A stretch of DNA of 63,940 bases, filler included, from Cladosporium halotolerans (GCF_011745625.1; 6 parts of 6 records of this genome joined end to end with filler, not necessarily neighbours in it); one strand, 5' to 3'; counted from the whole stretch's first letter, positions 1 to 63,940 are shown. A program made the numbers and translations. Notes: generated by a model not told the origin, from the sequence alone.

Positions 1-1053
1 CCGAGCAGTTGCAACAGCGCTGTACGCTTTCGACGGCGTAGTAGGTTGATGAGTCTGGAAGTGCCGACGGCGGCGATTATCGAGATCTTGTAGGTGGCGC
101 GAGAGTTGATAATAATCTTCGGAGGGTGGGGGATTGTGGAGCATCATCTCGCTCAGTTCGTTCGAGACGGATTGTTCGAGTAAGTGGTACAGGTTTCCTT
201 CAGGCACTTGTCCTTCCAATGCAAGGCGTTGGAACTCTGCGAAGTAAGCACTAAATTCCTGGTTCTTTTGTCAGAGCGAATACAGTTTGTTTCTTGCTTG
301 ACGGGGAAGATCATTGTCACCGAACGCGCGGTTCAACATATCCAGGATTTCCTCGTAGTCGCTCAGACTGTAATCACCTCGACTCGCGTAAGGCAGAACT
401 AAATCGAAGGCGCGGCCCTCAAGACGGCTTGCCACATAGCGCATACGGGATTGAGCATCGACAAAATGATCGGCGTTCGACTTCATCTTACTGAAGACTT
501 GCTCCACGAAGCGGCGGAGGTCCGCACGAGTTCCGTTGAACTTCTCGGGGTCAGGGTGCTTCGTGGATCGGCTACCAAGTGGGGAAGATGTGGAAGTAGG
601 AGACGTAGACGCTCGTTGCGCATGAGCTGTAGGTTTCTCAGCAATAGGTTCCGGGAGTGGCGTCGTGTTCGGGGTAGTTACAGTCGTGGCAGTGGCAACC
701 AGGGCACGGGTCTTTTCAGCCTCAGTCTCAAGCAATTTAGTCTGAAGTCGGTCGTAAGCTCGCTCGAAAGTCTCTCTTTGGTGCTCTATCTTTAGCTCTC
801 CTTGTGCGACCTCTTTCTCTTTCTGCGCGAAGGCCAGGTGTATTTCAGAGAGCTGAGATTCGTAGTCACGGTTTCGGTTGGTCAGCAGCGAAATCTCGGC
901 GTCGTAGCGGTCGAACAATTCGAAGGCGCGTGTGTAATACTCGAGCCATTCCGCCGGGTGTTCGAGGACGTGTTTCTCGAACTGTTCCTGAGTTTCCGGT
1001 AGGACCGGAGGTTGCGGGCGGTCGGCTACCACACCTAAGATGGAGCTACGTAA
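1..1053 (-). pseudogene. Ty3/Gypsy gag (retrotransposon gag domain) with one in-frame stop; runs off the window start
   Basis: HPDPEKFNG...RYVASRLEGRA gag motifs. TGA at 271-273 interrupts LYSL*QKNQEFSAYFAEFQRLA (likely CGA in the gag LRQ motif), and the frame stays open to position 1. Confidence 0.8.
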
Positions 1054-1288
1054 TGTCACGGGCGCGAGGCAGTGTGTGCAGTACGTAGGTATAGTTGCCA
1101 ATCAGATCGGATACAGAGCTATGTACGGTCTCGGTCGCAACCCGGTGGATGCTTGGATGACGAGGACGTAGCTCGAAGAGCTACAAACACATGGGAAAGG
1201 AGAAGCGCATGTAAAGCCGGAGCCCGGCTTACCTGCCTTCTCAAGCATTATGAGCAATGTCACTGGATCCGGGATTCCGACCGTGACA
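1054..1288 (-). mobile_element. 5' LTR of the Gypsy element (235 bp)
   Basis: Bounded by the 8-bp inverted repeat TGTCACGG (1054-1061) / CCGTGACA (1281-1288), directly upstream of gag. The second LTR is not in the window. Confidence 0.65.
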
Positions 1289-1699
1289 GATTACAATCGA
1301 GCCGATTGAGGAAATGGTCTCAGTTCAGCCCAAGTCAAGGAATGGGCGTACCATCAGGAAACCGGCTCGCTTTGATGAATATTGAGTGAATGAATCTTAA
1401 ATTGAGTTCTTTGGCTTCCAATTGATTGATGTTCAGCTCATTTGATCATGATTCGGTAGAGAGACCGCTTGTTGAAATGGTGTTGTGTATGGACGCGGGG
1501 GTTTGCCCGACGGCTGGATGTGCCCCACGATTGGAAAGCTTCTAACGTTGTTCACTAGTTCTAATCTATAAAACCACCAGACCCCTCATAAAACTGCACC
1601 AATATTCTCAATTCACTGCACTGCCATTGCACCACCCCCCATGACTGCACTGCACCAAAATTGGCATTGCTGTCCTAAACCACCTCAAGCACCGCAAGC

Positions 1700-1827
1700 A
1701 CCACAAGCAGTCCCAAGCAAGCAAGCATTTTATCTGTTCACTTCGAGCAAACAAGCATCGGCCGTAAAATCCACTTACAAACAAGCACGAGGCCTTGCTT
1801 GTGCTTGTTTGTTTGCTGACCACCCTG
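1700..1827 (-). mobile_element. hAT-like terminus relic
   Basis: Minus strand from 1827 reads CAGGGTGGTCAGCAAACAAACA, 18/22 identical to the CAGGGTGTTCATCAGACAGACA end at 47699. It also has CAAGC/CAAAC subterminal repeats and a 12-bp IR at 1777-1788/1801-1812. Confidence 0.5.
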
Positions 1828-1969
1828 GAGCCTGCATGGTGGCCGAATGGACACGCAGTCCCAGAGTTGCGTTTAGCTATCCCCAACTGCAGCAGACTCT
1901 TCAACATCGCGTTGCTCGCACCTTTTGCACGAGTCAGAATGCAGCATTTACCGCTTTCGAGACAACCAC

Positions 1970-3171
1970 TTACTTGTTCAGGCCGCGGACCCAGAGCTTC
2001 GCCAGGTCCCCGACAGGTAAATAGAATGGGAACCCCATAGCTTCAAAAAGCTGAACAATGAGCAGGTAGAAGCCGAGTAGACTAGCGACAAAAAGCGAAG
2101 CCCCAGCACCCTTTATTAATTGAGTTAGGTCTTATCGTTGTAGATTTTTCAGCTCAAAACTTTGGGGGGAACACTTACTATCACACATCGATTACCGACC
2201 GAGGCGTCCCCAAGACCCAGTCGCCAGTACGCGGACGACAACAATAGGAAAACCAAGAGCAGCGACAGAAATATTAGCGTATATATAACGTTGGTGCGTG
2301 TCGCGCAGATCATGAAGATTAACATCAGGACGGCCATGGTTATGAATAGAAACGCTAGCGTTGTCGGTTAGAAATATCGACCTGGTTCGCATAGGGATAA
2401 TGTCCACTTGCCATAGGTGTTCATGAAGCCAGTACTCAAAAGTCCGGCGGCTGTATTGGTGCCGGACGGGGAATAGGGAGCTTTGGGTGTGTGAGAACAT
2501 TCTCCGATTTGGAAGGAAGAGGGTGCAGGAACAGACCGGCTGCGTTGAAGGCGGGAATCATTGTGGCCGCAAAGGCGAACCAGAATCCACCTGTCGCGAG
2601 TTAGAAGATACGAGAACAAGGCATGGAGGTGTCCGTCAAAATGCTGATGAACTTACCGATGGTACCGAATACAACGCAGGGGAAAGTGTTGCCGAGTACG
2701 AACTCAAGGATACTCGTGACAAGCAACAAAAGGCCACCAAGGAAGATGATAGGCCCGCTATCCTCGTTACTCAGATCCGAAATCTAGCGTTGTGGCAGTT
2801 GGGGTATCCCTTACGTGAATGCAATCCCATTCCCACTAGCTCCTCTCCAGGCCATCAAGCTACATGAAAGGGGAGTCGTGGTAAGAACGAAGCCTCCTAG
2901 GGCTCTAGGATTGGGCCATACAATTAACCGGAGCTCTCCGAGGCCCAAGGTCCGAAAGTGAGGATATTGCAAGGACTTACAAAGGTGTCGGATTTCCCAT
3001 TTGCTTGGCCAGTGCTGGCTGGCGGCGCATCATCGGAGTCAGGTATAGCTTCTCGAATTGCTCCGCCGTCAGTGTTAACGATGTAGGGACTCTAGATAGT
3101 CCATACATCGAGCTCTCATTGTTGTGTGGAGGAGCCTTTGTCTCGCCATTATGACTGATGTCGTTGTCCAT
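1970..3171 (-). CDS. GPR1/FUN34/YaaH (Ady2/AcpA/AlcS-like) acetate transporter family protein, multi-exon
   Basis: Spliced product MDNDIS...[19 protein letters not shown]...[18 protein letters not shown]...[14 protein letters not shown] introns (e.g. 2905-2980); TAA at 1970-1972. Confidence 0.9.
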
Positions 3172-4546
3172 TTTATCGTCCTCGAGCTGGTCTTGGGTGA
3201 TGAAATAATGTATGGGTATATAGCAGGACACCGATGAATAGAATGAGTGTGCTTGTGAAAGAGCCTCAGGATTGTCAACAGGGCAATTGGGCGCTTTTTA
3301 TTGCCAGCGTCAACTAATCCACTCTAGGCTAAGGGACATTCCCATAGGGCGTCTGATTGGATGCGGCAGAAAGGAAGGAGGGACTACAACTCTGACGCAA
3401 TAATAAGGGCCCTAGTCCTCTCGGCGGAGTGGTGTAGGAGTAGATGCATACTAGCTACGCTGGGGTCTGCCCTAGGTGAGATCGGACTTCGCCTAAAAGC
3501 TTCAACTGACGTGTCCGCCTAGCCGGGCAGAGGGAGGTTTGCAGATCAAGAGGATGCCCTATTCTTTTCTTGAAGAAGACGAAAAAGTTGTTCCTCATCT
3601 CCGAGCCAATAACTAGCAATATCCACAAAAGAAGATCAAGGTGGGGTTTTAATTTGCGGGGAAGCTTAGCGACTAAATGTCACGAGCGGGGGTCGGTTGT
3701 ATCGGTGCGTAGGTATGGTTTCCAATTAGATTAGATACAGAATGGTGAGATGGCAACCTCAAGATTCCTCAGGAGGCTGCACGTAATGGAGACCCATCTG
3801 CGAAATGCCAAATTCCAAGCCCAACACGTTCGTTGCTGCGATTGCCCGGTCTGACTGCCGGGTTATTCGCCGCAATATACTATCCTCTACAGCCCTGTCG
3901 TCCACCGTCCGACAATTCACGCTGCAATCTACTACTTCTGGCAGGCTTAGTGCCTGGACTCCCATCCGCTCCAACAACAAACGAGGATCTGCCCCTTGCT
4001 TCAGGTAGTGTACAAAATTTTGGACCACCGATGGGCGAACATAATTATGTTGCTGCCTGTGCAGCATTGTCTATAAAGACACAAGTCATTACCTACATAG
4101 AACGGCAGGTAGCCTTACAATGACAACGCGTCTACTTCGTCTGTTCCAACAACCCTTCTGCTGCTCTGGGAGGCGGTCAGGAGAGTCAAGCGACCTCAAA
4201 CAGCTTCGCGCAGTCTGTCCGTAAGATGCCATCATCCCCGCCGAGGGCCGTTCACAGCGCGCGCCTCTCTTGGGCGCGCCAAGCCTTCTCTTCTCGCTCG
4301 AGTGGAGACAACGAGATACATCGTGGTGGAGAGAGCAGCGCAGATTGCTGCAGCAATGCCGGTGGGCCGTGCCATGAAGGTGGATGGGTCCTTGACGTTA
4401 CTACCTACTTAACCCCCATTGCCCTCCGCGTAGGAGGCCTTCTTTCCTCCCCCCTCCTCAGCGAAAACACACTTGCTGTGTACTCACTCCCCCCACTTGC
4501 TTTTTTCGAGATAACCCCAGTTCACAAACACACCGAAAGCCTCATC
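3172..4546. promoter_or_regulatory. Divergent intergenic promoter with several CreA-type SYGGRG sites and two TGCGG motifs
   Basis: GCGGAG 3424, CTGGGG 3460, GTGGGG 3641, GCGGGG 3656 and 3686, CCCCGC 4236, GTGGAG 4302; TGCGG 3362 and 3655. These motifs are short, so function is inferred only. Confidence 0.35.
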
Positions 4547-6225
4547 ATGCCTCTCTCCGTCCAGCTCGAGACGCCGCACTCCGGCAAGTACGAGCAGCCT
4601 ACTGGCCTGTAAGTTGATTGAATATGCACCATTGTCTACGCCACGACAATGGCCACTCACACTCACCCGCAGTTTCATCAACAACGAGTTCGTGAAAGGC
4701 GCAGAAGGCAAGACCTTCGAGGTCATCAACCCCTCCACCGAGGAGGTCATCACCTCCGTGCACGAGGCGACCGAGAAAGATATCGACATTGCCGTGGCCG
4801 CGGCTCGCAAGGCCTTCGAGGGCCCGTGGCGGAAAGAGACGCCTGAGAATCGCGGCAAGCTGATCGTCAAGCTCGCCAACCTGTTCGAGGAGAACCTGGA
4901 CCTGCTCGCGGCCGTCGAGTCGCTGGACAATGGCAAGGCCATCAACATGGCCAAGGTCGACATCAGCATGTGCGTTGGCTGCCTGAGGTACTACGGCGGC
5001 TGGGCCGACAAGATCGAGGGCCGTGTCATTGACACTAACCCGGACACTTTCAACTACGCCAAGAAGGAGCCCATTGGTGGTACGTATCCGTCATGCCAGA
5101 AGCTGGCACAGAAGGTTTGCTAATGTGTTTTACCAACAGTTTGCGCTCAGATCATCCCCTGGAACTTCCCCCTTCTCATGTGGGCATGGAAGATTGGCCC
5201 GGCCATTGCTTGCGGTAACACTGTCGTCCTGAAAACTGCTGAGCAGACTCCTCTTGGTGGCCTCGTTGCCGCCAAGCTCATCAAGGAGGCTGGCTTCCCG
5301 CCCGGTGTCGTCAACATCATCTCTGGTTTCGGTAAGATCGCCGGTGCTGCCCTCTCCTCCCACATGGACATCGACAAGGTCGCCTTCACTGGCTCCACCG
5401 TCGTCGGTCGCCAGATCCTCAAGGCTGCTGCCTCCTCCAACCTCAAGAAGGTCACTCTCGAGCTCGGTGGCAAGTCCCCCAACATCGTCTTCGAGGACGC
5501 CGACATCGACAACGCCATCTCCTGGGTCAACTTTGGTATCTTCTTCAACCACGGCCAGTGCTGCTGCGCCGGCTCGCGTGTCTACGTGCAGGAGAGCATT
5601 TACGACAAGTTCGTGCAGAAGTTCAAGGAGCGCGCGGCCAAGAACGTCGTTGGCGACCCGTTCGCTGCGGACACCTTCCAGGGCCCGCAGGTTTCCAAGC
5701 TCCAGTTCGACCGCATCATGGAGTAAGCCCCCCACCCCCCAAACCAGTCAATCCACCACAAAGTCACTAACAATCTCTTCCAGGTACATCCAGGCCGGCA
5801 AGGACGCCGGTGCCACCGTCGAGACCGGTGGCAAGCGCAAGGGCGACAAGGGCTACTTCATCGAGCCCACCATCTTCTCCAACGTCACCGAGGACATGAA
5901 GATCGTGCAGGAGGAGATCTTCGGCCCGGTCTGCTCGATCGCTAAGTTCAAGACCAAGGAGGAGGCCATCAAGCTCGGCAACGACACCACCTACGGCCTC
6001 GCCGCCGCCGTGCACACCAAGAACCTCAACACCGCCATCGAGGTCTCGAGCGCGCTCCGCGCCGGCACCGTCTGGGTCAACACCTACAACACCCTTCACC
6101 ACCAGCTGCCCTTCGGCGGCTACAAGGAGTCCGGTATCGGCCGCGAGCTGGGCGAGGACGCTCTGGCTAACTACACTCAGACGAAGACTGTCAGCATCCG
6201 TCTCGGCGATGCTCTGTTTGGTTAA
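4547..6225 (+). CDS. aldA: NAD-dependent aldehyde dehydrogenase (AldA / Cla h 10-like); exons 4547-4608, 4673-5079, 5140-5722, 5784-6225
   Basis: [27 protein letters not shown], catalytic [31 protein letters not shown]. Three canonical introns keep the frame; strong C/G third-position bias. Confidence 0.97.
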
Positions 6226-6462
6226 ACTGGGGGTTTGTGTTTCTGGCCTTGAGATGTAATTACGTATGACGCTATGAGCAAAAATCGTGTATGGCTTCGA
6301 ACACATCGAATCACTCTTCCATCCGTTTTCATCCCGCCCGGTGCGGTGGTTGATAGGTACGTTTTATGTGGTTGCATACCGGGATATGCAAACATGCGCA
6401 TTGACGATGACTGCGTTGTTGTTCTTTATATAGGTAAAGACTGTCAACTAAGTTATAACTTA

Positions 6463-8423
6463 ATCGTGCCGGCCAAGGCTTCGCGCGGCCAGCTACCCCT
6501 CGTCTCGTCTCAGACTCGCGAGCGAGTGCCGCACAGCTCAATGCAAAACACAGCTCAATGCAAAAGTTGGTATAGCTACGCGTCTATTCCCTTTTCACAT
6601 ATACTATTCAAGCACCATGGCGTCTAAATACCACCAGGTCGAGGCGGAGATTGATGAAGCTATTAGTTTTCAGAGAGACCAAACGGAACCTGTTAAAATT
6701 ACCGATTTGGCCTCATTGTTTAACGTCCCCTACGACCGCCTACGTAGGCGGCTCCAAGGCAATGACTCAAGAACCACGCGCGCTCCTACAAACAGGAGAC
6801 TGGACAAGGAGCAGGAGGCTGCGCTAGTCACCTATCTGGAGCGTTGTGAGGCCCTAGGAGTCCATGCACGGCCGCGCGCATTAACTATCTCTGCCGAGTC
6901 AATCCTCCGGCGTGCGTATACAGATATATCACCGCCACCAACATTCAGCCATTCATGGACCCTACGCTTCTTAGAACGCCACCCAACGTGGAAGAAACGT
7001 AAACAGGCGCCCCTAGAGGCAGTTCGAGCAGCTGCCTAAGACCTATCCGATGTTGAGGGCTGGTTTGAGAAGCTGCACGCAGTCATTCAAAAGCATGGCA
7101 TTACACCTGAGAATATATGGAACATGGATGAGACAGGCTTCCGAATTGGCACCAGCAAGAGCCAGTATGTGCTTACTGAGCAGCCTGAGAAGTCCCACTT
7201 CCTACCAATTGCGAATAACCGTGAGAGCCTCACGGTGGTGGAGGCAGTCTCAGCTGGTGGTAACGTTATCGCTATACCAGCTATGCTTGTCATCGCCGCA
7301 AAACAGCACCAATCGAGCTGGTTTCAGAACCTACACGATACGACATTAGTAGGAGTCGCTGATAATGGCTACATGAACGACGAGTTAATGGTTAGATGGA
7401 TTGCGCACTTTGAGAAGCATTCTCAGCGCTCTCAAAGAGGTGCCTGGCGGCTACTTCTACTCGACGGCTACGGCTCCCACCACACCTACGAGTTCATTAA
7501 GTACTGTGATGAACATAAGATCATCCCCTTCGGACTGCCATCGCATTCAACACACTTCCTACAACCCCTAGATGTCGTGGTATTTCAGCCCTACAAACAC
7601 TACCACTCTGAAGCTGTTAACCGAGCTGCGCGGCTTGGTTGTAGTGATTACAACAAGCTTGAGTTTTTTAATGACTTTGAATACTTCAGGCGACAGGCCC
7701 TGTCCCCTGGCACTATCAGAGCAGCTTTTGAAAAGACAGGGATATGGCCAATCAATGCAGCTATCGTGGTGGACTTCGTGCGCGCTCGAATCGAAGCAAT
7801 CCGCCGAGCTCCTGCTCGAACGCCTACACCACCACCGACCTACGATATCACGACTCCGCGTACAGTGCGTACGCTTAAGCGTCACTCAGGTACTATCTTA
7901 AATGATAATCTACTTCATCCAGCTCTCAAAACTCGGCTCTTACCACTCCTTCGTGGTGCCCAAATTCAGGCTATTGCTGGGGCTGAGGCAGTCGAAGAAT
8001 TAAAGGATTCAACTGTTGTAGCAGCTGCATCTCGAGCTCGTGGACTACAAAAGAGGTCTAGCCTTCAACGTGGCGGTGTCCTTACGACTGCAAATGCGCG
8101 CCGCATGGTTCAAAATCGCGAAGATGATGAGATTGAGAAGGCCAAAAAGATCATTGAACGAGCAGATCAGGCTGCTTTTAAACAGCGTACGGCCACCATG
8201 CTCAAAGCTATTCAGCCAGGTGGATCCCTACCTATGTGGAAGAAATATCGCGCAAAGGTTATACCAATCTGGTGCCAGGTGATGGATGAATTAGTAGATA
8301 CAACACGTAGTAATGTATAGCTTTGCATTGAGCTGTGTTTTGCATTGAGCTGTGCGGCACTCGCTCGCGAGTCTGAGACGAGACGAGGGGTAGCTGGCCG
8401 CGCGAAGCCTTGGCCGGCACGAT
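6463..8423 (+). mobile_element. pogo/Fot1 (Tc1-mariner) DNA transposon with 102-bp perfect TIRs and TA TSD
   Basis: TIRs 6463-6564 and 8322-8423 (ATCGTGCCGGCCAAGG..., internal CACAGCTCAATGCAAA twice); TA at 6461-6462 and 8424-8425. Confidence 0.95.
6617..8320 (+). pseudogene. pogo transposase (HTH + CENP-B HTH + DDE_1) with a single in-frame TAA at 7037-7039
   Basis: ORFs 6617-7039 and 7124-8320 share a frame (AAA*DLSDVEGWF...NMDETGF); LDGYGSH and QPLDVVVF motifs present. Confidence 0.9.
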
Positions 8424-9329
8424 TATATGAGACAGCCATTAAGTTAACATATCTCGTGCCAATAAAACACCATCCGCTCGTCCGAAGATCGGGCATGCGA
8501 ATCACGGCGGCTTTCAAGATGTCGATGCATGGATCGCATCCTTCGTGGAGAAAAGCCACCATGTCATCCGTTCGGCCGCCGGGTGATCGCTGGCGAAAAA
8601 TACTGCTTCAAGCATCACACGCGTCCAGATGCAGGAGGATACGGCGGGAACATGCTTCAGCGGGTGAATGGATTCAGCTCGAGATGCAGACGCGGAAATC
8701 GCTCGCCCCACATCATTGAGCCCCAAGGAGCTGTGGGTTTCCAGAACAGCGCTTAACCGAAGCAAATCAGGTCTCCTCTTCAGAAAACGGCACATTTGTG
8801 CCAAAGCTCCGGTGGGCTCCAAGATTGCCGTTCTAAACCCGCGAATATGAACAGAAATTTGTGTCAAGAACTTGGTACTGTGGTGGAGAGCCACTGTAAA
8901 AGAGCGCATGGAGATGCTCCACTTTCCCCGCTAGAGCTAGAACTATACCGGCGTGTTCTCCAGCGGGCCCGGAAAAAAGCACGGGTGCGAAAGCCTAGAG
9001 TACTGCACAGCACATTATACTTTAGCCAATCAGGCGGGCCTGCGAATGCGTCCTGATCGTCACCAGCTTCCCCCGGGTCGCCCGAATGTTGCCATATTTA
9101 CTAGGAAGCTGGAGCTCGTGCATGATCCTCGAGCTTACCCTCACGTCCAAGATGGCAAGATGGTTCCCTAGGGCCGGACATGTGAACGACATAAAGACGT
9201 CGGGCCCGCGTCAGATGGTTCCTCTGAAGTCTAACAAAAGTCTAACCAAATACCCAAGCTCTTTTCCTGCGCAGTTATCAAAAGATTCAAATAACACCAG
9301 ATCTACCTATGCCATCGAGAACATCAAAC

Positions 9330-10571
9330 ATGTCCCCAACCATTCCCGAGAAGCAGTGGGCCCAGGTCATCGAGAAGACCGGCGGTCCAGTCGAGTACAA
9401 GGAGATCCCGGTCCAGAAGCCAGGCCCAGATGAGGTCCTCGTCAATATCAAATACTCCGGTGTCTGCCACACTGACCTTCACGCCTTGAAAGGCGACTGG
9501 CCGCTCCCTACCAAACTTCCCCTTGTGGGTGGCCACGAGGGTGCTGGAGTCGTGGTGGCGAGGGGTGGCCTTGTCCAAGATATTGAAGTTGGCGACCACG
9601 CTGGTGTGAAGTGGATCAATGGCAGCTGCTTGGTCTGCGACTTTTGCCAACAGTCTGGTGAGGTTTTCCAGCTGAGCTGCTTTTGGTTTATGTATAAGGA
9701 AACACTTGAGAGGACCATTGGGCTGACTGAAGCTTAGATGAGCCCCTCTGCCCGAAAGCACTCCTCTCCGGCTACACCGTCGACGGTTCATTCCAGCAGT
9801 ATGCTATCGCAAAGGCTGCTCACGTCGCTCGCTTGGACAAGGACACCCCGCTCGACGCGGTTGCCCCAGTGCTCTGTGCCGGTATCACCGTCTACAAGGG
9901 CCTGAAGGAGTCTGGTGCCAGCCCTGGCCAGAGCGTCGCCATCGTCGGCGCTGGTGGTGGCCTTGGCTCCCTTGCTCAACAGTACGCGAAGGCCATGGGA
10001 CTCAGGGTCATTGCCATTGACACTGGCGATGAGAAGAAGAAGATGTGCCTTGAGCAGCTCGGCGCATCCGCATTTGTCGACTTTGCCACTAGTAAGAATG
10101 TTGTCAAGGAAGTCCAGGAGGCTACACAGGATGGATTAGGTCCGCATGCTGTGATTCTTGTCGCTGTTACTGAGAAGCCTTTCCAGCAGGCTGCAGAGGT
10201 GAGACCCCCCCACCCTCACCACGCAAAAGAGCCCCCACGGACGGCCGACCTACCCATTGCTCCCCATTCCTTGACAAACGAGCACTGACACAAAACAGTA
10301 CGTCCGCCCACGCGGAACCGTCGTTTGCATCGGTCTCCCCGCCGGCGCCTACCTGCGCGCTCCCGTCTTCGAGTCGGTCATCAAGATGGTCACCATCAAG
10401 GGCTCCTACGTCGGCAACCGCAGGGACACCACTGAGGCGCTCGGATTCTTCCGCCGCGGCCTGATCAAGGCTCCCTTCAAGGTCGTCGGGCTCTCCGAGC
10501 TCCAGAAGGTGTACGACTTGATGCACGAAGGCAAGATTGCGGGCCGCTATGTCTTGGACACGTCAAAGTAG
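9330..10571 (+). CDS. adh1: Zn-dependent alcohol dehydrogenase (AlcA/ADH1-like); exons 9330-9657, 9738-10198, 10299-10571
   Basis: [14 protein letters not shown], structural Zn CxxCxxC...[26 protein letters not shown]. Two GT-AG introns restore the frame. An alternative in-frame ATG lies at 9309. Confidence 0.96.
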
Positions 10572-11040
10572 ATGGATGATTGTTGGAAAAGAAACAAGTG
10601 TGTGAAGGGGTGAAGGTGCTATATTGGTGGATAGCTTGGTAACTAATGGTGTCCTTCTTACAATTCAGGGCCTTGTGTGGCCTCCGTATGAGTCGTCCCT
10701 GTCATTGCCTCCACTGTGCCATTATCGTTTCAGACGTATCTCATATCCTATGCGAAAGAACACCCATGCACCCTGGAAAATTCATACTTTGCGATCTCAT
10801 GCCTTTTCAGCTTCTACATGCCTGACATGAAAGCACCCGCCCTGTGGCTTCTCTGTGCTGCTCTGCTGAGCCTGCTTCAGGGGTAGGATCTCGCACCACC
10901 CGAGCGTATTCCCTCTGGCTAGTCGCTTGCCCTTCTCCCGCCAGCGCTAGAATAGGTGGACAAGCCCTAGCGCCCGCCGGCAAGAGCACCGTTATTACTG
11001 GCCGGGCACGCCGGCTGGTGCAGGCGATACTACGCCTGCG

Positions 11041-11532
11041 TCAGGTATGGTGTCTCGTATCACCCGAACTCATTGCCTCTCTGTGCTCTTGCCCCTTGTC
11101 ATGATTTCCCTTTTCTTCATCCCCTCTTATCTTGCTATGCTCCTGTGCCTTATCACCTACCTCCTCTTCTTCTCCTTCTCTTTCCCCCTCTATGTCTCTT
11201 CCCTCCTCTCCTTCTGCTTCCTCCTCTCCTTCTGCTTCCTTGTCCCTTTCCTCCTCATCCTCAATAACTTCTTCCCGATCTTCTCCACCTTCGTCTTCTC
11301 TGTGTTTCCTCTTATCCGCCTCCTTCGCCTGACCTTCTTCGTATTCTCTGTTCTGCCCATCGTCACACTGCTTCTCTATGTCATTCTCGGTCTCGTCATC
11401 CTCCACCGTGTTGTGCTCTTGTATGACGTGCTTCGCGGCGTTCTTCTTTTCCGTGCCCTCATCCTCCTCCACTTCCTCTTCCTCCTCCTCATCATGCTCA
11501 TGCTCCTCATCCTCCTCTTCTTCGTTATTCAA
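11041..11532 (-). other. Glu/Asp-rich low-complexity ORF fragment
   Basis: E/D-rich reading (EEEEDEEHEHDEEEEEEV...) with no ATG and no domain, ending next to the hAT-like end at 11563. Confidence 0.35.
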
Positions 11533-11562
11533 CCCAGTCCGCCTACGCTGCTCATCTCAAAG

Positions 11563-11991
11563 CAGTGAGCTTGTTGGTCTGGTCGTTATTGGTCTGGTCG
11601 GTCGACCAGTCGGTTTTGGTCTGGTTTGGTCTTGATTCGTTATTGGTCTGGTCTGGTTTGGTCCACAGTCTTTGGTCTTATTGGTCTGACCTAACTACAA
11701 CGGGAAATCAGCTGGAAACTACCCGATTGGACCGCTTGCGGTGTATACGCGTTGTTTTCGCGACCAGGAACGCGTTTCACGTGTCTTATCTACAGCACGT
11801 TCTCGTATCTACCCTTCTGCTCCACGATGCATGCTATTTGCAATTTTATGATGGATACGTTTTTCACAAATTTTGCGCAGGGCCAGAGCCCATCCCAACC
11901 CAAAGTCACACTCAGTCGTACCAATCCAGACTACAAGAAGGAGCTCGAACTTGACGAGTTCGTCTTCCATGGAGATAGATATCATCGATGT
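11563..11991 (+). mobile_element. hAT-like terminus with TTGGTC subterminal repeats, running into the contig end
   Basis: CAGTGAGCTTGTTGG at 11563 matches the hAT TIR CAGTGATGTTATTGG (55752) at 12/15, followed by dense TTGGTCT/TGGTC repeats at 11574-11690. Confidence 0.55.
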
Positions 11992-12091
11992 NNNNNNNNN
12001 NNNNNNNNNNNNNNNNNNNNNNNNNNNNNNNNNNNTTAATTAATTAANNNNNNNNNNNNNNNNNNNNNNNNNNNNNNNNNNNNNNNNNNNN
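11992..12091. other. Artificial contig spacer N44-TTAATTAATTAA-N44
   Basis: Exactly 100 nt with a six-frame-stop linker. Confidence 0.97.
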
Positions 12092-12189
12092 CTGGTCTGC
12101 TTATATAATGACTTTGCCGATGTCTGTTTGTCTGATTACGTGATCAGACAGACAGACAGTCTGTCTGTGTCTGTCTGATGAACACCCTG
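12092..12189 (-). mobile_element. hAT-like terminus (98 bp), reverse complement of 47699-47796
   Basis: Ends in the CAGGGTGTTCATCAGAC TIR with CAGA subterminal repeats. Confidence 0.75.
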
Positions 12190-12432
12190 CTCTGGCGTCA
12201 GGATCTTGACTGAGAGTAATCCTGTTGACGTTGAATTTTCTGGCAGCTTTTGAAATACGAGGAACATCTTGGGTACTAAAGAAGACGATTGCTTCATTGA
12301 TAGGTCGCATCTTTGATGAAATGCCCGATGATCAGTAGCAGCGCGTCGCATGCGCGACGCGTGGGAATTGAGTGGAATTATCAGATCTGAGGGCAGCTAA
12401 TGGCTTGCTATTATCCCATTTTTCGCCCAGTG
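12190..12432 (-). mobile_element. 5' relic of a pogo/Tc1 element truncated by the hAT end
   Basis: MRPINEAIVFF...ISKAARKFNVNRITLS is a psq-like HTH (ATG at 12310); TA-CACTGGGCGAAAA TIR-like start near 12432. Confidence 0.5.
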
Positions 12433-14069
12433 TACCCCCTGTGCGTGCCAAAGGACTCGCCTTCTTTGACAACACCATCGCTTCCCCGGCTCCTCTTCAT
12501 TGCGGGACACTCGAGTATGTAAATACTCTTTCAGACATCACTTCAATATCTCATTCCCGCTACAAATGGTAAGGCACATCTACGTACTTCATTGTACCGC
12601 TTCTGAGTAGCTAAGGGAGGGGAAGGGAACTGCTGCAGTAATAGCGAGGGCGCGAGTCGACCCTCAGCCGAGTGACGCAATTTGTACTTTGCTTTTGATT
12701 GGATGGAAGGGCTTTGCGGCAGCTGATTCCGACGCCAGCTGTACTGTCGTCATAGCAGTAGGTTAATTGCAGACCTATAGTGCGCAACACCTGCCGTGTC
12801 TGCCGACTATCTAGTTCTCTACCTCCTGCCTTTTCGGAAATCGCTGGGCCGCTCGACGCCGAGTGTACGTGACATTAATGGCTTGAGAAAGGGATGTGAA
12901 TTTCTGCAAGGGCGATAGCTCTTGGAGAGAGCTCGTTGAGCAAACGCGGAGCTGTTCAAGCCTCATGGTTTTCGGAGACGGATCCTTCGAACCTCCTTCA
13001 TACATGGTTACCGTAAAAGGCGATCCAAATGCCTTCCAAGGTCCGCAGAAAGTCTTGAACAATGAGGGATCAATAGCACAGCATTACAGTATCTGCTAGC
13101 ATAGGTGCTATCCGCGGGGAACATAAGGAGATCAATACCTCTGCTTGCCCTAAAACCCTAAGGTCGCAGGATTTCCGGGCAATCATTCCTCCACTCACGC
13201 GCTGCACGGCACACCGTCTACCCCACCGAATTCCCCGCAGATTTCGCCAAGGTTGTTGCTATGATGACTTCTACGGCCGTCATTAATCAACAAGGCTGCT
13301 ATCGCTCGGACTATGTTCTTGAAGCGCGCCCGGTCCCAACCACTCACGTGGTTTCGCTTGGTCAGCCTGCGTCAGGGTGGCGGACGGTGCTGCTTGTGCA
13401 CGTCGGGCTCCAGAAAGTCTCTGCCCTGCGAAAATTTCTTTCAGCACATCTTTCCCCGCCGCTCGGAGCGCTTGCGTTTTCATCATTGAACTCTTCACAT
13501 GCTCAACGTGCGCCTGGGCGCCAGACTGAAGTGTTGTCACTCTTCTTGGCAGATCAGAAGATCGGATTCACTTCTCACCTAGCTCTATCAACAACGACAT
13601 CAGCAAAGAAGAAAGCCTCCACGTCGTCACAGGACCTTCGTTGATCCCACAACAATTCAAACTTTTCTCCATTGCAAATTAGCATCCGTCAGCGTCACCT
13701 ACAACTGCAACATCCCACCGAGGGCCAGCCTTGTCCAAGAAATTTATCTCAATCCAGCTTGCTAAATCTCACACTTTTACTCTCACGCCTCATCGTCCTT
13801 TTACCCTCGCGACAACACTATAAGCACAGTTTGCCATAACACGACCACATGTCGATTCAGTCTTCGGTACCTCATCGCAACATCGCCTCTTTGTCTGCAC
13901 ATCCACACTGGCGCCACTTCAACAGCTGTCAGTCCGCAGGTATGCTATATGACCATGTTTCCGCGCCGCGCAGTAATGATGCCGGGTGATGTTTGCCACC
14001 ATGCCTATGCGTCATCAGCGCGAAACAGAATCCTGATCTACCTTTCTCCCAGAGACCAACGACGAGACA

Positions 14070-14945
14070 GTGAATCAAGGGGCCATAAGTCGCCAACCGT
14101 ATCTGCAGAATTTTGATCACCGGACCTCACAATCGGATTGGCCCTGCTTCATGGATTTACTTGAAGATGAGGCCTACGCACGACGATTAGATGGCAATTC
14201 TCCCCCCGCACAGGCCGTGGACTATCCCGCAAACTATCACATGGTGATGTCATTGCCAAACGACCTTCATCCATTAGCGTCACAGCATTACCAAACAATG
14301 ACTTTCGCTTTAGGGGTTTCACAGTCACGTCAGCAGCTTTCACAGCCGATGTCGCTGCACCCTCAACCTAGCCATTCCCAGCTCAACATGACTGACTCGA
14401 GGCCCCTTCACATCATGACTAGCGCACCACCAGGCTTGATTCATTTCCAGGAACTAACCCAAGCATGTGGAGGGCCATCATCGGCAAAGACTTCAACCGG
14501 ATGTTGTGACTCTGCTGCACCCAATGGAAAATCTGCTTCCGGTCCAGTTCCCGCAACGACCCCTGTGGTTGTAAAGTCCGATAAAAATGGAGTTGATTGG
14601 ATCGCATTCGAGTATTCTCGAAATGGTGTCAAGATGGAGTACACCATTCGGTGTGACGTTGCATCGGCGAACACTAAGGGACTTTCCCAAGATTTCAGGT
14701 CCGCGAACTGTATCTACCCACGCGCGTGTTGCAGCAAAGACCAATATCAAGGCAAGCGCTTTGCCTACGAGAGCAAGTGCAATGCCCTCGGGTGGGCCCT
14801 GGCATCGCTCAACCCTCCACTCAGAGAGAAGCGTGGGCTTATCCAACGCGCGGTGGACAGCTGGAGAAACAGCAATCAGAATCCAAAACTACGAAGCCGG
14901 CGAGTACGGAAGATAAGTAAAAGCGATACCGGCAAACAACTCTGA
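14070..14945 (+). CDS. Conserved fungal protein of unknown function (low-complexity N-terminus, conserved basic C-terminal domain); 5' exon uncertain, possible ATG at 13849
   Basis: NGVDWIAFEYSRNGVKMEYTIRCDV...CIYPRA...LREKRGLIQRAVDSWRN...LRSRRVR matches a widely conserved ascomycete domain as I recall it. Confidence 0.7.
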   Translation: MNQGAISRQPYLQNFDHRTSQSDWPCFMDLLEDEAYARRLDGNSPPAQAVDYPANYHMVMSLPNDLHPLASQHYQTMTFALGVSQSRQQLSQPMSLHPQPSHSQLNMTDSRPLHIMTSAPPGLIHFQELTQACGGPSSAKTSTGCCDSAAPNGKSASGPVPATTPVVVKSDKNGVDWIAFEYSRNGVKMEYTIRCDVASANTKGLSQDFRSANCIYPRACCSKDQYQGKRFAYESKCNALGWALASLNPPLREKRGLIQRAVDSWRNSNQNPKLRSRRVRKISKSDTGKQL

Positions 14946-15329
14946 TATGGTGTCAACGGGCGGTAAAGGTTGTGATGCGGCTCTTTCCGGATCGCCTGGA
15001 ATCGCAACAAGACACTGTTGCGGGATACGTTGTCCTGACTTTCCGCGGGTAATTCGCCTGTTGCCCTCCAAACCGCCTCTGCGATTCGCTCCTTATCGTT
15101 TGCTTCGTTCTCGCCGTCCTAGGTCGACCAGGGGCTCTCGTATGCATCGCAAAATCTCCTTCCGCTTGCAACCTTCCAAGTATGAGAGCCATCTGTTTCT
15201 GTCTAATTACTTGTCGACCCCTTCCGTCTCGCCTGGTTGGATTACTTCGTCTGGTGTCGTCGTGCTGTGACGCTTGCTCCCATGCTTGTGTTCACACTTT
15301 TTGGCTGGCGTCTGGTCGCATATCACCAG

Positions 15330-18300
15330 AGGTGCGCACAACATGCCAATCCTCGCGATGTTCAATCAACGTAGCTTTTGTATCCAATGTCAATATAGTG
15401 CAGGATAGAGGCAATGCAACAATACAGTTTTTCAACGTTGCATTGAATATCGCAATCATTACACATATTGTAGGTGTAGGATCCCCATCAGGATCCTCGT
15501 GAGAAGCCTCAAAATCCCAACCCTAACCCTATTGGCAAGCGGGCTCAAGGTTCGGAGCGGCCGGTCCGACGTGGCCGGTGCGGAGCAGAGCTCTTCCGGG
15601 TGGGTTGCAGCGAGGACCTTACTGCTTTCGGATGCCTCCGCTAACCTTTTAGAGAAACACCTTTTTCGACTTTGCATATGCAATATTACCAACCACGCCG
15701 TCAACAGCCAAACATGGCTCAAACCATTGCATTCTACCTACCCTCTGTGCCTCCTACCTCCGCTCTCGAAGCCCCGACCGATATACAGCGCGCCAGCGAC
15801 TTCCTAAGCCACAGAAGCAACCGATTGCTGCTAGATGGGGTAGATCCTGAACAACCTACGCTTGATCTCGCACGATTACAAGGTTACGAACGCCACAACA
15901 GCAAAAGAGGCAGTGCACCTTTGTATGGTCCTTTGGCTGGAAGCTACGGAATATGCAAAAGAGCACAGATTATTGGCTTTGCTGTGTATACCATACAGGA
16001 CCTCGGAAGCCGCGCGAGCCAAATGGTCACATATTTCAGTGTTCCGGCAACACCACCTCTGCAATACAGCACCTATTCAAGCATCATGGAATCTCAGAAG
16101 GAGGCGACGTGCCTTTAGAGCCAATAGAATCGTCAAGCCAACCCCAATCGAAGAATACGGCGGCGTCAACGCCGTCAGCAGCACAACCGCGGTATCCGAC
16201 TCCTTCGACTTTGGAGCGTTCAAAGGGCTCCTACTGCCTTTATCCACAACCAAGGCCATTGCCCTCAACAAGACCGAAGCCCCTGCCTTCAAGGCCTTGT
16301 TGACACGTCTACGACCTCAATCGCAAGCCTCAATACCGTCTAGAAGGAGCCCACGGCGCTGTATTGTAGCTGCGTACGACCATGCGCTCTTTACCGTCGA
16401 ATCCGAGCTTCAACAGGCTACCGCGTGCGTTAGTTTATCTTTCGATCTATGGACGTCCCCTGGCCGCAGATTGGCGCTTTGAGCGTTATTGCACATTGAG
16501 ATAATGCGCAATACAAGCCTCAAGCAATCCTATTGGTATTGCCACGGATATTCGCAGCCATACAGCTGTCAATCTGGCTACAACGCTTGTAGGCATCCTC
16601 AATCACTTTGAGCTTCGACAACACTTCGGCCACGCTATTACCGACAACGCCTCTGAGAACACAGCATTCATGCGCCTTCTACCTCAGGAGCTCGATAAAG
16701 ATGCGGGCAAGCGCTGCGTTTTCTGTATGGGCCATATAATCAATCTAGTGGCTTACCAGCTCCTATTTGGCGAGGATGTTGAATCTTTCGAAGAAGCGCT
16801 TGGGAACGTCACCCCTGAGGAGGTTGTTCTGCGGAGCTGGCACAAGAAGGCACCTATTGGGAAGCTACACGAGCTGATTAGAAACATACTGCATTCAACG
16901 CAGCGCAGAGATGTATTCCTTGGCTTGCAACGGAGCCATCCGTATGGGATTGATCCTCAGCTGGGTGATTCAGCTGCCTCTGAGGCTCCATCTGAGGCTT
17001 TTCAGGAGCTGATTCGCGATAACCTCACACGATGGAATAGCTGGTATGACGCTGCATCAGGGGCATTGAGGCTTCGCAGTGCCACTGGTTACTTCTGCGA
17101 CTGTGCTCTGGATGACTCATGATTACAGCGTCGCTTTCGCGAACTATCAACGCAAGGGTCTATAATTACGATCGCAACCGCGCATTGCCCCCAAAACGCC
17201 CTCACTTCTGGAAGATCGGCTGACCCACAACGATTGGCATATAATTATCGTATACGTTGATCTATTGAGGCCATGTAAGCATGCCACAATGAAGCTACGG
17301 GGTCAGGTCACTCCAACAATGAAGAATAACTATGCTGCAAAGGGGGCTTTATGGCAGGTACTTCCTATCTTGAAGGGATTTGAGGAAAGCCGTCAGCGGC
17401 ACCTGCCGAGTGAAAGCCAGCTGAACGAATCGCAGACCTTTCAAACCACGCCATCACCATTGAGCCCACGACGCACACGCACGCGGAGCTCACAAAATCA
17501 ACCGAGGGCTACAGGCGCATCCAAAAGTTACATCAGTCGGAGGGGAGATACAGCTCAGGTGCAGGGGTCGGATTGTCGAGCTGCTAAACCCCTGCTCGAG
17601 CTTGAACATCACTTCACCGCCAACGTCAATCGCGCATGGCAGAAGCTCGACTATTACTAACAAAAGACCGACGACACACCTATCCATCACGCCGTCGTCC
17701 TCCTACACTCCGCATGAAGTGGCAGTGATTTGAGAGAGCTGTTGAGTGAAAATAAGGATAACCCGGCATATAGAGCTACAACTGCTGCATCTGCGTCCTT
17801 AGTACAGCCTGAAGCATGTCCTCGGCTGCTCCGGAGCCGCTTGATCAATTACAACTGTATATACGTGAAAATCACCCAGCTACAATGACCTCGACCGACT
17901 CGCCAAACCTCTATTGGATCAGCGTGATCCCTATCTGGCCGCAGCTCGCGCAGATGGCTCTCGATACGTACAGTACGCCGAATATAAGTGACGAGGCGGA
18001 GCGTGTATTCAGCATAACCAGCAAATCCTCACTCCACGTAGAAGGACCCTTCAGAGTGATGCCATGCAGCAGATATTGTGTTTGAGGAGCTGGCAGGGCA
18101 GCGGCATTATTGCGCTCGGTCAACAGCAGCTACAGCAAGCCGTCGCAGCCGTGGAGGCTGTCTCAATCAACGAGGACCTTGCCTACAGTGACTACAACGA
18201 CCTCACAACGCCTGACCCCCAGGACAATGCTCTAACCATGAATAACACTAGGTGTCACTGTATAGATTACAAAACCGAGAGGGAGTAGCCGTTGAGGTCC

Positions 18301-18455
18301 TACAACAAAACCTCCGCGGCTATACCAAAGGCTTAGCATTACATGGATCCCAGGCCTACCATACCAATCCTTGCACTGTTCGATCAATGCAACCACTAAA
18401 TCCAATGTCAATTCAATGAAGCTCCATCAAATGCAATTCAATGTTGGGGGTCCTC
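15330..18455 (+). mobile_element. Degenerate hAT transposon (frameshifted transposase); ends approximate
   Basis: Fragments WLCCVYH...HLFKHH (BED), LSFDLWTS, ITDNASEN, CMGHIINLVA, LIRDNLTRWNSWY, WPQLAQMALD...EAERVFS in several frames; CAATG subterminal repeats at both ends. Confidence 0.85.
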
Positions 18456-18459
18456 AATG

Positions 18460-18850
18460 ATTGCAGGATTGCATTCTGCCCATCTCTGAATTCAGCGAAA
18501 CAGCTTCCTGCGCGTCCAGTGGCCATCTCGCCTTTGCAAGGGCATACGCTGTGTCGATCGCATCTTTCGCAGCATTACATGCCGGCCGACATCTCCAAAG
18601 TTTTTCGAACCAAGCCATCTTCAAGTGAGGATGAACGACTATTGCCATTCTGTATGCGAAGGTGTCATCCAATAAACCATAGTATCTGTCGAGCTTCTTC
18701 CACCGCAGGTTGACACATGATTTGCAGTGACTTCTGGGTTCGTACCCGTAGCTTTCCTTGAGCTGCTTGAACTTATCAAGTGGGCTATCAAATATCGCCA
18801 GCTGCTCCCAGATTGCGTGCTTTGTTTCATCATCTTCCTGTGCGGGCACA
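18460..18850 (-). mobile_element. hAT transposase fragment
   Basis: VNLRWKKLDRYYGLLDDTFAYRMAIVVHPHLKMAWFEKLW is a typical hAT insertion-domain segment. Confidence 0.7.
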
Positions 18851-19588
18851 TAAAGAGAATTGAGGGGTCAATACGTATAGGGGAAGGAAGAGGAACATGT
18901 GGAAATGTCACGTAGAAGTGTTGGTTCTCGAAATGCAACTCGCAGCCTGAGCAGTATTTTGAAGCCGTAATAGAACATCTTTCGTTGTTCAAAGAACGGG
19001 ACCCCGATTCGTTCTGCTATACTACTCAGGATGGCTACTAGCTGCCGGAAAGTTATTAGAGGCTTCTTGAGGAACTAGCTGTTTTATCCCACGGTCTCGC
19101 AGCTGCCTGTTCGCAGTCTTAGATTCAAAGTCGATCCTCTTTGAGCCGTCAAAAAGACACCTCTACAGTGTTTGTTCGAAGCCGGCTCCCCCATTGCAAG
19201 TACAGCTCGAAGAGGCCGCTTCCTCGCAGCTGAACAACTCACAAATCGTAAGGAACCCGGTCTCGAGCATTGATCTAGCTTCATCGCCGATGTTCGCCAA
19301 AGGGCTGGCCAGCGGCTCAGAGATAGTGCCATAGAACGCCAATGCTTGGAGGTTGAAACTCGGTTTTGGCCTGATGCATTTTCGTTCCCTCTCCCCTCAG
19401 CATAAAGAACAAAGATTCAACGATTTTTCTGTTTTCTATATTATTCAGTGATGTTTCTGCGTCAAATGAAAAAGACTCGCAATGATGCTGTCCGGATGGT
19501 TGTTTCTGTGTGGCAATGACTTCCCTAACAAAGTAAAACAAGGATTTTCCGAGAGGCTTCTTTACATCGCTCAGCGGCCACCGGAGAT

Positions 19589-20940
19589 TTAAGTGTCCAT
19601 CTTACCGAACATGCCCTCGTCTTCCTCCTCATGGTCGTGGTGACGCAAAGCGTGCGCATCCTCGTCCCACAGAGGTTCTATGTCCACGTCGTCCTGCTGG
19701 CCGCGGTAAGGCTCTCTGGACGCCGGGCTGGGAGCCGAGCCTCCCTGGTATATCGCGGGCAGCGGCTGGACGAACGGAATATCAGCAGGCATTGCTGTAG
19801 GGCCGCTCTTGGGCGTGCCATAAGAACAGCTGAGCAGAGCGACGGCCGCCGCTAAATCGGTGGCGTCTTCCTCGGAGTAAGCCTCCGCAGCGTTGGCGGG
19901 CCGGACGCTTGAGGAGCTCTGCCGTCGATACCGGCTGGAGAAGCCTGAAGCGCAGGATGAGGGCTCGGAGAAGGTGGACTGGAAGTAGGGGGAGTAGGCG
20001 CGGCTAGTATTCCTGTAGCGCTTGATGTTCGGGTCGCTGTAGGCATGTTTGCTTTGCGAAGTCGGCGCCGTCTCGACTGAGCTGAGGCCATAGTCGGGCA
20101 GATCTTCGTCGCGTACATCAGACAATCTGGAGGCGGCAGGGGAGGGCAAGTCGCTGCCGTCGGAACCTGTCTCGCATTGGTTCATTGATATCAAAACGGA
20201 TGCAGCTTCAAGTAGCTCCACCTGCTGGTGCTTGGAGATCTGCAGCTTCGAGGTGTACTGCCACTGTGGCGTGTGTTCCCAACTGCACACCGATCGTCAG
20301 CCCTGGTCCATGCTCGTGGGGATGCGCATAATGTACAGATGCTTGGTCAAACAACTGCCGTTTTTATATGCCTTGCCACAATGCTCGCAATCCAGCTCGC
20401 CCTTCGCCGGCTTCTCTTTCTTCGTTAGACCAGTGCCATCACTGGCGCTCCGTTTAACCATTGTAGGGGTGGAAGACGAGGACTGGCCTTGCGCAAGGGA
20501 GCTATCGTGGCTGCCCGCTCGGTTAGGCACCGAGGCGCGGTGTGTCGGCAGGCTGCTGGGCATCGCAGGGTGCGAGTCCTCGTCCAGCGAGCTCACGGCA
20601 GCGTTTGACAGCGAGTCAGGACTGTGGATAATGGCGACCGACCCGTCCTCAACGCCATCCTTTACGGTGGCCTCAATAGCAGCAGCGTTGCTTGGTGCAG
20701 AATATGAGCTCGTTCTCCGGCTGATGCGGCCATTGACCGAGGCGCCCAGGGAAATGAAATGTGTGCGTTTATATGATTGATAGGTGGGGAGACTGTTTGC
20801 GCTCGAAATGACTGATGGACGAGGCTGCCTGGTCTCTCGCGAAATGTCCTGTATGAGGCTGCGATTAGAAATGCAGGAACAAGGGGAGACATGTCCGAAC
20901 TTCGGGTGGAATCGGAGAGGCGTACCTTGTGTCCACTCAT
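19589..20940 (-). CDS. C2H2 zinc-finger protein (conserved ascomycete family); intron 20283-20336; start uncertain
   Basis: Splicing gives CEHCGKAYKNGSCLTKHLWEHTPQWQYTSKLQISKHQQVELLEAASVL, then DLAAAVALLSCSYGTP and a C-terminal EEDEGMFGKMD. Confidence 0.8.
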
Positions 20941-23799
20941 GGCGATTATTTGAGGTAGTTCCTTTCGTCAATGGGCGGAGAGCTTGATCGCCCGCTGATA
21001 TTTGCAATACTTCTTTGTTGAGGTGCTAAAATGTCTGGAATTTCTTACCATAGGCCCTCCAGACGCTTGCACAGCCTCGAATGTAGCCGAGATTGCTTCG
21101 TCGGCCAGTCAGCGGACGGGGAGAGACACGGGCAAGTCGGTCGTGTGTTGATTAGTTACGGTATTGAGGGTATGTATTTAGATGTGTAGGTGACTATATG
21201 ATGGCGAACGCGAATCAGCGGGTATAAGAGCATCAATCGCGAGCGCAGAAATAACGACAGATGCCAGCCGAGTCCAGAAAGGATTGACGGCGGACATCTT
21301 CGATGCCGCTAGGACCCCACGCCAAGACATCAACGGGACGTGCATTCCCTCCCCGCAGCTGTAATGACAGCTGCGGAGGGTGGATGATGTGCGATTGGAC
21401 GAGAAACACACGCGGACCTTTCTTGTCGGAGAGCTCGCAGACACGTCATGGATAATGGACTTACCAAAGACTAGAATATCAAGGTTTCATCAGCGTCATG
21501 CGAGGCAGGGTTGCTGGTCGAGCGGTTGCATCATCTTCTCATATTCAGCTCAAGTTGCGCTTGCTCATCGCTTCTCGACGCTGCCCCCTCCACCCGCGCG
21601 CTGGGACACGCGCCGTCTTTTGGCCGGATACGCCAGATGGTGTTCGCTAACATGCCGACACAAAATATTGCGCGCATGAGCGATGGCCCGCCGCGCGCCG
21701 CGCGCAACATCACGCGACTGCTGGCTTGCCTGCTGTTAGATTGGCCGACTTCTCCGTCGATCAGCCCACTGCACCAGCGTCTCGCTTTGACGGAATGTGT
21801 CCCGCTCCTGCACGGCCTTTCTCGTTGCGAACCGTTTGACAGCGTGCATGGGAAAGATTCCACAAGAGGACATCCGACGGGATACTCTGCCTCATTCTCC
21901 GCCTGTTCTGTTCTCCAGACCCCAATCGGAGATCGACACTCGGACCAGCCAAGGCGCGCCTTCTCTGCATCGCGAAAGGTCTGAGCTGCTGGCGAACTCC
22001 GCTCGTGCCTGGACCCGCGCTAGCCTTCGCTCAATAGAAATCCTTCCTATGAACAGTGCCTGGCCAGCAAAAGCAGTAGAATAATCTCGCAGTGAGTCTT
22101 CGCGTGACACCATGTTTCTGGCTTTCGATCACCCGAGCCCGCAGCGCGCGCAATGCGCGCATGGACCAGCCCAACGAACAGTTCGCAAGCCACCCCCTCC
22201 CTTTGCGACACCATCAGCATGTGATCGGATATTTCACGGCGAAGCGCCTCATCGTTGAGGAGACCAAGGCGTCGGCATCTGAGCCGTTCGCTTCGACACT
22301 TGTGGGTGCTATCCATGAAGAGTACAGATTCACCGGAAAACTCTTCCATTGTAGGGTGACCAAGTTCATGCCAAGACTTGAATATGTTCGCAGACAGTCT
22401 GCCGGCGAGGAGACATGTGTCTGTTCTGTTCAAGTAACTGCCAGACTCTTTGTATTTTTTTCCTGATTGTGGGATCCGGCAGACGAACTGTCTGTGATTG
22501 TCTGTGTCTGTCCTGGTATTCAAGATCATTTGAGAGATGCAAAGTCCGGATATTTCGATAGACTGGACCTAGACAGACACCAAAATGAGTGTAAATGACG
22601 TCACCAGCACTTCCCATCCCTGGGCGGACGTTGGTTCAGACACATCTTACCTTGTGCGAGCACCACGCCAAACCTAGCGATCGACATCTCCACGACCAGA
22701 CACATAATGTTGCCGACAATCACCGAGAATCTCGATGAGGATTGATCCTCAAGCGATGCATCGGTCGATGAGCAAAAATGATGCCTCCTCTGCCCCAAAC
22801 ATAAGCTCTGATGAAGAGGGTCCGTGACCGTAAACACACAACGAATCGGGCTGTCGCGGTGATAGAAGCACAGAGCCTGGTAGTCACCACGTTTCCGATT
22901 CGCGCGGGTCGCTTGGATGACATGCGATGTGACGAGCGATGACGACACATATTGGATCTTCCATTCTATCAACTCGTGTCGTATCGCACCTGTGGGGAAC
23001 AAGAAGGTCGGTCGTACGTGGCAAGGAATCTGTGCTCTTTACACACATCAATCCGAGCACCCATTATGACGGCACAAACCGGCAGCGCAATGCCTGCGCA
23101 TTGTGTCGTAGACTTTTGTGTTGTACCCGTACGTTTTCCAACCACCAACGCCGGTAATCTGGTCCTCCCCATCCTAAAAATCACATATTGCAGATCGGCA
23201 CGGCTTCGCCTTCGACATCCTCTTATATCGTCAAGGTCGAGCAGTTGCTACGGCAAAGCGGCTTGAGCTTCACCGTCAACGATTCGGGCACGAGCATCAG
23301 TATGATCCTATTCGTAGAGCAGTTTCCGCATGGTCTAAGATAATTCCAGAGGGGCAGTGGGTAGAGGTGATGAACATCATCGGTCAAGCGCACAGCTTGA
23401 TCCATGATGCCGGAGTGCAAAAGGTGCACACGGATGTGCGAATAGAGACGCGGTAAGTGTTCCGTCACCCGAGAAGCACGTTGCTCATCTTGTGTTTAAG
23501 CAATGACTGATGAGCGGGTGCCAGGACTGATAAGTAGTAAAGACTGGGCGTAAGGATGTTCAAGTGAGTGATGGAATGGACAACGGATGCGCAGTAGGTG
23601 AAAGGGAAGCAAAGCGGACACATTCTCTGTTAGTCCCTCGCTATTGAATATCGGTTTCTGGATGGATTTGTCACCTATCCGGGATTAAGACTTCACAGCT
23701 TCATCTGCTGCGGATTGGAAAGCTGGGGTAGTGAGTTGGTCAAATGGAAATTCCCTCTGTTAATCGAGTCTACCTTTTCAACCTACGCGCCACATGTGC

Positions 23800-24058
23800 G
23801 GATGGTCGTCAGCATGTTGGGCGTCGCTTTCTCTGAAGCTCTTGCTGCTTCTGGGCTTTCACAGCGGCTCGCTCCTGAGCTCTGATCTCTTTGTTCTCTT
23901 TCTCTTGCACCTTCTCTCGCTCCCTTCGCTCTTGAAGTTCAAAGGCTGCTTTGACCTTACCAGGGCTGAAAAGAATTGCTCCAGAGCCCTCGTCGGCCCG
24001 AAACTGTTCCATCAACTTTTTGCCGCGCTTCCTCTTCTTCTTCTCGTGCCTGAGAGCC
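23800..24058 (-). mobile_element. pogo transposase C-terminal fragment at the contig end
   Basis: EQFRADEGSGAILFSPGKVK...REREK resembles the tail of the 49034-50914 transposase (ELRASGSSETLFMSPSKIQ). Confidence 0.6.
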
Positions 24059-24158
24059 NNNNNNNNNNNNNNNNNNNNNNNNNNNNNNNNNNNNNNNNNN
24101 NNTTAATTAATTAANNNNNNNNNNNNNNNNNNNNNNNNNNNNNNNNNNNNNNNNNNNN
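24059..24158. other. Artificial contig spacer
   Basis: N44-TTAATTAATTAA-N44. Confidence 0.97.
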
Positions 24159-24420
24159 AATAGATACTAGGAGCTATATACTATCGAATAAAGCTTTAAA
24201 ATTAATAATAAAATAACTTTGTTTTTCTAAATCTATACCCATACTTCCTTATATATACCCTAAACCCTAAGTTCAGTGCTCGTTCATTGCCCACCCTGAC
24301 CTGAACGGTTAGATAACCTTACCTTTCCCCGTAATGCCCGAACGGACAAACCTTTCACCTGTCTATCACGAACTTCTACTATCCCTAACCCTGTCGCGTT
24401 CCTTCTCAAAACCCTACATT

Positions 24421-24620
24421 TGCCTCGCGGCACGGCTGACACCTTCGGGTCACGGGGACACCATTCTTCCCCTACCCACCACCCCCTATCAAACCTCTCT
24501 TCCACTCTTTTCTCGTCTTTCCTACGCCTTCGGCGATTGTGACAACTACGTAGTGCATACTTGCCTCGCGGCGCGGCTGACTCCTTCGGGGCACAGCGCC
24601 ACCATTCTTCCCCACCCACC
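24421..24620. repeat. Two ~60-bp direct repeats (24421-24480, 24562-24620), each with two small hairpins
   Basis: TGCCTCGCGGC.CGGCTGAC.CCTTCGGG.CAC...CACCATTCTTCCCC; the copies differ by 6 substitutions and 1 indel. Confidence 0.85.
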
Positions 24621-24973
24621 ACCTGTAATCATCGTGTCTGATTCATCGCCATACCATCGTTTGTATAGAAGTTGTCATCCTCTCGACCAACGACTTCAAC
24701 TCCTACTTGCTTTGCGAATTCCCCTCTCATACTTCGGGTCTTGCATCGCTTCTTGCGTCTCATCAAACCATCGCAAAATCGTGCAAACATACTGTTTAAC
24801 TGAAAGTAATGCGATAAAAATTGTCGTGCCAATTTTCTCGTTATACGATCGTTTGTTCGGGTCCTGTGATTTTTCCACAAATCCGGCGTCGGATTTTACA
24901 CTTGTAGTAGCGCGCAGCTACTGCTCTTTCCCACCTCATCAACACGTTTCGCCGGTCTGCTCTCTCACTTCGA

Positions 24974-25154
24974 CACGGTTAGCGGGTTTGCTCTCTCTCG
25001 CCTTATCACTCATCAACACGGTTAGCGGGTTAGCGGGTTAGCGGGTTTGCTCTCTCTCTCACTTCATCATCACGGTTAGCGGGTTAGCGGGTTAGCGTGT
25101 TACCGGGTTTGCTCTCTCTCACCTTATCACTCATCATCACGGTCAGCGGGTTTG
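24974..25154 (+). repeat. Higher-order array of telomere-like TTAGCGGG units
   Basis: Four blocks of CACGG(TTAGCGGG)n-TTTG, three followed by CTCTCTCTC, ending about 20 bp from the helicase stop. Confidence 0.85.
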
Positions 25155-25173
25155 ACTTTCATCTTTGATCCGT

Positions 25174-28100
25174 CTATATGCCCCACTTGACTATCAATGC
25201 GTCTACTCCAGCACACTTCTGTCCGCCGTACGTGCCCTTAGTCGATAAGAATTTCTCTAGCCCAGCTTGTGCGCTCTTGCCTTCCTTAATCGCCTGTGTG
25301 AACGCTTCCTGCGCCTGCACCCATTCGCGAACCTCCAGCCCTCCTACGTAGAGCAACGCACCGACGATTGAGCAAATGACGGCACTGCCCGAACACCCAC
25401 CTCGTCTTCCTTCCATCCAGCAACGACATCTCTTGCCTTTTGCCCAGCAGCGAAATCCGGTCGTCCTGAGCGGCGCTTGTAGACTGTTGATGAGCCTCAC
25501 CCCCTCGTGTGCTGCTTCCGTGTGATCTGCGTCGACTTGACAGTCCTGCCATGCGTGATCCGTCCGGTCACGGCCTCTCGCGCGACACACGACGCAGCCC
25601 CGCTCCCACCGCCGCACTATTTCATCCGACTCGAGAGAGCGCATATCGCCGTTGCCTCCTTGCCCTTGCCCGCTCGACGAGCCCTTCCATGATGCCTCCG
25701 GTGCCGGCGCCGGCGTGATTGTCACTTCATCCCCAGTGTCTTCCGCCTGCCCTTCTGTCTCACTCGTGTTGTCTGCCCCTGCCATCTCCCGGTGCTGCTG
25801 TGAGATGAACTCGACGAGAAGAGCGAAGCCGTTGCTTACCACCTCCCCTAGCACTCGTCGCGCGTGCCGGCGTCCGAGCCATGTGACATATCCTCCATCC
25901 TGCCCATCTGCCGCCTCTTCGCCAGAGAATTCCCAGCCCTCCAGAATCTCGGCGCCCTTTCTCGTCTGACGGATTGCTCGCAGCATCGGAGCGGCGATGT
26001 TCGGCCACTGACACTCCGCACCTGTCGACTGTCCGGTGTTACAGAACTTTTGACTCAACCCACATCGGAAACAGCTGTGCGTGTCTCGGTCGAAGCGTAT
26101 GTTGAGCATCGCGGAATCGCCCACCCCGTCCTCAAAGCCGCATGTGCCTGCCACCGTCGATGCGTTGACCTGCCGCGGAAGATTCGCACCCCGGCTGTTG
26201 CAAGACACTCGTTCTTCGACCCAACATACCGGGCAATCGTCGACGAGCTCGCTCAGAACACGCTCCACCCTCGCTCTCGTCTCGCTCGTCTGCCTTTGTC
26301 TTCGCTCGAGAGCGGTCCATCCGTCACCGCAGTTGTCGCAGCGGGCCAATCCGCGCTCGTCGGAGACACAGTCGTGCTCCATACCATCCAAAAAACTGCC
26401 GCTTATCTTCCGCCTACAGCCCCGAGCTCGAACGAAGTCCAGCATAGCTTGCTCGTCCGGGTTTTGCATCTTGTGTCGCATGCGGTCGATCCGTCCTTTT
26501 TCGATGACTATCACGGAATCCACGTCTTCTCCCGCTCGGCCAGCTCGCCCTGATTCTTGCGCGAAATCAATCATGCCCCACGGGATGTCCACGTGTAGAA
26601 CGAGCGTGATACCCGGGAAGTCGACGCCCGTCCCGAGCGCAGATGTAGCGACTATCAGCCCGCCACGCTCTGCCCAGTCAAAAATCCTCTCCTCTCGACC
26701 GTCCGCTTCTGCGTGATAGTAAGCGCATCCAAGCTCGTCGGCCAGTGTCTCACACTCTGCGCGGCTGCGGCAGTAGACCACGCCTTTGCTCCTCCGGCTT
26801 GCTTCGACTCGGTTTGCTTCGACCCAGCTGTGACATATCTCTATCGCTCTGCGCTCGAGCTTGCCCGGCTTGCATTCTTCGACCATGTATCTCGTTCGCT
26901 CCCTCGTCGTATCGGCGCGGATGTAGCGGCAGAACTCGATCGCCATGCAACGCTCGAGTTCGAACTGCATTCGCGGCGGCAGCGTCGCCGTCAGCAACAC
27001 TATCGGACAATCCACTCCTCGCAAACAGCTCAGACGGGCTAGCTTTGCTCGCCAGTGATTCTCCTTGAAGATCAGATGACACTCGTCGATAAAGATCCGT
27101 CGAAGCCGGCCGCTATCCAACAGCTGCTGTGCGTAGCCCAAGAGATTCGTGCCGTCGACGAGATCTGCGCTAGCGAACACGATCGTCGCCGGATTGACCT
27201 CGCCGGGCCGCCACTCCACGCTGTCGATGCCGGCTTTTTTCGCTTTCTCGACCAAGTCGTTGATGAGCGCACGGAACGGGACCACCACAATCGTCACCCC
27301 GGTGCTGTCGAGACACGCGGGCGCGGTGAAGAGCAGACTCTTCCCGCCACCGGTCGGCATCACCACCACCAGCGGCCGGCGTCCACCCTCGACGATCGTC
27401 TCCAGCGCTTCCCTCTGCGTCTCCGAGCGGAATGAAACGTCTGATTTGCAGAGAGCCTTCTGCATTGCTCTTCGGAGTCGATCTTGACCGTCATCTTCTC
27501 TCGGACAACGCCCTTGCCAATTGCGCCTCATTCGCTTGAATGCAGCGAGTACGTCGGTCCGGGGCTCTCTCCCAACGTCGCCATCCTCATGCTCATCTTG
27601 CCGCTTACGTTTCGTGCCGCCCTCCGCTCGACAGCTCTCCAAAGCCAAGAATCGATGCCACTGTTGACAGAGCGGTCGGAACGTGTCGATCGAGCGGCTG
27701 CTCAGATTCTTGATGATATCCATCGACACCCCGTATCGCTTCGCTCCCACCTCACCACCTCTGCCAGCCTGCATCTCAAGCGAATCGTCCGTCTCCTCCT
27801 CCGGCTCGTCAAAGTCGTCGACGTCTCCTAGATATCCGTTCGCGAACTGCTCTCCGATCACCTTTCTGCCGATCGCGATCGCAAGATGCCGGTAGCTGTG
27901 CGTTGTGAGCTCCACGCCGAGATGACGGCCGGTCTCACGTTTCATGACCCTCGTGAGTCTGTCCGTCTCCCACGGGCCGTGCTCGCCCGACCAGATGTAC
28001 TCGCTCGCCATCTGTCCGTTCACCACTCCGGCGAGCAGCTCTTGCAGCGGGCGTGCGTACGCCAAGTACACAGCCATGAGCTGCCCAACACGCCAAGCGA

Positions 28101-30378
28101 GAAAACGCGGGACGACCTTCGGTTGATCGTACTGCGACGCGCTCTTGTGATACCGTGTCACTACGGCCATGTGCCCGTGAACCGCGAAGACGTTGCGATC
28201 TTGCATGTATCCGTTCTTGTACCGGACAGACGTGATCTCCGTGCCACGTGCCGGCTGTCCGCCAGTCCAGTGTACGCAAAGCAATAGTAGCTCTCGGAAA
28301 TGATCTACCCGACGCAGATACTTGCGTGTCTCACGACGTTGCCAGCGCCCTCTCCGCAGAAGCTTCCTGCCCTCGACGTGTGCTTCCATCTGTGCCAGCA
28401 TCCACGCCCGTGTGTCCTCGAGCCCATTGTGTGCGTTGTTTAGAAACGAGTAGCCCCTGCGCGTGAACGTGACGTCGTCCTCTAGCGCATCCACGGGGAT
28501 TTCGAACCGCTCGGAGTCGACCTGCCAGAGTACATCTCGCCATAGTATATTCTCGGCCTCGGTCACCACTGCGTCAACAAGCTTTCTGACCCTCGCGAGC
28601 GGGATCTTCCGACCTCTGTATGCAATTGTGCTGCCATCAAGCGACCAAGAAACCGCTCCGGCATTTGCGTGATTGAACGCGCAGTGCCGGCTATACGCCA
28701 ACAAGCTGATCATCTCTGCCATCGGGCTGAACGATCCGTCGGCGAGATGTTTAAGTCGCAGTTCGAGAAATCGCTCGTCGTCTTCTGCCGTCTCTCCCCT
28801 TCGAAATGTCTTCGGGAGAATGATCTCGACGCCCAGCACTCGGCAACTGTAGACGATCCCAGCCAGCATGAACGAAAAGTCGTTGCCTTCGCGCAATCTG
28901 TGTGTCTCTTCATCGATACCCAGCACCGCCAGAAAGTGCAACAACGGGCTCTCGAAGACGTCCACCCTTACATGCTGAAATAGAACATGCCTGAAAAACT
29001 CCAGCATGACCATTTCCGGTGACCCAGTGCGGCGCGACGGAGACAGCGCTCTCCAAAGCCGACCCACGATCTCGTACAAGCCGCTCGGCCACGGGTATAA
29101 TCTTCGAGCATCTTCCATCGTGTCGATTTCGCGTATGCCACTGCCCGTCGATCCGCTGATCGTATTAGATCCTGTTGCACCTCTTATATCATCTTCCTCC
29201 TCTCCACCTTCCTCCTCTCCACCTTCCTCCTCTCCATCTTCATCCTCTCCACCTTCCTCCTCTCCACCTTCCTCCTCTCCATCTTCATCCTCTCCATCTT
29301 CCTCCTCTCCACTTCGCAAGCCTGTTGCCTCACAGCTTTCCCACACTCGAAGTGTATAGCAAACGAATCGGGTCATGTAACCGGCGTATCGCTTCTGACT
29401 GTCTTCATTCTGTAGTCTTGCCATCGGTCGTGCGTCCGGTTCGGATGCCTTTGCGCTTCGTAGCCACCGCCTAATGACATGCCCGAGTGTCGGCAGTCCT
29501 TTGACGCACTCTTCAACTAAACCTTCAACCCGCTTCGGTACATCTTCGAGTGTTCCTTCGTCTCGGCCCGGTAAACAACAAGCACGGCTCAGATGCCGCA
29601 AATTGCTTTTTGCTAGATGTTGCGGCCATTTGTTGCGTTTGAACCATAGTGTGTGATCGGTTTTTGCCATAGTAGCTTCGGCCACCTGCATTGCTTCTTC
29701 TTGCTGTTCCAGACGCCGGTCCCAATCTTCTATAACTTGCTGACTCTGCGAGCTCATCCCGTCCTTCGACTGCTCCGCTTCCCGTACGCTCTCGTCGTGA
29801 TAGTCGACCACGAAATACCGGCGATGCGCTTTCGATTGAAACATCGTCTGTACGTATACTGCATGCCAGTGTTCCGGGTCGTCGACATTCGACTTCCATG
29901 CATGCTCCTTGTAACAGTGCTTTCTGATCTCATCACGGCTTATCGAGATCTTGCTACACCCGGGTTCGTCGCACAGATATCCTCGCATCGGCGCCCCAAG
30001 CCAGTCTAACGGTGCCTGAAGCGTCGGCGGTGTCGTGACTTGTGCCGGTTCCAGCAATTCGCAAGCGCCAAACTTCTTTTCTATTGCGGCCCTCTCAGAG
30101 CTTCGGACTTTATGTTGCAGCCTTAGATGCGTTGCCAAGTTCCGGACAGCGTATCCGTGATACCGGCAGACGAGCACTCTGTATCGAGAATCGTAGTAGA
30201 GCCATTCGTCGGCGTTTCCTGCAACAATCTCCAATCCGTCTTCGTAGCCAATCGCGCTGTCAGATGCGAATGTACTATTTGCTGTGCACGGGCTGCCGTG
30301 TGTTAGACTCCACGACCGTTGTGTCGCGGGCGTCGCCACTTCCGACACCCAGCTTGCGAGTGAGCTTGCATCGGCCAT
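25174..30378 (-). CDS. Telomere-linked-helicase-type protein: DUF3505/OrsD Zn-finger N-terminus, tyrosine-recombinase-like central domain, RecQ-like SF2 helicase and Cys-rich C-terminus (1734 aa, intronless)
   Basis: VLVCRYHGY...CDEPGC...KHCYKEH; GQPARGTE, YHKS, HSYRH, QAGR, KRYG; MPTGGGKS, DECH, LLTATLP, ATSALGTGVD, QESGRAGR, CRR...CDNC. Confidence 0.9.
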   Translation of the reverse strand: MADASSLASWVSEVATPATQRSWSLTHGSPCTANSTFASDSAIGYEDGLEIVAGNADEWLYYDSRYRVLVCRYHGYAVRNLATHLRLQHKVRSSERAAIEKKFGACELLEPAQVTTPPTLQAPLDWLGAPMRGYLCDEPGCSKISISRDEIRKHCYKEHAWKSNVDDPEHWHAVYVQTMFQSKAHRRYFVVDYHDESVREAEQSKDGMSSQSQQVIEDWDRRLEQQEEAMQVAEATMAKTDHTLWFKRNKWPQHLAKSNLRHLSRACCLPGRDEGTLEDVPKRVEGLVEECVKGLPTLGHVIRRWLRSAKASEPDARPMARLQNEDSQKRYAGYMTRFVCYTLRVWESCEATGLRSGEEEDGEDEDGEEEGGEEEGGEDEDGEEEGGEEEGGEEEDDIRGATGSNTISGSTGSGIREIDTMEDARRLYPWPSGLYEIVGRLWRALSPSRRTGSPEMVMLEFFRHVLFQHVRVDVFESPLLHFLAVLGIDEETHRLREGNDFSFMLAGIVYSCRVLGVEIILPKTFRRGETAEDDERFLELRLKHLADGSFSPMAEMISLLAYSRHCAFNHANAGAVSWSLDGSTIAYRGRKIPLARVRKLVDAVVTEAENILWRDVLWQVDSERFEIPVDALEDDVTFTRRGYSFLNNAHNGLEDTRAWMLAQMEAHVEGRKLLRRGRWQRRETRKYLRRVDHFRELLLLCVHWTGGQPARGTEITSVRYKNGYMQDRNVFAVHGHMAVVTRYHKSASQYDQPKVVPRFLAWRVGQLMAVYLAYARPLQELLAGVVNGQMASEYIWSGEHGPWETDRLTRVMKRETGRHLGVELTTHSYRHLAIAIGRKVIGEQFANGYLGDVDDFDEPEEETDDSLEMQAGRGGEVGAKRYGVSMDIIKNLSSRSIDTFRPLCQQWHRFLALESCRAEGGTKRKRQDEHEDGDVGREPRTDVLAAFKRMRRNWQGRCPREDDGQDRLRRAMQKALCKSDVSFRSETQREALETIVEGGRRPLVVVMPTGGGKSLLFTAPACLDSTGVTIVVVPFRALINDLVEKAKKAGIDSVEWRPGEVNPATIVFASADLVDGTNLLGYAQQLLDSGRLRRIFIDECHLIFKENHWRAKLARLSCLRGVDCPIVLLTATLPPRMQFELERCMAIEFCRYIRADTTRERTRYMVEECKPGKLERRAIEICHSWVEANRVEASRRSKGVVYCRSRAECETLADELGCAYYHAEADGREERIFDWAERGGLIVATSALGTGVDFPGITLVLHVDIPWGMIDFAQESGRAGRAGEDVDSVIVIEKGRIDRMRHKMQNPDEQAMLDFVRARGCRRKISGSFLDGMEHDCVSDERGLARCDNCGDGWTALERRQRQTSETRARVERVLSELVDDCPVCWVEERVSCNSRGANLPRQVNASTVAGTCGFEDGVGDSAMLNIRFDRDTHSCFRCGLSQKFCNTGQSTGAECQWPNIAAPMLRAIRQTRKGAEILEGWEFSGEEAADGQDGGYVTWLGRRHARRVLGEVVSNGFALLVEFISQQHREMAGADNTSETEGQAEDTGDEVTITPAPAPEASWKGSSSGQGQGGNGDMRSLESDEIVRRWERGCVVCRARGRDRTDHAWQDCQVDADHTEAAHEGVRLINSLQAPLRTTGFRCWAKGKRCRCWMEGRRGGCSGSAVICSIVGALLYVGGLEVREWVQAQEAFTQAIKEGKSAQAGLEKFLSTKGTYGGQKCAGVDALIVKWGI
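29190..29312 (-). repeat. In-frame 15-bp minisatellite encoding (G/D)GEEE acidic repeats
   Basis: TCCTCCTCTCCA(C/T)CT-type units encoding GEEEDGEDEDGEEEGGEEEGG... Confidence 0.85.
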
Positions 30379-30989
30379 CGCTTCGTGCGACGAGACGGGC
30401 CTCGTGAATTATCTTCAAAAATGACATGCAGTCGCTCTGTGATTTCCACGACAGACCGTCATTGTTTGCTCGGTAGCTGCCATGAATTTGTTTATTTTAC
30501 ACGGGAATTGTCAAGACGCGGGGCGCTCGTGTTGCGCTCGCGTTAACCCTAAATTTCACACGCCCTGCGAGTATCGACTCTTGTACTTCAACCGTCCCAA
30601 CGTCGACCATGTACGACATAACACTCCAAAAATCGTAGAACTGTTTTTCTAGAGAGAACGCGACTCAGCGAAAATTATCATGTAAATTATATTGATATAC
30701 GATCGTTTGAGCTTGACGACGTATTTCTGCAAAAAGCTGAACTACAAACATTGTTTCTCGCTAGCAAGTTTTGAATCTGAATGTGAGCCTCGATTTCCGT
30801 CCGACTTCTGACATGATTAAAACTCTGTCAGTGACCGCTTACCATCCAATCCTACATGCGAGTACCAGAATCGTAATTTATTCATAACATTTGCGACGAA
30901 ATCATAACTTGGGGATGACTTCCTTGGGGAAGACTACAATGCTACTCAAAACGGAAATCCAGTAGCCGCTTGCCGTTAGCGCCGACTTG

Positions 30990-31035
30990 GGGTTAGCTGG
31001 GGATAAGTGTTCCCCTCCGCTGCTTTTTGGTTAGG
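30990..31035. repeat. 46-bp hairpin-containing motif shared with 59578-59667 (putative element terminus)
   Basis: GGGTTAGCTGGGGATAAGTGTTCCCCTCCGCTGCTTTTTGGTTAGG is 37/46 identical to the contig-6 repeat. Confidence 0.7.
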
Positions 31036-32010
31036 ATTGATACGGTATTGACATCATTGTCACGCATAACTAGACTCTTACTTTTGGTCTACGCACTGAA
31101 CGTGGCTACATTCAGGATTAGACTCCAACTTTGTGTTGAAGATCGAAGAAGCTACATAAGATACTACAATCGAGACGAAAGAGCTTGTGTTCATTTTGCT
31201 CAACACTTTGAACATCGGAGTTGTACATAGGGCTGAGGGTTAGGGTATTTCACCAGCGCCCGAGTTCATGACACGCCTTCGTCGTTACTACGCATAGCGG
31301 GCGTGTTGCGAGGTAACAAATAGCGTTTGTGGGTTCGTTGATATGTTTTGTCACCTGAGTAGAAGCCTTCTGATGCATGTCTTTAGTGTCAATTACACCG
31401 CTCACTTTCACCGGAAAACTATGCCATTTTCCTGGCGCTAGACTATTTTCGGACGACATTTACAGTGTCATTGGGATATCCTCTCGGTCAGGTGTTTATC
31501 TTCCAGCTGTCACGGTCGGGACGTGACAATGTCTAGCGGTCTGCCTGAGGCACGCCATAATAACCAAGATGTACCGCAGCGAATTGAATCCGTTCATATA
31601 TTCTTTGAAAAGGTGTTATACGCAAGTGATACGATCAAATTCAACAGGTTTTTTCTCCACGTCGATGGCACGAGCGAGGTTTCGAAAGCTGAAAGCGTGA
31701 TACATGATAGCAGTGCAAGCGAGTCGCCAAGGCATCTCAGGATCAGCGAAGCAGCAGGCTCATAACGAGTACCAGACGAGGCCTAAGACTAAGCAGGTAT
31801 CAGAGCAGAGAACCAATGAGTAATAAATGGAGCACACGACAAAGCCATCATCAAAGCAGACACCATTGTGTTTTTCAAAGAAAGGACCGTCGATTTGAAA
31901 TCATATCGTACCAACATTGACATTATTCGCGATGCCGCACTCGCAGCCGTGAGGCAAAGCCATCTTCAATCGCCGACTTCACGAATTTGACAACACTCCT
32001 CCCTCACCAA

Positions 32011-35000
32011 CTATCCACTCAATTTCCTCCCCCACATTAAACTAACAGCAGCCAAAATAACTGGCGCAACACTCACAATCTCACCCAAACCAGCATACGC
32101 CGGCCCAATCCTTACCTTCACAAACGCGCCAGACGCCAACAAAATCGCAAAGAAGTTATACACCGCACTCCACGCAAAATTGAACAGGATCCGTCTCACA
32201 GCCCTTCTCGACAACTCCAGCAGTGTGATCAAACCCCCAAGATCCTTTGAAAGAATGACCACGTCGGAAACAGCACCTGTGACATCCGAGGCACTCCCCA
32301 TCTGCACTCCAATATCTGCTTGAGCGATAGCAACAGCGTCGTTCGTGCCGTCGCCGATGAACAGAATGGTGCGCTTACTCTCGGGAGTACAGGTTTGGAG
32401 AGTATGCACGTACTCCTGCTTCTCAGAGGGAGAGGCGCGTGAGCGAATATTGGATTCCTCGACGCCAAGAGTTTTCGCGATGTCCAGGACAGCGGCGGGG
32501 TTGTCCCCGCTTACGATGTGAGTTGTGATTTTGCGGCGGTGAAGATCGGCGATGATAGCTGCAGCGTTAGAGCGAAGAGTGCTCTTCAGGCCGACGACGA
32601 GGATGGGGTCGTTGTTCAAAGTGACGCAAAGGAGTGTCATTGCTTGCTGGAGAAGACCTGCGACTTTCGAGTGGTCCTCCAATTTGAGCCAGTACGGGTT
32701 TCCAGCCTTGAGGAGAGAGCCGTGGTGTTGAGCTTCGATGCCAGCGCCCGGGATGGAAGTGATATTCTCCAGTCTGATCTTCGAGGCTCCACCCATGGCC
32801 TTTCCCTTGAGGTGTTCTGCTACAGCAACAGACACGGGATGCTCGTTCCCTTCGACCATTGCTTTTCCAAGTGACATGATCGACTCCTCCGATAAAGTCT
32901 CCGAAGGAAGTGTCTGCGTATGCACGACCTGCAAGTCTCCCTCGGTGAGAGTTCCAGTCTTGTCGAAAACGACATCAGTCATTTTATAGCTTCTCTCAAT
33001 CGCGTCCGCAGCTTTGATAACCACGCCAGCTCGCGCGGCCACTCCGCCTGCAATGACTAGAACCATAGGGACAGCCAAGCCGAGTGCACATGGACAAGAG
33101 ATGGCCAGTACAGCGATAGCATAGGTGATTGCCAAGCCGACAGCACCACCACCATTTCTGTTGCGGATCTCGATGGCAACTGCAATCCAGATGCAAAAGA
33201 CTATAACAGCAATTGTAACCACGACCGGAATGAAATACGACGCAACCCGATCCGCGAGATCTTGAACTCTTGGCTTCGCCGCAACAGCATTCTCCACTAG
33301 CGTGGCGATGTCCGAGATGCTGTTGTCGCCAGGAAGGCGGGTGAGCTGAACACGAAGAGTACCGGATCCATTTATGGTGCCAGCGATGAGATTATTCCCA
33401 GTCTGCTTTGCAACTGGAAGACTTTCGCCAGTCACCATTGACTCATCGACATCGCTCGCTCCATCAATTACAGTCCCATCCGTAACGATGCGACTGTGTG
33501 GCTGAATGACGATGGAATCCCCAAACTGGAGCAGTCTAGCGTCGATCTTCGACGAATCTCCGGAACTTCCCAAAAGAAGCGCCGTTTCAGCCTGTAGGGA
33601 CCGAAGGGAAACGATAGACAAAGCTTTCATCCTTGCCCAAGCAGCCATAAGCCGGCCGAGAAGCACGAGCGTAATGAGCAGCGTGCTGGTCTCGAAGAAT
33701 GGTCCTTGCTCTAAATCGAAACCTGCTCGCTGCAAGCCGTATGCCACAACAGAATAGCCGTACGCTGCAGAGATGCTGATAACAACCAGCATGTCCATTT
33801 CGATCACACGGCTGTAGATGAGCGATTTAGTAGCTCCAATGTAGAATTCTGGGACGGCAATAAGTTGCACACCAGTTCCTAAGATCAGTGCTACCAGCTC
33901 GACGGTACTGGAGGGCAAATGATTGTCTGACCACTCGAGGACAACAACAGGGATGGTGAGCGTCGCAGCCAAAGCCGTGCTCAAAGCGTTACTGAGAAGA
34001 CTCTTTTTGCCCTCAGCAATACCAGCAGAGTCTTGCGGAGGCGAAAGCTGGGCAGTGGGTGGGAGAACAACTCGGGCGCCGACTACACGAGGATTGTAAG
34101 TGATGTAGTAGTTGTCCTTCTTCTTCTTGTCCTTTACAATTGACATCACGCCAGCTGGCAGGCAATGCGCGATCTCTCTGGCGGCAGTAGCAGACATGAG
34201 AACATGCAGTTCCTGGAAGCCACTCACCAGGCGAGAGCACTTGAAGCCGGTTTCCTTCTCCACGCGCTGGAGGACATCCTCAACCTTACCAGCGACGCCA
34301 GAATCCAGATCAAATTCGGCGTTGCCAGAAACAAAGGTTACCTGGGCGTTAGAGAGTCCAGAGATTCCGCCGAGTACGTTCATCATCTTCTTACTGCAGC
34401 CCGTGCATGTCATGCCAGTGACATCGAGTACAACGTGCTCTCTGGCCGAATCTTGTTCGACATCCACTGGCTGGTTCCGAGTTTCGACAGCAGCCTCTTG
34501 TTTCCTGTTCTTAACAGAGCTCGGGGCATCGAATGAGCAGCGAGGATGGATTGCAGATGCGGTCGAGACAGCAGCAAACTTCTCCTTGGAGAGTGTTTCC
34601 GTCATAGATGCTGCAGTCGAGGCGTTCTTCTTCCTCGTTACCACTTCCGCGGGAATAGAAGCAGGATCACAGCAGTTGAAGCCCCACTGCTCTTGAACAC
34701 GACGGCAGAGGCATTGGCCCCTCTTGAGCATAGCATCGAGGCGGTCCATGGTGGTTTGGAAGTTGTCGATACAAGCTGACAGAGGTGAACATGGAGCATT
34801 TTGGGGGGTGTCCCGGCAGCAAGAATCGCCGCAGTCTTCGAGAGGTTGTACTCTGACCTCCAGGGATTTGCTGCGGCAGTCGCCAGACTTGATCTTCTCA
34901 CCGCAGGACTTCTCATTGGCTGTGTTTCCAGTCTTCTTCGGCAAAGTAGAGGAGCAGCAGCTTTCCCTCGTGGTCGAATTGTAGGAGGTAGGGCTCGTCA

Positions 35001-35601
35001 GGGTAGCTTTCTCAGATGAGCGGCAGTCATCAACGACTTTCTCACTGTAGCACTCATCGTCCTGGGTCGCAGATAGGCTGCAGCCCGAAGTCGACGCAAC
35101 AACGTTAGCATCTTTCTCACCGCCGCAGCAGTCTCCCTTATTCTTTTTTCCCGGGGAAAAATCGCAGCATCCAGAAGATCTCTCGGCATCTTCTCCAGAG
35201 GAGCAAATTTCTTGTCCATCTCTGCCATCGCCACAGCACCCTTCGCTCTCCTTCGGAGTTGGGCCACAACACCCAGAGCCCGTGGTCTTGGCGTTCTCAG
35301 CCACGACAGGTTCCACCTCGGAGCAGCATCCACCACGGATCTTATCCACATCTCCGCACCTCCCAATCTGCTTTCCAGTTTTAGTCGAAGCTGAACCACT
35401 ATCTCCATCCTCTACAGTCTTGACCCTCTCACCAGAACCACCATTCTCTCCATCCTCCTCTTTCTCGCCACCACAACAGGCCTCCTCACATCCACCCGCC
35501 TTCCCTAATCCATCCGTCTCACGCGTTGCATTGTCAAGACTGCACAATCTCGCCGCGATCCGCGTCAGGCATTCCTCTACACTCTCACCATCAGCAGCCA
35601 T
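32011..35601 (-). CDS. P1B-type heavy-metal-transporting ATPase, Pca1/PcaA-like (Cd/Cu), intronless, 1196 aa
   Basis: Long CC-rich N-terminus, single HMA GMTCTGC, TGESLPV, ISCPCALGL, DKTGTLT, NEHPV, GDGTND; last helices YN...GEIVS. Confidence 0.93.
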   Translation of the reverse strand: MAADGESVEECLTRIAARLCSLDNATRETDGLGKAGGCEEACCGGEKEEDGENGGSGERVKTVEDGDSGSASTKTGKQIGRCGDVDKIRGGCCSEVEPVVAENAKTTGSGCCGPTPKESEGCCGDGRDGQEICSSGEDAERSSGCCDFSPGKKNKGDCCGGEKDANVVASTSGCSLSATQDDECYSEKVVDDCRSSEKATLTSPTSYNSTTRESCCSSTLPKKTGNTANEKSCGEKIKSGDCRSKSLEVRVQPLEDCGDSCCRDTPQNAPCSPLSACIDNFQTTMDRLDAMLKRGQCLCRRVQEQWGFNCCDPASIPAEVVTRKKNASTAASMTETLSKEKFAAVSTASAIHPRCSFDAPSSVKNRKQEAAVETRNQPVDVEQDSAREHVVLDVTGMTCTGCSKKMMNVLGGISGLSNAQVTFVSGNAEFDLDSGVAGKVEDVLQRVEKETGFKCSRLVSGFQELHVLMSATAAREIAHCLPAGVMSIVKDKKKKDNYYITYNPRVVGARVVLPPTAQLSPPQDSAGIAEGKKSLLSNALSTALAATLTIPVVVLEWSDNHLPSSTVELVALILGTGVQLIAVPEFYIGATKSLIYSRVIEMDMLVVISISAAYGYSVVAYGLQRAGFDLEQGPFFETSTLLITLVLLGRLMAAWARMKALSIVSLRSLQAETALLLGSSGDSSKIDARLLQFGDSIVIQPHSRIVTDGTVIDGASDVDESMVTGESLPVAKQTGNNLIAGTINGSGTLRVQLTRLPGDNSISDIATLVENAVAAKPRVQDLADRVASYFIPVVVTIAVIVFCIWIAVAIEIRNRNGGGAVGLAITYAIAVLAISCPCALGLAVPMVLVIAGGVAARAGVVIKAADAIERSYKMTDVVFDKTGTLTEGDLQVVHTQTLPSETLSEESIMSLGKAMVEGNEHPVSVAVAEHLKGKAMGGASKIRLENITSIPGAGIEAQHHGSLLKAGNPYWLKLEDHSKVAGLLQQAMTLLCVTLNNDPILVVGLKSTLRSNAAAIIADLHRRKITTHIVSGDNPAAVLDIAKTLGVEESNIRSRASPSEKQEYVHTLQTCTPESKRTILFIGDGTNDAVAIAQADIGVQMGSASDVTGAVSDVVILSKDLGGLITLLELSRRAVRRILFNFAWSAVYNFFAILLASGAFVKVRIGPAYAGLGEIVSVAPVILAAVSLMWGRKLSG

Positions 35602-36113
35602 TCATCCCCGACTTCGCCGCGTGAAACGCCGGATCATACATACCATCACAGTGTTTCTTCTTACGAGAAAAAGAGGGTTTGCAGGGCATGATTGCTGTTG
35701 TGTTCCGGTCGTGTCGTTGTTGCTGTGTTGATTCGAGATGTGGTGTGGAGAAGGAAAGGAAGAACCTGGGGACATAGACAGCTTTAGACTGTGATAACGC
35801 CTAGAAAAGCGGGCGCGCTAAGGCCTCAACCCACAGTCTGAGGTGGGGAAGTAGCACGTGACAGCAGAGCACGGATCGTGTGACCTGCAGAATACTATGC
35901 TTACGTCATTGTAGGGGAAGCGGATCAGTACGGGAAGCGGATCACCCCCGCGCGCCCTGAGAGTCCGCATACGGCCCTTTCGGTTCTGTCTTCTTTATTG
36001 TTTTTGAGAAAAAGGACGCTTTTCAAGTAAATACTGTGCCTAGTTGGCAGATCTAACCAATGGCCGCCACTGTGCGCCCGTCGTCGCAGCTCGACGACAG
36101 CGCGTCGACAGGA

Positions 36114-36213
36114 NNNNNNNNNNNNNNNNNNNNNNNNNNNNNNNNNNNNNNNNNNNNTTAATTAATTAANNNNNNNNNNNNNNNNNNNNNNNNNNNNNNN
36201 NNNNNNNNNNNNN
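36114..36213. other. Artificial contig spacer
   Basis: N44-TTAATTAATTAA-N44. Confidence 0.97.
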
Positions 36214-37199
36214 TCGCGTCAAGGTCGGACCTCATGACGCTGCGCCTCTAGCTCTTGGGGTTTACAGTGAAGAGTTCCGGCAGCTTTTGGAGAAAGATAC
36301 GGCAGAAGATCGAGTATGGAACGTTGGAGTCATCATACAGTCAGAGATCTCGATGCTTGAAAATGAGCGGCCAAAGACTTTGAGCGAATCACTGGAGGAT
36401 GATTTGAAGCACTACATGAGCGATCTGTGGTTATAGTCTCCAGGATACTTGGTGGATCTTCGAAATGCGCCACGTTTGTTACAAGGTAGTTAATTGTGGA
36501 AGGCAATTTAAGGATCTGTCCTTGTCTGGAACACTGCGTTGCTTCCTCAAGCGCTTCCTCCGACCTATAACCACAATAAACTTGTATTACGACATTAAGC
36601 GTTGGCAGAGGCACCGAGACCAATTCCCCATCCCGTATCCGCTTGCCTGCACATCACCCGCATGGTCAGTATTGCTGGGAGGATATGTAGTAGCCTTCAA
36701 CAACCAAGACAGTTAAGGACCCAACCGGGCTCGGCCGGCAGATATTCACGAGCACCAGAACGGGGTTCATTGGTTTACGAAGAATAATCCAGGTCTTGGC
36801 TCCATGTACGTATATGGACATGATATCACGGGCCGTCGAAGCAATCTCGCGGGCATGGCGATACAAGAAAATAGAGTGTTCGTTGTTCACCGTGTTCGCA
36901 CCGCGCTGTTGGAAATGCTCTATTAGTTCGCAGTAGGCAGCTTTTAAGGTTTCGAATGTACCCACATCGCCGTGCTGTAATCTATGGGATATGTGAGAAT
37001 GAAGGCGACAAAGAACGATGTTGTGCTCAAAGTACGATGCAAGTTGGTTGACTTGGTATGATATGATATTCCGTTATCCCGGTGTAGCTTCCTTGCGGGT
37101 CCATGCGGGCCGTTACTATGTATGATATAGTAGAGGAAAATCATAGCAGTAGCCCAGGTGAAGACTCCTTCCTCTGCAATGGCCACTGCCCTTTCCCCA

Positions 37200-39068
37200 G
37201 TGAGTCTATGATACAGTAAGCGGTAGCTGTGTGCCTCACATGCGCGTCAGCGCTCGCCGTCATCCTCATCCATATACGTTCCCGGCCTTCTCCCGCTTTG
37301 CCTTGGTTCGCATCTGTCCTTGCCAGCGAGGACTGGGTGGGGATACCCCGTTGCAGGGATCATCTCGTTACCGCGCGTAAACCCGCCTCAGTCGATAGTA
37401 GCTTCGCGTAGTCGGTCGTATTTGCTCTACCAGCATATCTGCACGTTTTGGCGTGTGTGTAGGACACAATAGAATGATTTGTTTTTGGGTTTGTCGCGGC
37501 CAGCCGCATTCGCAGTCTGGCTTCGAATATCCGGGCACACGCCTTCGAAACAGATAGTCATTCAGGCCGACGTGTTCGGTCCTCAGCAGCGTTGCGACTG
37601 TACTCTCGGCCTTTGTCAAGTTCTCCTTCGTCCGTAGTCCTCGGGTCCATGATGCACGCGCCGCGACGGATGGTCTGACGTCCTTCGCCGACGCACGCGT
37701 TTGCTGCTGGTACCTCGTCCATCTGGCCTTCCAAGCCTCTTCGAGCTCCTTTTTTGTAGCTGTCCTGCTCCCGCCATACCCGGCCGGGCGCGATTGCTGT
37801 CGCATCGATTTAGCCCTTGTCCGAAATTGGTCGGTGTGTCTTGTCGGGATGTTGCTTTTCGTCCGGAAGCGGCGCTGAGACCTTTTATCGATAGCCTTGC
37901 GGGCCTCTTCCACAGCCTGGTCGCCCGCAGTCCTCTGTCCTCTGAACATGGTTGATCGCCAGCATTTCGAGGTGGAGGTCAGTCCAAGGGAGCGACGCTC
38001 GCCTCGTGTTCCAGCACTTGTACATTTGTGGTCTTGTATGCGCCTGTGATGGTTCTGAGGCACTTGTTCTGCACTGTCTGCAATGGATAGATCAGCCTGT
38101 TTCGGTTGGCTCGCTCGTCCCCGAGAGAAAACCACGCCGGGCACCCATAGGAAAGTACCGGATGGACAACTGCAGCGTAGATCTGCCTGGCCTTAGCGAA
38201 CGTGGCTCCCCACGTGCTCTTGGTCAACCGGGTGAATGACGCCATGTGCGATGCGGCCTTTGCTGCAGTCAGATTTACGTGGGGGCCCCATTTGAGCTTC
38301 GAGTCTAGGTGGATGCCGGGAATTCTCATCACTGGCACTGGACCGTCTTGGAACTTGGGTATCCGTACGGTCGCCTGCATGTTGAACTTTTTCGGGCGGC
38401 GGGTGAAGTGCATCAGCTGGTACTTCTCGGGCGCGAAGGTCGCGCCGTGTGTGCGTGCCCAGGCCATACACTTCTCGCTCGCTCTTTCCAGAACTCTACA
38501 GTTCGCCTCCGTGCTTCTGCTGAACGTGAGTATGTTGGTGTCCTCCACAAAACCGATTGCGGTCGTTGCTCCGGCGTTGAGCTGCGGGAGGAGGGTGGAA
38601 GCGAAGAAGAGAAAGAGGTTCGGTGGTAGTGTCGAGCCCTGGGAAATGCCTGATGTGGTGGACCGGACCCTATCCTCGTATGTAACTAGCGTGAGGGTCG
38701 TTGTTCGACCGGTCAAAAAGGAGCGTATGTAGCTGGCTACCCACTGCGGCATCCTCGCGGTCCGGCCATTGTGGATCAGCCGCTCATGGGACACATTGTC
38801 GAACGCTCCAGAGACGTTCAGGCTGAGCATGCCCGCCACTAACGCGGGATCGTTGGCCCATACCGTCCGGATCTGCTCGGTGAGCATTTCTAGCGCAGTA
38901 ATGGTCGATCGTCCCGGCCGTGCACCCATCTGTGTGACTGGCAGCAAGTTGTGTTCTTCCGCCAACGCTGACATCCGGCGGGCAACGATCTTCTCGAGCA
39001 CCTTCCCGAGCGTGTTGAGCAGAGCTATAGGTCTGTATGCTTTTGCCACATCATATGCTGGCTTCTGT
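37200..39068 (-). mobile_element. 5'-truncated, inactivated Tad1-like LINE (RT + CCHC region)
   Basis: AYRPIALLNTLGKVLE, QMGARPGRS, LNVSGAFD (D>N), ISQGSTLPP, FVED (catalytic D lost); frameshift near 37980; CECG...LLCP. Confidence 0.88.
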
Positions 39069-39069
39069 G

Positions 39070-39520
39070 GCGTCAACCGTGAAGGCGATGCTGTCAATTG
39101 GAGAACTAATAAATCTCTGGAACTCTGACTGCATGTTGTGAGAGTGCATATCCGTATATTGGCTTTGTCGCCATCGCTCATAACAAGTCCCATCAACAAC
39201 TGTACGTTCGGCATCACTCAGCCCATCAGCCGATGACAAAGGAGGCGAAAGCGCTGTGCCTCCCAGCCTTTCGTACTTCTTCGTCCAGAGCTCCTCGGCA
39301 CGGCGGAGGCCGGGCTTCATCCATTTGGGCTTCCAAGCTGCTTCAAGATAAGCCCTGCGTTCGTTCGCATGTAGCAAAGTGGCTGCGGCGTACGCACCGG
39401 ACTCGTCGATCTTGTTATAGGACTTATCCATAGTGTACCAACCGATTGTGATACACTCAACGGATGGTCTATTGCTGCGATGTTTGTGCAACTGTTTCTC
39501 GAAGTGGTCGACAAGGGCTT
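39070..39520 (-). mobile_element. hAT transposase fragment
   Basis: GWYTMDKSYNKIDESGAYAAATLLHANERRAYLEAAW...SEFQRFI. Confidence 0.65.
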
Positions 39521-39546
39521 TGATCTGCAGCTCAAATAATCATGTG

Positions 39547-39602
39547 AATACCTGTTGGCATTAAAATACCTGTTGGCACTAAAATATGTGTCGGCACTAA
39601 AA
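39547..39602 (+). repeat. 18-bp tandem repeat x3 (possible DNA-transposon TIR relic)
   Basis: AATACCTGTTGGCATTAA / AATACCTGTTGGCACTAA / AATATGTGTCGGCACTAA. Confidence 0.7.
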
Positions 39603-40624
39603 CGGCGAGCTCTTGTATCAGAAGTTGTTGTTGAGATCGTAGGGATTTGTCATGCTAATCGTGCTATAGGCCATTATTTTATCCGAATAAGGCTGTCCAC
39701 ATTCGGGAAATAAGCGCGGACAGAGGGGCCAAGACTCCAGCTATCGTACTTTGATACGTGAGCCTTTGCATTGTCAGTATATAGAAGCCATAGCACATCG
39801 ACACTTACGTACATACCTTGCAGATGGGATTCAGATCGATGTTCCCAGTGAACGGATCCCTACAGAAAGCCTCATCGATCGACCTCGGCCAGTCACACTC
39901 GATACTTTTGCAGGCTTCTGTGAAATATCTAGGATCCGGTCTCACTCTCTCTATCAAACAATCACGCATGGCTGCGCTAATGACAAAATGTATATACGAG
40001 GGTGTATTCGACTTGTTTGACGCGGCTTGGGCCGGATGAGTTCTGGAAGGTCTGAAAAGGTCTGCATAGTCGGCATAAGCATCCATCTCAACATGGCCCA
40101 GTGCAACCACATGAGTGCATAATGCGTGATCGTTGGTGAGCCACAGACTGGCATTTGGGGGAATACCAGCCTAGAAGTTGCTGAACAACCGTCCCGACTC
40201 CGAATGAGGTCGAGAACCAACAGACTACGAAGAATACTATACTACGGGCTGTACAACGCTAGACGCTACGCTTATTCGACATCGCTGATTGACAGGCTTG
40301 GCAGATTTTATCAGCTTCGCGAAGGCGGACAATTGGCCTTGCGTTTTCGGTGCATATGTATTTCCGCGATGTCGGTAGGCATGCAGGTTATCTGTCGCAA
40401 CAGCGATATGACTTGCCTAGCTCAATTGGAGTTGGTTTTTGAAGTACTTTGGGCCAGCCGATCTCCCCGAATGCAGGGCAGCGCTGACGGTCAATGATGC
40501 GGCCATGTCTCATTATGCCGTGCGTGACGTATGCTCGCCCGTCGGTGTTCTGCAATAATAAACCTCCCATAGATCTACGACTTGGATAAGAGCTCTCTGA
40601 CATCTCTGACATACTAATTCCAGG

Positions 40625-41511
40625 ATGGAAAACATCGGGCAAAAGCGATTTCTCGATTTCGATCTCGTCGGGGGCGCTTTTGTTGTCACTGGTGGAGCAA
40701 GAGGACTGGGTTTGGCGATGGCTGAGGGTTTGGTAGAGGCTGGTGGAAAAGGTAGGGCATAGTGATACCGGCGACTGACTATCCCATGAATTGATGCACT
40801 AACGGCACGCCAGTACATTGTCTAGATCGCGCACCTAGTCCAGACGAGGAATACGAGGAAGCTAAGAAACGAGTGGTACCAGAGTGGGGAGGCTCGCTTC
40901 ACTACGTCCAAGTCGATGTGACCAACACGGCGAGCCTGAACGCTTCAATTGAGAGTATAGCGGCGGACAACAAGCGCCTTGACGGCCTGATCGCTGCCGC
41001 CGGGATTGTGGAAGTAACGCCGGCCATCGAGTACACTGTGGAGGGCGTTTCGCGCATGATGGACATCAACTACACCGGTCTATTCATGTCAGCAACCGCT
41101 GCCGCGCGAGAGATGATGAGATATGGTTGCAGGGGTAGCACCTGCCTCGTTGCATCTATGTCGGGCATCGTCGCCAATAAAGGCATGAACTCTCCGGTAT
41201 ACAACCCTAGCAAAGCTGCTGTTATCCAGCTAGCACGTAGCCTGGCTATGGAGTGGACGCCTGTTCAGTCTGACCGCCGTGGTGGTATAAGGGTGAACTC
41301 GCTCAGTCCGGGCGATGTAATGACACCTGCCGTCCAGGAAGTTTTTGAGAGAAATCCAGGAACGCGAGAGATATGGGAAAGCGAGAATATGGCGCATCGC
41401 CTGGCAAATCCGGTTGAGTTCAAGAGTGCGGCGCTTTTTCTACTCAGCAGAGCGAGCTCCTTTATGACCGGCTCTAACCTCGTTATTGATGGAGGGCATA
41501 CTGCTTGGTAG
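40625..41511 (+). CDS. Short-chain dehydrogenase/reductase (arabinitol/sorbose-reductase-like); intron 40752-40813; an upstream exon is possible
   Basis: VVTGGARGLG, LIAAAGI, VASMSG, YNPSK (YxxxK), FMTGSNLVIDGGHTAW. Confidence 0.85.
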
Positions 41512-42363
41512 CGTAGGCGTTGTTTGGTAAGTAAATTTCGTACATTGTACATGCCAGTTAACACCAATTGCGGTTTTTCTTGTGAGGCAGACAGACTCAG
41601 CAGGAAACAACGTGAAGGTTGGTCGCCTGATGCTTTCGGTCGCGCTCGCACACGTGGTGATGGGATCTACCGTCCGTATGAAAGATTGGTCTTTTTGTTT
41701 GAGATTTTTGAGGGTAAATGGGAACGAGGGTACTTCGTTGGAGCTGAAAGCGAGCTGTCAGCATCAAATAGCCGTGGAGTCTTTCGTATGACTGGTGTTA
41801 CCTCAAGTGATCACCTGGATTGTGACCATTCCGTTGATAGAAGTCCACTGGAAACCCCTTGAACTGCAGGTCACTACCGTGAGGATTGGCGTAAATCCGC
41901 GGCTGCAGTCCTAGCTGAGGATTGCCGTAGTCCAAGCCGAGGGCGCTTGTTGGATCCACATGTGAGAGAATCGAAAGTCGGTGCGGGTGTTTGCTGCTCA
42001 GTCTGCAACTTCACGCAGCAGTGAGAAATTGACGTCTGCACTGCAAGCCCCTCCACGCAGGCACGTCATATTTTGTACACGCTGGGTACGGTACGTTACC
42101 CGTGGATTTGGCGCTCTGGCGGTCCTTGTCTTCGATAGGCTAGTGCAACAAACGGTGAGGTTTGGTCTCAAGCAAGGCAAGATGGTGCACTAGAGAGAAT
42201 GCAAACTATATCTGGCAGAAGAGAACACGGCGAACCGTGATCAAAATTGCGAAGGAATAAGGCTCTGACGGCGAAGAAGCTCCAGACCCAACCCTCATGC
42301 CAGAGGGCCGCTCAGAAGGATAAGAGCCCCTCTGCCGCTTAGGCTGCATGAATGACGTATAAC

Positions 42364-42605
42364 TTTTTTTTAATCATACTGTATTCAAGCTATATAGCTT
42401 ATGACAGGCCTGGGCTAAGTCCCGGGCATTTCTTGGTCTTCTATTTGTGCTCTCGCGTTGGTCTTTTACTGTACAATCCTGCTCGCCGTCCCGTCTTCAT
42501 CAAGGCGCCACTGCTTTTGGGCTCACTACCTTCCTATTGGTCCTCGCGTGTGGCCGCAACCACTGGCCCTCATCCCCTGCTATCTCCATCATTCCGATGT
42601 CCTTC
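42364..42605 (-). mobile_element. Diverged LINE 3' end with poly(A), homologous to 46715-46981 in opposite orientation
   Basis: Minus strand GCCCAAAAGCAGTGGCGCCTTGATGAAGACGGGACGGCGAGCAGGATTGT...CTGTCATAAGCTATATAGCTTGAATACAGTATGATT-A9. Confidence 0.8.
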
Positions 42606-43126
42606 TCGTATTACAGGCTGGACGCCTCCATTGCCGGAGGCGTACGCTTTCTTGTCCATGCTGTCTTACCCTGGGGCTTGCAGCCGAAGCTGAAATAAGT
42701 CCCAGAGTTGGATTCCTTGCTTTGCGCCCCTTCGGCTCTTCTGCAGAAGGTGGAAGGGGCTTGTTCTCTCTTTTTCGCTGACGCGTAGCGTCCGCTGTGC
42801 TTGTCATATTGTCCTCCAGCCGCTCGAGCCCATTGGGCGCTCGTGCTGGTGTCTTGTTTGGTGTGACTCATCTCATCTCATAAGCCTGTGTATTGGTCTT
42901 CCTGCGAGAGCTGGTGAGCTCGTCGCGCTCTTGTGCATTTCCTGCGTGTTCTTCTGACTCTTGCTCATCTGTGATGTCGAGTCGGCCTTGTCGATGCTGG
43001 CGGCGGCGGGGTCGTGTTGCCTGCAAGCGCAGCTTGCGCGCAGGCCTTGTCGTGTAGTGCAGAGCTCTCCCGACGGCTGGACGGCGAGGTGGCGGCCATG
43101 TCGACCGTGTCGGGCCTTGTCAATGG

Positions 43127-46100
43127 GTGGGGAGGACGGATCTGGTCGAAAGCCCGTATGTGCAGTGCCTTGATGTGTGGGAGACAGTGCATCGCAAAAA
43201 GGTCCGGCGGACAAGAGTGATCAACGTCTACAACAGAGCCAGGGTAGAAGACGGTGGATACGCGATCGACCACATAGACCTATCGTGTCTGATCGTGGGC
43301 AGAACCATCCTAGTGGGCGACTTCAACGCGCGTAGTCCCTCGTGGGATCCGTGGGTTACTGGTAGACAAAACGCGGCAACGGGAGAACGGTTGATTGAGA
43401 GGCAGGAACTCATAATCAACAATAACGATCGCCAACCCACCAGGCGCGGAAAACACTGCAGATCCATCATCGATCTAACCCTGACCACCCAAGTCCTTGG
43501 AGCGCTTACGACTTGGGAGATCGACGAAGCCATGGCCACGACCTCCGATCACGAGGTGATTGTGTTCGGTTGGTCGCCACTCATTGCTGCTAGGCCCAGT
43601 GGGCGAGCAAGAACTGCGCAGAATTGGAACATCGACCGGCTTCGTGCAAACGAAGAAGCCATGAATGAGGCTGGTGACCATTGGCGGTCACTGAGCGAAG
43701 GGAGGCCAGTCATAAAAGCTTGGGGAGCGACGGCGGCGGAGCTCGAAGCCGAAGCAAGCTGGATTCAGGAGAGTCTCATAGACGTGTTGGACAAACACGC
43801 ACCCGGAACACAGCCGCACGCACGCTCGAAGCGGTGGTGGTCAAGCGAGAACAAGCTTGAGAGGATGCGCTTTGGACAAGCGCGGCGCGGATATAACGAC
43901 GGCCGAATCAGCTTTGACGAGTACCGTCAAGTAAGAAACGGCTACTATCGCCACATTCGAAGAGCCAAGCGACTGGCTTGGGAACGCTTTCTTGAGGGCA
44001 TTTTCCCAACCGACGACGAATCTCAACTCGCATCTGACCCTGAGCGATGCTGGAGAGCACTCAGATACACTAAAGCTCAAGTGCCATCGTACACACCGGC
44101 GATCAAGATCAATGGTCCGGGTGGCCGGCCAGACACCATAGCGGCGACCGCGGAGGAGAAAGAGGAGGTCTTCATGGCGCAAGCTTTCCCGCCTCAGGCA
44201 GAGATTGAAGACGACATTGAAGTGCCTGACTCCAGAGCAGGTGTGAGTGTGCGTGAAGTCCGCGAAGCGCTGTTCGCTCAGTCTGTCAAGAAAGCTCCCG
44301 GCGTGGATGGCATTGGCTTCAAAGCGTTCAGGCTGCTGTGGCGGTGGGCTGAAGACCGCATCGTAGCTCTCGTCAGAGGATGCGTCGAGACGGGGTTCCA
44401 CCCTTGCATTTGGAAGACCGCAAAAGGCATTCTGTTGCGCAAGCCGGGAAAGCCGACTTACACAATTGCGAAAGCATACCGGGTCATCAGCCTGCTCAGC
44501 TGTCTTGGTAAGGTGGTTGAGAAAGCAGTCGCAACGCGGATCGCCTCATTCTGTGAGAAGAACGAAGTCTTTCATCGGGGCCAATTTGGATGTCGTCGAA
44601 CAAGAGGTGCATCGGATGCCGTGGCACAGCTGGTTACAAAGGTCGAAACTGCGTGGAGTAAGAAGCACATAGCTCTGGCACTCTTGCTGGACGTTAAGGG
44701 GGCTTTCGATCGCGTCAGCAAACCGCAATTGCTGAAGCGGATGGTGCAAGTTGGCATCGCAGGCAACATTGTGCGCTGGGTAGACTCGTTCCTGTCCGAT
44801 CGGCGAGCAATGCTGGTCATCGATGGACGGACGGGTCAAACTCGAAGCATCAAGGCTGGTCTGCCGCAAGGCTCGCCAGTGTCACCGGTGTTGTTCATAC
44901 TCTCTATCAGCGCCATGTTTCAGTGGCTTGAAGACAGACACCCGACAGCTCAAGCTCTCTCGTTTGTTGACGATGTAGGATTGGTGATTGAATGCGACGA
45001 GCTGGTGAAGGGAACGAGGAATCTCGAACGCATTGCCAGAGATGCGCTCCGATGGGGATCAGAGAACAAAGTCGAGTTCGAAGTCAGTAAGACCGAGGTT
45101 CTGCTGTTTAGCAGACGTCGGAAAGTGCTGAACGCAGCCAAAAATGGAACCGTGAATATCGGAGATCAAAGTTTCGCCATCAAGCAGGGAGCGACCAAGT
45201 GGCTCGGCTTCTGGCTCGATCCGAAGCTTTCATTCGGGACGCATTTTGAGAACAGACTGGCAAGCGCGAAAGGAGCCCTGCAGCGGATGTCGAGCCTTAG
45301 CAGAAGCAACGGCGGCTTGCCTATTAAACTGATGCGGAGGATAGTGGTGGCTGCAGTGACCTCTGTGGCACTATACGGAGCGGAGATCTGGTGGAGGGGC
45401 CAACGAGATCGAGCGGAGAAGCTGCAACTCTTGTTGAACAAACAAGCTAGAGCCATCACCGGCTTGCTGAAGTCGACACCTCTGCCCTTACTCCAGCAAG
45501 ACGCACGTTTACCTTGTGCTAGGGACCTGCTTGACTACCGTCAGACCAGGTACGCCACACGCGCGCTAAAGGCGAACGGGAACCACCCAACACACCAACT
45601 GCTACCTGCCAACTTTCGCTTTGGTGAGGTTTACCGGCATGAAGGTGCGACAGGCCAGCCATCCAGTACCGGCTGGTCGACGCCTGAGAAGACACATCGA
45701 TCTTTCGGAAGCAGACTTGCCCAGCAGATCGTCAGGCACGTCAGCTACGACACCGAGTTTGGATTCAACCTGCCTTGTAAAGCAACCTCGCGGGGTATGA
45801 ACCTTGTGACTCGGACACTGTGCTACTCGCAATTGCCAACAAGAATGCTACCTGACAGCCCACAGCAATTAACACTTTTCGTGAGCACGGTCAAGGATTT
45901 CAGTTTCGGTGTGGGGTTCGCATGGAGAGAGCGACGGGCGTGGAAGACCAAGACGTCTTCACTGGGCAAATACATCACTGCAGCCGATGCCACACTGTTC
46001 ACCATCGACATGGTCATGGGAAGCCTAGTCCAAATTCTTGTGAGAGCGGATCACTACTCCGCCGAAATTGTGACGGAGTCACGGCTGGCGCTGGCCGCTT

Positions 46101-46981
46101 TTGAGCAAACTGGAGACTGGACCCTGCCAGTCGTCACAGGAATCCGAGAACACACGTCGAAAGTTGAAGACGCTGGGGGCCGGGTCACTTTGACATGGCT
46201 CCCAAAATCGCGACCATTACGAAGGCTATAAGTTTGCCGACGCCGCGGCGCAACGAGCAGCGAAGCAGCAGCCTAAAGAAGTGCGTTCAGCATCGCTGTC
46301 GTACGTGAAGCAAGCAGTGAAGGGGAGGTGGAAGTCACGGACTAAACCCAATAAGCACATCGAAGACTCGAAGAAATCAACCGCTGCGCGATACCTACAG
46401 CTCAAATCAGGCCACGCCATCACAGGCGTTCACCTGCTGAGAATCGGCAAAGTCCGAGACGCACGTTGCTGGTGGTGCGGCAGTAGCAGGCAGACAGTCG
46501 CACACCTCATGCTAGAGTGTCGGAAGTGGCGAAGACAAAGAGACAAGATGCTACGGGTCTTGATCTCCAACAAGATAGTCATAAGCGCAAGGCGAGACCA
46601 CGCGGACCTGAAGATCCTGTTCCAAGACAACGCTATTGAACAGGCACTTCGCTTCATTGAAAGCACAGAAGTGGGGAAGAAGCTGACGGAAGATGCGGAC
46701 AACCATGATTCATGGGACATCGATCGACTAGATCAAGGGGAAGACGAGGGGCCAGTGTGATGGAAGGAGAAGAGATGAGAAGACGAGGATGACAATAAAG
46801 TAGGAGGGCCAACCGCCCAAAAGCTGTGGCGGCTTGTTGAAGTCGGGACAGCGAGCAGGATTGTGAAGGATAACCGGCAACGCGGGAGCATAGGAAGAGC
46901 CAGAGAAGTCATCTAGAAAATAGCTAGATCTGTCATAAGCTCAATAGCTTGAATACAGTATGATCTAAAAAAAAAAAAAAA
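43127..46981 (+). mobile_element. Tad1-clade LINE, 5'-truncated ORF2 (APE + RT + RNase H-like + CCHC), frameshift near 46205, stop 46760, poly(A) 46967-46981
   Basis: GDFNA, SIIDLT, SDH; LLDVKGAFD, LPQGSPVSP, FVDD; CWWC...HLMLEC; A15 tail. Confidence 0.93.
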
Positions 46982-47698
46982 GTCTGCAAAGATACGTCGC
47001 AATGGCCCCCTGGCGCGACTCACATCGACAGCAATTGGTTGCAAGTTTTGCCGTGGGATACAATCGACGGCCGTCCTACGAAAGCAGACGTCCGAACATT
47101 GCCGAGACCCGGCGTGGTCTTAGACGCCTGCAGCACAATGTATCAGATCCATATTTGGAATGATCCTGCAGTCGAGTGGGTATCTCGCCTGCAAGGCGCA
47201 CCTGAATGAGGTTTTGTGTGGGAGATTATTCGAATCCAAGCAGCGTAACAACGCACCTCGCCTTTCTCTGAGAGTCGGCCTCAAAAGGAAATTTGAGCTA
47301 GGAGAATTCTGCGTAACCGGACATTGAAAAAGCAAAGATTTTTGCGGACCCAAAGCATCGAACTTCTACGCACGAAGGGATATCGCCAGTGGATCGACCA
47401 AATATCAGTAGACTTATGGTAGAGTTGCTAAGGCGGTCGAACTCACCTGTTCCTCTTCCTGTGAATCTCAGAATTCGTCTTGGGGGACGAAAGAGCAAGC
47501 TTTGGCCTGGTCTAAAGCCTGCCTGAACACTGGATATACTATAGTAGATATCTGTTCCGTAGTATTGGTATTGGAATAGACTGGTAAAAGAGACAGGCTT
47601 GCGCTTTGTTTATGGCTTTGTACTGCTGCCCCAGGCGCTTTTTGGGGCGGTACAAAAGTCGAGCTGCAAAATTGTACACGGCCAGCAGGAGTGGATAA

Positions 47699-47797
47699 CA
47701 GGGTGTTCATCAGACAGACACAGACAGACTGTCTGTCTGTCTGATCACGTAATCAGACAAACAGACATCGGCAAAGTCATTATATAAGCAGACCAGA
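47699..47797 (+). mobile_element. hAT-like terminus at the contig end (same family as 12092-12189)
   Basis: CAGGGTGTTCATCAGAC...; 98-bp identity to the reverse complement of 12092-12189. Confidence 0.75.
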
Positions 47798-47897
47798 NNN
47801 NNNNNNNNNNNNNNNNNNNNNNNNNNNNNNNNNNNNNNNNNTTAATTAATTAANNNNNNNNNNNNNNNNNNNNNNNNNNNNNNNNNNNNNNNNNNNN
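47798..47897. other. Artificial contig spacer
   Basis: N44-TTAATTAATTAA-N44. Confidence 0.97.
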
Positions 47898-49033
47898 GTA
47901 CCGACACGCGCATCCGTTCTCTCGAGCCACGTAGCAGTCTCTCCGGCCGGGGTTTGATCCCGCCTGCTCTCAGGTACACCGAGGGTCAGAGCCCATTGAA
48001 GGGGTGAGGTCCTCGGAGCCAGCAGTGGCTGCTACGCACTACGCCCCGCGAGTGCCTTGCGACACCCGTTTCGCGTTGCCTACGAGGGTCTCCCCACGGT
48101 AGGCCGACCGTGTCTCGCAGGGGCGGTCCTGTAGACTCCTCGCCGGGCAGCCTATGCACCTGTCCCCTACTAACCTAGCTTGTATCCACCTTTTCCTAGG
48201 ACCGGCCTGTGACACTCCCTGCGCTTCGTATACAGCTGGCCTGTGTGCCCCTCCGCTCTGCCCTCCCTATAGTGGACTGTGACATCTCTTTTCTGCGCTG
48301 GACTGTGACCCCTCCCTTTCCTCGTCCGTAAGTGGTAATCGTGCCAGAGTACGGTAGTCGTATCAGGAAGGCCTTAACAGAGGCGCGAGAAGGGGGCTTA
48401 ACAGTTCTCTAGAGCGGGTGCGCGGCGGGCGGCTTAACAAGGTCTGTATGCTTATTCGCAGTTAGCTCTTAACAGGTTCCCTAAAAATCGGTTTGCAGTT
48501 CCCCTCGTCACGTCTTTCTCGCTGATCCGGCGTGCTCTCAGAGTAGTTCAAGCTCAGAGGTGTCCTGTCGCGCCCCTGGGGCTTCCACATTGCTGCAGCG
48601 AGTAGAACGCTACAGCGCGGGTTCTGCGCGCGACTGCAGAACAGGAGCGCGTCGGATGGTTTTCGTATCCAGTATCCTCTTGGCCTTCTTTAATGAGAGA
48701 TTCCATTCTTGACGAAGGGAGTAGCGTAATGGAGCAGTCACAGGGCGGCGTGTAGTACTCCTGCCCCTGGGACTTCGCGACCGGTCGCGGCGGTCAGGCG
48801 GCGACAGCGGCCATCTCTCATTGCCCCTACACTTAGCCAGCTCGTAACCACGAGCTGTTTCCACCTGCGGCGGCGTGGACGCGTGTAGTAGGTCTTCGCA
48901 GGCTCCCCATAGACTGATTTGATCTCGTAACGTAGAAAGCTTCCCCACCTTAGGCACGGACACACCTCAGGCACGCTTGACGCGACACCAACGCGCCTTC
49001 TTCTTCGCGTGATATCTCCACAATCGCAATTCA

Positions 49034-50914
49034 ATGGACCTAGCGCTTGCAGAAATAAGGTCTTCTGATGGTTTGAAGATATCCGATGTAGCAAAAAAGC
49101 ACGGAGTCACCAGATCCGCGCTCAGCAAGCGCGTCAATGCGAAAACCTCCTCAAAGGCTCGAGGCTACGAGTCTCAGAGGATGCTCAACGATAAGCAAGA
49201 GGAAGAACTTATAAAGTATATACACCATCTTTGTGAGCGATGCCTTCCACCTACACCCAAGATTGTGGCCAATATAGCCCAGGAACTGTGTGGGAGAAGG
49301 CTTTCAAAGAGCTGGTCCTCGCGCTTCGTGGCGAGACACAAGCACAGGCTCGATGCCCGATATCTCAACACCATCGACCTCGCACGTCACAGAGCTGATT
49401 CCAGGAGTAACTATGAGGCCTACTTCGCCATCGTCGGCCAAAAGGTAGAAGAATACAAGATAAGTGCGGACAATATATACAACATGGACGAGAAGGGCTT
49501 TCTCATCGGCAAGCTGCAGAAGTCACGAAGGATCTTCACACAAGAGCTGTACGAGCGTGGAAACCTCGCCAAAGCAGGCCAAGATGGTAGTAGAGAGTGG
49601 ATCACGGTTGCGGCCACGATTTGCGCAGACGGCACGCGTTTGCCGCCAGCTCTGATCTACAAGGCGGTCTCAGGCAACTTGCAGGACACGTGGCTCAATG
49701 GTTTCGATCCGGATGGGCACGACTGTCACTTTGCATCATCGCCCAAAGGGTGGACAAGCGACGAGCTTGGTTACAGCTGGCTGACAGGCTTGTTCGACAA
49801 GGAAACGGCGTCCAAGGCGAGGCGATCTCACAGGCTCTTATTCGTTGACGGACATGGCTCACATGTCAACATGAAGTTCCTTGACTGGTGTGAGCAGCAC
49901 AAAGTCTTACTTGCCGTCTTCCCGCCTCACTCCACGCACATGCTGCAGCCCCTAGATGTGGGCATCTTTGCGCCACTGGCCAATTACTACAGCCAGGCGC
50001 TTGACGACCTTGTCAGGAAGTCGGAAGGGCACACAAACATCAACAAACGAGACTTCTTCTCTCTCTTCTGGCCAGCCTTTGAGAAGGCCTTTACGAAAGA
50101 TAACGTAGTATCCGCTTGGTCGAATACAGGCATCTGGCCCTTTGATCCTCTGAAGGTGCTCAGTTCCTTCCCCGAAGCCCATGAAGTGAAGACCAGGTCT
50201 CAGCAAAGCACGCCACGCTCGAGCAACAGTCCACCGAGTATATACGATTCGCCATCGAAGACAAGAAGGCTCAGAAGTATGCTCAGCGTCGACTCGGCGC
50301 GTAGCGACGACAAGACGCAAAAGACGTTGGAGAGGCTGAGTGACACAGTGCTCGGCCTCTCAGCGAAGCTTGTGTTGTCAAACCTGAGAGTCAAGCACTT
50401 GAGTGAGTCTCTCCACAAGCAGGAGGAGCGGAAGAAGAGGAAAAGGAAAGTCATCGAAGAGCTAAGGGCGTCTGGCTCGTCCGAGACGCTGTTCATGAGC
50501 CCCTCTAAAATCCAGAAGACTCGAGACATCGTATCGAGCAGAGAGCAGGAGAAAGAGCAGCTGCAGCAGGAAAAAAGAGCCAGAGCTCAAGTACGCGCTC
50601 AAGAGAAGGCTCAAAGGGAAGTAGAAGCGCAGAGAAAGCGAGATGAGCGAGCTGCAACTGCTTTTGCTCGCAAGACAGCTGCGGCTCAAAAGAAGGCCGC
50701 AGCTCAGGCGGCACGAGAGGCGAGAAAAGCTCAGAAACAGACTAGAACGGACTCGAGAGCTGGGTATAGGCGGTCCCGAAACCGATCAGAGAGAGAGATA
50801 GCTGCTCAAAAGGCTCCAAACACTATACAGGAACCAGTAGTCACTGAGCCTGTAGAGCAGGCGAAGACGGCGAAAGGCCGGCTAGTACGCCGCCCAGCAC
50901 GGTTCAGAACATGA
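49034..50914 (+). CDS. pogo/Fot1 DDE transposase (intact, 626 aa)
   Basis: HTH, NMDEKGF, FVDGHGSH, QPLDVGIF, coiled-coil tail. Confidence 0.93.
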   Translation: MDLALAEIRSSDGLKISDVAKKHGVTRSALSKRVNAKTSSKARGYESQRMLNDKQEEELIKYIHHLCERCLPPTPKIVANIAQELCGRRLSKSWSSRFVARHKHRLDARYLNTIDLARHRADSRSNYEAYFAIVGQKVEEYKISADNIYNMDEKGFLIGKLQKSRRIFTQELYERGNLAKAGQDGSREWITVAATICADGTRLPPALIYKAVSGNLQDTWLNGFDPDGHDCHFASSPKGWTSDELGYSWLTGLFDKETASKARRSHRLLFVDGHGSHVNMKFLDWCEQHKVLLAVFPPHSTHMLQPLDVGIFAPLANYYSQALDDLVRKSEGHTNINKRDFFSLFWPAFEKAFTKDNVVSAWSNTGIWPFDPLKVLSSFPEAHEVKTRSQQSTPRSSNSPPSIYDSPSKTRRLRSMLSVDSARSDDKTQKTLERLSDTVLGLSAKLVLSNLRVKHLSESLHKQEERKKRKRKVIEELRASGSSETLFMSPSKIQKTRDIVSSREQEKEQLQQEKRARAQVRAQEKAQREVEAQRKRDERAATAFARKTAAAQKKAAAQAAREARKAQKQTRTDSRAGYRRSRNRSEREIAAQKAPNTIQEPVVTEPVEQAKTAKGRLVRRPARFRT

Positions 50915-51077
50915 AATTAATGCAGTATTGTAGAGTAGTACTGTGTCATCCTAGAGATATGTTTTCAGCCGTATACAATCGGTAATGTGTGAGTTGTAGG
51001 TAGTGGAAGCTCATTGACACCGGGCTCGTAAAGCGTGCCTGAGGTGTGTCCGTGCCTGAGGTGGGGAAGCTTTTTTA

Positions 51078-52921
51078 GATGGTGGGGAACTTGGCCGGGT
51101 GGGGAACTTGGCCAGAAATTTGTGATTGCTCTTGTACATCGACGTGTAGCCCAACAACGAACGCGACTTTACGCGATATGGACGCGTATACTGAGACTAT
51201 GTTGCAAGAAGCTATCTTGGAATACAAGTCAGGTAGATACAAGTCTGTTCGGGCGTGTGCGATAACAAAAGGTGTCCCCCGGTCAACATTGCAGTATCGC
51301 CTGGCCGGACACACCTCTCGCTCTCACGGCCACGAAAATGCTCAGATCCTTACGAATGCCGAAGAGAAGACTCTTGTACGCTGGTTGACTAGACTGACAA
51401 GTACCGGCTTCCCTGCATCTCCGGTGTTGGCTGTCGAAATGGCCGATGAAATTCGCCATTCCCGGATGCAGCTTTCAAGGAATCCGACTCAGGCTTCGTT
51501 GCACACACAACCTATAGGCGACAAATGGCTGCATCGGTTCCGCACCCGCCACCCTGAAATCCAAGGCATATGGACACGCCAGATCGATGGTGCACGGCAT
51601 AAAGCAGCTACTGCAGAAGCAGTAAAGCCATGGTTCGAGACAGTGACGGAGCTCCAGCTGCAGCACCAGTACCCTCCTGAACGACGGTACAACATGGACG
51701 AGTCAGGCTTTGCAGTAGGAACAAGCCAGTCGTCCAGAGCACTGGTCAACATCAGAGAGAAGTCAAGCTGGAAGGTTGTACACGGCCGGCAAGAGTGGAT
51801 AACGGCGATTGAGTGCATCAGCGCAGCTGGCGTGGCGATACCGCCACTCATCATCTTCAAGGCGAAGCACACGAACACGGGCTGGATCCCTGAGCACACA
51901 CCCGCAAGTTGGCGGTTCTCTACAAGCAACAGTGGCTGGACCTCAGATAGTCATGGCTACGAATGGTTGACGACGGTGTTCGAGCCTTTGACAAGGCCGG
52001 AGGATCCAAGTCTCCGTCGTCTATTGATTGCAGACGGCCACAGTAGCCACGTAACAGCACGTGTAATTGCCTTCTGTATGGAGCATGCGATCGATTTGCT
52101 CATACTGCCACCTCACTGCTCGCATGAGCTTCAACCCCTCGATGTGGGCGTGTTTGCGCCGCTTAAACGCGCGCTCGCTCGGGAGACTGACGGAGTCGCC
52201 AGGCTCGACTCTGGACGGATGTCGAAGGTGGAATGGACCGAGATGTATATCAGGGCTCGCGGTAGAGCTTTAATAACGCAAAATATCTGCAGTGGGTGGA
52301 GGGCGGCTGGTCTCGAGCCACTGAGTCCGATCACTGTCCTTAACAGGCTCGGCTCAAGAGCTGATGCGGCGCAGTTCGAACCACGAACACCGGGACAGAC
52401 GTCGAGCTTAGACCTCTCCTTGCTGAATAGCTCACCGCCAGACGGGACCGAATTGCGTCAAGCAAATGCTTTGTTGAATTCCGAGTTGAGTAAGGTGGCA
52501 GGTCTCGCATCTCCAATCCGACGTTACACTAAGCGTCTGACCAAGGCTGTAGAATCGACCCAGAGCGAGCTCGTAACGATTCGCCAGCAATTGACCGAAA
52601 CACAAGGGCTTCTATGTACCCGTCAGAAGAGAAAAAGAGGCAAAAGAATCTTGTTGAAGGGCAAGTATGTGTTCAGCACCGAAGAAGTTCTCGAAATCGC
52701 GAAGGAAGCAGAGAAGAAGACAGCGGCAAACAAAACCCGTAAGAAGCGCAAAACTTCTCCGGTCATGGTAGAAATGACACAGACTAGACTCGATATGTCT
52801 GAGAGTGATGTAAGCGACTCTGGGTCTGATTGCATTGTTGTGGCGTCGTCAAGATAACTTTGAGTAACAAAATCCGAAAGTTCATGGCCAAGTTCCCCAC
52901 CCGGCCAAGTTCCCCACCATC
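51078..52921 (+). mobile_element. pogo/Fot1 element B with 37-bp perfect TIRs and TA TSD
   Basis: GATGGTGGGGAACTTGGCCGGGTGGGGAACTTGGCCA at 51078-51114 and inverted at 52885-52921; TA at 51076-51077 and 52922-52923. Confidence 0.95.
51178..52857 (+). CDS. pogo/Fot1 DDE transposase (intact)
   Basis: ATG at 51178 (MDAYTET); GVPRSTL HTH, NMDESGF, IADGHSSH, QPLDVGVF, C-terminal SDCIVV. Confidence 0.93.
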   Translation: MDAYTETMLQEAILEYKSGRYKSVRACAITKGVPRSTLQYRLAGHTSRSHGHENAQILTNAEEKTLVRWLTRLTSTGFPASPVLAVEMADEIRHSRMQLSRNPTQASLHTQPIGDKWLHRFRTRHPEIQGIWTRQIDGARHKAATAEAVKPWFETVTELQLQHQYPPERRYNMDESGFAVGTSQSSRALVNIREKSSWKVVHGRQEWITAIECISAAGVAIPPLIIFKAKHTNTGWIPEHTPASWRFSTSNSGWTSDSHGYEWLTTVFEPLTRPEDPSLRRLLIADGHSSHVTARVIAFCMEHAIDLLILPPHCSHELQPLDVGVFAPLKRALARETDGVARLDSGRMSKVEWTEMYIRARGRALITQNICSGWRAAGLEPLSPITVLNRLGSRADAAQFEPRTPGQTSSLDLSLLNSSPPDGTELRQANALLNSELSKVAGLASPIRRYTKRLTKAVESTQSELVTIRQQLTETQGLLCTRQKRKRGKRILLKGKYVFSTEEVLEIAKEAEKKTAANKTRKKRKTSPVMVEMTQTRLDMSESDVSDSGSDCIVVASSR

Positions 52922-53041
52922 TACGTTACGGCGTTATTCAGGTGCAGTTCCCTTACCTGTCGTGGTAGTAGCCCAGGTGGAAGCTCCTTCTTTTGTGACC
53001 GGTGGCCATGGCCATCCTGCCAAGGAGTCTATGATACAATA

Positions 53042-55752
53042 CAGTGGTGTTATTGGATTGGATTCTTACAGGACTGGATGGATCCGGATAGATATTGGAT
53101 GGATTGGATGAAGCTCGTCAGCATTATTGGATTATTGGATTGACCCTCGTGGATCCAATTGGATCCAATTGTCCGAAAACGGTAAGCAGGTACATTGTTG
53201 TGGTACATTACGACAGCGGCGTTCTCGCGCGTCGCTGTCGCGTGCATATCGTGTTTACATCGGATGTCGAATTATGCTCGTCGCAAGAAACCAATATCCA
53301 TAGCATCACACACATATATGGCAGCAACTAGTTCGTTTTTTGGCAGTGCTCGCTCTAGTGCTTCAGATAAGATCACGCTTTGTCCCAGCAACCCCGCCTT
53401 CTCCGAAAGCACGAGCCCCGACAAGTTCACGATCCATGGCAACCAGTACACGCGCAAGTCGGCTTTCGCATCACTACGCCGATCGAGAGAGCGGCGCTCA
53501 CCAATCTGGCGATTTGGCGAAGCTCTTGTGCGCGTCGAAAATGGCGCAGAGGTCTACTACTGCTGGACTTGTGAGTGTGAGAGAAGACAACAAGAGTTGC
53601 CGATTCTGAAGGGCAATTCTTCAGCATTGAACCACATGATGAGCTACGGGTACGATCGTGAAGGTGTCAAGACTGAAAGAAGCGCGCATACTATCCTTGG
53701 AACTACCGCCCTTTACACGCTCGTTACCGCTACACGATTGGAGAGCTTCAAAGCTCTTCTGATACGCTGGATTGTTTATTGTCATATTGCCTTTGCTATG
53801 CTCGAGAATGAATATTTTCGAGATTTACTGGCATGCTTGAACAAATCAGTCGCAGACTTACTACCACGCGCACGTGCAACGCTACGGAAGTGGGTGACGG
53901 AGGAATATACCGCCCAAAGAGAGATACTGAAGGAGGAGTTGGCACAACCGGTCAGCAGTATCCACCTCTCTTTCGATCTTTGGACGGCACCGAACTACAT
54001 CGCTATCTTGAGTATCTACGGTCATTGGATCAGCCCGTCAGGACAGAGGATGAACAAGCTGCTCGCCTTTCGTCGGGTGTTTGGCAAGCACGCTAGCGAA
54101 AACCAAGCGCAGATCGTGCTTGAGGGTTTGCGAGAACTTCAGATTCGAGATAGGATCGGCTGTGTGGTGGGCGATAACGCTGCTACAAATGACACTGCGG
54201 TGTCTGCTATCTTGGAAGTTCTGCAGCCCACACTTACCAAGAAACAACGTTCAGCATTTCGGATCCGATGTTTGGGCCATATTATCAACCTCTGTGCCCA
54301 TGCACTGATCTTCGACAAAGGTCGAGGCAACAGGAGGGAAGCTTTCGCGCGATCAGAAATTAAGGGGGATGAGAGTGGCTTGGCTTCTGTATGGCGGCAG
54401 ATCGGTGCAGTGGGAAGACTGCACAACATCGTCAAGTACATACGATGGTCGCCCCAGAGGCGCGAAGAGTTCGCGAACTGCATCCAAGGAGGCGAACTAG
54501 CCGACTTCGACGAGCTTGAGCTTATACAGGACAACGATACACGCTGGAACTCGTTCTACCTCGCCATTTCACGCGCTCTGGAGGTCAAGGACAGGCTTGA
54601 GATGTTTTGCAAGAAGCATAAGCCAGACCCGAGGTCTGGCGCTTTGGCAGATGACCTCCTGACACATACACACTGGTATCATCTGATTCTGAGCAGGTTA
54701 AGAGACTGCCTCAACGTTTTCCATATTTCTACCCTTGACGTTGAAGGGAACGGTGCTTTCTTCTACGACTGGTTCCCACAACTCTCGTGGCTACTAGACG
54801 AACTTGACAACTGGCGTGTAGATTTCGCTGATGAAGCCTCGAAAGATCCCACATTCGCAACACTTTCGAACGCTGCACAACACGTTTGGGTAAAGTGTGA
54901 GAAGTACTACAAGCTCGCTGACGATACGCCGTTCCCGTACGCTGCCGTAATCTTGAACCCGACAATGAAGAAGCAATGGTTCGTCGACAGATGGGCTTCC
55001 GGCACTGCTGAACAACGTACCTGGATCTCACAGGTAGAGGAGCAAGTGAGGCAACACTGGCTGCGATTCTACAAGCATAAAGGCAGACCGGCGAGACCTT
55101 CACCTCCAAGTCCCGGACGCGCTATTCCATCTGCAGCGTCCGACGATTTGAGGGAGCGCTTGAGGGTGTACAAGAGGGTGAAGCTTGGCCATGAGGCTCT
55201 GTCCGAGGAAGTGGATGACTTCGAAGAGTACTTGCGTACAGATCTGATGCCACACAGCGCTACATTCGACCCTGTCAAGTACTGGCTGCACCGCCGCCAA
55301 GCAACGCCTCAGCTCGCTAGGTTCGCTTTAGACTGTCTAGCAATCCCCTCGATGAGTGATGACTGCGAACGTTCCTTCAGCTCGGGACGAGATCTCATCC
55401 ACTACAAACGCAGCCGGTTACTGTGCGATGTCATCGAAGCATGTACATGTCTACGAGATTGGTATGGTAAGCCAAGTGCAAAAAAGGTCAGAGCCGGCAA
55501 AGTGGATGAAGACGGCAAGGAGATGGCCTCTGAGCAAGTGTACGAGGACTTTAACCGTGAGGAACAGGTGCAGGACGCATATGATAGTGACAAACGATTG
55601 TAAAGATAGGAATGAAATGATCTACAATGACTTTCCCAATTCGGTAGTGGAGTCTATTGGATATGTTGGATTCCTTGGATATCCACCGACATCTAGTTGG
55701 ATGGATTGGATTGGGGGTAAATCCAATCCAATCCAGTCCAATAACATCACTG
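53042..55752 (+). mobile_element. hAT transposon with 16-bp TIRs and ATTGG/TTGGA subterminal repeats; no TSD
   Basis: CAGTGGTGTTATTGGA (53042) versus CAGTGATGTTATTGGA (minus strand from 55752); the flanks ATACAATA and CGTGACAA differ. Confidence 0.92.
53264..55603 (+). CDS. hAT transposase (BED finger, DDE, dimerisation domain), open frame; start ATG at 53264 or 53318
   Basis: IWRF...YYCWTC, SFDLWT, GDNAATN, RCLGHIINL, TRWNS, LAIPSMSDDCERSFS. Confidence 0.92.
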   Translation: MSNYARRKKPISIASHTYMAATSSFFGSARSSASDKITLCPSNPAFSESTSPDKFTIHGNQYTRKSAFASLRRSRERRSPIWRFGEALVRVENGAEVYYCWTCECERRQQELPILKGNSSALNHMMSYGYDREGVKTERSAHTILGTTALYTLVTATRLESFKALLIRWIVYCHIAFAMLENEYFRDLLACLNKSVADLLPRARATLRKWVTEEYTAQREILKEELAQPVSSIHLSFDLWTAPNYIAILSIYGHWISPSGQRMNKLLAFRRVFGKHASENQAQIVLEGLRELQIRDRIGCVVGDNAATNDTAVSAILEVLQPTLTKKQRSAFRIRCLGHIINLCAHALIFDKGRGNRREAFARSEIKGDESGLASVWRQIGAVGRLHNIVKYIRWSPQRREEFANCIQGGELADFDELELIQDNDTRWNSFYLAISRALEVKDRLEMFCKKHKPDPRSGALADDLLTHTHWYHLILSRLRDCLNVFHISTLDVEGNGAFFYDWFPQLSWLLDELDNWRVDFADEASKDPTFATLSNAAQHVWVKCEKYYKLADDTPFPYAAVILNPTMKKQWFVDRWASGTAEQRTWISQVEEQVRQHWLRFYKHKGRPARPSPPSPGRAIPSAASDDLRERLRVYKRVKLGHEALSEEVDDFEEYLRTDLMPHSATFDPVKYWLHRRQATPQLARFALDCLAIPSMSDDCERSFSSGRDLIHYKRSRLLCDVIEACTCLRDWYGKPSAKKVRAGKVDEDGKEMASEQVYEDFNREEQVQDAYDSDKRL

Positions 55753-56489
55753 CGTGACAATGGGCAACTTCGCGCCGGAAGGCAGAATTTGGAATTGCGA
55801 CGTGATACCGTGGAGAATACTAGAGTCGAAGAGTCAGATCGCATGCGCATAGGTGGTCAGCATCTTCAAACCCAGGATTTTGCACCAGAGTAAGAGCGTA
55901 CTCCACAATCACATCTTCGGAAAACTGCGGAGCTTCAGTTCGCTCTCTTAGTTCTGACCAAAAGACAACCTCCATGGCTTCTTATACTTGAAGGCGACAG
56001 CAAACATCTTCGCATTCATCTCCATAAAGATCTAGCTCGCATCACCTCTCGCCAAAATTGCAAAGGGCAGCTGAGATCCAGACTCGGGGTCGGGCTCAGG
56101 CTCAGGCAGTACCATTCTCCAGCTCTTGACTTTTTTGACTTCTATTTTCGCCCTGCCAGTGGGGTTTTCCCATAGATCATCTACTGGCTGAGTAGGATCA
56201 ACATGAAGGGCGGCGAATGCTGCTGCTTGTGCTCCACAAGACGGCTCAACGCTTTTCTTTTGCTGAGATACCGCTGTCTGCACAGCCTCCTTAGCGTGCT
56301 CGATGCTTTCGCAACCATATCCGCCCTCAGATGGAGTAGATGAACCTGCTTTACTCCAAAGTATGCACGGCATAGCAGTCTGCGGCTTGAGTTGTACAAG
56401 CTGGCCTGCTCAGCATGCAAGGGACTTTGAGTTTAGTATCGAAGATGCAGAATTATGTTGCGCTCCTTTTCATGCCGAACAACCCATTT

Positions 56490-57847
56490 TCATGATGTCT
56501 TGGCTAACAATGGTTGCAAAATCATTTCGTCGAACCAAGGTCGATATTCTGTCTGAATCCAGTCCATCAAGAATTGAAGTGCAGCAATCACGGCCTGTGC
56601 ATCGACTACGTTTTTGGTGGAGCCAACAGAGTAGCCAGAGTATAGCCGTGCGCCATCAGAGTGGTCCTCGAAAAATAGACAGGTCCAGTCATGGCCTTGC
56701 ACTACAAGCGCTGGTAGGACAGGTATGGGTGTTGTGGCCGGCTGGCCTGCAAGACCGAGTAATTCGCGCAACTTTGCAACATGTCGTGTAACCCAGAGTG
56801 ACAGCTGTGATTGTGCAGCTCGCCAGCCTTCCCCAGTGAGCTTCGTCTCAACATGCAATGCTGTCGGCGCGAATCGTACGGGCTCGTAAAGGGTAGGATT
56901 CACTGCATTCGTACATCTAGAGAGGTGCCTTTTCTTTGCTTGAGATAGACGGAGGCCAATCGAGAAGTCTATCCGTGAGTTGGGCTCCGTGAAATCCTGG
57001 TGATAGTCTGCGAGCGAGAAAGCATCCAAGTCTATTGAAGCGGCGGTCCTACGACCAACTATCAGCTCACCATTCCAGACGGTATTGAGAACGCGACCTA
57101 CACGTTGTCACACCTGAGCTCATGCTGCCATCGCGAATGGCGCAGTGCAGTTCTGAATAATGCCGTATGCACGTCGCCATTCCAAGCCGCTTCAGAAGCT
57201 CGCTCTGCTTCATTCTCGTTTGCTTGTTCAACGATACTGACGACCTCTGTGCAACATGGAGAATCACCGACGCGGCCTCTCTGTTCAGAGAAAAGTCTCT
57301 CCGTCAGGTCATCGTCGTTGTCCAGATACGGTTGCATCGCGTCCATGTTGTCCGGGTGTATAATTCCGACTCTTAACTGGCATTTCCGTAGATGTCGAGC
57401 AATTCTCTGCGCACTCGATGGAAGTTCCCCCACTGTACCTATACTGCGTGGTACCACTGGATATCGAGCGAGTGTCAAGTTTTCGAGACGCTTCTTCGGA
57501 CTTTCGCTCCTTCGCCGTTTGGCTGCACGGCTTTGGCTGGATGCTGTGTCCGAACGAGCTACAGATGAGCGAACGGAGGTATCCGATGATACTGAGGGAC
57601 TCGGGTGAAGCACCAGGAATGTATCACTGAGCGGCGCTGCGGATGGTGGGCGTGGTGTGTTCAGATGGTCTGCATCTTCTGACTCCGTGTTGGGGGTTGC
57701 CATCTTTTGCCGTCGCGTAGGTGTCTGCTCCATGGCGTCGCTGAGCTCGTTTAGGCGACGCTTACGCGCCTTGTAGACCGACGGAGGATCTGGCAAGTCA
57801 TTAATCCACCGTGTGATGATATTCGACCGTGCCATAAAATTGTGCAT
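56490..57847 (-). CDS. Fungal PD-(D/E)XK nuclease-like protein; intron 57049-57101
   Basis: SEAAWNGDVH...DNV|TAASI, RIDFSIGL, NPTLYEPVRFAPTALHVETK, AQSQLSLW, LPALVVQGHDW; a GT-AG intron joins ORFs 57098-57847 and 56490-57029. Confidence 0.8.
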
Positions 57848-58764
57848 GGTCGGACAATGAGGGAGCTTTCCCTCTGTTGAGCAGCCTCGGCGGAGTCGTC
57901 AACAAACAGACGGGGCGACCCGTCTACCCCACAGATCAGCAGCTTCGAGCCTCGGCTCCCGCCGGATTTCGGACTAGCGAGCAAACTGAGACGGTTCATT
58001 CGTGCACTAAGGGTGCAGCTGCTCCACACCTCCTTCGATTTCCTCTTCCTCGGCCTTTCGCCGGACACGACAGGCATGCCCGTGGCTGTCCCTTCCCCGA
58101 AGATCCAAAATTTCATCGGAGAATCGGAGGTGAGGAGCGGAGAGAATTTACAAACAAAGAAAATCCGACTCGGTGGGAAGCAAAAACCATACAAAGATCT
58201 ATGACTGTACAACATACTAACATTCCTGATCACGGTTCCGGGCGATCAGTCATGGAAGCACTGAGCGAAGCTCTCGTCAACTTAGTGTTCGGCGATGAAT
58301 GCAAATCTTGTCCGCTTGCTGCCGAATCCTCCCGCAGATATGCGTCCATCCTCAAACGGCTCGCTGATGAGTGCACGGGGGGCATACAGCGTTTGCCGGA
58401 TGTTCATGGCGACAGGATCTTACGCGAATCCATCAATCACGTAGCGATAACGAGCGAATGGGACCACTGTATGTCAGTTCTTGACAGCTTTGAAGTGCAT
58501 CGCTGACGCGGAAGTTTTTTCCTACATCCATTCGCGCACCGACTCGCGCGCCGAACATCGATGGCTATACCGTGCTGATACACAACGAGAGTCGAATGAA
58601 AGCAAGCACGTGCAAGATTTTGTGGGTGAATTACGAGCCGATATAACCCTTGGGAAGAAGAAATACAACTCAAAATGCAAGGCTGCCTTTAGAGGAGAGA
58701 TCAACGTCCTTGGGTTTCTGGAAGAATTACAACGACACCTGTATAGTTCCCGTGGCTCGAAGAG

Positions 58765-59469
58765 ATGCATCCGAGTTTGGAAGCAATCTCATTCGTAGAT
58801 GACATAGGCCTTGTCTTGAAGTGCAACAAGTTGGACGAAGGCGCGAGAGCGCTCGAGAGCATTGCGCAACATGCAGTCGAGTGGGGAGACCGCAACAAAG
58901 TCGAGTTCGAAATCAGCAAAACAGAAGTCGTAGTTTTCAGCAAGCAGCGCAAAGTGCTACAAGAAAGCAGAGAAACGTCGTTGCGCATCGGACAACGCGG
59001 GCTTCCCATCAACCGCGGCGCGACCAAATGGCTAGGCTTCTGGCTGGATCCGAAGCTGTCTTTCAAGACGCACTTCGAGAAGAGGCTGGCGAGCGCCAAA
59101 GGTGCCCTGCAAAGGATAAAGGGTCTCAGTGGCAGCCGTGGCGGCCTACCCATGCGACTGATGCGGAGAGTCGCCGTGGCAGCAGTCAACTCAGTTGCGC
59201 TTTACGGAGCTGAGGTATGGTGGAGGGGACAGCAAGACCGTTCCAAGCGTCTGCAGGTACTACTGAACAGTCAAGCACGAGCTATCACTGGTATGCTGTC
59301 GTCTACGCCGATCCACACCCTGCTCGCGGCAGCCTGCTTGCCACGTGCTGGACAACTGCTGGACAATCGTCAAACGCGGTTTGCCGTGCGAGCTCTTGCT
59401 GCCGCACAAGACCACCCGACTCATCAGCTGTTGCCCCCGAACTTTCGGATGGGCCAGTTGTACAGACAC
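58765..59469 (+). mobile_element. 5'-truncated LINE RT fragment related to the 43127 LINE, running into the contig end
   Basis: ISFVDDIGLV...NKVEFEISKTE...ATKWLGFWLDPKLSF...HPTHQLLP is collinear with the 44940-45640 region. Confidence 0.9.
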
Positions 59470-59569
59470 NNNNNNNNNNNNNNNNNNNNNNNNNNNNNNN
59501 NNNNNNNNNNNNNTTAATTAATTAANNNNNNNNNNNNNNNNNNNNNNNNNNNNNNNNNNNNNNNNNNNN
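59470..59569. other. Artificial contig spacer
   Basis: N44-TTAATTAATTAA-N44. Confidence 0.97.
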
Positions 59570-59576
59570 CCGCCTT

Positions 59577-59668
59577 AGGGTTAGTAGGAGATCAGTGTTC
59601 TCCTCCGTTGCCTTTTGGCGAGGGTTAGTAGGAGATCAGTGTTCTCCTCCGTTGCCTTTTGGCGAGGA
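59577..59668 (+). repeat. Perfect 44-bp tandem duplication (59577-59620, 59621-59664) followed by AGGA
   Basis: AGGGTTAGTAGGAGATCAGTGTTCTCCTCCGTTGCCTTTTGGCG x2. Confidence 0.92.
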
Positions 59669-60150
59669 GCGTCAGGCTTGAGAGAAAGATTGACACAACA
59701 GGTAGCAAATCTTGACAAGCTCATAATTGACCTAGCGTGCACGGCCATAATGGATCACGCGCACCAAGGCCTGCAAGGCGCAGCATAGCCGAAGAGGAAC
59801 TGTTGGCCATGCCCTAGGTTTGTCTGAGTTCATAGCACCGAGGCGAATGACTTTGCCGCGATTGCCCGATGACCCGACTTTCACATGCCCCGGCACATTC
59901 TGACAGCCTACAATAGGGACCGAGGCTAGGCCCCACGGCGGGCTTTTCTCCCATTTCATCGTTTATTCCTGAAAGCCACTGATTGGCTCAAGATAATTTG
60001 CGAGGTTCCGCTGGGTGCAATTCTCTCTTCTTGAGGAACTACTGGGGAGGAGGGCTTTGTGACCCATGCAACTCGTGTCAATGAACACCATCTATCCGCC
60101 TCTACCAAGGTGTAAAATGCATCATGCTCTCTCTCTAAAGACCCTGTGCG

Positions 60151-61629
60151 TCAGCCACTGAGTTGCGTTCTCTTTCCAGTCATCCGACGGTACAACCAAA
60201 CACAAAAGGCAATACCGTTGTCGTCAATGAGTGTTGTCGCAACTTCAGCAACCCACAATGTAGCAGGCAGAAGCAAACATTGCGCAGCAAAAAAATTGAG
60301 CTCCATGGCAAATGGCCCAATAGCAGGGATCGGAAGCCTGTTGGACCATTTGGGGATCCGCATAGCGTGTGACTCCCTCGAGAACCCAACAGCTGCGTAT
60401 ATTCTATCGCCCAGCGTCCATAATATAGGCCCGTGTATCAGATAGAACATGTATGATATCCGACCCAGGTACTGGCAAAAGCAGGACTCAAAGAATCGGC
60501 GAAGCCACGAAATACGTGGCACAGAGACCACCAAAAAGGCGGAAGCGAAGAAGAGATAGAACCATTTGTAGTCAAAGACTGCTTGAGGCTTGAAAATTGA
60601 CAGTGTATGCCATCCCGGTGAATCGCGCAGCACCTGGATGTCGGAGTCAAAGGAAGGAGCACCGCCCAGATAGAAGCTCACAAGAAAGAGTGAATGGAAA
60701 AAAGGCGATTTGAGTCTTTCCATGCGCATGATCCAGGCTGGCAAAGAGCCGCTCGCCACGATATGGTCGATGTCCGACAGCAGCATCCCTGTCATGAACA
60801 TCGCATAATGGGCACCATCTGCAATGTACAGCAGGTAGAAAATCAACACTGCCTGGCAAAGTAGACGTGCCCTCTGGGTACAGCGGGAGAGGGCATTGCA
60901 GGTTGTGTAGATTAGAAGTGACCCTTTCATCTCCACGGGAATGGACCATGTGTGCGCGTTGTAGGAGAGCCATGGCTCTCCACCAGTGCGAAAGACGAAA
61001 GTGAAATTTTTCACGTCGACATACCACTTCCAAATACCAGCGCTGTAGGTGGGCTCGGGGATGAAGTCTGCCAAGATTCCAAATACGTGCCATAGAGAGA
61101 GGGTCATGAAGGTGGTGACGATGATAGGTAGATACAGCCTGAGCCATCTTCGGAAAAGCGCAGATGCAAGTTTGTCTCCAAGTTTGGTGTATTCGCCAGC
61201 GTTCATCAAAGCCAGTGGTTGTGTTGAGAGGACGTAGCCAGAAAGAACGAAGAATGTGGAGACTGCGTAGTGGCCTCCGGTAAAAAAGTTGCGGATGCCA
61301 GGCATGGCAGCTACGTAGTAATCGCCTTGATAGCCCCAGGCGTTCTCGAGTTTGAAATCGGCTTTCTGAGCGTCGTGGCTCCATAGCTCATGATGAAGAA
61401 TGTACACCAGCAGCGCAGCGAATCCTCTGATGCCGTCCAGGTATGCCGTGGGTCGCAGTTTTGCATGTTTGACGGACAGCCGCTTCATGAAGCCAGGCCT
61501 AAGCGCAAGCAAGGTTGCATGGAGGAATCGTGATGCATGCCGGAGAGCCACGAAAAGTCGCTTCGGCGCGGTCGTCTCGGCAAAAGTATTGCCCTTCTCC
61601 GCAATAGATTCCAGTTCTTCATCGGTCAT
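60151..61629 (-). CDS. Acyltransferase family 3 membrane O-acyltransferase (CHIP3-like)
   Basis: TAYLDGIRGFAALLVYILH, AVSTFFVLSGYVL, FRRWLRLYLP, HTWSIPVE, YLGRISYMFYLIHGP; first ATG at 61629. Confidence 0.9.
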   Translation of the reverse strand: MTDEELESIAEKGNTFAETTAPKRLFVALRHASRFLHATLLALRPGFMKRLSVKHAKLRPTAYLDGIRGFAALLVYILHHELWSHDAQKADFKLENAWGYQGDYYVAAMPGIRNFFTGGHYAVSTFFVLSGYVLSTQPLALMNAGEYTKLGDKLASALFRRWLRLYLPIIVTTFMTLSLWHVFGILADFIPEPTYSAGIWKWYVDVKNFTFVFRTGGEPWLSYNAHTWSIPVEMKGSLLIYTTCNALSRCTQRARLLCQAVLIFYLLYIADGAHYAMFMTGMLLSDIDHIVASGSLPAWIMRMERLKSPFFHSLFLVSFYLGGAPSFDSDIQVLRDSPGWHTLSIFKPQAVFDYKWFYLFFASAFLVVSVPRISWLRRFFESCFCQYLGRISYMFYLIHGPILWTLGDRIYAAVGFSRESHAMRIPKWSNRLPIPAIGPFAMELNFFAAQCLLLPATLWVAEVATTLIDDNGIAFCVWLYRRMTGKRTQLSG

Positions 61630-62974
61630 GTTTCGAGGAAGATATTCGATTAGAAGTAGAAATGTGACCAAGGGTTCCTCAAGGACTGTGCAATGAAACA
61701 AAAGCGAAGGTGTACAAACTCATCAGTGGGGAATCTGGGGGTGAGAGACCCGCAAGCACTGGTCACGCGAATGCACAAACCAACTGCCAATCTTTTCAGC
61801 CCGTTCCGTATTTCTCAAGACCTTCGAAATTTTCACCCGAGGTCGTTCTCGCCATGACAGGCGAAGCAATGAGCATTCTCGCGTGACTAGAGATTGCGGC
61901 GTCAGGCGTCCTGGGTGGTCACCACTGTCAACGTACTCTCCTCGGCTGGATGATTGACTCCGAGGTGCAGATCTTGTGACATGTGAAAGAAGAGAGCACG
62001 TATCCGCAATGGCTGGTTTCCCCACCGAGAAGTGCCGACAGGGCTTGAGCTGCGTTGATGTTGAAAGCTTCGGCTCGTTTGAATGCAACAAGCTCGGGGC
62101 GGGAGTTGCTTGGTCTTGATCGCGACACGGCGACATTGCCGAAAAGCGTTCCTATGACCGAAATCATGCAGTTTTCTGCTATATCACGCGCCGCAACGTC
62201 CAAGTCCGGGGCCGAGAGCCACATTCGGGCCTAGCGCCGTAGCATTATTGACAGTTGGATTGTGCAGGTGGCGCGTCTCCCCCTGCGTCGAATCCGACCT
62301 TCCCCAGATCCCCACAACCTCGCGGAAGCGCCACCCGAAGCTGAATCCCTCGGCTGCTTGCTGAAGAGGGGAGAAGCTCGACGCTAATGCTTGCCGTACG
62401 GGCGGCGGCTCCCGCTTGACAGACGTCTGTCTGTCAGGAACAGAACATCCTCGTCTGCACTTGACACCCTCATCACATACCAGGATGGGACAACGATCTC
62501 ATATGAAGCCGCTAGCTCGCTTGCGCCGACGATTTTGGCTTGGTGTACCTTGGCCCTGTCGAGAGCGAACGTTTAGAGTGTCGGTGCTTCCCTGATCACA
62601 GGCGAAGCCGTCTAATGCTCCGGCGCAATCCTCGCAAAGCTCAATGTTTGTGGTCTGGCTTATCCAATCCCAGCAGGTCCGACAAGCCTGGTAGCCCTCC
62701 ATAAACTTTCGCAGCTGGCTTTTTTCCAGGGTCTTCAATTGTCTCCCGGAACGTCCTCGTCACCGACTTTCTTGCCTCGGTTGAGCACACTCTCGCTTCT
62801 ATGGCGAGCAATGATCTTTAAACCTCTCATGGATGGTAGTAGCGGGGCTAGAGTGTTTAGGGGCGCGTTGAGCAACTGTGTCGGGTGGCTTTTCAAGCCC
62901 AATGTAGATCTCTGCGAGATTTAACAAGGAACTGCTGCTGCCCTCAATCATGACCATGACACAGCTTTTACTCC

Positions 62975-63843
62975 ATGGAGACCAAGACGATTTCAGAGGC
63001 CATCAAGCCTTCGAAAATTGTTTTACCTACCATACCAAAGCAGATCCAACGCATTATTCCCGCCTTGTTTGCCCTATTGTTTCTTTCTCTCACCTTCTCC
63101 GGACATCTTGGCGAGCTCGGATCTACAGTCTTCGTGCCTAAAGCCACTCTCTTTCCACGAAAGATCTGGCAGACATGGAAAGTCGATCCTCTCGACTTCG
63201 AAGAACGCGACCTCAATATCGCGCGATCATGGGTAAAGATCAACCCTGCTTATCGATACGAGGTCTTAACAGACCAGAATGACCTGGCTTATGTGGAGAA
63301 GAACTTTGGCCCAGACGGTTTCAATCGTCTTGATATCGTCTACGTCTACCGCGAGTTGACTGCTAGGATCATCAAGGCCGACCTGCTCCGCTACCTGGTC
63401 ATGTACGTTGAAGGCGGGGTCTACACAGACATCGATGTCGAAGCTCTTCGATCCATCGACCACTTCATCCCCGAGCGATACCGAGAGCAAGACATCGATA
63501 TGGTACTCGGCGTTGAAATCGATCAGCCAGAATTCAGCCAACATCCAATACTTGGTCCAAAGTCTCAATCTTTCGTCCAATGGACTTTCATGTGCAAACC
63601 ACGGCTTCCCGTCATGCTGAGCCTCGTGGAAAACATCATTTTATGGTTGAACTCCGTGGCGGAAGAGCAGAAAGTCCCCATCTCTGAGATCAAATTGGAC
63701 TTCGACCAAGTCATCTCCGGCACCGGACCATCAGCTTTCACCCGGGCCGTACTCGACGAAATTTCCAGAAAGACAGACTCGGAAGTCAATTGGGACGCCT
63801 TTCACGATTTGAATGAGTCCAAGCTCATTGGAGGCGTCCTCGT
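62975..63843 (+). pseudogene. GT32 (Och1-like alpha-1,6-mannosyltransferase) gene interrupted by a hAT end
   Basis: TM anchor, FPRKIWQTWK, KADLLRYL, GGVYTDIDV (DxD), TGPSAFT; similarity stops at GGVLV, exactly where the TIR starts. Confidence 0.82.
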
Positions 63844-63940
63844 CAGTGCTGTTATTGGTTCGGTTGGTGCTGGTTCTGTGGTCAAACCGACACCAACCGG
63901 CAACTCGACATGTAAGAACCATTTGACCAGATGGTGAACC
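63844..63940 (+). mobile_element. hAT terminus
   Basis: CAGTGCTGTTATTGG is 14/15 identical to the TIRs at 53042/55752, followed by GGTT/AACC subterminal repeats. Confidence 0.8.

Follow-up and report, generated by a model that had tools for sequence, protein, structure and literature searches.

Many fungi carry telomere-linked helicase (TLH) genes at the ends of their chromosomes, and what these genes do has been an open question since the 1990s. Repeats known as HARs (helicase-associated repeats) are located upstream of TLH in M. oryzae and set it off sharply from chromosome-unique DNA; divergence of the ends starts at the first or second C of the unit CCTAACCAGTAATA, and one of the repeats, HAR-D, contains an imperfect palindrome, according to the available part of the report (PMC1635262). 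The TLHcr of Fusarium oxysporum are near-identical at many ends, occur full-length or truncated and singly or in arrays, and are bordered on both sides by single interstitial telomere repeats, as far as the available parts of the two sources go (10.1101/2024.02.27.582403, PMC12857005). The accessible portion of a further report mentions a telomeric RecQ family in Zymoseptoria (PMC4522978). By its description, the yeast Y' element may be likened to these systems, being a helicase-bearing end element with short telomere-like repeats (TTAGGG-like) at its inner border and occurring in tandem arrays (PMC1635262, in its available part). In our literature search the term 'helicase-associated repeats' was found in PMC1635262 only.

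We analysed a stretch of 63,940 nucleotides from Cladosporium halotolerans (the window), in which six whole contigs of a fragmented assembly follow each other in order of length, with N spacers between them. A reading of this DNA from its letters alone (the sequence-only reading) had singled out similar 46-mers on contigs 3 and 6 and proposed that they are a covarying, structurally selected hairpin at the terminus of a family of helicase-coding elements. The likeness was reproduced: 30990-31035 and 59578-59623 agree at 37 of 46 positions, and the pattern GGGTTAGNNGGRGATNAGTGTTCYCCTCCG matches at 30990, 59578 and 59622, always on the plus strand, giving three copies where none is expected from 100 dinucleotide shuffles. 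The two stems, GGGGA-TAAGTGT-TCCCC and GGAGA-TCAGTGT-TCTCC, with the double change from G:C to A:T between them, are also present as claimed. By blastn the likeness comprises 57 nt (30982-31038 and 59570-59626, 79% identity), so that it starts 8 nt before GGGTTAG. At the extreme left end of contig 6 the unit occurs twice as a perfect tandem, the period being 44 nt, not 46. The positions of all features are collected in Table 1.

Table 1. Features of the end module, the element and the flanking DNA, with positions counted from the first letter of the window
Feature	Position	Strand	Remark
Contig 3	24159-36113
Contig 6	59570-63940		Right side cut by the end of the window
46-mer that closes the element's outer end module (contig 3 type)	30990..31035	+	Joint right after 31035
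Dyad (inverted repeat) GGGGA-TAAGTGT-TCCCC	30999..31015	.	20 bp between right arm and joint
Terminal telomere-like 9-mer TTGGTTAGG, general form TTGGNTAGG	31027..31035	+	Common to the unrelated-looking modules Z and Y (L004, L010)
Smallest shared end piece, ~67 bp	30970..31035	+	Sole part kept by the solo fragment L001; 91% over 67 nt
Conserved end block, ~130 bp	30905..31035	+	82-84% identity with metagenome relatives
Left dyad arm repeated directly two more times, TGGGGATGA and TGGGGAAGA	30910..30933	+
Second conserved non-coding island	30530..30570	+	Kept in L004, L007 and L011
Element gene, 1734 aa	25174..30378	-	OrsD/DUF3505 zinc finger, aa 60-159; DEAD, 986-1135; Helicase_C, 1192-1283 (Pfam)
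Tyrosine-recombinase-like fold in the 1734-aa protein	within aa 600-960		Predicted structure
Repeats with (GGTTAGCG)2-3 directly 3' of the helicase stop	24935..25152	+	Polarity as GGGTTAGC of the end module
CCCTAAACCCTAAG, telomere-repeat remnant	24258..24271	+	Polarity opposite; outside the element on its 3' side
Contig 3 host flank	31036..35601	-	Heavy-metal P-type ATPase, ORF (32011-35601) with its 3' region
End module of the contig 6 type, 44-nt unit twice in perfect tandem	59578..59665	+	Dyads at 59587-59603 and 59631-59647
Dyad GGAGA-TCAGTGT-TCTCC	59587-59603, 59631-59647		Contig 6
Contig 6 host flank, acyltransferase_3 gene (60151-61629)	59664..61629	-	Continues left into unrelated DNA in two other strains

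Metagenome contigs, scanned once for a degenerate pattern of 29 nt, yielded 12 loci (prefix L), that is, 12 further copies on 11 contigs of related fungi, L003 and L004 being on one contig. A 63-nt end profile run with nhmmer over the window and these loci returned no further or degenerate copies, the next best match having E = 3.1, and among 599 pattern stretches in viral_contigs, scanned with the alignment of the element protein, there were no relatives. The unit is single on contig 3 and in 12 of 12 metagenome copies, and there are two units on contig 6; L004 additionally carries two units of another type of end module, called Y (see below). Contigs of X20 and X22, possibly the window's own source, contain 0.99 and 0.96, respectively, of the words of 59570-61600. 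Their word depth is 332-5909 over the repeat versus 37-110 in the flank, which, as depth is not copy number, we read only as 'many copies'. At least seven different right-hand exits from the repeat are found among the X20/X22 contigs listed, and a 202-nt contig of X20 with a depth of 2277 extends contig 6 to the left by 148 nt.

When all copies are oriented alike they share the left side, terminating in ...CCGCYGCYTTTTGGNTAGG, and unrelated DNA follows directly after TTGGNTAGG. At 14 of 14 joints (12 from the metagenome, contig 3 and contig 6) the left sides align and the right flanks are unrelated from the same position onwards, as expected for the terminal site of an element family that had been proposed. 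The metagenome flanks carry genes for an aldehyde dehydrogenase, a HAD hydrolase, a dynamin, a NACHT-ankyrin protein and DUF6601, and the first flank base over the 14 joints is A in seven cases, T in six, C in one and G in none. Sequences of 16-30 nt taken from beside the other joints on the contigs of the X runs and from the unoccupied site described below are absent from the window. Since ordinary recombination among ends cannot give 14 such joints, we infer that a site-specific step or a physical DNA end must exist at the joint position, which would be defined by the module.

The contig 6 locus has counterparts on contigs of two runs with other organism labels, X1 and X2, which differ by 2 bases over ~1.9 kb. 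Both match contig 6 only from 59664 rightwards; leftwards follow 2,639 nt of unlike DNA and then the contig end, and missing cover to the left of 59664 was used only together with such loose ends running into unlike DNA. Thus, the locus is without the repeat in those strains, and the stop of both contigs after 2.6 kb suggests that a chromosome end or a repeat is located there. The unoccupied counterpart reads GAGGAGCG and has GAGG in common with the end of the repeat, with one such site being available for comparison; the contig 6 joint lies at 59663/59664 to 59667. The configuration fits a terminal loss that would have been followed by re-capping in the source strain. The sequence-only reading had set the boundary at AGGA, about 650 bp upstream of the ATG, and the copies on contigs 3 and 6 do both continue with AGGA before they diverge. 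The boundary as such holds, located after AGG and 657 or 647 nt from the ATG, but the final A does not belong to it: as the unoccupied site carries GAGGAGCG, this A is flank or microhomology rather than signal, and it is found at 7 of 14 joints.

On contig 3 the motif is located between two minus-strand genes, and the ATG of the helicase gene at 30378 is 657 nt away from the joint at 31035. L007 contains a helicase homologue that is 72.6% identical over aa 1-813 and has its ATG 647 nt inside the joint. The 1734-aa protein has 211 relatives at E ≤ 1e-5, and the named ones among those listed belong to Dothideomycetes and are annotated as 'RecQ' or 'superfamily II helicase'. The sequence-only reading had proposed to check whether copies lie consistently upstream of DUF3505-RecQ genes. 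Four copies have at least 700 nt on their left; two of them (contig 3 and L007) have the helicase, but the other two, L001 and L004b, are solo end fragments without it. In both copies whose left side is intact and long enough, the DUF3505(OrsD)-helicase gene is inside the joint, which supports the earlier reading. L004a retains 470 nt of homologous upstream region, as far as the contig edge, and the remaining copies are ~80-470 nt from a contig edge, which is usual for repeats in short-read assemblies. The retained end measures 67 bp in L001, 112 bp in L004b and L012, and 332 bp in L010, and nothing but the module is shared by every copy, these solo fragments of 67 to 332 bp among them.

Comparison of contig 3 with L007 in steps of 50 columns from the ATG outwards gave identities of 28, 34, 62, 70, 48, 62, 62, 62, 40, 44, 60, 74 and 92%, with 8 of 9 identical positions in the outermost columns and 77.7% identity in the coding DNA. 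Within the conserved end block (30905..31035) the final 59 aligned columns are identical at 54 positions, as against 28-74% per 50 nt in the remainder of the 657-nt upstream region. No other non-coding part of the element is as well conserved as the module, which also surpasses the adjoining gene in this respect.

Over 1098 nt L011 and contig 3 are 100% identical, and L011 is hence from the same species. It contains a stack in which an element truncated at codon 171 is followed, in one orientation, by a second DUF3505 gene, which breaks off at about codon 563, and by the intact end of another element. Adjacent element pairs have the same orientation in 4 of 4 cases (two in L011, one each in L010 and L004), and a fifth such pair in L009 is probable (E = 0.027). 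The joint of the 'family-2' element in L011 (2285/2286) has no TAGG end or dyad, and the same is true for the joint at which the helicase of L007 breaks off (~3725-3741). Not every truncation joint bears such an end module.

An adjoining TLH-type gene, a sharp change to locus-specific DNA and a telomere-like motif in the unit are all found here, and the closest known counterpart of the module is the set of helicase-associated boundary repeats of M. oryzae, judged by the available part of their description (PMC1635262). Like HAR-C, HAR-D and HAR-F at the 'near boundary' of the M. oryzae TLH region, it is located upstream of a TLH start codon and has a sharp boundary. In M. oryzae a neighbouring unit contains the imperfect palindrome, and units can be in tandem, as are the two on contig 6. 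Read in the sense of the gene, the contig 3 joint is host DNA followed by CCTAACCAAAAAG, that is, the M. oryzae heptamer with reversed polarity and border alike (PMC1635262, same part). The two differ in that their sequences are unrelated save for the telomere-like bases, with the hosts belonging to different fungal classes, and in that M. oryzae has large compound arrays ending 181 bp from the ATG, whereas we find one or two units of 44-46 bp at ~650 bp. The fixed distance of 20 bp between dyad and joint and the direct GGGGA sites are present here and are not described for the HARs in the available part of that source (PMC1635262). With respect to Fusarium, the TLHcr were mapped on whole chromosomes whereas our copies are on contig fragments, and the palindrome, the defined joint and the recombinase-like domain found here are not described for TLHcr in the available parts of the sources (10.1101/2024.02.27.582403, PMC12857005). 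We regard it as probable, though by no means certain, that the motif is the outer end of a multi-copy TLH element with a putative cis-acting module and that it is the functional counterpart of HAR-C/HAR-D.

The dyad can be described as 5-7-5 (GGGGA-N7-TCCCC) or as 7-3-7 with one mismatch, and its form alone is weak evidence. It had been put forward as a covarying and structurally selected hairpin. The double change is real, but it is a single event: in the five distinct sequences four stem pairs are invariant and one is changed on both sides, and 92 of 500 shuffles do equally well. In a simulation with nine random changes in 46 positions the stem was kept with at least one compensated pair at P = 0.015, the test having been chosen post hoc. 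RIP was rejected as the cause of the double change, neither change being in a CpA/TpG context. As single-stranded DNA, the 5-bp stems of contig 3 and of the L type are no more stable than shuffled sequences (z = +0.26 to +0.96; contig 3, +0.26 to +0.39), and the contig 6 type hairpin reaches z = -2.5 to -2.75, partly via a second small stem that is not conserved. The case for structural selection from covariation and stability alone is weak. The loop is conserved like the stem, with only its second base varying (C, A or T), and this points to the sequence being read rather than the shape. No match at E ≤ 1 was found in Rfam over 30380-32010. A tRNA, SINE or Pol III origin, considered in view of the 5-bp stem, the 7-nt loop and a T run, was discarded since ARAGORN detected no tRNA in 30700-31300.

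Two other types of end module were identified at the metagenome loci. Module Z (L004 at 1455, L010 at 125) reads GGGGGCTGTTGA-TG-TCAACAGGCCCC, followed by 20 nt ending in CATATTGGCTAGG or CATATTAGCTAGG; 11 of the 12 nucleotides in each arm of its inverted repeat are paired, giving a hairpin of -11.8 kcal/mol (z = -3.2), and its left arm is present in three direct copies. Module Y (L004 at 657 and 758) consists of 107-nt tandem units with CGAGTCCA-GC-TGAACTCG ending 19 nt before CATATTGGTTAGG, and its inverted repeat has 8-nt arms with 7 paired. Z and Y are each joined to foreign DNA after a 9-mer like TTGGNTAGG (or TTAGCTAGG), and their flanking blocks align without gaps while the inverted repeats differ in sequence. 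Over the window and the loci the 9-mer occurs 31 times, and an inverted repeat of at least 5 pairs ending 19-21 nt before its end accompanies 18 of 18 module ends and none of the 13 other occurrences, the 18 module ends representing only four sequence types. These four types may share ancestry, and the repeated architecture would then count for less than four independent cases.

The dyad looks functional because in the other end modules, too, an inverted repeat, although of another sequence, is found at this distance from the joint, and it is probably a double-stranded protein-binding site. The motif TGGGGAWNA has 9 matches in the window, three of which are on the same strand within 97 nt (the pair in 30910-30933 and 30998-31006). 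Repeated copies of the arm, one inverted pair and a loop conserved in sequence together suggest an array of double-stranded binding sites.

Alternatively, and as the sequence-only reading would have it if taken literally, the dyad could act as a stem-loop in single-stranded DNA or RNA that guides cutting or termination at a fixed distance. The inverted repeats 19-20 nt before the joint in four module types, the stable hairpin of Z, the one compensated pair and a protein predicted to unite a nuclease-like fold with a helicase would all suit such a signal. The 5-bp stems of contig 3 and the L type, with their positive z values, would not, nor would a loop in which the second base alone varies; moreover, Pfam detects no Rep/HUH domain, T is first in only 6 of 14 flanks, and neither an Rfam family nor a tRNA matches. 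We thus hold a single-strand signal to be very improbable.

The general layout is reminiscent of Helitron 3' ends and of IS200/IS605, where a subterminal hairpin at a fixed 10-20 nt from a short conserved end guides cutting. The element protein is predicted to share with Helitrons the fusion of a DNA-cutting fold to a helicase. It differs from theirs in having no Rep/HUH domain (by Pfam only) and a RecQ-like helicase (DEAD and Helicase_C) instead of one of the Pif1 type. In contrast to Helitrons and IS200/IS605, the hairpin end is upstream of the gene and on the opposite strand, and there is no A-T target, as of the 14 flanks six start with T, seven with A and one with C.

The module could also be a passive boundary of the subtelomere, with clustered sites for a host telomere-repeat factor of the Tbf1/Tay1 type that separate the TLH region from chromosome-specific genes, serve in insulation or silencing like the telomere-like repeats of the yeast X and Y' elements, and are spread only by ordinary recombination between chromosome ends. 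Every module copy contains the telomere-like sequences GGGTTAG and GGNTAGG, and the half-sites GGGTTAG and GGTTAGG are invariant across copies. A second telomere-repeat-like site, TTAACCCTAAAT (30543-30554), is conserved in the promoter region, lying in the second non-coding island ~170 nt upstream of the helicase ATG. The same proposal has been made for the telomere-like HAR sequences, in parallel to the yeast X element (PMC1635262, in its available part). A passive boundary does not, however, account for 14 joints at one position, which recombination between ends alone cannot give, or for solo end pieces of 67-112 bp on new flanks, and it leaves unexplained both the fixed distance from dyad to joint despite a changing dyad sequence and the direct GGGGA repeats, which are not telomere-like. 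We consider it unlikely.

In polarity the telomere-like bases at the joint are the reverse of what a healed telomere would show; they fit no simple capture model, and telomerase healing or telomere-seeded break-induced copying was rejected as the source of the joint on account of this reversal. The polarity could be understood if the module were the relic of a second telomere, that is, if the element had been a free linear DNA with telomeres at both ends, whose eroded inner telomere fused to a broken chromosome while the other one caps it. In the direction of the helicase the joint has the C-strand form CCTANCC, and CCCTAAACCCTAAG on the far side is in the opposite sense, as in a linear replicon. 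Like repeats at the base of a telomere, the CCTANCC of different joints varies at N (G, C, T or CGAGG), the flank at 2 of 14 joints starts with an extra TTAGC or TTAGG, and HAR-C of M. oryzae has the same reversed polarity, by the available part of its description (PMC1635262). Yet neither a free linear form nor a telomere array after any of the 15 copies was found, exactly one repeat at 12 of 14 joints is tighter than random erosion, and the dyad is not needed by such a model, which in our view is quite improbable. To the left of CCCTAAACCCTAAG there are 100 nt of AT-rich DNA and then the end of the contig. The contig ends in the window and at the loci bear no telomere array.

The helicase had been labelled 'YR' in the sequence-only reading, and structure prediction agrees with that label. 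Residues 600-960 of the 1734-aa protein were folded together with 27 relatives, resulting in a model with a pLDDT of 75.7. Nearly all Foldseek matches listed are tyrosine recombinases (Cre, XerH, XerA, lambda and Tn1549 integrases), the best having E = 4.7e-3 and none reaching 0.001, and VIA-align gave Z scores of 10.9 for XerA (rmsd 2.9 over 154 residues) and 10.4 for Cre and XerH. The modelled domain is thus predicted to fold like a tyrosine recombinase. R711, K745, R830, H831 and Y882 are invariant in 28 sequences, with Y882 in a stretch of pLDDT <50. The Pfam integrase model has no match in the 1734-aa protein, and our literature search returned no paper linking a telomere-linked helicase with a tyrosine recombinase. 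We know of no report of a recombinase-like domain in the yeast Y' helicase.

A short dyad with a 7-bp centre beside a gene whose product is predicted to have a recombinase fold resembles loxP, dif, FRT and Crypton systems. In these, exchange takes place inside the spacer of the dyad, whereas the arms found here measure only 5 bp, there is no Pfam integrase match, and homology is lost 20 bp away from the dyad. With the break in this outside position in 14 of 14 cases, a classical crossover site is not what the dyad represents. With a fold match on the one hand and this position of the break on the other, a recombinase att site is a candidate reading of the module only. A hairpin end of the protelomerase type at the dyad is unlikely as well, the joint being 20 bp away; no protelomerase is among the matches listed, which proves little.

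On the preferred reading, that of an outer end with a cis-acting module, the order from the joint inwards is the 9-mer TTGGNTAGG, with host DNA right after AGG, 11 conserved bases that bring the distance to 20 bp in total, the dyad and GGGTTAGC. Further inwards there are two more direct GGGGA sites within ~130 bp and, ~650 bp in, the ATG of the 1734-aa protein. The module would serve as a cis-acting array of putative protein sites in double-stranded DNA that sets the position of cutting or joining. As putative binder we tentatively prefer the element's own protein, at somewhat less than even chances, and a host telomere-repeat-binding factor is the alternative. New copies could become attached via the module end, by microhomology of a few bases, to chromosome ends that lack their terminal DNA, and repeated rounds of attachment would produce stacks of 3'-truncated elements in the same orientation; the 4 of 4 adjacent pairs with one orientation, and the probable fifth, fit such repeated end attachment. 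A location at chromosome ends is inferred by analogy with M. oryzae, together with the CCCTAA remnant found at 24258 and the common point, 2.6 kb away, at which the contigs of X1 and of X2 stop.

The kind of sequence is already known, namely TLH boundary repeats, and what is added here is the fixed spacing from dyad to joint. A more far-reaching possibility, which we regard as rather doubtful, is that TLH genes, instead of serving the host in telomere repair, are the engines of self-propagating elements, with a protein that would bind both the GGGGA sites and the dyad and cut or join DNA 20 bp away at TTGGNTAGG, so that the element becomes attached to broken or eroded ends and re-caps them. 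In fragmented assemblies the module may be used as an annotation marker for the point where a TLH region ends and chromosome-specific DNA starts. An end module defined to the base offers a handle on the spread of TLH regions, and the shared architecture of dyad, 20 bp and telomere-like 9-mer could make the question of TLH function testable.

On the 3' side of the contig 3 element, which carries a DUF3505 (OrsD)-helicase gene of the telomere-linked helicase (TLH) type, the repeat units that follow the gene contain GGTTAGCG, a telomere-repeat variant of 8 nt that has the same polarity as GGGTTAGC of the end module, the conserved outer end of the element. Each of the two direct repeats in this region has ATTCTTCCCC at its end, which reads GGGGAAGA on the other strand, an 8-mer that is also present in the end module and is inverted here. 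The CCCTAAACCCTAAG region may be an old telomere that later received another element.

Coordinates of sequence features in contig 3 (window positions) and in metagenome contig loci of related fungi (L004, L010 and L011)
Feature	Position	Remarks
CCCTAAACCCTAAG and the 100 nt of AT-rich DNA before it	24159-24271	at contig edge
Two direct repeats, 53-64 nt, 89% alike	24420-24623	element 3' region
Three repeat units, each with (GGTTAGCG)2-3	24935-25152	directly after helicase stop codon
TTAACCCTAAAT	30543-30554	~170 nt upstream of helicase ATG
Modules Z (L004, L010) and Y (L004)	L004 517-1455; L010 1-125	
Second, divergent DUF3505 gene	L011 16-2285	ORF 563 aa; OrsD, E = 8e-15

Contigs 2 and 4 break in one common repeat; the start of contig 2 (window 12092-12189) and the end of contig 4 (47699-47797) are reverse complements (~96%). 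In the host flank of contig 3, GGGTTAGGG (31237-31245), corresponding to 1.5 telomere repeats, lies 200 nt outside the joint and downstream of the ATPase gene.

Module Z and the 107-nt tandem units of module Y represent additional end modules and are joined to TLH end pieces that are truncated. Module Z contains three direct GGGGGCTGTTGAYGT repeats, the last of which forms a 26-nt palindrome that is followed by 20 nt with TAGG at the end. The upstream region of the second DUF3505 gene in L011 holds two direct TTATCATGGAATCTGCCCC repeats as well as CCCTAACCCTAA. The gene itself is truncated and is joined at the break to the end of an element of the contig 3 type. In L007, a further related locus, an HNH_2 endonuclease domain is encoded in an ORF of 422 aa (1792-3057) located beyond the point where the helicase copy breaks off.

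Within the helicase ORF of contig 3 a 15-nt tandem repeat (window 29175-29339) encodes an acidic EEGGE/DEDGE run. The run may be of variable length, since database relatives with 100% identity over aa 440-960 have 1708-1719 aa in total rather than 1734 aa. Upstream of the gene, a 41-nt island (window 30530-30570) around TTAACCCTAAAT is 85-88% conserved in L004, L007, and L011, whereas the DNA surrounding it has diverged in these loci. TTAACCCTAAAT is probably a site for a telomere-repeat factor in the TLH promoter.
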